Positions 1 to 51,522 of a stretch of 51,522 nt of DNA are shown here, in pieces. The stretch is from Octopus bimaculoides (taxonomy: Eukaryota), in the NCBI RefSeq assembly GCF_001194135.2, contig NC_068997.1, positions 5,993,472 to 6,044,993 on the forward strand, given 5' to 3'. The translations under genes and the position numbers were made by a program. Numbering within the stretch: the stretch's first letter is position 1; every line of letters begins with the position of its first letter. Under the pieces are notes generated by a model that did not search any database, had not been told where the DNA came from, and saw only the letters and a list, made by a program, of their open reading frames with translations.

Positions 1-1251
1 ATATATATATAAAGGGCATTATGACGGAATAATGCCACAGACTAGACTTCCCAAATAAACACATTTTAGTACCGAATGCGAGGAAAAACAACTTTTGAAA
101 GAAACCAGCATTTAAAAAAATATAAACTCAACTATGTATCGACTGATTTCACGATTACCAGAATGAAATCTAGTTTCCGTTCGTCAGCATAGTATAGTAT
201 CAACATATACAAGTAAACAGAATTCTCACCTTACCAAAACGAACACACATGTATCCGGCCTAGCAAAGGGAATGATGTTTATCCATATACATCAATAAAA
301 AAGCGGGAATCTTTCTGAGTTGTTCTCGGTACTTGTGTAAAAACCAGAATAAAATTCAGCATTGAATATATTCCGGATATATATTTTTGGTTAATAAAAT
401 CAAGAAAGGATAAAATCTTTTACAAGAATTTTATCAGGAAGCTAGTGTGCAAAAAAAATTCGTAAGGGAAATTTCTATTCCCAAGAATATACTTATTCGT
501 TTATATATATATATAAAGGGCATTACTACAGAATAATGCCACACACTAGACTTCCCAAATAAACACATTTTAGTACCAAATGCGAAAAAAAACAACTTTT
601 GAAAGAAACTACAAATACAAGATCAGTTAATTATGATTTTATTCAGCACATTCCCCTCTCAGATTCACATGCTTATTCCAGCAGTGCTTCAGTTTTTCAA
701 AGCTTTGTAAAAGAATTTGGGAGGTTGGGCCTCCAACCAAGCCGTTTGAGACACCCTTAAAACCAGGAACTTTTCAGCATTCTCCCACTATCACTTAGAA
801 TCATCATATCCTACATATGTTACTTTAGACTTTTAGTTTTCCAAGATTGAAAGCAATCTCAAGCAGGGTAAAGGTGTTAGCATTAAGAAGGGTATCCAGC
901 CATAAAAACCAGACATGAATGAAATGTAGAAGCAGGGTGCAGTCCCTCAAACCATCTTGGTAGGCACTGCCTCTGAATTAAGGACTCATACTGTGATGAT
1001 CCGTACAATCCATGCCAGCATGGAAAGCAGAAACAAAATTATTATTATGATGATGATGGTGATGATGATGATGGTGATGATGATAATGGTGATGATGATG
1101 ATGGTGATGATGATGATGAATATATAATATTGCATAATACAATATAAGGTGTCAGTGAGGGAACTTGTATCTTGTGCAATTAGAAAAGGGGAGGGTATAC
1201 TAAATAATATAGTCCTAGATATACTATGCCTGAATAAATGACAGGAGGGCT

Positions 1252-1625
1252 TTTGACAGTAAAGTGTTTTGGTCATGGACACAGCACAGTGAGCTATATC
1301 AGTCTGCGGAACCTATTTACAGCTAGATAAACTGGATTGTTGACAGTTAAATGCCTTGATCATGGACACAATACAGTGAACTGTACCACAGTATGGTACC
1401 TACTTACAGCTAGATAGACTGGACTCTTCACGGTGAAGTCTCTTGTTCATGAACATAGTACAATGTAGAATATTACATTGTGGTACCTACAATGTAATAT
1501 ATACACTGTACTGCTGACAGCTAAATGTCTTGGTCATGAATACAGTACAGTCCAGTGTATTACACTGTGGTATCTACATACAGCTGGGTAGCCTGGACTT
1601 TTGACAATAAAGTATGTTGACTGTA
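1252..1625. repeat. Degenerate ~90-bp minisatellite, about 4 units
   Basis: Recurring ttgacag.taaa.g..ttggtcatg(g/a)acac.gtacag...ggtacctac.tacagctag. Confidence 0.7.
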
Positions 1626-3380
1626 GACAACACAAGTGACAGGACATAAAATGCCAATTCTGTAAATGATTGTTTGACATAAAATTGGCTACCCATGTTC
1701 CACAATGTTATCTATTATTGGAATTTCTTTCCTTAATTAACTTCTCTTCATTACTCCAATTAAACATTTCTTCAATGAATCATACTGAAGCAACAGTATG
1801 TTGGGAAAAACGCCAGAGTTCTACCAAAACTAAGCAGTTTCTCTGCTTGCCTATCTGTATCCCTTCTCCCACTCTAGTTTAATTGAGTGGAATCATTGTT
1901 GGTTCCATAACCTAGTATTCTGGAAAGTGTGAACTGATTTGGTCTAAGAGTTAAGAGTACAATGCTTGGTATACACAGCCATTTACCCGGTAGTTTAGTT
2001 GATCAAACAACTGAATATTTGAATATTTACCGTACATCATCAATATATCCTGGATGTGAATGGAAGAATAAGAAAAATATACTCCTTCTCTACAACCGTG
2101 CAGTCAGCTGTAACTGTATAGGATCATTATTTGCGCCAATCTAAGATCGTTCTGCTGTACGGAGTCGAGCTAAGGAGCCCATCTTTAGGTAATTCAGTAT
2201 AAGGGAGAGAACTCTAAATTCAAAAGTGAATAAACTTCATTAGATGATTTAAACTATATTTGCTGCAAAGCACAGTGGCTAGCGTTAGTGTATTAGATTT
2301 TAATCTAAATTTGTAGCAAAGCACTCACGCACACACACGAGCAAGTAATTGTGTGTGTTAACGGGAGAAATCAACCTGTTAAAAATAGCAGCCAAATATC
2401 TTTACACATTATCATCTTAAAGGCGAGTGAAACACAACGGAGAATTTAGAAATACAGTTATAGCTGAATATTGTGTCGTTTGACGAAACGGAAAAAAAAA
2501 AAAAAAAAAATTTTTAAAGCCTTTTTTGTAGAGTGGTCGGGTGATTTCTTAATGGAAGACGGAGAGAAAAAAATGATTGGCGTGGATAAGTATAGTAAAC
2601 CCATAGTGGGTGAAAAATAACTATTTGATCATCATTGTTTATCTTTCAAACAACTCCGAGTAGACTTATTGCAAACTAATAGTTAAAACCACTCTGTGAC
2701 CATCCCTTCTTTAGTATATAAACGGTTACACTGTTTCTTTTCTTTTGGAACTCAGTGAGATATTTAAGAGAGTTTGGGTGACTATTTATTGCAGCTTGAG
2801 CGATTGCTTAGAGCCTTACTCGTTGGCTCAGAGAGGCTCTCTTCCAATGTAGTTTCTCTTTACTTTTACAATTTCATTAAACAATGTGTATATGGGTGAA
2901 AAATGTTACATCCTCTAACGGTAAAGGATTTGTTTTTATATACATAGCACATACGCATGTACGTACGTATGTATGTATGCACACACACAAAACATTAAAT
3001 GAAGAACTGAAGAATTGGCTGGAACAAAATGAAATAACAGATGCAGAAATATTATGGACGTGACGAATAAACAAAGAGTTTGGGCAGAAAATTTAAGGGA
3101 GATAACTGTTTTTTCTTTAGTACAGCACGCACGTGTTTATTTGAGACCATTCCAATAAATGATGGTCAATGAACTCTTGAAGTTGGCACATTGTTTGCAC
3201 TTGTTATGGTTCAAGGACCCAGGAGGACTTAAAATTCAAAACTGAGCGCCAACAAAAAAATCGTTAATGTTTATGTTGTTGTATGGCTGTACATTAACTA
3301 TTAAAACTATTTTGTATACTTTATAGTCAACTTACGATAAAAGTAAACAAAGTTTGTTTTAGAAGTGTTGAGATGTATTG

Positions 3381-3527
3381 AAAGATACAGAAATAAATTT
3401 TTAATTCTCAAACGCGTGATAATACTAATTAAATAGCGTGAACAGGATATGGATAATTTATCCTGTTCACGCTGTTTTATTAGTATTATCACGCGTTTGA
3501 GAATTAAGAATTTATTTCTTTATCTTT
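3381..3527. repeat. Near-perfect 147-nt hairpin
   Basis: 69-nt arms with 4 differences and a 9-nt loop. Confidence 0.88.
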
Positions 3528-3794
3528 GTAGTATATTATGTTTGCATAACGAACTACCACGTATCCATAAACCATTAATATTAACTAAAATGTTTAAATG
3601 GCTGACAAAATACCTCGCCTAAGTTAGTGTTTTTTTCCTTCCATGGTCGATTAATTTTAAATACCAAATGCATAGGTCGATTTGATCAACTAGCCCTTGC
3701 AACGAAATGTGTGGCTTTGTAGTTAAGTCTGAAATCACTACTTAAATTGTAATTGTTTAGTGATTCATACTAATAGTAATATTAATCCTTTCTA

Positions 3795-4225
3795 CTATAG
3801 GCACAAGGCCTGAAATTTGGGAGAGGGGAGAGTCGATGACATCGATCTCAGTACACAACTGGCACTTATTTTATCGACTCCGAAAGGATGAAAAGCAAAG
3901 TCGACCTGGGTGGAATTTGAACTCAGAACGTAGAGACAGACGAAATGCCTCTAAGCATTTTGCCCGGCGTGCTAACGATTCTGCCAGGTCACCGCCTTAA
4001 TGATAATAATAATTATCATTATCATTATTACAAATCTTTGCCACAAAGGGGGAGGTGGGGATGGGTCGATTATATCGGCACCATTGTTCAACCGGTACTT
4101 ATTTTATCGACCCCGAAAAGATGAAAGGCAAAGTTGACCTCGGCAGAATTTGAACTCAACGTAGCGACGGGCGAAGTACCGGTAAGCGTTTCACCCAGCG
4201 CACTAACGATTCTGCCAGCTCGCCG

Positions 4226-4228
<3 letters not shown>
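3795..4228 (-). mobile_element. Two tandem tRNA-derived SINEs (family A, Octopus-type)
   Basis: Core ttttatcgac(c/t)ccgaaaggatgaaaggcaaagtcgacctcggcggaatttgaactcagaac with a B-box-like GAGTTCAAATTCC on the sense strand. Other copies lie at ~11780, 13895-14460, 30480-30925, 35130-35660, 38745, 45090, 47690-48385 and 50235-50545. Confidence 0.85.

Positions 4229-4298
<70 letters not shown>
4228..4298. repeat. (AAT)n microsatellite
   Basis: Read directly. Other long tracts: (CT)n 7561-7612, (CA)n 9365-9428, (ATC)n 38152-38190 and (GA)n 51450-51522. Confidence 0.95.
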
Positions 4299-4499
4299 TA
4301 TGATGATGATTTCTTTATTAACCACAAGGGTTTGCATTAAGAAAAACATTATGGACAGCATAGGACAAAGCAACGAATGTGTGTGTGTGTGTGTCACCGG
4401 GGTTTTGCATGTAAACAAAACTAACAAAATAAAAATAAAAATCAACAATATGCGATCCTCAATAGGGAGGAGACGTTCGAGAGCTGCTCATAGAAAACC

Positions 4500-7010
4500 T
4501 CCATAAAAACCATGGGTACCCTGACTTTTGGGGCAGGTACCTTTCTTCTTTCCTTTTTACCAACTACAGGCGTATGCTCAGGGCAGGCCCGTTCACTCGT
4601 ACCATTCTCGCCACTTTCATCCGCTTTTCAGCAAACTGGCTAGGAGACATTTCCCTCTTTACCCCAAGTTGATCATGGATTGGCCCAAGAGAAAAGTGTT
4701 TGTTTTCAGACCCTTCAATCTCGTCCACCATACAACCTCTTTCGCCATGGCCTCTAGGCATATAAAAAGAACTTTTCCTTCCCGGTTAAAGGAAAGCAGT
4801 GGAGAGATCTTCCCGATGGATTCAGTTGACAGCTGGATCAATCCCCCATGCGACAGCAGGTGTTCGACATCAACCCACAGGTCAGCAATGCTTGGGTATT
4901 GGACGAGTGCATGCAGAACCGTCTAGTCGTCTTGCTCGCATCTCGGACATGCTCGGCTGATAGCACTTCCGTGCCTGTAAAGTTTTTCTCGAACAGGCAA
5001 AGCCTCCGGTAACACTGACAGACCAGAGATTTTTGGAAATTATCCATCGGTCCCGGTCCGAAAGTTCTCCAGAAAAGAGCGACTAGCTGGTCTTCTTCGA
5101 CACCCAAGGTCTCCTCAAGAACATCGTCGCACTTTTCCTCCACTAATACCCTATAAAAAGCTAAAATGGACGTTCCACCTATCGCATTGTCTGATTGGCT
5201 GAGAGCTGTGAGCACTTGAAGGCATCCCACTTTCCAAATGCTCCCCTCGGTCTCTGTTTTACCCAGGACTGCAGCTCCGTTAAACAATCTAGTTGCGGAA
5301 ATAATTGTCTGGTGAACAGTGACTAGACCTGTTCACCGTCAAGAAAGCACTGGCGATGTCGTAGCCTCAACGCATGTCTGTGTATCATCAACCCCGGCAT
5401 GCCCAGGCCACCACGCAGCGGGTGCTGACAGCAGATAGACCGCCTGATTATCAGGATGCGTCCCTTCCTCAAGAAGCGAAAGAGTATACGCTCCAGCGTA
5501 ATCAGACAGTGGCCAGGACAAGACACGACAGTCAAGCGATAGTAGATGACGGACGCGATATACGCGTTAGTCACCTCTGCCCGACCTTTTCAGGCTAGCT
5601 TTCTTTCGGTCCATTTCTGGATGACAGTGGTCACCTTGCTCGTTACCTCGTCCCAGTTTTTGTCCATCTGGAAGTCGGGACAGAACCAGATCCTGAGCAA
5701 TTTAACCAGTCCGTCCGTCCAGTGCCCAACGACGCAATTGGACGGCATGGACTTGCTTCTCCGGGTGCTAAGCTGCAAGCCCACTGAGTTTTCTTGCTTA
5801 ATTGTCGCTCCTGAAACCGCCTCGTAGTCCCTAAGAGCGGTGCCAACTATTTCTATGTATTTATGATCCGACACTACTACAGTGACCTCGTCCGGCATAT
5901 GCCGATACGCATCTCCCACATCCTAAGTCACGCGGGATGCCTCTCGGTGCCTCTAGTTTGTGTAGTAGTGACTCGAGAGTTAGTACGTACAAGAGAGACG
6001 AGAGGGGACAACCTTGCCAGACTGATCGCATGATGTTGAACGACTCTGAGAGGTGACCGTTCACTCTGACCACTGAACTGTCGCTGTGTTTTACAGCGAT
6101 CCAGCCCTTGAATACAGGCCCGAAACAAACTGCCTTGAGGACCGCAACCAGGTATAGATGGTTGACACTATCGAAAGCTTTAGCCTGTTCTAAATTGATC
6201 AGGGCCTCACCGGTGCCAGGTTCTTTAACCACTTTCTGAATGATGTATCGCATGAGGTAGAAGTTGTCGTGGATGGATCTTTTCGGGATGGCACATGTCT
6301 GTGCCTCCCCTACCAGATCCTTGACGACAAGCTCCAGCCTCGTAGCTAGCACCTTGGCCAAAATTTTCAACTCTGCATTCAGCGGAGTTATGGGCCTAAA
6401 GTTGTCAATACAATCCCCTTGTTCGGGTCTTTTCTAAGCAACTCCATCGCTTCGCGGTTCACAAAACTGGAAATTCTCCCATTCTGTTGCCAGTTGCAGT
6501 AAACGTTTGCTAAGAGGTCGCGGAACAAGTCTGGCATGTATGCGTAAAGTCCATAGGGCAGACCATCCAAACCAGGCGATTTATCCTTCGTGCAGCAAGC
6601 CATTGCTTCCCATATTCCAAGGAGTGTTACCGGCCTTTCGTAGTGCTCTGCCTCCATCGCCGAGAGCCGCACCAGCCCGTCAAGGTAGGACGTGAAATCC
6701 ATCCTCACAATTGCTCCCGAACAGTTGAGCGAAGTGCTGCTGAAAGGCCGCACATATCTGTCTCAGATCAGTTATCATTTACCTTTAATAACAAGGATCG
6801 GATCGGATTGTTGATTTAATTCCACGCCGTGCCTCTGTCACTTGGGCCCATTGAACGGCTTTCGTCCTTTCGTGTCAAAGTGCTCGTGCTTTAGCTCTGA
6901 TAACACAACCTTAGTGTTTCGCGTTGAAGAATTGGTTGAGTGCCAATCTCGCTGCGAGCATGTCGGTCACAATGCCTTTCCTAAAAGCCTAACTTCTTGA
7001 CTAGCTTTGT
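4500..7010 (-). mobile_element. Degenerate Tx1/L1-clade non-LTR retrotransposon, RT region and 3' part of ORF2
   Basis: Frameshifted ORFs carry RT motifs KILAKVLATRL, SIHDN, INLEQAKAFDSVNH, VWQGCPLSSLLY, AYA(D) and YEAVSGATI. GC content is higher than the flanks. Confidence 0.88.
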
Positions 7011-7549
7011 CTCTACTCTGCTTCTTGTTTCTGATATAGGTACAAAACCGGTCATGTTGAAGAAAGAGAGAACAGTTGCGACCTTGTTACTAATCTGGGA
7101 CGAAGAACAAAGTCGGGAGTGAATGCCACAAAGCATTTTTTCTGATGCTCTTAACTCAGTCAGCTCTGATCAAAGAGACTTATGATGAAAGGCATTCTAG
7201 TTGTGACCTTGTCGTTACCCAGCTCATGTACAGGGAATTTGAGGGAGATTTGGTTGCTAATTCTTTCATTTGAACTAACCACGTAGAGGCTCATTAAAAC
7301 GCTTTTCCTTAAGCGCAATACATCCGCTAATTTATTCTCCTATTCTCGCCACCCACTTTGAAAATCAATTAGTAATTTTAATATTTGATTTAGCATCATC
7401 ATCGTCATCGTTATCAACTTCTAGACATTGCTGTCTCAAGTTTTAGGACTCATATGGGACATTACCTGGTTTTCATGGTATATAAGTGACCAAGATCAGT
7501 TAAATCAAGAGGGAACCAGGTCAAACTTACATCTCATCTTTGGATAAAC

Positions 7550-7556
7550 TGTAGCG

Positions 7557-7616
<60 letters not shown>

Positions 7617-8588
7617 ATATACATGGATGCGGACGTAGTGGATAGCAGCTAGTCTTCGGCTGCATCTTTGGACCCTGTGTGTCCACCACTCTGATTGGTT
7701 GGTATTGGCGCATTTTGTTTCCTGTTCTATTGCGCGCTAAGGTGCAACCCAACCAATCGCAGCCTTCAGATAAGGTCGCGTGAGACAGCCTTTTCTGAAC
7801 CCCAGTTGAGCCGACAGTATGGTATAAATAGCTGGCTTTTCATCGTCACAGTTATGTCTGTCTGCTTCAGACCTTCTGAGGTCTAGCCGCTGACCACAGA
7901 GCACACAGCCAGTTCCAGCGACGACCGCAGCCACATGGAGAATCGTCAACACTTTCTTCAACAGCTTACTGCAAACTCCATCTTCGTCGCCACTTCCAGC
8001 TTCTTAGTGTCTACACCAACTTCTCTACGTACACCCCACCAGCAGCACCCGCACAGGTTCTCTTAACACTGTGAATTGCTTCACCATAGTTAACAGCGAA
8101 TACAACCTGCGACAACTCCTGTACCAAGTAACCGGCAGCAGCATTGAAGCCTCAACTACTTACACGACATGTTCCTCTCCCTGGCTCTGCTAGGCAGCCT
8201 CAACTTCTTGTTACAGCGCCTCAACCACTGTGTACCTTGGATACGAACTGGTATTTTACCATCTTTGTGTCTGGACTTTCTCTCAACGTCCTTATAGACT
8301 CTTTTCTATGCTCTGTATTTCTCGCACCTACATACATCCATGTTTGTATACATATACACTTTGCTTACATGATGGCCTGTCTATTGTGTTTATTATGTCG
8401 CACTCACACACACAGACACACCTGTTGACATATTAATAAAATCTCTTAAACCTTCTACCGGTTGTGTCTCTCTTTCCCTTTGACACTTATACTCATTTAT
8501 CCTCTTTTCGTATTGTTATTTGTATCGACTGTGCGATGTGCTAAAGGAGCCATTCCTCGTCACCTCTCCTGATCGCACGGTCGTTACA
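7550..8588 (+). mobile_element. Solo LTR (Ty3/gypsy-like)
   Basis: TGTAGCG...CGTTACA termini; 4-bp TSD AAAC (7546-49 and 8589-92); TATAAATA at ~7823; AATAAA at 8435. Confidence 0.8.
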
Positions 8589-9386
8589 AAACTATGGGTT
8601 AAACAGAGGAGTCTTCAAGTGGTTGCACGACCTGTTATAAATAATTGCCAAATTACCTTCATATCTCTCATCCTACCGTCTTAAAGAATGGTATGTTACA
8701 TCACATAATGTAGCCTTAGATACACTATCCCCAAAAGGATGGTCATGACTAGAATTCTTCTGATAATAGGTCAGCTTCACCAGGACTAACCTAGCAATAA
8801 ATAACGCCGATCAGAAGAAGGACACAATAGATAATTTAGTCCGAGACAACATTATCTATGTCACCCTCCCCGTCACCATTATTTTCACTATCACCTCCCC
8901 CCCATCGTTATCTTTGCTGCCACCACCATTACCGTTCTCTGGAATATCTATTCCCCGTTTCCACCCCCCTCAACCCCATATCCTCATGCCGCTTGATCTG
9001 TTGGAAAGAACAACCAAATTTTCCTCAAATCTCACACTACGGTCTTAGAGATACATGAAGCAATGAAGTTCCTGATATATAAACTAAATTAATAAAGATG
9101 TGATAGGCACGGCGGGAACGCCTTTGCTTTGGTCATATACCGACTAGATCAGGGGTGGGATCTAGAAATAAAGTCACTACCACTGCCATCGCTACTGCCG
9201 CCGCCGCCACCACCGCCACCCTCACCTTTACAACCGTCATCACCGCCACTACCACTACCACCGTCACTGTAAGTTGAATGTTCAGGTGACCTGAAAAAGT
9301 TCATCCGTTCTCCTCGATCTCCTTTTCCACCACCTTGATCTAGATTTAAGAAAGAAAACAACACAGGCGTGCACACACACACACGT

Positions 9387-9432
<46 letters not shown>

Positions 9433-10629
9433 GCTCAGAGCATTGTCTTTGGTGCTTAAGTAAATCAGCCCACAAAAACTGGGCTCCTCATGCTGTAAGT
9501 TGCTGATCAGTAACCTCAGTTAGCTTTGCTTCAGCAGACCTGTGATTAAACACATTCAAGTCGTGACCACGCCATCTATATTTAAGATAAAAGATATAGT
9601 GTATAATCATATGATAAGTATGTTATTCCATGTGTCCTTCCTTTCTTTCTTAATGACAGCAGGGTTTATTTTGAGGTAGACTTGGTTGCTATTTCTAGCA
9701 GGCCAGCTGACTAAGTAGAGATTTCCTCTGGTTCGTGAACAAAGAATTATAAAGAATTTTTTTTTTTTTTGTGAAAAAGCACTGAACATAGAATCATTTA
9801 GTAACTGGAGTTGTAAATATCACAGTATGGACTGTAATTCCCCATAGAATTGACGAGTGTTTCGTTAGCTCGTAGTGCTAAGTTCCTCCTGCAGAAATTC
9901 ATAGCTGACCCTTACCCCAAACTTGTCGACAGTCAATACATGGCATTGACAAGGTTTTAAGTAGGCTGAAACGCGTCTGGCGTACTCGTGAGTCACTGAT
10001 TGGACGATGTTCGCCACACCCCGATATAAACGTACTTTTAACATGTCTATGAAGAGCTTTTCTCCCAGACAAATCTACAGTATCGTGTCTTTCAATAGTG
10101 CATATATATTAAATATGGTATACAGATAGCTATTTTAACTTAATGTTCCAGTTGCGTACATGAAGATTTTAGCCAGTCCAAAACGCATTCCTCATGTTCA
10201 TTGTTACCAAAATATCGGAGGGGGACTGATTTTGTTTAGGCATGTGACTGGTGAGTAAATGCTCTTCAGAAAGCCCAGGTAACCCAAAACACATCTGACA
10301 TTCTCGCAACTCAATATTCGGATGATGTTCGCCTCTCCCCAAATTATAATGTCTACGAAAAGATTTTTCTTTCAGACAAAAACCATCCACCTTTCAATGG
10401 TGTATATACGTTAAGTATGATGTACCAATGGCTGTCTTTAATTTTATGCTGTTTCAGTTGCGTATACAGGCTTGCTTTCCAACCACATGGTTCCGAGTTC
10501 AGTACCACTGTGTGGTACCTTCGGCATGTGTTTTCTACAATAGTCTCGACACAATCAAAGCTGTATGAGTGGATTTGGTAGACGGAAACTGAAAGAAGTC
10601 CATTGTTTGTCCGTCTCGTTTTGTTTTGT

Positions 10630-11591
10630 TACGTTTTGGTCGCATTCCTGGCATTCTTGGTCGCGTTCTTGCTGGTGTCTCCAGCGTGGAAACAATATTA
10701 TCGATAATGGCACGAAATTACGTTTGACATCAGAGCCGATAACTGTGTGTGTATGTATGTGTGTGTGAGTGTGTGTGTGTGTGTATGCATAGATGCATGC
10801 GCGTGTGTTAAGAACATATAAGGATGGCAATGAAGGAGACAGTGAAAGAGTCTATAGCCATCGAAGTGAGAAGTTCATAGACACAAGAAAGATATATCAG
10901 TTCGTAGTCAATAGCACACGGTAAGTGAAAAACTGTATCAAGACGTCGCGGTCATGATGCTGAGCCAGTTACAGGTACATCTCGTACGTGAAGCCGTGGC
11001 TATGATGCTTGTACAAGAGTTCATGCAGGTTGTATATTCGCTGTTGATCCGTGGTGAAATAATTCACGAACAGTGAACTGTTGGAACCTGGGTGAATTGC
11101 TTGCTGAGCTGTGTACGTAGAGGGATGATATTGACGATGTTAAAAAGGACATGATGGTGGCGACGAAGAAGGAAGTTACCGTAATTATGTTGAACAAAGT
11201 TGGTCTCAACGTGGCTGCTGTGGTAGTGGTGGTGGTGTCGTCTGGCGTTGTCGCTGGAACTGGCTGTGTCTTTGTGGTCAGTGGCTAAACCTTAAAAGGT
11301 TCGGAACCAAAGTCCTCGGGACGAGGAAAAGCTGAGTTTTTTTTATAAGGAGCCGTAGGCTAAAGCAGGGTTGTAAACAGGCTGTCCTACGTGATCCTAT
11401 TTAGAGCCTCCGACTGTTTAAACGCGGCAGTTGGTGCAATCGAGTAAGAGACAAATTGCGCCAATACCAATCAGAGTAGTGGACACAACGGGATCTAAAT
11501 AGCAGCCAAAGGCTAGCTGTTCCCTGCTACGTTGGAATGCATGAATATATAATAAATGGGAGAGAGGAATTTCACCAGAGTCTATGCTACA
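10630..11591 (-). mobile_element. Diverged solo LTR related to 7550-8588
   Basis: Shares the block gcgccaataccaatcagagt(a/g)gtggacac. The right end GCTACA reads TGTAGC on the minus strand. The left boundary is uncertain. Confidence 0.6.
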
Positions 11592-13062
11592 GAGGGTTAG
11601 TTTGGATAATGCAGTCAGGGAAAATGAATGAAATGGTCATGGTTTGAATGTCTTTCCTCAAGGTTGACCCAAGATTAAACAACAACAATAGCTTATCCGA
11701 GCATTAAACTGTTTGTTACGAGCAAAATAACGAATGTCATTTCATTTTGCTGATTAGTAATAATATATACGAATGGGCTCAGTCGAATACACCGACCATT
11801 GTATTTGATTCATACTCGATTTTATCGATCTCCGAAGTACAAAAGGCAAAACTGACTACGGCATGATTTGAACCCGGAACACAAAGAACCAGAATATATT
11901 CCGCAAAACATTTATGTTAAGCGTGCTAAGGTCTCTGCCAGCTGACTGTCTCACTGCTATTTATTAATTCGGCCAATCATCGACTAGTTTGTATTAAAAA
12001 TTCTGATGACTAAATGTACTGGCTGCATCGATAGAACATAGGATAAAGTACCTGGTGTTATTTATTCTAGCTCACTGCAATCTGAGTTCAAATTTCATCG
12101 ACATCAATTTCACTTTTAATTCTTTCGTAGATGGAGGTTGATAAATAAAGTATTCATTAAATACTGGGACGAATATTCTCTCTCTTTCCAGGAACCGACG
12201 ACATTGCTCCGCGGAAAGGGTCGCTGGAGATAGCTTATAACGTTTTTTTCTTCAGAAATGGTGACAAATTGAGCGAGGCGGTGTAGTAAAATTTTCTCGT
12301 AGAAAAACTGAAATAAAGAAAGAAAATGTGCATGATTTATATGGATCACTTAATACGCATGTTGTTTAACCCCTGCTCAAACCTGATTGATCAAAGACAT
12401 TCCAGCCATGACCATCCAGTCTTTTTCCGATGTGAAAGTAATCCAGGACAATTTAATGTGTCTGTTTTTGGAAGATATGTTGAAATTTGAGGGAGATTTG
12501 GCAGCATTTTCTAGCAAGTCGAGTGACCACATAGAGGCGCTTTTGTTGACTCGAGTCATTCTTATCTCGTGTCAAGGGTGTACTCTGTCTGACCAATCAA
12601 AATCCTTAACAGTTGAACCAACATGATACACATCATACGGTAGAGGTAGTAGTAGCGACTGGCGATACGACAGCTGGTGCTTGAAGAAAGAGAGGAAGGG
12701 AGGAAAGGAAAACTTTTATAAACAATCGGCAAAGCAAAACACCGCCCCCTCTGTCTTCCTTACTAACCACCCTTATCTTGTAATTAACAAGTTTTGTGAA
12801 TCAACGACTTACAGTGGCTCTCTGTGTAATATAATTTAGTTCTAGTCAGTTTCTTTTGCCTACTTGTGTCCAATCCACGTTGACAAACCCCACCCCTATT
12901 CTATATACAATCTTGTTTGTGGGTCACACGACTTTTTTGTTTGCTGTTTTTTGTCAGTCGATTCAACCACCTGTAGTCGTTTTCTTTTTTACTAGCGAGT
13001 GCAGAAACTCTGCTAATTTTTCCGTCCTAAACCACAAAAAATTTACAAACCCACAAGAAGCC

Positions 13063-13223
13063 ATGAGTTTGGACACAGACTGTATGACTTTAACGAGGTT
13101 CGTTTTAGCAGAACAGAAAAAATATCCTGATGCGAAAGGAGATCTGACACAGTTGCTAAATGCTATCCTAACGGCAGTGAAAGCTGTCTCGTGTGCTGTG
13201 AGGAAAGCGGGGATACATAAATT
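13063..13223 (+). CDS. FBP1: Fructose-1,6-bisphosphatase, alternative first coding exon 1a
   Basis: GAAGCC-ATG at 13063 starts [54 protein letters not shown], a typical FBPase N-terminus. A phase-2 donor (TT|GTACGT at 13224) is compatible with exon 2 (AG|A TTT GGT). Confidence 0.92.
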
Positions 13224-14714
13224 GTACGTAATTATAAATTTTATCTGGTAACCCTTAAGTTTTGCTGATTAAAACTTAAAGACAATAAGTTCATATGTAA
13301 AAACATACGTTGTTGAAATGTGAACTGGTTAATATTTTTGATTAAATTATGTATAGATTATTTAAAATAACTTTGTTTATCGAACGATCGAGAAAAACTT
13401 TAAGGAAAAGTATCTCTAGTTTTCTTTAGTTTTTTGTCGTTAAAGAAAACCGTTTTTAGTCATAGGGGCCACGAAGTACTTTTTCTTTTATATTCAACAT
13501 GCTAAACTTAAGCCCACGAAATACATTTTTGAGAGAGTTTTACTTTCCTTGTTTTATCCAACAGCAGCATCAACCGCGTTAGTTTTAAGACTGTAACTAC
13601 GCTCTCAAATTTTAGTTAGAATGTGACTCGTTATTTTAATATTACCCATGGTATTGATGTATAAGATTTTTTTCCCCTTCCTGTTATGTACTTTTCTCTC
13701 GTTCATATTCATCGAAATAAGGAAGTATAATTGTCAAGAGAAATTAAATCCTGCTTTACAATGCTATCCCAAGGGAGAAAAGAAGAAAGACACGTAACAA
13801 GTCTTTTGAACTTTAATCATAAACTCAATTTTCTGTAAATATCATATTTGTCTGACATTTTGTGGTTTCTGCGAACCAATGATGATAATAATAATCCTTT
13901 CCACTATAGCACAAAGCCTGAATTTTTTTGGGGGAGGGGAACAATCGATTAAGTCGACACTAGCACGCAACTGGTACTTAATTTATCGACTCCGAAAGGA
14001 TGAAAGGCAAAGTCAACCTCGGTAGAATTTGTACTCAAAACAGTGGCAGACGAAATACTAAGCATTTCGTCCGGCGTGCTAACGATTCAACCAGCTCGCC
14101 GCCTTGACGATGATAAGAACAATAATTCTGTCTACTATTAGCAAAAGGGCTGGAATTTTGGGGGATGGGGTAAGTTGATTATATCGACCTCCAGTGCTTG
14201 ACTGGTACTTTTTTCATCGACTCCGAAAGGATGAAAAGCAAAGTCGACCTAAGCGGAATTGAACTCAAAACATTGACTGACGCAATATCTCTAAGCATTT
14301 TTTTCGGTGTGCTAACGTATCTTAATAATAATAATAATTATTTCTAATTTTGACACAAGGCCAGTACTTGACATGTACTTTGATTTATCGACTCCGGAGG
14401 GATGAATGACTCTGCTAATCTAGGCTGGATTTGAACTCAGAATTAAAGAACTGGAGCAAATATCGTATGGGACCCTGATCAGATCTTTTTTACTATTACT
14501 GGCGATGTTGTGTTTCTTAGTACCGGATCTTTGGGTATATTTACGCTACATACTGTTTATTTCATCTCCTGGTAGATCAACACAGTTGATCTCTCTTACT
14601 TGCATTGTCGTCTTCATCTGCCGACTGAAAAGAATATTTTTGTATACAAACATGCACACATTATTGTTGTTTAGCGTTAGACCAACCCTGGTCGAACAAC
14701 CCTATAATCTAAAG

Positions 14715-14958
14715 CACTGGTTCTCAACCATTTTTTTTTTTTTTTTACCTCTGGACTCCTTTAATTCCTATTTTACTTCACTGAACCCCCGTAACCATTT
14801 AATGTTTAAAACATCCAATTAAATCTTTATAACTAAATATTATTTGGAATCGTATTAAAAAAAATGCTAAAATGTTGTCTTGAAGTATAACCAAATTATT
14901 GCATATAAATTTTAACAATATCCCCAAGGCTCATGTGGACCCCAGTTGAGAACCACTG
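14715..14958. mobile_element. hAT/Charlie-like MITE
   Basis: TIRs CACTGGTTCTCAAC and GTTGAGAACCACTG; degenerate 8-bp TSD ATCTAAAG/GTCTAAGG. Partial copies lie at ~16255-16455 and ~36715-36919. Confidence 0.75.
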
Positions 14959-16564
14959 GTCTAAGGCATTCCAACCGTGNNNNNNNNNNNNNNNNNNNNN
15001 NNNNNNNNNNNNNNNNNNNNNNNNNNNNNNNNNNNNNNNNNNNNNNNNNNNNNNNNNNNNNNNNNNNNNNNNNNNNNNNNNNNNNNNNNNNNNNNNNNNN
15101 NNNNNNNNNNNNNNNNNNNNNNNNNNNNNNNNNNNNNNNNNNNNNNNNNNNNNNNNNNNNNNNNNNNNNNNNNNNNNNNNNNNNNNNNNNNNNNNNNNNN
15201 NNNNNNNNNNNNNNNNNNNNNNNNNNNNNNNNNNNNNNNNNNNNNNNNNNNNNNNNNNNNNNNNNNNNNNNNNNNNNNNNNNNNNNNNNAACCCTATCCC
15301 CGACCCGCGTGTGCAAATGAATACGTGTTTAGGGTTAGGATCGACCACTCACGACTAGCTAGCGCGGACGCGCGACTGCGCGTTCGGGACCGTGCTGCTT
15401 TAGTAGTACCCACATTATTGTTGTGTGTGTGTCAACCCTGACCGAGCAACCCTATGGTCTAAAGCATTCCAGCCGTGGCCATCAAAAGATTGCTCGATCC
15501 CGTCTTTCCTTTAAGAGTACAGTATGTAAGGGCTTCATTGTCTTAAGACAGCAAGGTGTTATCTGGAGAAGATTTGGCTCTATATCTAGCATGTCGAGCG
15601 AACACGAAGCGGCTTTTCGATGGCTCATCGCACACACACACCTTCTCAAACGCACATATACACGCACGCACACACACTGATTGTTAAATCAAGCCTTGCA
15701 GACCTGCGTGGCTGGTGTTGTAACTTCGTTAACTTTGTGGTGTCATAGAAAATTGGGATTCTGGATTTACGTTTGCAACAAACACCTTTGTTGACATTGT
15801 CACACATGTTTCGATACATACCAGTTGACACCTCTCACTCACGGTACAAGAGAGCGTAGGGTTGGTCGCTTGGCAAGCTAGAAATGGTAACCAAACCTAC
15901 CTCAAATCAAACCTCTTCGTTTTGGGATAGCCCGCTTAATTTTTTTCTCTAGTTTAAAGCTGCCGCCACCACTACCACCTGGTCCTTTTGATGCATTCAG
16001 GTGAGGTCTTCGATCAAAGAGTGACATCCTCCTCCAATCCACCCAGCAGTCTCGTAGCTCATAAAAAGGGTCATCAATGCTTCCTTGGTTAAGTCACTGA
16101 GCAAAATACACAAAAGGGGTAACATACGGTAGATAATGTAGTCCTAAATACTCCCCAAAGGACGTAAAGGCTACGGATGAGATTATTTTGATCATAGGTC
16201 TGCTTGATCATAGTTTACCTGGGGTTATATTGAACCACAAGAGATCCTCTAAACCAGTGGTTCTCAACCATTATTTTTTCCTATAAACCCCCTTGATTCC
16301 TATTTTACTCGGGTGGACCCCCTTAACCATTCGATGTTTAAAAAATCCTGTTATATTTTTATAATTAGATATTAGGAATTGTATAAAGAATTGTTGAAAT
16401 ATTTTGTCTATTGTAGACGTAGAACTAATTTATTGCACATAAATTCTAACAACAAAATTGGTTAATGCTTACAACTTGACCCGGAAACGAAGATCAGAAA
16501 CAAATAGTACTACAGGTGTAAAAAAAAAAAAAATGTGTTGGAATCGAATATGAAAAGAAAAAAA

Positions 16565-17234
16565 AATGCGCGCAAAGCAACGGGAGGGTGGGAAGAGGAC
16601 CTCGCAAAATTCACAAGATCCGAGTTTTTCCCTCATAGCTTTTAGGAAAATGGGTTTTTTTTTTCAATGAAATTTTACATAAATACCTTTCAAACGGCAT
16701 ACATTACGATTATAAACTAACTTGTGAGGAAAATCTTGAGATGGGGAGAGGACTTTCGGAAAATTCCCAAGGTCAGGATTTTTTCTCGTTATATTCCGAA
16801 ATCACATTCAACTTTCTACAGATACCCTAAGCGTAATACTACTATACTATGTAGTGTATATTTCTACCCACTTCCAATAATTTTTAATGTTTTGGCTTCA
16901 ATTCGGTTTCATTTTATCTTCAGTTATTTTTACGCTTTATTCTCATTCACTCGTTATTACTTNNNNNNNNNNTCTATGTAAAATTTCATTGAAAAAACCC
17001 CCATTTTCCTAAAAGTTATGGGGGAAAACTCGGATCTTGTGAATTTTCCGAAATCCTCTCCCCACCCTCTTGGAAAAGATTTTCTCCACAAATTTCTTTA
17101 TAATCGTGATGTATGCCGTTTGAAAGGTATCTATGTAAAATTTCATTGAAAAAACCCCCATTTTCCTAAAAGTTATGGGGGAAAACTCGGATCTTGTGAA
17201 TTTTCCGAGGTTCTCTCGTTGCTTTGCGTGCATT
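16565..17234. mobile_element. Foldback-like element with internally repeated inverted arms
   Basis: TIRs AATGCGCGCAAAGCAACGGGAG and CTCTCGTTGCTTTGCGTGCATT. A 157-bp unit is tandemly repeated (16973, 17130) and inverted at ~16590-16760. Confidence 0.7.
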
Positions 17235-18215
17235 AACCATTTATATAGACACCCGAAGGTCATATAAGACCTTATGATTTGAAGCGTTCCAACCATACCC
17301 TTCCGATCAATTTCTCAGGTACAGCACTCCTAAGACCACATTTACTAATGGTAGGCTGTGATTTTTTAAAGATTTAACTAGTATTTTTAATAAAAAGTGC
17401 TATAATACTTTATAATACTGCTCTAAATGGTCGCTCACCCGACTAGAAATAGGAACCAAACTTTCCTCAAATTACACTCTGCCATCTTGAAAAACTGGAA
17501 GTGTTCATTGAGCAATGTTGACATAAATATAAAAAAAGGTAGGATTGTCACGGTTGGAAAGCTTTTTATCATCGCCCTGCTCGATGGGACTAAACGACAA
17601 CAACAATCGATTGAAATAATGCACCCATATGCGTAACATATTCCTTCTATCAACCGTAGATCGATGAAGGATGAATCAAACTGAATAATAATTGTTGTTA
17701 TTGTTGTTGATGTTGTTTTTAGCCCCAGGTTTTCTTAAACGAGAAGACTCTATGATCAAAAGCAATCCAGTGGTGATCATTCCGCCTTTTGAATGTTCAT
17801 TTTCTATATTTTTCAAAAAATTATAAGAGTCAGTATCTAACAGCTAACTATTCCTACCTCGATGCTTCGTTGTTTAGCCCCAGGTCAGCTCTTATGATTT
17901 AAAGCATTCCAACCATGCCCTTCCGGTCAATTTCCCAGGCACAGCACGCCTAGGACCACAGCAATCCATGTTAACTCAGAGGCGTTCCATCCGTGATTAA
18001 ACAATCTTTTTTTTTATATCCAACATTGAGATTCTTCAGTGTGTTCTTTTTTTTCTTCTGTTAAGACCAAAGGATGTTATTTCTAGCAGACCGAGCGACC
18101 ACTAGATATCTTTTATCGTTGTCTCGTGTTCTAATTCTTAATCGCTGTAACATAGCAGCATATTTTATAAGCGTGAAGGAACCATATATAACATGGTTTT
18201 ATATATATTGCACTA

Positions 18216-18416
18216 CAGTAATCCCTCGATTATCGCGGGTGTTACCTTCCAAAACACCCCGTGATAGGTGAAAATCCGCGAAGTAGAAATAGTACTGTAC
18301 TGTATATTTTTTGTTATTGTTTTTATAATTTGTATATATTCATTTTATTATAAATGCATCACAGAGGAATGGACGTAAGGTTAAATAATAAACCGCGATA
18401 TGGTGAGAGATTACTG
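18216..18416. mobile_element. pogo/Tigger-like MITE
   Basis: TA|CAGTAATCCCTCGATTATCGCGG ... CCGCGATATGGTGAGAGATTACTG|TG, i.e. TIRs with a TA-type target. Confidence 0.75.
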
Positions 18417-18437
18417 TGTTATAAATATGTGTGCGAG

Positions 18438-18590
18438 TGGCTGTGTGGTAAGTAGCTTGCTTACCAGCCACATGGTTCCGGGTTCAGTCCCACTGCGTAG
18501 CACCTTGGGCAAGTGTCTACTATAGCCTCGGGCCGACCAAAGCCTTGTGAGTGGATTTGGTAGACGGAAGCTGAAAGAAGCTCGTCGTAT
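18438..18590 (+). mobile_element. tRNA-derived SINE (family B)
   Basis: gtggctgtgtggtaagtagcttgc...ggttccgggttcagtccc...gagtggatttggtagacggaa. Other copies lie at ~10465, 23480-23790, 24755, 25605, 27085-27425 and 39430. Confidence 0.8.
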
Positions 18591-19061
18591 ATATATATAT
18601 ATATATATATGTCTGTGTTTGTCGCCCCCCCCCCTCCANNNNNNNNNNNNNNNNNNNNNNNNNNNNNNNNNNNNNNNNNNNNNNNNNNNNNNNNNNNNNN
18701 NNNNNNNNNNNNNNNNNNNNNNNNNNNNNNNNNNNNNNNNNNNNNNNNNNNNNNNNNNNNNNNNNNNNNNNNNNNNNNNNNNNNNNNNNNNNNNNNNNNN
18801 NNNNNNNNNNNNNNNNNNNNNNNNNNNNNNNNNNNNNNNNNNNNNNNNNNNNNNNNNNNNNNNNNNNNNNNNNNNNNNNNNNNNNNNNNNNNNNNNNNNN
18901 NNNNNNNNNNNNNNNNNNNNNNNNNNNNNNNNNNNNNNNNNNNNNNNNNNNNNNNNNNNNNNNNNNNNNNNNNNNNNNNNNNNNNNNNNNNNNNNNNNNN
19001 NNNNNNNNNNNNNNNNNNNNNNNNNNNNNNNNNNNNNNNNNNNNNNNNNNNNNNNNNNNNN

Positions 19062-20002
19062 ATGACCAGTAATGAAAGACCACAACCGTATAAGATGAAT
19101 AACAGAAATATTTATTCTGGCATTAAAGTGTATGTCTGTGTGAGAGTGTGAATGCGACATATAAGAACATAATCAAAGACAGGCCGTCATACAAAGAAAA
19201 GTATGTATGTGAGTGATACATGTATGTTTATGTGAGATATTACAGCAGATAGAAAGAGAGTCAGTAACCGTGAGCATTTATACCAGTTCCTGAGTACACA
19301 TTAGTATGAGTCTGTATGTGAAGGGAGTTGAGGCTGTGTGTGGCACTGCTGATCACTAGTTGTGATGTGGTGGCTTCCATGCCGGGCCGTGATTCTTGTT
19401 ATGCAGATGTTCGTCTCTTGTCTGTTTATTTATCGTGGTGAAGCTGAGTCACCTAACAGAATCGAAGAGAGAGATGTGCCGCGGTGGTTTAGTTTGGTGT
19501 ACATAGAAAGTCGTGTAGACGCTGGTGGAGATTGATGCTGGTTAGTAGTAATCGTAGAATCGTGTTGGTCATGACGATGATGCTGGTTAGTAGTCGTAGA
19601 CTCGTGTTGCTGATGTGGCGGCGTAGTTGGTGGTCATTGTTGGACGAAGCTGTTGATGTGTCGCTGGCTGCCGCTGCTGTTGCTGTCGTGTGGTACACGG
19701 AACAGATCTCAAAGAGAACTGAACCGAGACAAATTTGATGGGTATGAGTTGCTCTATTTAAAGGGTTAAGGGGGCTCCAAGACCGTAGTAGAAAAACACT
19801 ATCACGTGACCTTATTAAGGGCTGTGATTGGTCAGTTTGCGTTCTGGCGGGAACGGTTCGAAGAAGTTGCCGCTTCGAATATTAATCAGTCACGTGATGA
19901 CAAGGAGATGGGTTCTCCGCTACGCCCGCGCTTGTTTATATTTAAATGAGAAGAATGGCGATAGCAGTTTTGTATCTAATGGCGATAGGTAGTTTCACTA
20001 CA
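19062..20002 (-). mobile_element. Third related solo LTR, running into an assembly gap
   Basis: 19070-19260 matches the reverse complement of the 3' part of the 7550 LTR (gtgcgacata...agacaggcc.tcat). It ends CACTACA, which reads TGTAGTG on the minus strand. Confidence 0.55.
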
Positions 20003-21534
20003 TATATATAATGTTTGTATGGCTACAACGCAAGTATGTATGTTTGTCTCCCCCCTCTTTCTCTCTCTCTCTGTATATATATGTATATATATAAGTGAGT
20101 TTGGAGGGATATAATATCCGAGCGGATACCGTATTAGCTCTCAGTTCAGATCTAGTTAACGGCTATATTAATAATAATAATAAAGAGTATGGAGACTTGT
20201 ACATCCACAGAATTTATTTTGTAGTTATATACAACATAATGGCCTACACGTGTTTCCGTTGCAGCGACTACTCACTGTTGCAAATGCAGCCTTGCAATAT
20301 TGTCGGTACGGCTTCATCAGGGTCCATCCATTTGGTCATCCTCGAAGTGAACTGATTGAAGTAAATTTTTGCTAGTAAGTGTTCTGTGGGGCTGGGAGTG
20401 TTGTTATTTAGGTATTATTTGATTCTTTCACCCGCACGATTTTCACTAAGAAAAAATAATTAAAAAAACCCCAAAAGACTCGGAATTTTTGTGTGGAATC
20501 AAGTACCCTGACCTACTAATATGCTGCAAACTCTTTACTTTTGTTCGGAGAAAAAGGGGGTGGGTGAGTATCAGATCCCCCCCCATATCCCGGAATCATT
20601 GGAAATAAAATTTTTTTTTTTTTCGTTGAATGAATTCCGGTGACCTAATATGCTGCAAAACTCTTTTTTGGGTCCGGAAAACGGAGTGGGGCGAGGTGGA
20701 AGCCTCGGAATTTATTTATAAGTATGTGCTGTTGACCTCAGCTTCACCCCAGTCAACTTTTTTCAATTAGAGGCAAAAACAATAGCTATTTTATCGATTG
20801 GGAACAAATTAGTACTGCTAAGCCTTATCGAGTAGGAGTAATAAAGAGTATGGAGACTTGTACATCCACAAAATTTATTTTATAGTTATATGCAGCATAT
20901 TATAATGACCTACACGTATTTCCGCTGCAGCGAGCGACTACTCACTGTTGCAAACGCAATTTTGCAATAGTGTCGGTGCCGCTTCATCAGAGTCCGTCGA
21001 TTTGGTCACCCTCGAAATGAGCCGACTGAAGTAAATTTTTGCTAGTTATTGTTTGCCGGAGGTGGGAATGTTGTTATTTATAAGTATATGCTATTGACCT
21101 CAACTTCACCCCAAGTCGCAGTCCGAAGTTAGGAATTGGTCTAAAATATGTTAAGGTCGAGATTATTGCTTTTGTAAAGCTCTTTGTTTCTTTTAACGAT
21201 TGTGTCGTGCTTATGTTGAAGGCTTCATGTATGTTTATATTCATTTTGGGGTTGGGCTGCTCATAATTTGTGCTATACGTTGGATAAGGCATATGTTTTG
21301 TTTGATTTTAGTAATGATGGTTATTAAATATTTTTATGTTTAGGTTATGTTATTCTCTTTGTTATATCAAGCTCAATTGTTTCTGGGGCGTTCGTGTAAA
21401 CATCTCAGTGCTTGTTCGTGTCTTGTATTAATTAATGTGTTTTGATGTAAATATTTGGTAAAGTTATTCTACGCACATGTCGAGGATCGAATCCACGCTA
21501 TACCTACATGAAGTCACTACATACTGTATCCGGC

Positions 21535-22201
21535 ATACTTCCACATGTGTGCACCCCGTCCTGACTTTGTTGCCTCATAATTTCCGATATTTTTTCAATG
21601 AAATATTCTACAAATACGCTTCAGATGGTAGAGATTTCGATTATGTCGGAATATGTTCAAAACTTTTTTCCAAGGGTTGGGTGAGGAGTTTCGAAAAATT
21701 CTCATGAGTCTGATTGGTTTCCTCAAAAGTTTCGAAAAAATGGGTATTTTCGTATGAAATTTTCTCCAATTATGAATCAGTATGTGTAAATTACTATTAT
21801 ATCGGAATTTGATATGGAAAAGGAAACTGGTGAGCACACACATACACACACGCACACATACACTCGCTCGCTCGCGCACTAACGCACACCACAGTTTTGC
21901 TTTCGAAATTTCTAGTTTTATTTTGTAGATATATATGATGTATGTCAGTATGTATGTGCACGAGTTCACCAATTTTGTTTTTCATATTAAATTCCGATAT
22001 AATCGTAATCCATGCTCTGGAAGATATTTATAGAAAATTTCATTAAAAATACGTAAAGAAATTTTTTTACGACAAATTCTGGTATAATCGGAACCTACAC
22101 CATCTGAAGAGTATTTGTTGAAAATTTCATACAAAAATATCCATATTTCTGGAAGTTCTGAGGCAACAAAATTGGTGAAGGGGTACACATGTGGAGGCAT
22201 G
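21535..22201. mobile_element. Foldback/MITE with long imperfect inverted arms
   Basis: CATACTTCCACATGTGTGCACCC versus GGGTACACATGTGGAGGCATG, with further inverted matches (cttcagatggt/accatctgaag, ttgttgcctca/tgaggcaacaa). Confidence 0.7.
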
Positions 22202-25200
22202 CTACGTTTCTAATATGTCGTCCTTGTCTTTGTTTAAGATAGTAAGGTGTGATTTAATGGAAATTTGACTGTTGTGTCTAGTAAAAAGCTAACGGCTACG
22301 TGAGAGTCTTCTTCAATGTCAGCCGTTTAAAGTGGTTTGATACCTTTAATTTAAGATTTCTTATCGATATTCGTCAGCCAGACGTTCTCACCAGTTTATA
22401 AACAGATAAACACATTAACTGACTAGCAATTCTCATAAATATTCCAGGCAGCACACTTATTAAGTCATTACTAACATACTTAATGTCGTGATCTAAGAAA
22501 TGTTAATTAATTGAAATTTACGCTCGTAGTAACGAAAAGAAAGAATAATAAAGTTAATGATTCTGGTCACTACTGGGTGTCAAAGAAAAAAACAGCCAAC
22601 TCTGACATTTTAATTAAAACGAAGTCTCCGATTAGGACAATCGCCCTAGCGACTCCATTTGTGTCTCTTTTTAAGGATCTAAAAGTCTACATTAGATTCA
22701 TCTCTTCCACTTTTTCAAGATATTAGGGTGTAGTTTGAGAAAGATTTAGCTGTTATTTTTAGTGTAAGGCTCCTTCACTGTGCCTATCAGGTTAATAGAG
22801 GTCAATAGTATCCTATTTCACGTTATCAGAAAAGCATATCGTTTTATCAGAAGTTTCTAAATGTGTTGTAGTTGTTATTGTTGCTGTTATAGTGGATATT
22901 TAAAGCAAATCATGCTGAATTTTTACTGTATTTTACGTTTTTAGATAATTTTTCTCATATTGTTTTTTTATTTTTACATTAAATGCTTTTTCTTACTTTT
23001 CCTATCCCTACTCTCTCTCATCTCCCACTCTTACGTCACTAACTCTCTCTCACCACCACGACTACCACCTCTCACTATTCTCTCTTACTCCACCCTATCT
23101 CACCTACCCTTTCTTACCTTTCTTTCATGCTCACTCTCTTATCTCATTCTCTCACCCCACTCACGCTGATCTTACTGTCTCTCCCACACTCTTTTACTTT
23201 ATCTCATCCTCATCCTCTCTCGCTCTACTCTCTATCACTCACACTCTCTCACCCTCATTCTCTCACCCTTGTGTCCCTGTTCCTTTTTTAAAAATACCAT
23301 TAAATCTCACATATGTAATACAATGATCAACTGAAATTATTCAAGCCATTAATAAACAAAACCTCCCTATTGTGGTGTTTAAAATCTAAAGTCCAGTAAG
23401 GAAGATAACTCCAATCAGCTCAGTTAATTGAATTGTTGATCAATATAAAACAATGTAGATTCTTTTATCTTTTACTTGTTTCAGTCATTAGACTGCGGCC
23501 ATGCTGGGGCACCGCCTTGAAGAATTTATCGACCCCAGTACTTATTATTTTTTTAAAGCCCAGTACTTATTCTATCGTCGTATTTTGCTGAATCGCTAAG
23601 TTGCGGGGGCGTAAACACACCAACACCGGTCGTCAATCGTTGGTGGGGGACAAATATATACACATACACATGACGGGCTTCTTTCAGTTTTCATCTACCA
23701 AATCTACTCACAAGGCTTTGATCAGCCTGAGGCTATAGTCGAAGGCACTTGTCCAATGTGCCACGCAATAGGACCGAACCTGGAACCGTGTGAATGGAAG
23801 ACAAACCTCCTACCACACAGGAAAGATTGAGAGAAAACCTCGGTCATGTTTCGATTTTATTAGACCTCATTATATTCTCTACTCAGTTGATAACATTGAC
23901 AAGTGTTTATCTTATTACTTGCTGGAGGAAGGGACAGTGCCCATATCCTTTGTAACCCCCTCCCCCGACACTGATGAGCTTGCTGCTGCTAATATTTCTC
24001 TTGAACCATTAATAGATACTCGTAGAGAGGGAGTTCCAGATGGCTGGTGTTCAGGAAAGGAAGGACAAGACATACTAGTTACTGCGGGGCCTGGCGAGTG
24101 GGTGGGGGAGTTCGGACACATCAAGGGTGATGTAACAAAGAGAGACGCTGGAACGGAAATACCTGAGCAGATGTGACATAATCGTAGCTAGTTCCGAGGA
24201 GCAGAGACCATTATGGTAGTAGTAGAAAGAACAGAGAGAAGAGACAGTGTACTTATGGGCCAGAGGTGGGAATATGTCTGTAAGTGATTTTGTGCCATTT
24301 AGTCGGGAGGCCATCTTTTCATGTGCTTTACACTTCACACAAAAAATATATCGCTCGGATTTTCTGGATTTTCAGTTACGCGAACACTTTACATTACACT
24401 ACGTTGTAATTGATTACTACGTGGACTGATAGCCAAGTCCGTTAGAGGAGCTTACTATGATAGTCGCATGATTTTCTGAATCCATATTTTATACTACTCA
24501 TGTATGTATGTATGTATGTATGTATCTGTTGTGTATGTATGTATGTATCTGTTGTGTATGTATGTATGTATGTATGTTTCGGCCAGCTAAATCATCATCG
24601 GACAGTCCGACGATTGCTTAGCTGGCCGAAACTTCGAAGTCACTATCAACAACATTCTTGTATAAGAATAATAAATTTGTACTTTATAAAAGTATAGAGT
24701 AATCCATCAGATTTTATGATAACTGAGCATAAAAACAAATACATACATACATACACATGAAAGGCTTCCATACAGTTTCCATCTGCCACATTCACGCACA
24801 AAGCATTGGTCGGCCCAGGGCTGAAGTAGAAAACATTTGCGTAAGGTGTCACCCAGTGTAACTGAACTCGAAACTACATAGTGGTAAAGGAATTTACCAA
24901 ATGATGAGGTCAAATATTTCAATGATGAGGTCAAGCAACACTCAAAGATGTCCATTACTCCAGTCAGTATTTACCAAATTTGTCAATTAAATGATCTCAT
25001 CGTGTTTATCTTTTCTCAGTGTTTTTAGATTTTGAAACACCCCTAGAAGGAGTTTTTATCTTCTCATTGTCTAGATAATCTTAATCGGTCGAAGTTTTCC
25101 CCTTATTACATTATTTTGCCTACAGAACTCTTTCTTGAGGTAGTTGTTCTCAGCCCCATGTTGCTGACCGAAAGAAAGCAAAATGAAGTTCACTTGATAA

Positions 25201-25918
25201 TCTCAAGAAGCTAACGAAATAATCCCTAGCAGTTTACCAGGTGAATCATATTACACGTTACAATTCCAAGGGAGACGATCATTGCGATTCCGTGATAACT
25301 GGTCCATGAAGGTCGTCTCCCTTGCAAATTTGAACTTTTGAACTTGTATTTATAAGTATCATGTCAGCCCCCCACCATCTTGATTAACGAACCAATTTTT
25401 TAAAACTCTGGTCTAAGAAATTTTGCTATCTGATGATAAACGATTTTTATGCAGATAAGTACTTCGTGAGTACTGAAATATAAACTAATATAAAATACAA
25501 TAGACCTACAATGCTCCTATATCGAAAAATAAATTCTATTGAAAAACTTCCTTTGAATAAAATTATATATAATTCAATCAGATAATAAATAAAGCGGAGC
25601 AGGCTTGGCTGTGTGGTAATGAAGCTCGTTTTGCAATTACAAGGTCTCCGGTTCATTCTCATTTCATGGTACTTTGGGCTAATGTCTTGTATCTCCTGGC
25701 TGACCCATACCTCCCATGAACTTAGTAGACGGAAACTGTGTAGAGAACCGTTGTGTGTGTGTAGAAATGTGTGTGTGCAATTCGGCCTAAGACACCGATA
25801 GAATAAGTGCTAGGCTTACAAAGAATAAGTCTTGGGGTCGATTTGTTCGACTAAAACCTTTCAAACAAATAAAAGAATATATATATATATCATTTGTGTC
25901 CAGACACAATAAAGTATG

Positions 25919-26741
25919 GGATCTTTGTGATTTGACGGGCAACATTTTTTTTTTGTAGTGTTTTTGGTACCGAAACACTTTCAAACTTCGAATACTTGTA
26001 TATTTTGTGTTATAGAACAGATAAAAAATTTTGTATTCTAAGTTATTTCATGTAAAAAAATTGTCGTATTTCGGTAATTTCAACCAATCACTGACGTCTA
26101 TTGAGGTGAAAACAATTATGCCGTGGAATGTAAACAACGGTGTTACGGGATTTTTTCCCTTGAATAAAATNNNNNNNNNNNNNNNNNNNNNNNNNNNNNN
26201 NNNNNNNNNNNNNNNNNNNNNNNNNNNNNNNNNNNNNNNNNNNNNNNNNNNNNNNNNNNNNNNNNNNNNNNNNNNNNNNNNNNNNNNNNNNNNNNNNNNN
26301 NNNNNNNNNNNNNNNNNNNNNNNNNNNNNNNNNNNNNNNNNNNNNNNNNNNNNNNNNNNNNNNNNNNNNNNNNNNNNNNNNNNNNNNNNNNNNNNNNNNN
26401 NNNNATAACCATAACCCTAACCCCAACCCTAACCCCAATCCTAACCCTAAAACCCGAACCCTAAAACCCTAAACCCTTACTAGGGAATAATGATATAATT
26501 AAACAGGGAATAACACACTTGACACCGAACAGCACTAACTGTATTCAGCTGAATAGACGTCAGTGATTGGTTGAAATTACAGAAATACGACAACTTTAAC
26601 ATGAAATAACTTGCGATGTACAATTTTTTGTTAAGAAGGTTAAGAGAAGAAATTGTTTTATATGACACATTCTACCAGTGTCCCAAGTTTGAAAGTGTTT
26701 CGTTAAGAAAACAAGTGTTGCCCGTCAAATCACAAAGATCC
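25919..26741. mobile_element. Long-TIR element with a telomere-like core
   Basis: GGATCTTTGTGATTTGACGGGCAACA and TGTTGCCCGTCAAATCACAAAGATCC at the ends, with ~200-bp inverted arms. Degenerate (TAACCC)n at 26405-26478 lies next to a gap. Confidence 0.72.
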
Positions 26742-29484
26742 AAAATATGCTTCAACACACGAATTCACATAATCTTGCAAATCAAATAAAAAAACGAAAT
26801 GTGTGTGTGTGTGTGTAAGAGAGGGAAAGGGAGATAGCCAATGTACTTCTTTAAAAAAATTCAGTTTGTTTTTTAACGATATCGTAGTTTGTGTTGTACA
26901 TTTATATCTTCTATTACCACGGGTTGTTTCGAGATTTCATCGTCACAATTTGTCAAACATACACATTAAAATTAAGTCAAGTTGGATAGGATTCATTGCG
27001 TTATACGTAATTAAGATTGAGTATGTGCTTGAGTGTCAAAGTGTGTGTGTGTGTGTTTATCTTTTTTTTTTTTTTACTTCTGTCAGTCATAGAACTGCGG
27101 CCATGCTGTGGCACGCCTTGAAGAGTTGTTAGTGGAACAAATCGATCTTGTACTTATTCTATCGGTTCACTTTACTGAACCACCAGGTTACGAGGACGTA
27201 AATAAACCAACACTGGTTGTCAATCGATGTGGGGATGGGAGAGGGGCAGATACACACACACACACACAATGGGCTTCTACACCGTTTCTCTATAAAATTC
27301 ACTCACAAAGTTTTTGTTGGCCCAGGGCTATAGTACAGAACATTTACCCAAGGTGCTGCACAGTGGGACCGAACCTGAAATCACGTGGTTGCATAGCGAG
27401 TTTCTTAATCACACAACCACGCCTGCACCTGCATCATGCATATATGGATGGCTGGCTGACTGACCTGAAGAGGTCAGAGATGTGTGACGATAGTGCGTGT
27501 GTTCATTTGGCAAAAAAAAAAAAAAAAAATGACTGTCCCGAAATATAACGATTTCTGTTTCAACATACGCTTTCACATCAGGAATCTTGCAAAACAAATT
27601 CATATACGTAACGATGTGATGAAATACTTATCGTTTTGAATAGCAAAGTATTCCAGTATTGTTATTTTAAAGTAGATTAAGGACTCGTAAGTATAGTTAT
27701 TATTACATCGTGTTGAATTATTGACTATATTTACTATGAAGCGGATTTTAGTCCTCAAGCTAGGAATGTACGACACAGAACACTTTGATATTTAACATGT
27801 ACTGTATAGTATTTTATCATTTTTAATAGTTGCAGTCGTTCAACTACGGTTATGCTGGGGGGGGGGTCCCTTTTAATAGTTCCTTACTCGATCGTATCGA
27901 CCCCAGGATTTCTTTCAGTTTCTTGTTTGTTTTATCGAAGAAGAAAAGGACAAAACAAAAGAAAAATTCCCGAAATATTGAAAACAAAATATGAAATTCT
28001 TGATATGACTGTTTAATTATGGTAATGTTGAGATATCAAAAGATTTAGTTTAAAAGCAGAAAAATAAAAAGGAAAGGAAAATCCGCGAGACTACAAAAAC
28101 AGCTGTGTGGTTTGTGCGAGTTAGTACAATGTTTAATGATGATCCGGTATTCATTGACAATAAACCAGGAAATATTAGACGTAGTAACTTATGTTAGGAG
28201 TGACATATCCTGGTAGTTAGTGTTTCAATTAACAAAAGAAAAAAAAAAGGATTGGTGGGTACAGACTGTTCATATCCTTTTCACACAAAGTCTTGAGGAA
28301 AAAAAGCAGTAAACAGGTTGGGAGAAGACGGAATGATAAAACAACAAGGAGGATAGTATTGATATCGATGTATAGGTTCGATCCTACCTCGTTATAGATT
28401 GGACCCGTTTTCTACTGCCAAATAACTGAATCAATGGGGACTCAACATGAACAACACCGGTTTTAGACATGTATAAACATTGACTCATTCGTGCGCACAC
28501 GCACGTACATTCACACACACACACACACACACACACAGAGCGCCTGATAGGTTGCTTAACGGTGAGTTCAAATATCGCCGAGGTCAATTTTGCCTTCCAT
28601 TCTTTTAAGGATTAACAAATAAACTACTAGTCATTCACTGGAGTATCTTGCTTCTCTTTTCCTTTCCATCTGTCTGTCTGTCTTCTAGAAGAAATCGGCT
28701 GAAGTCAGACCTGTAGAGTAATGGGCTCCTCTAGGTCAAAATATACTCAAGATAATACTGTATGCCATCTTGGCGCCTCTATGACTCCATCCAGGAGTCG
28801 AAGGCAAATATATAAATACGACAGCCTTTTGCATAGTTTCCGTCTCCAAAATTCGTCTCGCAAAGTATGTATATTACCTATGGTGCCAAAATGTTAACGG
28901 AAGCAGAGACAACAAATTCAATGATCATGAAAATAACTCGTGGTATTTCTTCATCCCGAGTCACATACAATCGCCCTTGTTACTATCGCTGGATCCCCGT
29001 CGGTTTCGACGATGACGACCTACTTGTGTGATCCACTGAATTACCTGCACATGAATTAACATGTATGTGGTTGAGTATTCTGAAGACACAAAAAGCCATA
29101 AAGTAATTTTCTGGCAGAATCAGCGTGACAGTGTGATGTATGACAAAGCTGTACTTTTTGAATTACAGAACACAAATCACCCAACCGATTGCTATATACT
29201 TTCCGTCTACTCAATTCATTCACAAAGTATGAATCGATCCGTGATTTTTCAAAATGATATTTGCTCAAGAAACCACGTAGTGGTATCGAACCTGGCCCTC
29301 GTGGTTGTGAAGCGATCTTTTTAACCTTTTCAATATACCGCACCTATATTCACAAAAATGCATATGGAAAGAGAAGGGGAAAAACACCAACAACTTTGAA
29401 AGATATTTATTATTGTAATGTGAATAGAATTCTAATGGAAGATATATTACAGAAATAGCTGGAAAGTTGCTTAGCGGTTGTCAG

Positions 29485-29557
29485 TGAAGGTGAAGGTCAT
29501 TTCTTGTTTGTCAAGATAAAGGTCGTTCAGTGACCAGTTTAATCTAAGTGAAGGTCG
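29485..29557 (+). promoter_or_regulatory. Cluster of nuclear-receptor extended half-sites upstream of exon 1b
   Basis: TGAAGGTGAAGGTCA (29485-99), TAAAGGTCG (29517-25) and TGAAGGTCG (29549-57), plus GATA motif AGATAA (29514-19). Motif match only. Confidence 0.3.
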
Positions 29558-29929
29558 TTAAACTACCCAAACTTCTTTTGTTCATGACAGCAATCACTCC
29601 ATCTCATTTATGTTATATTTCTCTCCTCCCACTCCTCTAGTCATCTTGTACTTTTACTTTTCGCTCTCTGCTACTTTCGCATTCTTCCCCCCCCCCATCT
29701 CTCTATTTTTAACGCTTCTCCCCTCTGTCTGTCTTTCTATTTCTTCCTCTTCTTCTCTGTCTCCTCCTCGTCATCTCGTCCTCCCTGTCTTCCTCTCTCT
29801 GTCTCTTTCAATCTTTATTCCTCACCACTCCGTCATTATCTTACTGTCTCTTCCTCGCGTCATTCGCACCCTTCCTCATCTCCCTCTTTCTCTTCCATTT
29901 CTTCTCCTCTTAACACACACACTCACGCA

Positions 29930-29936
29930 TATAAAT
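29930..29936 (+). promoter_or_regulatory. Candidate TATA box of the exon 1b promoter
   Basis: TATAAAT 47 nt upstream of the 1b ATG, downstream of a ~300 nt CT-rich tract. Confidence 0.4.
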
Positions 29937-29976
29937 TCGCACGTATACACCACATCTGTCTCTGAGTCCAGGCACC

Positions 29977-30131
29977 ATGGAGACTGATTACATGACCTTG
30001 ACACGTTTCTTACTCACCGAAGAGAAGAAACATCCTCATGCAACGGGAGTTCTAACCCAGTTAATCAATTCGATTCTTACTTCAATCAAGGCCATTTCTG
30101 CTGCCGTTCGCAGAGCGGGTCTTCGAGATTT
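29977..30131 (+). CDS. FBP1: Fructose-1,6-bisphosphatase, alternative first coding exon 1b
   Basis: Kozak-like GCACC-ATG-G starts [52 protein letters not shown] with no stops. The consensus phase-2 donor TT|GTAAGT is at 30132. The exon is under 60 aa, so it is absent from the ORF track. Confidence 0.92.
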
Positions 30132-31402
30132 GTAAGTTTATTTTTCATCTCAAAAAGTTCTTAAAACTATCCACATATACACACACTGCGCACACAGATA
30201 TGTATATATGCATGCATGTATGTATACGCACACACACATACACACTAAAAGTGTTTTCTTTAAACGCAGAAAAAAAAAGGGTTACTAGCTGGTGGAGTGT
30301 GGCTAGGGAGATTTGGCTGTTATTTCTAAAAGGACGAGTACTACTGGAAAAGTTCCCCTGTTAACAAGTATTGACCCCGTGGAATGAAGAGTTAAACAAG
30401 GTCCTGATGAAGACCAAAAAATGATAGTTATAGAATATTAAATTAACGTCTCAATAATATCTTATTAATATTGGTTTCATATTTTGGCATCAGGTCAGCA
30501 CTTTTGTGGGAGGATTAAGTCGGTTACATCGACTTCAATGCTCAACTTGTACTTATTTTATCGACCCCGAAAGGAAGAAAGGCAAAGTTGACCTCGACGG
30601 AATTTGAATTCAGAACATAAAGAGTGACGAAATATCGCTTGGCATTTTGCCCAGCGTACCAACGATTCTACTAGCTTATCACTTTGTCATCAAATTAATA
30701 AAAATTGATAGTTAAGGCGGCGAGCTGGCAGAGTCGTTACGATGTCGGGCGAATGCTTAGAAGCATTCCGTCCGTCTTTGTATTCTAAGTTCGAATAACA
30801 CGGCAGTCAACTTTGCCTTTCGTCCTTTCAGAGTCGATAAAATAAGTACCAGTTAAGCACTGGAGTCGGTCGGTGTAACCGACTTAATTCTCCCCTAAAA
30901 GTGCTGACTTTGTACCAAAATTTTAAACCAATATTAAGATATTGAGATGTTAATTGAATATTCTATAATTATAATTGTTTTGTCTTCATCAGGAGATTGT
31001 TTAACTCTTCATTCTCACAAGGTGGGAACCTTCCCAGTAGCACTCGTCCTTTTAGAAATAATAACCTAATCTTCCTTACCACACTGCACCGTCTTAGGTA
31101 AAAACGATGAAAATATTGAACAATGTAGTCCAGAATATACTATTAGTTATGACTAGAACATATTTGATCATAGATCTGCTCTATTAGGCTACTAATAAAA
31201 TAAAGAAGCCCTAAAGTAGTACTCGGTTGATTTATATCCATATAATGCAACCAAGTTGCGAATGGAATTACAGTGCTGGATGGCTTAAAAGACGCATGAG
31301 CATATTAGATGCACCCTAATTTCAGGACAAAGTTTTTAGTGCATCAAATCTTATAGGAGGCCCAGCTTTGAAAATAGGATCCAGAGAGAGGCTTTTTTGG
31401 AG

Positions 31403-31585
31403 ACTAAAGCAGCGCGGACCCGAACGCGCAGTCGCGCGTACGCGCTAGCTTGTCTTGAGTGGTCGACCCTAACCCTAACCCGCGTGTGCAAATGAATATG
31501 TGTTTAGGGTTAGGGTTAGAATCGACCATTCACGACTAGTTAGCGCGGACGCGCGACTGCGCGTTCGGGTCCGCGCTGCTTTAGT
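31403..31585. repeat. CpG-rich palindrome with TTAGGG/CCCTAA repeats flanking the loop
   Basis: 78-nt arms, the outer 37 nt perfect, and a 27-nt loop. A second copy at 15291-15410 has its left arm lost in a gap. Confidence 0.85.
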
Positions 31586-33593
31586 AGTACAGACATTTTT
31601 TGGATGGGGAAAATGTACATCATTTTATGTCTTCAAATACTGTTTAATAACAAACTTCAGGTTAAATAACCAACGGTGTCACTAGAATAAGTCCTCGTGC
31701 CGTATTAGGTCCTTTATATCAAATACATATCTGTGTAATTTTATTGTGCCTAGGGAGAGTCCTTCTCTTTTAGTGCCTTATTACTTAACACACGCACCGG
31801 TTCGATTTCCACTCATTTATTTTTCTAAAATTTTCGTTGCGTCTTGCAACCTGTAATTCATTTCCCATCCAAGATGCATTACAGAGATATTAAGCGTCTA
31901 CAGGACATAGGAAGTAGAGTTGACATGTGCATGATTTGAACTCAGAATGTAAAGAGCCGTAAATAAACAGTACGGAATTAATGTATTTAGTCGGAGTCTT
32001 TTAACAATTCGGTTATTAACGTACTGTGCATTCTTTTTTTTACTCATGAAAATGACTCTGTGTGTGTAGAAGAAGAAGAAGAATGGGACTTCTGAGTTAA
32101 AGACTTATCCAAACTTATACGTAACCAATCGTCAGACAAACGTGAATATTTATAACTATCGTCGTCGTCGTCGTCATCATCGTCTTTTTTTGCGTCGTCT
32201 TCCATGCTTGCATGGGTCGGACGGTTTGATAGGATCCGACGGGTCAGAGAACTTTAGCGTTTTCCATTGTCTGCTTTGGCATGGTTTCTACAGCTGGATG
32301 TTCTTCCAAATTAACAGTTATTACATTCAAAAATTTTACGATATCGGATACATTATTTCAATAAGTGTTAATTTAATCCCAATAAACTCATTGACTACAA
32401 TTAACTATTACAAAAGCCAACACTTGTTAGGAACCAACAGGAAGTCTAGAAAGAGTAGCTAAATCTCTCTTATTTTATCGCCTTAACATCTCAAAATAAC
32501 TAAAGGTATTTTAGGTAGGACTCAATACATTGAAGAACGTGGGCATAGATATTGTTTGAATAACACATGATGGTTATGTTTGGAACAACTATCGCACACT
32601 CACGCATGGAGACACGTTTATACATGCATCCGTGCGCATGCACGCACGCACAAGCACATAATGCACACACACTTACAAGCACATACACTTACATGCACAC
32701 ACCTGTACACACATACAACCACACACACACACACACACACACACATCCATGCAAACACACACGCGCACGATTTTGGGAGTTCTCTCCCTTGCTCTCTTTG
32801 AGAGAGATTTTCTTAAACATTGTTTTCTCTATTTATTTTGCTACGGTTTGTGGCCATGCTGGTTCAACGTTAATGACTTTTCTTTCCATTATGGTTATAC
32901 TTGCAGTTAAATTAAAAAAAGAAGTTATTTTGGCCTTATCATATTAAACCTTTAACCATACATGGATGCGTGCGAACATATTGCATACACACACGTACTA
33001 TATACACACATAAACGCTTACACATATACATATACACGCATACAAGCACAAATATGCACGCATGCTTACATACACGCAAGCACACGCATTCACTCATATA
33101 CACTAATGTACACACATACATTCATACATATACATATAAGCACATACATGCAAACGCATATACGCACACACTCTCTTTAAAATCTTAAGACCACAGCTAA
33201 GTACAAGCCCATAACTCTCACTACATCCCGCTCCTGATGCTTCTAGAATCTTTTATATTGCGTAATATCCGCCACAGAGCTTCTACCTGGGCTTTATCGC
33301 AAATAATTGTCTCGCACACCTATCATAATGGAATTATCAACCATTTCTCCAAAACACTCCATATTCTTGTTGTTGAATTACCCCCCCCCACGCACATCTT
33401 GTTCTGTCTCTTCACTGACTCATCAGCATGAAATTTTATACCCTCATCGCTTTTATTGTTTATGGTACCATCTCCTCGCCATCACACTCAGTACGCGCGC
33501 GCACGTGTACGTACATATGTCTCGCTCCCCCTTTCTCTCGCTCTTTCTCTGTGTACGCTTCATTNNNNNNNNNNNNNNNNNNNNNNNNNNNNN

Positions 33594-33624
<31 letters not shown>

Positions 33625-34599
33625 ATGTTTGTTTCTCTTTCTCTCTCTATTTCTCCCTTCATCTCTCTTTCACTGCATGCTTCACTTTCTCTCTGTCTCA
33701 TCACGTTTTCCATATATTCCCACTTTCTACTTTTTCCTTGTGTATTCTTTTCTCTGTCTCTCTTCTCTCTCTTTCTCTCTATGCTCATCTCCATCTGCTG
33801 GTATTCTGACTTTCTACTGCAATAAGAAAGAAATTAAAAAATTAATTTCTTCTGTTCTTCTAAAATAATTTAAAGCCAAGAAATGGGTAATAAAAGTAAT
33901 TAGGAATAAAACGATAGCAATTAAGTGTATGGAAGAAATCCGATCTTTTCCAAGTTATAGGAAACAGTTCTAGACATGTATTATTAGAACTCATTAGTGA
34001 AACAGTCTTACTAATGTTGGTAAAATATGGTATGATTAGAGGGATATTTGGGTGCTGTTTCTGGTAGGCCTAACAACTATGTAGGGGTTCCATCATTGAA
34101 TTAGTTTAACTTGGGTTCTTGTTGTTTAACCCCTGGTCAGCTTTGATTGAGAAGACACGATCAGAGATTCTCTAGCTACGATCATCCTGTCATTTGTTAT
34201 CTAGGACTACATTGTTCAACTGCTCTTTATTTTTTTTTTTTAAGATATTAAGGTAAATTTTAATGTGGATTTAGCTGTTATTTCTAACGGACCACGTAGA
34301 GGCTCCCTCTTTAGCTGATTGTATCTTATGTAACATTTTCAGGTGATCTAGTTGGTACCTGTTTCTGATTTGGTCAGGTGAGGCTGTACACGAGGCTGAT
34401 TTTGTGTTTGTATCGGTACACTATCCACTAACCATTTCTTCCACCTTTTGCCACTTTACCTGATGCTTTATCATATCGTCAATAATAACGTTTTGTGGAT
34501 GGGCTGAACTGTTACTCAGAGTGTATCATGTATTTAGAAAAAGTTTATCAGAAGTGTATTGTTTGTTGTTTTTATCTCTGTTGCTTTGTCTCCTTTCAG

Positions 34600-34762
34600 A
34601 TTTGGTGTTGCTGGTGGTTCCAATGTGTCTGGAGATGAGGTCAAGAAGTTGGACATTCTGTCCAATGACCTTTTCATCAACATGCTCAAATCTTCGTTCA
34701 CGACCGCCCTGATGGTTAGTGAAGAGAATGAGAAAGCTATTGAGGTTGAAATCGAAAACCAA
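34600..34762 (+). CDS. FBP1: FBPase exon 2
   Basis: Acceptor TTTCAG|A; encodes [54 protein letters not shown]; donor GTGAGG; 163 nt. Confidence 0.96.
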
Positions 34763-34829
34763 GTGAGGATTCAGTTTGGTATTATTATTATTGAAGACAT
34801 CACACAGTATTCAATACTGTGATGTAGAT

Positions 34830-35000
34830 TGAAAATATAGTGTGTAGCAGGGATTTGTGCTGTCTGTCAAGTCATAACAAGGCCCTCAGACAGACAACAT
34901 TTTATGTAGTATGCATGCAGTTCCAAATGAAACTGATTTTTGCAACACACCAAGATTGCAGGATATTTCTAAAGTGTCCAGACTCTTCTTCAGGTTGGGT
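34830..35000 (-). mobile_element. 3' end of an R4/Dong-like (RLE) non-LTR element
   Basis: LQKSVSFGTACILHKMLSV* resembles the C-terminal LQK...GTA.ILR..LS motif of this group. Confidence 0.55.
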
Positions 35001-37094
35001 AGTATCGAACTCAATGCTCTGATGAGTATCGAACTCAATGCTTTGACTCTTGCAGCTGCCACATCCTGGTGATCTTTATTATTACTATTAAGACAGCAAG
35101 CTTGTAGAATTGTTAGTATGCTTTTCATTTGTCTTTACAGTCTGATTTCAAATTCTGCCAAGGTCAGCTTTGCCTTTCATCCTTTTGGGGTCAATAAAAT
35201 AAGCAGCAATTGATTACTGGAGTCAATGTAATTGACTAGTCCCCTCACACAAAATTTCAGGCCTTGTGTTTGTAGTAGAAAGAAAGCAGTGAGCTGGTAG
35301 AATCGTTAGCCTGATTAGCAAAATGCTTAGCGACATTTCATCATTCTGTGCTCATTTCATGTAGTTTTCAATGTAGCACTTTTGTTACCTCATCGTGTTG
35401 TCACAACTTAGAGTGTATCATTATTATTATTATTATTATGGTAGCAAGCTGGCAGAATCATAAGCATGCTGGGGAAAATGTTTAGCAGCCTTTCATCCAT
35501 TCTGAGTTCATTTCATGTTCTGAGTTCAAATTCTGCTGAGGTTGACTTTGCCTTTCATCCTTTTGGGGTTGATAATTATGTACCAGTGAAACACTGGGGT
35601 CAATGTAATCAACTAGTCTCCTCCCCCAAAATTTCAGGCCTTGTGCCTTTAGTAGAAGGCATTATTATTATTTTTATTGTTCGTCTTGTATTGTCCTTTA
35701 ATGTTTTGATTTATATTAGCCAATAAAAAGAATTAATTATTATTATTATTGTTACACACTTCTAGAAATAAATTCTTTCCTTCATCCCTACCCTGGTCTG
35801 GTCTGTCAAACAGTGTTAAATATGTATTACTCTTATTAAAATGGAGGGGTGACAGATTGACGGAACTTATAGAATGCCAGACAAAATAACCTGCATTCCA
35901 CGAACCTTGATTTTGTCTTTCATCCTTCTGAGATCAGTAAAATAAAGTACCAGTTAAGATTGATTTAATCAGTTGTCCCTTCCCTGCAGTTTTCTGACCT
36001 TCTATGTTAAAAATTATTATAGTTATGGTGGTTGTGATGATGATGTTTAACCCCAGATCAGCCCTAAATTGAGCAAGCAGACATTCCAGCCATGATCAAT
36101 CTCATCTTTTCCTTATGTAGTCAGAATCAAGGGTTACTTTCTCCAACATGTCCATTTAAGTAAGTAGAGTGTAATTTGAAGGCCCTTGGCTGCTATTCCT
36201 TGCAGTTCATATCACCATATAGATACACACGTGTTGGCTTGTGGTAATTGGTAGAATCAGAGTTGCAAAGAAAATACCTTGTGTTGTTTAGTTCCTAGAT
36301 CTAAGTTCAAATCCTGTGGAGGTTCAACCTAGTCCTGAAAGGATAATGTTACAGAATGGAAATGATTGAAAGAGGAGGAGAATAGAATTTTTTCCTTTAC
36401 ATTAAAGACTTACATATTTCAAAATGAATGTCAATAAAGTTAGCACAATTCTTGTTATATCATGTTTTGGGACTGGTTGTCTGATGCAACTTCATGCTGT
36501 ACAGTGGTTGTACAAGAAGTTAAAAGTGAAACTGGACTTGATATTTGCCATAAGTTTTGATGAAGAAACAGTAAATTTGCTGAAATTGTACCACATTACA
36601 CTAAACAACAGTAGCAACAACAACAACAATATCATCATCACCATCATCACTATCATCACCATCATCACCATCACTATCACTGTCATCATCACCACTCCCA
36701 TTTTGCTATAGATATATTTATTGCAAGAAACATTAGGTTTCTTTTTCTAACATTTTACATTGTTCAAACTACACAATATGTGAAAATCAAACTAGGAGTT
36801 TTGAAAGAAGTATCTATAAAACTAGTTTTTGAACATTGAATGGTTTGTGGGGTCCACCAGAATAAAATTGTAATCAAAGGGGTCCTTAGATAAAAAAAAA
36901 AAATGGTTGAGAACCATTGCTTAACCAATGACATGTTCATAAAATGTGATATAAAATAAGATACTGCTCTGGGAAAGGCTTAACTGCTACCACTTCCTGT
37001 TTAACTTACTCTAAAATAGTGAGTTAGTTGATACAAAATAAGCTGAAGCAATATTGTGGTTAATGATGTTTTGTTTGTTTCTGATATTTTCTAG

Positions 37095-37187
37095 GGAAAA
37101 TATATCGTCTGCTTTGATCCTTTGGATGGTTCTTCAAATATTGATTGTTTGGTTTCTATAGGATCCATTTTTGGAATTTATCGAAAG
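37095..37187 (+). CDS. FBP1: FBPase exon 3 (metal-binding FDPLDGS motif)
   Basis: Acceptor TTCTAG|; encodes [31 protein letters not shown]; donor GTGAGT; 93 nt. Confidence 0.97.
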
Positions 37188-37534
37188 GTGAGTTACTTCT
37201 ACAGTTATCCTCAAACATATACTGCATATCTTTATCTGTCTGTCTCTCTGTCTGTATTTATAGGTGCATGTGTTTATATCTCCTTATATTGACATGCGTG
37301 ATAGTAGTAGTGTCATTTATTTCAGAAAATTTGCCCCCACCAAAAAAGGTCACCATTACAACTGGTGATAGTATGTTTACATCCCTCTAACTTAGCAGTT
37401 TGACGAATATAACCAATGGAATAAGTAGTGGCCTTAGAAAAAAAATAATTACTGGGGTTAATTCAACTACAATTCTTCAAGGCAGTGCCCCTGCATGGTT
37501 GCAGTCTAATGTATATATTATACATAACAGTTAT

Positions 37535-38020
37535 ATGGATGAAGAGAGCTTGTGTATGGTTAAGGAGAGCTGCATCAAGAAGTGCTGATTTCTAATTGAA
37601 GAGAGAACATGTGGAAGGGTAGACCTAGGAAGATATGGGATGAAGTGGTGAGAAAGTACCTTCAGCCATTGGTCTTTAGAGTGGGGATGACAAGGGCCCA
37701 AAACTTCTGGTAGTTTGTTGTGCTTGAGAATGCACATCAAGCTAAGTAAAAATGTGGTTGTCCTTGCATACAGGCATATCCCCTACATTTCTCTTCAGCT
37801 GAGCAATCCTAATCTTGTGAGCTCATGGGTGCTGGTTCCATGTAAAAGCACCCATGCTAGTGCTGCATAAAAGTACCCAGTACACTTTTGTAAAGTGGTT
37901 CACATGAGGAAAGGTATCCAGCCATAGAAACCATCCCAAAACAGACATGGAGCCTAGGCAGCTTTTCAGCTGGCCCCAGCTCCTGTCAAACCTTCCAACT
38001 CATGCCAGCATAGAAAACAG
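37535..38020 (+). mobile_element. 3' fragment of an RTE-like LINE
   Basis: Translates to CGRGRPRKIWDEVVR with stops, followed by a 3' UTR shared with local SINE-like repeats and an (ATG)n tail. Confidence 0.6.
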
Positions 38021-38151
38021 ATATTAAATGATGATAATGGTGACGATGATGATGATGAGGATATTCCTCACACATTTTGTTATAGATCATCTTAACCTCA
38101 TCTTATTAAAGGTGGATCTATGCAGGAATGCTTTGCTGCAATACTTAGGTA

Positions 38152-38189
<38 letters not shown>

Positions 38190-38191
<2 letters not shown>

Positions 38192-38600
38192 GTTTAACGT
38201 CCGCTTTCCATGCTAGCATGGGTTGGACGATTTGACTGAGGACTGGTGAAACCGGATGGCAACACCAGGCTCCAATCTGATTTGGCAGAGTTTCTACAGC
38301 TGGATGCCCTTCCTAACGCCAACTACTCAGGGAGTGTAGTGGGTGCTTTTACGTGTCACCCGCACGAAGGCCAGTCAGGCGGTACTGGCAACGGCCACGC
38401 TCAAAATGGTGTATTTTATGTGTCACCCGCACAAGAGCCAGTCCAGGGGCACTGGCAATGATCTCGCTCGAAAATCCTTACACATGTCACAGGCACAAGT
38501 GCCAGAAAGGCAACGCTGGGCACAGGTGCTATCCCGATTTCGCTTTTGCTTGCCCCAATAAGTCTTCGCAAGCTGAGTTTCGTGTCCAATGAAGGAGACA
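38190..38600 (+). mobile_element. Interspersed repeat family C (SINE or LINE 3' UTR derived)
   Basis: tttaacgtccgctttccatgctagcatggg...ctggatgcccttcctaacgccaac. Related copies lie at ~880-1030, 32190, 39640, 40300, 43385 and 48520. Confidence 0.7.
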
Positions 38601-39020
38601 AATTCAAATCCCTCTGAATCCCACTGTGCCTTTCCTCTTTCCTTGGGTCAGTAAAATAAATACCATTCAGGTGCTAAGTATCAATTTAAACCCCTGTACA
38701 CCCAGTGACTAAAATTTGAGGACTTGTGCCAATGTTAGAGAACATGGTTGTGAGCTGGCAGAATTGTTAGACAATTGGAAAAAAAATACCTTGTGGTATT
38801 TATTCCAGCTCTTTATATTCTGAGTTCAAATTCTGCCAAGGTCATTTGCTTTTCATCAAATAAAGCACCAGGTAAGTACTGGGTCGATGGTTTTGATTAA
38901 CCCCTTTTCTGAAAATGGCTGGTCTTGTGCCAAAATTAGGAACTATTTTATGAGTGAATGATTAAATAAATAACAAATCTAATTAGTTAATTAATTCCCT
39001 TAATTCTCTTTTTCATCCAG

Positions 39021-39161
39021 TTGTCTTCAGGCCCTGCTACTGAGAAAGATGCCCTGCAACCTGGCCGAGACTTGGTTGCCGGTGGATATGCCCTTTATGG
39101 CAGTGCTACTATGGTTGTTCTATCCACTGGTCAAGAGGTAAATGGATTCATGTTGGACCCT
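39021..39161 (+). CDS. FBP1: FBPase exon 4
   Basis: Acceptor ATCCAG|; encodes [47 protein letters not shown]; donor GTAAGT; 141 nt. Confidence 0.96.
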
Positions 39162-40489
39162 GTAAGTTTTATTTTTTTGTTTTCTATATTATTCCCTTTG
39201 AGGTTCTTCAAATGTCATGGGCACTGTACTTTCTTTGATGAGCTCATACACCTACAAAAATAAAGTTAATTATCTTTAAAGATCTACTATATTTGTTATG
39301 TAACAATTAATTTCATAAATATATTGTTAAGATGTTGCACAGTTTATCTCTCATCTTGAGTAAATCAACTGTGGAACATTATTGCAGCTTATAAAGTCAT
39401 TAGCAGTAACACAGTTAGTGACCTGCATTAGCTGTGTGGTTAAGAACCTTGCATCCCAATCATGTGGTTTTAGGTTCAGTCCCACTGTGTAGCAGCTGGG
39501 CAAGTTCTATTATAGCCTTGGGCTGACCAAAGCTTTGTGAGCAGATTTGGTCAATAAAAACTGAAAGAAGTTTGTCCTGTCTCTCTCTCTCTCTCTCTCT
39601 CTCACATACACACATGTATGTATGTACCCTTGTCTTGATATCATGTGGTAGTTGTAAATGATGATGAGAGTTGGCAACAGGAAGGGCATCTGGTTGTAGA
39701 AAGTTTGCCTCAATGAATTCCAACTTAACCATGCAAGCATGGAAAAGTGGCCATCGCAATGATGATGATTATGATAATATGTGTGTAAATACCCATCCAT
39801 ACACACACACACACACACACACTTTCTCTCTTTCTCTCTCTCTCTCGCTCTCTCTGTCTCACTGACTCAACGAACAAAATCTTTACAAGCATCCTCCAGT
39901 GAGAACACAACTAGTCTTCTTCTTTCGATCATGGCATATTCCAAGAAAACTTTATTTGCATCACCTCTTCCCCTCCAAACATAAACCAAGTATAAATTAA
40001 AACCCTTGGCTATCACTTATAATGCTACATCTCACCATCACCAATGATCCCTCTCAGTAAACACACATTCTCAATGTAGCAATGATTGTATCACAAAGAC
40101 TGTCATTCCTCTTTAGAGTTAGAAAATACTTTATCCCTCCCTTAACAACTATTAACACTCTCCAACAGAGGTCCTCGACTCTTTTGCACCATGGACTGGT
40201 TTCATGCAACGCTGGGGATCATGTGCATAACAAGACACAATAAAGTGCATAATATATAATTTAATTATTACATCATCATCGTCCTCATCATCATATAGCA
40301 TCCATTTTCCATACTGGCATGGATAAGACTGTTTGACTGGAACTGGTAAGGTGGAGAGCTGCACTGGGCTCCAGTCTATTTTGGCTTGGTTTCTATGGCT
40401 GTTTGCCCTTCCTCATGCCAACCTATATAATGCATATATATTACAGACACACACACATATATATATGTATATATCTCGTTCGTCGCCCT

Positions 40490-40766
40490 TTCAAAGCCTA
40501 GCCAGACTCATGGGCCCGGTTTCCATGGCGTATGTGTTCCCCCAGCTGGACGGGACGCCAGTCCATCGCAGCATTACTCAAGAAACAGGAAGAAAGAGTG
40601 AGAGAAAGTTGGGGCGAAAGAGTACAACAGGTGTCGCCACTACCCCCTGCCAGAGCCTCGTGGAGCTTAGGTGTTTTCACTCAATAAATACTCACAATGC
40701 CCGGTCTGGGAATCGAAACCGCAATCCTCCGACCGTGAGTCCGCTGTCCTAACCACTGGGCCATTG
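40490..40766 (-). mobile_element. SINE with a tRNA-like head
   Basis: The minus strand begins GGCCCAGTGGTTAGG...GGTTTCGATTCCCAGACCGGGC (A and B boxes) and continues into a non-tRNA body. Confidence 0.65.
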
Positions 40767-41432
40767 GCTGCCTGTTCAGGCACTCTAAACTCCCCTTCCC
40801 CTGTCACTCTTCCTTTTCTTCTTATTTTCCTTTCTCCTCTTCTTTTTCCCTTATCTTCCTTTCTCCTCTTCTTTTTCCCTTATCTTCCTAGCCTTCTCTT
40901 TTCCTTCCTCCCTTCTTCCTCTTCCACTGCCTCCTCTTTCTCTTTGTCTCTTTCCTCTTCCTCTCTTTGTCTCTCCTCTTCATCCCTCTTCTCTTCATCT
41001 CCCTCCTCCTCATCTTTCTCCACTTTGTCTCCCTCCTCTTCATCTCTTCTACTGCCATCGCCTTCCCTCTCCTTCCTCATACCATCCTCCATTCCTTTAC
41101 CCCCTCCCATTCCTCTCATCTCCCATGTTGTAACCACCCACCAAGGCTTGCCCTAAATCCTATATTCAGTCCTTCTTTCCCAGAATATTAAACCTATAGG
41201 ATTCTTCAATTACATATGTTTTTGCTGGAACTGTTGGTCTGCAATTTTTCAACAAGAACGTCGACTGGGTCAGTTTGTTTTGTCTCAAAATCACTTCAAA
41301 GGTGATGGGCAGAGCCTCTTCCTCCAAACTAAAATGAAAAAAAAAAGAAACAAAAAAAAAAATCAAGCAAACAAAGCTAACCTTTTGATGTTTCAGTTTT
41401 CTGTAAATTAACTTTGTTTTATGTTTTGGCAG

Positions 41433-41570
41433 TCAATTGGAGAATTTCTCCTAACTGAAAGGAATATGAAAATTAAGCCACGAGGAAAAATCTATTCCCT
41501 CAATGAAGGTTATGCTCAGTATTGGGACAAGGCTACCTCAGAGTATATAAAGAGCAAGAAGTATCCTAAG
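41433..41570 (+). CDS. FBP1: FBPase exon 5
   Basis: Acceptor TGGCAG|; encodes SIGEFLLTERNMKIKPRGKIYSLNEGYAQYWDKATSEYIKSKKYPK; donor GTAAGG; 138 nt. Confidence 0.96.
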
Positions 41571-43155
41571 GTAAGGTTTTTGCCATTTTGCTACTCTTCA
41601 AAGTATGAATAATTACAATGTGTAACACGATTTTTGTCCTTGGGTTGCTACTGTTATTTCCTGTTTGCTTACCCCTAGAAAATAAGAAAAATGACTAATA
41701 TTTCCTTCAGACTTTACTTTTGTTATTTAAATGCCAAAGACTCCTTCTCAGCACATGGCTATGATGCTCTAACATTACTCCTGCTCATGATCAGAGATGC
41801 ACATATTGTCAGCTACTAAGGAACATGCTCGGGTGGTTACAGTAAAGCAATTGATAAACAAATCTGTGGTCTTGAGTAGAATATTTGCTATACAGATATT
41901 TTCTGTTTCGGAAACTCAGTGCTGAATCTGTCTGAAATCTAATAGAAAATAGGTCTGTTTCAAAACATTGTTATCCTGATCTCAAAAGCAAAGTTTGAAG
42001 GGAATAGTAGTCATTTCCTTGGATTTCAAGAAAGAAGCAAATTGGAAATAACACTTCTTGACCAAAGACAAAAAAAAAAGTTTTGTTACACAGTGTAATT
42101 ATTAACAGGTAACTCTTTTGATACCAACACACCTGAGACTGTTCCTGGTTCTATGATACAAACTTCCTCTTTTAAAGTGGTCTAAATTAAAACTCTCCAT
42201 CAAAAGTTGATGTTAATTTATGTTCAAAACATCAGCTTAATAGTGACAGTTATTTTCCGAAATTCTCCTCTATTTTCAAAATTTAGTGAAACAAAGGCAG
42301 TGCAGTGCAACAGAATTATGATAATGAAAAAGTTCGTGTGTTAGAACTTTGAAGAATTTGTTCTATAAATTAGAGTATGTTATTTTCATCCTTTTAAATT
42401 TTTGAGTTCAAATCTAACTGGAGTTAACATTACCTTTAACCCTTTTGCATTCAAACTGGCCAGATCCAGCCTCTCACATTTATATTACAATGTCATTCTG
42501 AAAATAAATATCATTGAAATCTTGAAGCTACAAGATAATGCATGATTAATTCAAAACAATGTGAATAAATATGTATTACATTTAACAGAATAATCTGGAT
42601 GCTAAAGGGGTTAATCTTTTTTGGGGTAGATAAGATGATATACCACTCAAGTGCTGGGGTTGAATAAATTGACAACCCTGACTTGCTCGCCTTGTGTCAG
42701 AATTTGAAACCAATATTAAAAATACCAATTTATGGCTAAAAATGATGCGGAAGCTTGAACCATGTCCCTGCCACTTATTGGCTGATCATATTACTCATTT
42801 GGTACATTGATATTAGATATTATTGCTTAATAAATACAACTATAACAATTATGACAGCGACAATTTTGAGCAAGCCTATAAGAGACCCTCTATGTGGTTG
42901 CTTGGCTTGCTAAAAATAGCAGCAGTTCACTCTTGTAACCATACTATTTAAAAAGCAGAAGGGCTATGTTGGTAATGTAGTGTTGGATACACTATAGCTA
43001 GAAAAAGAAAAGAAAATGGAATGGTCATGGCTGGAATAGTGTTGATCATGGGACTGTTGTTGTTCAGTGACAATTGACCTAGAGTTAAAATAAAAATATG
43101 GATGCTTTTTGTTGATGTCTATTATGTTTAAGTTTTATTGAATTGTTTATGTCAG

Positions 43156-43272
43156 GAGGGAAAACCCTATGGTGCCCGCTACATTGGTTCCATGGTTGCT
43201 GATGTACACCGAACCTTGTGCTATGGAGGGATCTTCATGTACCCTGCCACATCACAGACTCCTAACGGAAAG
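43156..43272 (+). CDS. FBP1: FBPase exon 6
   Basis: Acceptor TGTCAG|; encodes [39 protein letters not shown]; donor GTTTGT; 117 nt. Confidence 0.96.
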
Positions 43273-43321
43273 GTTTGTTATAAGATTTTTTATTAAGCGT
43301 TGTTACTCACAAACATGCATG

Positions 43322-43371
<50 letters not shown>

Positions 43372-43597
43372 CACCATCATCATCGTTTAGCATTCGTTTT
43401 CCATACATGTATAGGTAAGACTGTTTGACTGGGATTGGTAAGATGGAGAACTGCGCCAGGCTCCAGTCTGTATTGGTTTGATTTCTATGACTGGATGCCC
43501 TTTCTAACTCCAACCACTCCACAGAGTGTACTAGGTGTCTTTTATATGTTACTGACATGGGTGTCTTTTACATGTCACTGGTACTGGTTCCTTTCAC

Positions 43598-43804
43598 ATG
43601 TCACTGGCACAGGGATTCAAGGGCTCACAGCTCTTCAGTATCCTCCCAAAGAGAGACCGACATTGTGCGGACATAGGTCTCTTCAAAGCTAAATTGGATC
43701 TTCTGCTGTCAAGAGCCCCAGATGAGCCAACACGGTGGGAAGCTGAACGAGGGCAGCAGCATCAATCTCCTTCATTCACCAAACGCCAACTATTAGGGGA
43801 TTAA
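43598..43804 (+). mobile_element. 3' fragment of a CR1/L2-like LINE in FBP intron 6
   Basis: GSQLFSILP...LFKAKLDLLLSRAPDEP resembles the CR1 ORF2 C-terminus. Confidence 0.6.
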
Positions 43805-44683
43805 TGAAGGTGAAGTAACACTAGTTTGCAGTGCACCAGCATGGACACAACCATTGCCCTGAAGCGAGTAAAAGAAAGTGTATGTTAAATGGTGTATATA
43901 TGTGAGTGCAGATATGTGTGTATGTATGTATGTATGTATATATATATATATATATAAAAACAAATATATATATGCATGTATGTTTATATATGTATATACA
44001 TGTGTGATTGTGTGTATGTTTACATTTGCACTTCCTTGACACCTAGCTACAAGCAGTGTTGTCATTTTCCCTGTCAACACATCATCACCTTGAGCCTTCG
44101 CAAACATGTGGAATAAGAGGCCTTTTTCTTGAAAGGCATGGAATAGTTCATGACACAAAGGGCATCTAACTATAAAATAATGTTTCTGTAATGTATTCAT
44201 CTAATCCATGATAGTATGGAAAAACAGATGTAAAAATAAACAAATGAATATATATTTTTTTCTTAAATTTACCTAATAGTAATGTTTGGTACCCTTCTAT
44301 CACCACCCTCTGAATTTCAGTCCCCAACTGTTTCAGCACTCCTTATCTCAGTACACCTGTTTAGGTACTTTCTGGTTGAGTACCCCAGATTCAGTACACC
44401 AATCTCATTTTAGTGTCCTTTATTATTTGTTAATTTACTAAATTCTTCATTATTTACAATATTAATTGAAACATTAAGAGCATATTTCAACAGAAATATG
44501 GTAACAAAACAGTTAATAATGATGAAGTTACTTTACTAAATTCTTTAAGATTTTCAAAATTAATTGAATCAAAGACAGTGTAATTCACAATATGATAACA
44601 AAAGAGCTATATACTCCTTGAAATAATGGACCAACCATTTATTTTCAAAGTGTTTTCTAAGTCCTTATTTCTTATCGTTCCAG

Positions 44684-44875
44684 CTCCGACTATTGTACGA
44701 GTGCAACCCCATGTCTTTTATCATTGAGAAAGCTGGTGGTTTAGCTACCACAGGAACCATGCCCATTCTTGATGTTGTTCCTACAAGCCTTCACCAAAGA
44801 GTTCCTATCTTTTTGGGATCGAAAGATGATGTTCAAGAGGTTATAGAACTCTACAAACTTCATGGAACTAATTAA
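44684..44875 (+). CDS. FBP1: FBPase exon 7 (terminal coding exon)
   Basis: Acceptor TTCCAG|; encodes [63 protein letters not shown] then TAA. The joined CDS is 1005 nt with 1a or 999 nt with 1b, both in frame. Confidence 0.97.
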
Positions 44876-45014
44876 AAGAAATCCAGAGAAAAGAATAAAA
44901 CATTTTTGCTGTTTATTCAATTTTTTCAATTTCTTAACTGTTAAAGAATGAATTAAGGGGAATAATTATATGCAAATATGTGCACTGTTTTTGATTTTTT
45001 TTTGATGTCATTGT

Positions 45015-45020
45015 AATAAA
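45015..45020 (+). terminator. Probable FBP polyadenylation signal
   Basis: AATAAA about 140 nt after the stop, followed by a T/GT-rich tract. A second AATAAA lies at 44894-44899. Confidence 0.55.
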
Positions 45021-45309
45021 TATATTTTTTTTGTTTTGAATATTTCCAAACTGTGTTTTATTATTATTATTATAATTATTATTATTATAAGGCATTGAGC
45101 TGGTAGAATCATTAGCACACTGGGCAAAATGTTTAGCAGCATTTCATCCATCTTCACATTCTGGGTTCAAACTCCGCCAAAGTTGCCTTTGCCTTTCATT
45201 CTTTTAGGGTTGATAAAATAAGTACCAGTAAGTACTGGGGTTGATGTAATTGACTTAATCCCTTCCCCCAAATTTGAGGCCTTGTGCTTCCAGTAGAAAG
45301 GTTGACTGC

Positions 45310-46430
45310 CCCATATGCAAGCAACAGTAGATGCAGCGGCAGCAGAAAAAAGTGGTCCCTACATCATCAACAGTGAAACAGCCTCTGGCCATCGCCAGGC
45401 CACCACCAACACCAGCAACAGAGTCAACACCGGTGATGGCGTCACCATCACCACCACCAGCAGCAATGGGTGGGGCCCTGTGGGACACTCTAGACAAAGA
45501 CCCCCAAAACCTCTTCCTTCCTGACCTAAACAACTTGGACTGTTCGAGTACTGAGATCGAGATGGGTAGAGTGGCAGACAGTGCCCCCAAAAAGAAAAAG
45601 AAAATAATCTAGAGAGACATTGGATAAAGAGGGGAAGCACAATAAACAATCTGAACTTCCCAACAGCAACAACTCACACACACAACAAACAATACCACCA
45701 CCACCTTCACCAGTGCTACCACTTACAACACAGACTCCACAAGCACTACCAACCTCACAGCAAGAGACTCAAGCAAACACCATAAAAACGAACTTTCCAG
45801 AAGCTGTTGGGTCTTTTCAGAGAAGCCTCTCTAAACGACTCTACAAAAACCTTGTGGAAACATCCACACAAAACAAGAAGGGGGCCACCCCACCAAATAA
45901 CAGAGCTCTTCTCCGTCCTAAATATTTATTGTTTTTAGTATGGTCATGCTCAGAATCGGTAGTATAAATGTCAGGGTCCTCAGGTCACCTTGGAAACAAG
46001 GTCACCTATAAAACGACCTGAGGTCCTTCAGTGTAGATGTAGCAGCCATTAGTGAAACCAGGCTTTCTGACCTGTAGGACCTCATGACCCTTTTCGGTGA
46101 GTACGCGATCTTCCTATCTCTGTGTCAGCTGAGAGGTGGCGGTGGTGGTACTGTGGTGCTTTTCTGGAAAGGCTTGGATCTGAAAATAAAGGCAATCTTC
46201 CTGGATCCGGAGGGTAAGTTGGTGTTCCTAGATATGAGCAGCAGGGACAGCGGTGCCTTCAGACTGGTGGCTGCCTATGCTCCAACAGGGGAAGGACAGT
46301 CGGAATACTTCAAGCGCATGGAAGTTTTTCTGGCAATGTCTCACACTTTAGTACTAGTAAGGGATTGGAATGTTTAGATGAACGTTTCGATCATGTGGGA
46401 ATATCTGATAAGAGAATGGGGTGAAAAGCC
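45310..46430 (+). mobile_element. 5' fragment of a Tx1/L1-clade element (ORF1-like end and AP endonuclease start)
   Basis: INVRVL..., DVAAISETR, GGGGGTVVL, LDPEGKLVFLD, FRLVAAYAP and LVRDWNV are APE-domain motifs, interrupted by stops. Confidence 0.8.
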
Positions 46431-47443
46431 TCAAACCTTTAGATAGAGTTTTCTGTAGACCAGCGGATAGTGATAGTATAGGTTGTCTGTAGTTTCACAT
46501 AGTTGACTACACAGACCACAAATAGACGGATAGAAATTTGTTTATGTTAATATGCTTAAAAGCTAACATGATATAATTCTGTGGTGCTCAAAAATAATTT
46601 TGAAATTTGAATACAAATATGAACATGAAAAAAGAAAAAATGGACGACAAAAAAATTAAATTTTTTTAATTAATTTTTTTATTTAAGTTTTTAGATAAAA
46701 TATTTACATAGATTTTGCTGTAAAAATATCTTATTACTGTATTCTATCGTTGTAAATTTGTATAATGGTAGTATTAGATTAGGTTTAGTTTCTGATATTC
46801 TACCATTTATGCATTCATTTCAAGAGAATTAAGAAAAATTTGTTTTTAAATATGCAGTTATTTTTATGTGATCAAGGCAATTTTGTTTTGTTTTGTGGTA
46901 GTATTGTGTCACTGAATGCTGGGTATTTGGATGTGTGTGTGACACTTTTCTGACAATCACATTTATTTAATTCTCTCTAAGCCTTCATTTTGATGTGGCT
47001 CGATTTTAAGAACTGGGTCAGTGTAAAGGTAAATTTACAAGAATCAAAAAGAGGAAAAAAAAAGGATGTCTTTTTTTCTATATTCTTCCAATATACAGAA
47101 GACATAGCATGTGAAAGGTGTCAAGTGACTTGACAAGTCTATGATAGTGACAACAGTGAGTTAAACTACCACCCTGTCATCCAAAATATCTTAAGTAGTC
47201 TAAAAGAAGCAAAAATAAAACAAACTAACATTGTGCTGCCTGTAGTATCAAATGAGTAGCAAATAGCAAGTATGAAATATGTGTCAAGAAAAAGAAGAAA
47301 AAACAAGAACAAAAGCATTTAAAAAAGCTACAAAAAAAACAAACTAACTAAAATGTAAAATAAACTATTAAAAACTGAAGAGATTTAAAGAGTGAGAAGA
47401 AAAAATGGTTACAAAGGAAATTATTGCAATATTATATATAAAA

Positions 47444-47652
47444 TTAGTTTGTTACACGAGGAATCTTGAAATCAACAATTCCCATAGATTTTTGTGGCAC
47501 TTCTCCATTGTAGTCTTTCTCAGTGCGCTTGCGTCGAACTAAGTAGATGAGTACACCACACAGAATGAGAAGAACTAAAACCACAGCTCCTAGACATGTG
47601 ATCATGGTGATGAACTCGTTTTTGGCCAGACAGTCTTCAGGTGGAGTCATAG
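47444..47652 (-). CDS. Terminal coding exon of a type I membrane protein (TM helix plus short cytoplasmic tail), probably ZP-domain-type
   Basis: Acceptor TTTTTTCCAG|CT, phase 1; encodes MTPPEDCLAKNEFITMITCLGAVVLVLLILCGVLIYLVRRKRTEKDYNGEVPQKSMGIVDFKIPRVTN then stop. Hydrophobic helix followed by an RRKR stop-transfer motif. Confidence 0.8.
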
Positions 47653-49129
47653 CTGGAAAAAAAGAATTCAAAAACAAAAAACAATAATTGCTTAGATGTT
47701 GGTACAAGGCCAGCAATTTCAAGAAGAATGAAGTTAGATGATTACATTGGTACTGCAGTACTTGACTGGTACTTTATTTTATCGATTACAAAGGATGAAA
47801 GTCAAATTTGACTCCAGCAGAATTTGAACTCGAAATGTCATACCATAAAGAATTTACCAGCATTCAAATGATTCTACCTACTTGCCCTCTTAATAATAAC
47901 AGCAATAATAATAATAAGCCTTTCTACCACGGGCACAAGGCCAGTAATTTTGGGAGAGGGGCTAAGTCAATTACATTGATGCCAGTGCTTAACCGGCACT
48001 TATTTTATTGACCCTGAAGGATGAAAGACAAGGTTGACTTCAGTGGAATTTGAACTCAGAATGTAAGGACAGATGAAATACCGCTAAGCACTTTGTCCAG
48101 CTTACTAATGATTCTGCCAGCTCACCACCTTAGCAGCAGCAACAACAACAACAACAACAACAACAATAATAATAATAATGGCTTCAAATTTAGGCTCAAT
48201 GCCAGTAATTTTAGGGGAATGATTAAGTCGATTACATTGATCCCAGTAATTCACTAGTACATTATTTTATTGACCCCTAAAAGGATAAAAGGCAAAGACG
48301 ACCCAGGCAGGATTTGAACTTACAAAGTAAAGAGTCAGATGAAATACTGTAATGTAATGCTCTAACAATTTTGCCAGCTCACCACCATTCTAATAAATTT
48401 TCAAAAATAGGTAGAGAACCACACATCATTTAAGTTACAGAAGAGTATTTTGTTGTTATTATTTTCACATCTAGGATGCTTTTTAAGAACTAGTGGAACC
48501 TGTTAAATTACCATATAGGGAGCTGCACCAAGTTCTGATCTGATTTGGCAAGGTTTCTATGACTGAATGCCCTCCCTAATGCCAACCACTCTGAGAGTGT
48601 AGTGGCATCGGCATCAGCCGTAACTATGGTCTCACTTGGCTTGACAGGTCTACACAAGCACGGTATAACACCAAAGGTCTTGGTCACCTGTCACTGCTTA
48701 CATGAGGCCCAACGCTTGAACAGTGCGTTTTACATGCCACTGGCATCAGCCATGACTATGGTTTCAACATATATATATATATATATATATATANNNNNNN
48801 NNNNNNNNNNNNNNNNNNNNNNNNNNNNNNNNNNNNNNNNNNNNNNNNNNNNNNNNNNNNNNNNNNNNNNNNNNNNNNNNNNNNNNNNNNNNNNNNNNNN
48901 NNNNNNNNNNNNNNNNNNNNNNNNNNNNNNNNNNNNNNNNNNNNNNNNNNNNNNNNNNNNNNNNNNNNNNNNNNNNNNNNNNNNNNNNNNATTATATATG
49001 TAGATATATTATTAACCACACATATTCAGTGTATGTGTTTTGCTTGTTCGCTGGTGTGCTGTGGTATAGGGAAGTGGGGAGTCCTTGATAATGTTTATGA
49101 TACTAACGCTGCTTTTAATTCATAATTGA

Positions 49130-49163
<34 letters not shown>

Positions 49164-49329
49164 ATTCAATTGAACCGTTTCTTGCTGACAATCCACCTGG
49201 AAGATTTGCTGACAAGAATATAAATAAAACATAAAAAACAGACAGTGTTGGAACTCTTTTAAACAAAATAATATATTCCTCTATACACAATCATACAAAG
49301 CCCCTTTTTTTGTATTTATTTTTATTCGC

Positions 49330-49361
<32 letters not shown>

Positions 49362-49629
49362 TTATATGTTATATGGGTGTGTGTTTGTCCTCACCATGCT
49401 GTTCTTGACAACTGATGTTGGTTTGTTTACTTCACCGTAATTTAATAGTTTGGCAAAAGAGACTTATAGAATAAGAAGCAGGCTTAAAAAAATACATACT
49501 AAGATTGATTTGTCTGGCTAAACACATCAAGATAGTGCCCCAGCATGATTGCAGTCCATTGACCAAAAGAAGTAAAAGTTAAAAGGTAAAGAAGATTTAA
49601 AATCAGAGAAAAACAAATGGTTAACTTAC

Positions 49630-49780
49630 TCGACATATTTTGAATACTCAGTTCCCTGACATAAAGAGTTTTTGAGAGAGTTTTCTGTTCTTTTCCATCA
49701 GTCACTTCTATAGCACCACTGACACCGCCCACATCTCTGCGTTTACGACCAAAAGCATTGCTGTTATCTCTACAAGACAA
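49630..49780 (-). CDS. Penultimate exon of the minus-strand membrane protein, with furin site RKRR
   Basis: Long polypyrimidine tract and CAACAG|; encodes LSCRDNSNAFGRKRRDVGGVSGAIEVTDGKEQKTLSKTLYVRELSIQNMS; phase-1 donor A|GTAAGT joins the 47652 exon in frame. Cys, furin site, hydrophobic patch and TM in this order is the usual ZP-protein C-terminus. Confidence 0.78.
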
Positions 49781-51341
49781 CTGTTGGAGGAACAGTAGAA
49801 GGAGGAAGAAGATAAGAAGAAAAATGATGTAATATGAGTCAAAGAGGAAGTTAAAACCCTGTTGGTTGATTTACTAGGAATAGCAGTGAAATTTCCCCCA
49901 AACCATGCCTTGTCATCTTTTTGAAAAGAATATATTAGATGATGCAGTTCTAGATACGCTATGCCTGAAAACAAAAACTATGATTATCCATGGTTAGAGT
50001 GCCTTTGGTCATAGTTCTACTGGTTTGGATTAAACATCAACAACAACCACAATAGCTGCAGCAGCAACAGTAGCAACAACAGCAGCAGCAGCAGAGGCAG
50101 TGGCAATACAAACATGAAACAAGGGATTAGTAGTACGAATGATGCTATAGGGATGGTTGCAAAATTCAAAATTCTCAAGGGTACAAAATTTCATAAGAAA
50201 AAGACATCAACTAAAAGCAAAGAAATAACAATGGTTTCAAATTTTGCACAAGGCTAGCAATTTCGGGGGAGGGATAAATCAATTCCATCAACCTCAGTGC
50301 TAAAGTGGTACTTATTTTATCGACCCCGAAAGGATAAAAGGCAAGGTCGACTTCAACAGTATTTGAAATCAGAATGTAAAGGCAGATGAAATGCCACTAA
50401 GCATTTTGCCCGGTGCGCTAACGATTCTACCAGCTCGTCGCCTACCTCTTTCAAATTTTGGCACAAGGCCAACAGTTTTGGGGGAGGGATTAAGTCGATT
50501 ACATCAACCTCCAAAAGGATGAAAGGCAAAATAAACCTCGCCGCAATTTGCCAAAGAAGCAATAAGGCTTTTCTACTATATTTGCCCTACTTCAGGTGCT
50601 GGTAAATTACGCTACACCACTGCATGCAATCTGACATTGGAATACAGGATAGAAGGCAAAAACGGCATCTTGTGCTAATGGCATGGTAAACGGTGTAAGA
50701 GAACTTCAAACAGGATTCGATCGTAGATGTCTTCATTACAAAGATGGTTCTGTTTGAATTTCCATATGATTTTGTTTAATCACAACATAACATTTTATCT
50801 TTATTTTTAGGGTCTCTAAGCAGTTGCTCGACTTGGCAGAAATAGCAGGCGAATCTGCAGACTACACCTTGTCATCTTTAAAAAAAGTGGGGGCCTTATG
50901 CATGCAGGGTTATGGGTGGTTTCATCTGTTTGTTTATTACCTTCTGTTAATTTTTGTGCTGACTCTGTACGGTCTGTCTAGTGTCACTGAAATATTGTTG
51001 TTATTCTTTTCTGTATATACAGTGCCTCTAAGTTTCTTTTCATTGATTAATTCGCTGGTCAATTTGTGTCATTGTTTTGTTGAAGTCGGTATTGCCGTAC
51101 CTTTCTAGTTTCAGTAGTATTATGTTACTGGATATTTTCTCCTTTTACAATTCATATAGGTTTTAAAAATTAATTCTGGTGTCTGCAGTTTGACATCATC
51201 TCAGTTTTTCTGTTCAACAAGCATACTTCTGTAATTATGTTGTGCTTTTTGGCACTGCACAGGGTGCGTATATTGACAGTATGTATATATATTAATATTA
51301 AATATATATTAATATTAATACAATAGTACGTTCCTACTTAC

Positions 51342-51372
51342 CTTTTGTGTCATATTAAGTAAAGAAACTTCA
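51342..51372 (-). CDS. Candidate 31-nt micro-exon of the minus-strand gene
   Basis: TATTTCTTTTCCACTCTAG|TGAAGTTT...CAAAAG|GTAAGT. The only open frame (EVSLLNMTQK) ends in phase 0, matching the 49780 exon. Confidence 0.35.
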
Positions 51373-51446
51373 CTAGAGTGGAAAAGAAATAGCTGGTGGT
51401 TATGGTAGTGATGGTGACGGTGGTGATGTGTTGATAATGGGGAATG

Positions 51447-51522
<76 letters not shown>

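Follow-up and report, generated by a model that had tools for sequence, protein, structure and literature searches.

The window analysed here, a stretch of 51,522 nucleotides, is a single class-I fructose-1,6-bisphosphatase (FBPase) locus of Octopus bimaculoides, as judged from the best 120 matches listed. It is likely to be a gene in which exon 1 was duplicated in tandem long ago, with two alternative N-termini joined to one set of shared exons 2-7 and giving isozymes that differ in their allosteric response to AMP. The gene has seven coding exons, the first of which is present in duplicate (1a and 1b), and only one set of exons 2-7 is found within the window (Table 1). A reading made earlier from the sequence alone, hereafter the sequence-only reading, had suspected that this arrangement was undescribed, which does not hold for the gene model: it is already public in RefSeq as isoforms X1 (XP_014769931.1) and X2 (XP_014769932.1), both predicted models, and both isoforms are also annotated in O. 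vulgaris (as CAI9735392.1 and CAI9735393.1), in a gene set that was made from Iso-Seq and RNA-seq data (PMC10700109). In the literature, no paper on the two-first-exon FBPase arrangement was found.

Gene structure and the two first exons

Both isoforms are class I FBPases. Each lies above the gathering score, over its full length, for Pfam PF00316 (FBPase) and PF18913 (FBPase_C), with 256.3 and 170.7 bits for X1 and 247.6 and 170.7 bits for X2, and the two profiles are covered from 1 to 190 of 191 and from 1 to 126 of 127 positions, respectively. Residues 2-330 align with the rabbit, human and pig FBPases of solved structure (E = 1e-149). The 1a-containing product (334 aa) is 100% identical to XP_014769931.1, and the 1b-containing product (332 aa) equals XP_014769932.1.

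Table 1. Features of the FBPase locus, in positions of the window.
Feature	Position	Strand	Details
Candidate promoter elements of 1a	12870..12931	+	CCAAT at about 12870-12874; TATATA 12902-12907; conserved block TTTGTGGGTCACACGA 12916-12931
Exon 1a, coding part	13063..13223	+	161 nt, 53 codons + 2 nt; ATG at 13063; donor TT/GTACGT; isoform X1, canonical-type N-terminus
Inter-exon interval	13224..29976	+	Intron for 1a transcripts, upstream region for 1b
N runs between 1a and 1b	14980-15289, 16963-16972, 18639-19061, 26171-26404		Four flagged gaps of estimated length
TATA-like TATAAAT	29930..29936	+	Candidate core promoter of X2; precedes the 1b ATG by 47 nt
Exon 1b, coding part	29977..30131	+	155 nt, 51 codons + 2 nt; ATG at 29977, context CACCATGG; donor TT/GTAAGT; isoform X2, divergent N-terminus
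Fifth gap	33565-33593		Within the intron that separates 1b from exon 2
Exon 2, shared	34600..34762	+	163 nt; acceptor ...TTTCAG/A at 34600
Exon 3, shared	37095..37187	+	93 nt; encodes GKY (Lys112/Tyr113, AMP site) and the DPLDGSSN metal-binding motif
Exon 4, shared	39021..39161	+	141 nt; additional in-frame AG acceptor at 39030, 9 nt downstream of the main one
Exon 5, shared	41433..41570	+	138 nt
Exon 6, shared	43156..43272	+	117 nt
Exon 7, coding part, shared	44684..44875	+	TAA stop at 44873-44875

Exons 1a and 1b are neighbours on one strand, without an intervening exon of the gene, and each covers residues of about 1-55 (mammalian numbering), which comprise helix alpha1, helix alpha2 and the first part of the hinge leading into catalytic loop 52-72. 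The coordinates confirm the description in the sequence-only reading of two first exons, each with its own ATG, an open frame and a phase-2 donor, that lead in frame to exon 2. As both coding lengths are 2 mod 3, both donors are of phase 2, the junction to exon 2 is in frame from either first exon, and a transcript containing both copies would be frameshifted. The spacing of 16.8 kb given in that reading is correct as the distance from the 1a donor to the 1b ATG, but not from ATG to ATG, which is 16,914 nt.

An identity of 32 in 52 residues, first counted by hand, was reproduced by a computed alignment, in which 31 of the 49 positions of an ungapped block are identical and 32 of 52 once the count also takes in the split Leu codon and two positions at the N-terminus. 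On the scores obtained, this similarity is not due to chance, since each exon peptide alone passes the PF00316 gathering cut-off of 34.8 bits (44.5 bits for 1a and 35.9 bits for 1b) and is matched in tblastn by a human FBP1 probe (1e-13 and 4e-11, respectively).

Conservation and origin of the duplication

The order 1a, 1b, exons 2-7 recurs in four loci that are free of gaps, those of O. sinensis, O. vulgaris, Argonauta hians and Sepia pharaonis, and the old duplication proposed in the sequence-only reading is borne out by tblastn and locus comparison, in which it is common to Octopus, Argonauta and Sepia. Orthologues of exon 1a occupy the same position in four loci (L001, L002, L003 and L020), and those of exon 1b are intact, with ATG and GTAAGT donor, in O. 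sinensis, O. vulgaris, Argonauta and Sepia pharaonis. The ATG context and the GT donors are conserved in five species, and the 1b ATG, open frame, 155-nt length and GTAAGT donor are kept in five species across the octopod-decapod split, which is dated to about 250-300 million years ago. Among orthologue pairs of both copies pN/pS is 0.12-0.19 (Fisher p 4e-7 to 6e-21) rather than near 1, a pattern of substitution that indicates strong purifying selection on 1a and on 1b, as had been proposed.

The tree of 1a versus 1b agrees with an old duplication, as the 1b copies form one clade (NJ bootstrap 0.93), which places the duplication before the octopod-decapod split. Exon 1 was duplicated once, before the two lineages diverged, and both copies have since been retained under purifying selection. 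Exon 1a is near the ancestral molluscan sequence save for a change of Thr27 to Lys, and 1b is derived, with Asp29 changed to Val/Ile, Lys50 to Arg, Ile53 to Leu and residue 55 to Asp.

Transcripts and candidate promoters

Splicing of both first exons onto one exon 2, as envisaged in the sequence-only reading, is seen in RNA-seq contigs of the cuttlefish Sepia esculenta (species assigned via PMC10442824) and also in the isoform annotation of O. bimaculoides and O. vulgaris. Contigs L014, which carries 1a, and L009, which carries 1b, show 100% identity across 836 nt of coding sequence (exons 2-7) and 396 nt of 3'UTR, and they part ways at the exon 1/2 junction; a second S. esculenta 1b contig comes from another project. 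Exactly one copy is present in each transcript contig or annotated isoform examined, a small set of transcripts drawn from species other than O. bimaculoides. Copy 1a seems to predominate in RNA-seq assemblies of cuttlefish, where 54 index blocks carry it, versus two contigs for 1b.

The mRNAs thus have either 1a or 1b, followed by the shared exons 2-7. Since both copies are first exons and each brings its own ATG, selection between them would take place where transcription starts, at two promoters. In an alignment of upstream sequences, the CCAAT motif and the GTGGGTCACACGA block preceding 1a are conserved in O. bimaculoides, O. vulgaris and Argonauta. The TATAAAT upstream of 1b is identical in O. 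vulgaris, and in both Sepia pharaonis and S. esculenta the 1b ATG is preceded, at a distance of about 25 nt, by TATATAAAT; the same kind of alignment gave no alignable counterpart of the 1b motif in Argonauta. Elements at both sites may act as promoters.

The AMP site

With residues numbered by alignment to rabbit liver FBPase (1bk4), seven differences between 1a and 1b are fixed across coleoids, at positions 27, 29, 46, 50, 53, 54 and 55, of which 27 and 29 lie in the AMP phosphate-binding loop and 50 and 53-55 at the hinge of loop 52-72. AMP is contacted by Val17, Thr27, Glu29, Leu30, Thr31, Lys112 and Tyr113 (PMC3785478). Leu30, Thr31, Lys112 and Tyr113 are found in both isoforms, and at the other contacts isoform 1a has Val17, Lys27 and Asp29, and isoform 1b has Leu17, Thr27 and Val29. 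The I0.5 for AMP is shifted 22-fold by K20E, 19-fold by Q32R and 50-fold by A54L (PMC3785478; PMC4822563). As AMP touches only the main chain of residue 29 (PMC4822563), sequence does not allow the effect of Val29 to be predicted.

The gene would give two isozymes with the same catalytic body and a different allosteric response to AMP, a difference suggested by the location of the seven fixed substitutions. X1 and X2 may also be tissue-specific, and mixed tetramers of the two may form. No enzymology on cephalopod FBPase isoforms was found in the literature.

Alternative explanations

Four estimated-length gaps between 1a and 1b leave room, in principle, for one of the first exons to belong to a separate FBPase paralogue, collapsed or mis-scaffolded here, with its own exons 2-7 hidden in the gaps. 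This is extremely improbable, as four independent gap-free assemblies give the same order of exons, and the refuting case of a collapsed or misassembled paralogue considered in the sequence-only reading is rejected. The window is collinear with O. vulgaris over every gap, the flanks of each mapping in order and orientation to the gap-free locus of that species, and no exon is touched by the four gaps, so that the reading frame is unaffected. A human FBP1 probe found no FBPase-like coding sequence in the interval between 1a and 1b by tblastn, and no further FBPase exon was found by tblastn in the corresponding stretches, free of gaps, from O. sinensis, O. vulgaris and Argonauta. The nucleotide identity of the cuttlefish 1a and 1b mRNAs in exons 2-7 and the 3'UTR also speaks against a separate paralogue as the source of either first exon. 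Scarcely more credible is the idea that 1b is a decaying or non-coding relic, annotated by gene predictors and making no protein. Full-length 1b-type contigs are indeed rare in cuttlefish RNA-seq, but spliced 1b mRNAs exist in S. esculenta, the start, frame, length and donor of 1b are conserved as described above, its ATG has a Kozak context in Octopus, and its pN/pS is 0.13-0.19 with synonymous sites saturated.

If 1a and 1b are taken as alternative first exons of one gene, what selects them and what they alter can still be read in other ways. It is unlikely that 1b lacks a promoter directly upstream and depends instead on a distal start site or leader, with the choice made at least partly by splicing. 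Such a start would account for two independent S. esculenta 1b contigs with 233 to at least 548 nt of genome-collinear sequence upstream of the ATG, running through and beyond the TATA-like motif; this stretch could, however, be in part unspliced pre-mRNA, and 1a contigs also carry long collinear 5' extensions (572 nt in L010), which suggests that such assemblies tend to lengthen contigs with pre-mRNA reads. Exon 1a is absent from the 1b mRNAs, which implies either a start downstream of the 1a donor or the skipping of a first exon, and splicing cannot skip a first exon; the TATAAA motif is, moreover, conserved in Octopus and Sepia. A stronger contender, though still the less favoured reading, is that the N-termini mainly alter partner binding, subcellular location or quaternary state rather than AMP allostery. 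The model for this is vertebrate muscle FBP2, whose N-terminal region has been tied to aldolase binding and to a 'leucine lock' of the R-state: residues 8-18 of mammalian muscle FBPase form the leucine lock and are remodelled between R and T (PMC4822563), and a role of the N-terminal region in the interaction with aldolase is cited in PMC3785478 (its reference 39). The copies do differ in helix alpha1, at positions 10, 17, 19 and 21; however, the coleoid-fixed differences all lie outside residues 8-18, both copies have Leu13 and position 190 is in a shared exon. The roles in AMP allostery and in partner binding or quaternary state are not mutually exclusive.

Comparison with known systems

Like vertebrates with FBP1 (liver) and FBP2 (muscle), cephalopods have two class-I FBPases per animal, encoded in seven coding exons. 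In vertebrates the pair arose by duplication of the whole gene, and FBP1 and FBP2 are 77% identical over their full length, whereas in cephalopods exon 1 alone was duplicated, and exons 2-7 and the whole catalytic body are therefore identical between the two forms. The regulation of FBP1 and FBP2 differs partly through N-terminal residues of the AMP site, where Lys20 versus Glu20 makes a 22-fold difference in AMP sensitivity (PMC3785478); in cephalopods, by contrast, position 20 is Glu in both copies and the differences are at the seven fixed positions.

Tandem-duplicated 5' coding exons used via alternative promoters are a recognised class, with UGT1A, the clustered protocadherins, PLEC and KCNAB1 as examples (PMC8373072). 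As in these genes, the octopus locus has homologous, ATG-bearing tandem first exons and common downstream exons, with deep conservation and purifying selection on both copies, and the FBPase exons are tandem exon duplication-derived alternative first exons by their adjacency, ATGs, donor phase, alternative use and conservation. The FBPase gene differs in that there are only two copies, the product is an enzyme of core metabolism and what is exchanged is an allosteric element that binds a nucleotide; alternative promoters, a feature of the class, are putative here and represented by TATA-like motifs. Other metabolic genes also give differently regulated tissue isozymes from one gene, through the L/R first exons of PKLR, the liver and beta-cell first exons of glucokinase (GCK) and exons 9/10 of PKM. 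The first exons of PKLR and GCK, however, are not homologous duplicates, and in PKM an internal exon is swapped by splicing rather than by promoters.

A further parallel is provided by the brachiopod Lingula anatina, whose FBPase gene (RefSeq isoforms X1-X4; locus L031) likewise has two tandem ATG-bearing first exons that lead onto a common exon 2. These are 1 kb apart and 75% identical, and the second copy also has Arg50. Unlike the cephalopod locus, the Lingula gene is compact (5 kb) and has a duplicated, mutually exclusive exon 6, and both of its exon-1 copies keep the ancestral Thr/Ser27 and Asp29. As the tree places these copies apart from cephalopod 1b, the Lingula duplication was probably independent of the cephalopod one. 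A wider proposal can be put forward only tentatively, namely that lophotrochozoans have repeatedly duplicated the AMP-sensor exon (in the coleoid ancestor, in Lingula and possibly in the gastropod Babylonia), and that coleoid 1b, with Val/Ile29, Arg50, Leu53 and Asp55, makes a physiologically distinct enzyme whose sensitivity to AMP or cooperativity is strongly changed and which is transcribed, in certain tissues or stages, from a promoter of its own.

Significance

Vertebrates have split gluconeogenic (FBP1) from muscle, or glyconeogenic (FBP2), function by duplicating the whole gene, and structural work points largely to the N-terminal AMP site and helices alpha1 and alpha2 for the regulatory difference between the two. 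Coleoids place two versions of this AMP-site module on one catalytic body, a clean natural chimera for the study of FBPase allostery, in which some 20 substitutions must account for whatever sets the kinetics of X1 and X2 apart. Seven of these are fixed, and the AMP phosphate loop holds two of the seven. Counts of 'FBPase' as one transcript in cephalopod expression studies would merge two forms whose regulation is putatively different. If the proposed reading is correct, the locus represents a natural domain swap in which the N-terminal 55 residues are enough to make an isozyme pair like FBP1 and FBP2, and exon duplication in cephalopods, with its brachiopod parallel, and gene duplication in vertebrates would be convergent routes to such isozymes.

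Gene structure and integrity of the locus

The sequence-only reading held that exons 1a and 1b each carry an ATG and a phase-2 donor and join exon 2 in frame, and this was borne out by direct reading and translation of the window. As the two coding parts measure 161 and 155 nt, both donors are in phase 2, and the frame stays open whichever of them is joined to the acceptor at 34600. Exons 2-7 were located by tblastn followed by inspection of splice sites, with a probe of human FBP1 that served for exon finding only. Translation gives a 1a form of 334 aa and a 1b form of 332 aa, both with full-length Pfam FBPase and FBPase_C matches, and the exon-1a and exon-1b peptides, each taken alone, exceed the Pfam FBPase gathering score. 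Many FBPases of solved structure share about 65% identity with the FBPase of the window. The 32/52 identity between the two first exons that had been counted by hand was reproduced, the ungapped block being 31/49.

Coordinates of the FBPase gene and its surroundings in the Octopus bimaculoides window, and of duplicated exons in the Lingula anatina locus (L031, LFEI02000252.1)
Feature	Sequence	Position	Strand	Remarks
Exon 1a, coding part	window	13063-13223 (161 nt)	+	ATG at 13063; followed by GTACGT
Exon 1b, coding part	window	29977-30131 (155 nt)	+	ATG at 29977; followed by GTAAGT
Shared exon 2	window	34600-34762	+	tblastn and splice sites
Shared exon 3	window	37095-37187	+	tblastn and splice sites
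Shared exon 4	window	39021-39161	+	tblastn and splice sites
Shared exon 5	window	41433-41570	+	tblastn and splice sites
Shared exon 6	window	43156-43272	+	tblastn and splice sites
Shared exon 7, coding part	window	44684-44875	+	TAA stop at its end
Candidate elements 5' of exon 1a	window		+	CCAAT, TATATA (12902-12907) and conserved GTGGGTCACACGA block, from upstream alignment; function putative
Candidate core element TATAAAT	window	29930-29936	+	47 nt upstream of 1b ATG; identical in O. vulgaris
Retroelement fragment	window	5861-6753	-	upstream of the FBPase gene
ORF in retroelement	window	5861-6370	-	Pfam RVT_1 reverse transcriptase, E = 1.7e-12
Adjacent ORF, 121 aa	window	6388-6753	-	zero Pfam match
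Dispersed repeat copies	window	18435-18627; ~3773-4272, 13879-14341, 30492-30705, 47704-48386, 50226-50504
Tandem repeat	window	1253-1606		87-bp unit, 4.1 copies, 70% match
Microsatellites	window	1047-1119; 4229-4298; 51447-51522		(ATG)n; (TAA)n; (GA)n
Convergent downstream neighbour	window	~46500-51522	-	faint or weak Pfam EGF_2, CUT_N, VERL_C
Exon 1A	Lingula	10001-10183		ATG-bearing
Exon 1B	Lingula	10998-11177		ATG-bearing
Exon 6a	Lingula	~13151-13270		tandem duplicate of 6b
Exon 6b	Lingula	~13681-13800		tandem duplicate of 6a

A collapsed or misassembled paralogue, to which exon 1a might have belonged, was considered together with the four flagged N runs, all of which lie within the 1a-1b intron and leave the coding sequence untouched. 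With a full-length FBPase probe (tblastn, E up to 50), no second exon 2-7 set was found in the whole window, nor any further FBPase-like coding sequence there, including the 16.8 kb separating 1a from 1b, and the same probe found no second set in the gap-free orthologous loci. The loci of O. sinensis, O. vulgaris and Argonauta hians contain zero N each and show by tblastn the order 1a, intact 1b and a single exon 2-7 set, with 1b lying 15.5-15.7 kb downstream of 1a in the Octopus loci and 6.6 kb downstream in Argonauta; in the gap-free Sepia pharaonis locus, 1b lies 21.9 kb downstream of 1a and exon 2 another 20 kb further. The window is also collinear with the O. vulgaris locus from 5' of exon 1a to past exon 7 (blastn), with the flanks of every gap in order. 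Given this agreement of exon order and gap flanks, the paralogue is rejected.

Two further features of the coding exons were recorded. At the start of exon 4, 9 nt separate two AG acceptors of the same frame (39018-39030), giving starts at 39021 or 39030, of which the latter would remove Leu-Ser-Ser and the former is that of the annotated proteins. The start codon of exon 1a has turned over (window 13063-13071, O. vulgaris locus 10001): O. vulgaris, O. sinensis and Argonauta begin with ATG-GA(C/A) (MDTD... or MESD...), and O. bimaculoides has TTG at that position and starts instead from a new ATG that lies two codons further 5' (MSLDTD...).

The repeat segments match several separate places in the O. 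vulgaris locus (blastn), as is typical of interspersed elements, and one copy adjoins the gap at 18639. Synteny is conserved downstream, the neighbouring gene being shared with O. sinensis, O. vulgaris and Argonauta; the neighbour in S. pharaonis differs, being a Spatacsin_C gene. Rfam and tRNA scans found no RNA genes in the window.

Transcripts and the choice of first exon

Transcript evidence comes from full-length contigs of both forms in cuttlefish Logan RNA-seq assemblies, the species being Sepia esculenta via run SRR23936173 (PMC10442824). The 1a form (P0244) occurs in 54 index blocks, and the 1b form in two runs, each belonging to a different project (SRR25158154 with P0248, SRR8281674 with P0250). 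Over the final 836 nt of CDS and over 396 nt of 3'UTR, a 1a contig (L014) and a 1b contig (L009) match at 100% identity, and they part where exon 1 meets exon 2; aligned to the S. pharaonis genome, each begins with its own first exon and continues through the same six exons. One gene therefore makes both mRNAs, and the proposed splicing of both first exons to a common exon 2 is seen in these contigs. A protein search with a short query (1a plus exon 2) returned short fragments only and no junction-spanning cephalopod transcript, which is too little to inform.

In the transcripts, the 1a form is without exon 1b and the 1b form without exon 1a, and since each exon length is 2 mod 3, a transcript that included both would lose the frame. 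Together with the separate ATGs, these features suggest that the choice is probably made at transcription initiation. Candidate elements lie upstream of both exons, and in Sepia a TATATAAAT lies about 25 nt upstream of the 1b ATG. Genome-collinear sequence extends as much as 548 nt upstream in the S. esculenta 1b contigs; part of it may be pre-mRNA, so that the contigs do not fix the start site. This leader (L009 1-548; 114-233 of a further 1b contig, L021) contains an in-frame upstream ATG that would add 40 residues (P0250, 369 aa, MKVICFRVTF...), an extension with no Octopus counterpart.

Age of the duplication and selection on both copies

In codon alignments that span 49 codons and draw on six genomes or transcriptomes, pN/pS is 0.12-0.19 among orthologue pairs for 1a and 1b alike; the purifying selection expected on both copies is thus evident, and values of dN/dS near 1 were not seen. 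Between O. bimaculoides and Argonauta, 1b shows 11.5/109.7 non-synonymous versus 30.5/37.3 synonymous changes (Fisher p = 3e-15), and 1a has a dN/dS of 0.09. Between 1a and 1b, dN is 0.17-0.29 and synonymous sites are saturated. As a separate observation, pS between Octopus and Argonauta is much higher in exon 1b (0.82; 29977-30131 and Argonauta locus 16560-16714) than in exon 1a of the same gene (0.45), a difference which may reflect the small sample or local mutation, codon-usage or gene-conversion effects.

In a neighbour-joining tree of exon-1 peptides that included nine lophotrochozoan species as outgroups, Octopus, Argonauta and Sepia 1b exons fall into a single clade (bootstrap 93%), which indicates one duplication event before the octopod-decapod split and agrees with the old duplication first proposed. 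In 5/5 genomes exon 1b keeps its ATG, its 155-nt length and its GTAAGT donor, the Octopus start context being CACCATGG. When a profile of five 1b peptides was searched, its sole match was the cuttlefish 1b exon (P0251, in contigs of genomic type), and squids, Nautilus and non-cephalopods gave no exon of this kind. One decapodiform transcript (P0127) has a 1a-type N-terminus with the ancestral Thr27 and Asp29.

Relation to known arrangements

Duplicated tandem 5' coding exons with alternative promoters, yielding homologous N-termini, have been described as rare but unusually conserved (PMC8373072), and the FBPase arrangement falls in this recognised gene-architecture class; what is distinctive in cephalopods is the gene concerned and the module exchanged. 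In the brachiopod Lingula anatina, a 5-kb FBPase gene likewise carries a tandem pair of first exons, separated by 1 kb, and exon 6 is duplicated as well (RefSeq isoforms X1-X4). Because neither of its first exons clusters with cephalopod 1b, this duplication is probably independent.

Isoform differences were noted in further lophotrochozoans. At the protein level, isoforms X1 and X2 of Babylonia areolata (P0132, P0134) differ at three residues, all in the exon-1 peptide (YVLEEQRKHPKATGD versus YVLQKQRKHPEATGD), which may reflect a recent duplication of exon 1 or else an artefact of assembly or haplotype. Isoform X1 of the chiton Liolophura and the nemerteans Lineus and Tubulanus (P0328, P0329, P0330) has 6-10 additional residues inserted precisely where exons 2 and 3 meet, following ...EKQ, which points to a micro-exon or an alternative donor whose position is conserved.

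The 1a product is 100% identical to XP_014769931.1 ('fructose-1,6-bisphosphatase 1 isoform X1') and the 1b product to XP_014769932.1 ('isoform X2'). Both forms are also listed in the O. vulgaris annotation (CAI9735392.1, CAI9735393.1), which was built on Iso-Seq and RNA-seq transcript models (PMC10700109), and in that of Acanthosepion (Sepia) pharaonis (CAE1307538.1, CAE1307539.1), which means that public databases already contain the gene models. Full-text searches for FBPase alternative first exons, cephalopod FBPase or invertebrate FBPase duplication found no paper on the arrangement; it is annotated, though apparently undiscussed.

N-terminal differences and the AMP site

Among coleoids, 1a and 1b have different fixed residues at seven positions, and comparison with outgroups shows 1b to be derived at most of them and 1a at position 27.

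Residues at the fixed differences (numbering from alignment to rabbit liver FBPase 1bk4)
Position	1a	1b	Outgroups
27	Lys	Thr	Thr
29	Asp	Val/Ile	Asp
46	Ser/Cys	Ala	Ser/Thr
50	Lys	Arg	Lys
53	Ile	Leu	Ile
54	His	Lys/Gln/Arg	Ala/His/Ser
55	Lys/Asn/Gln	Asp	variable

In mammalian FBPase, AMP is held by Val17, Thr27, Glu29, Leu30, Thr31, Lys112 and Tyr113, its phosphate being contacted by the side chain of Thr27 and by main-chain atoms of residues 27, 29 and 30, and the single changes K20E, Q32R and A54L move the AMP I0.5 19- to 50-fold (PMC3785478; PMC4822563). AMP cooperativity rests on Arg22-Thr27 contacts (PMC3785478). By these roles, the fixed differences map to the phosphate loop and to the hinge coupling helix alpha2 to catalytic loop 52-72, and from their placement different AMP regulation of the two forms would most likely be the functional consequence.

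The two-first-exon structure is supported as ancient, selected and transcribed. Judged from sequence, tissue-specific isozymes, mixed tetramers and an altered AMP response are plausible, and cephalopods would reach with one exon what vertebrates have in FBP1 and FBP2.
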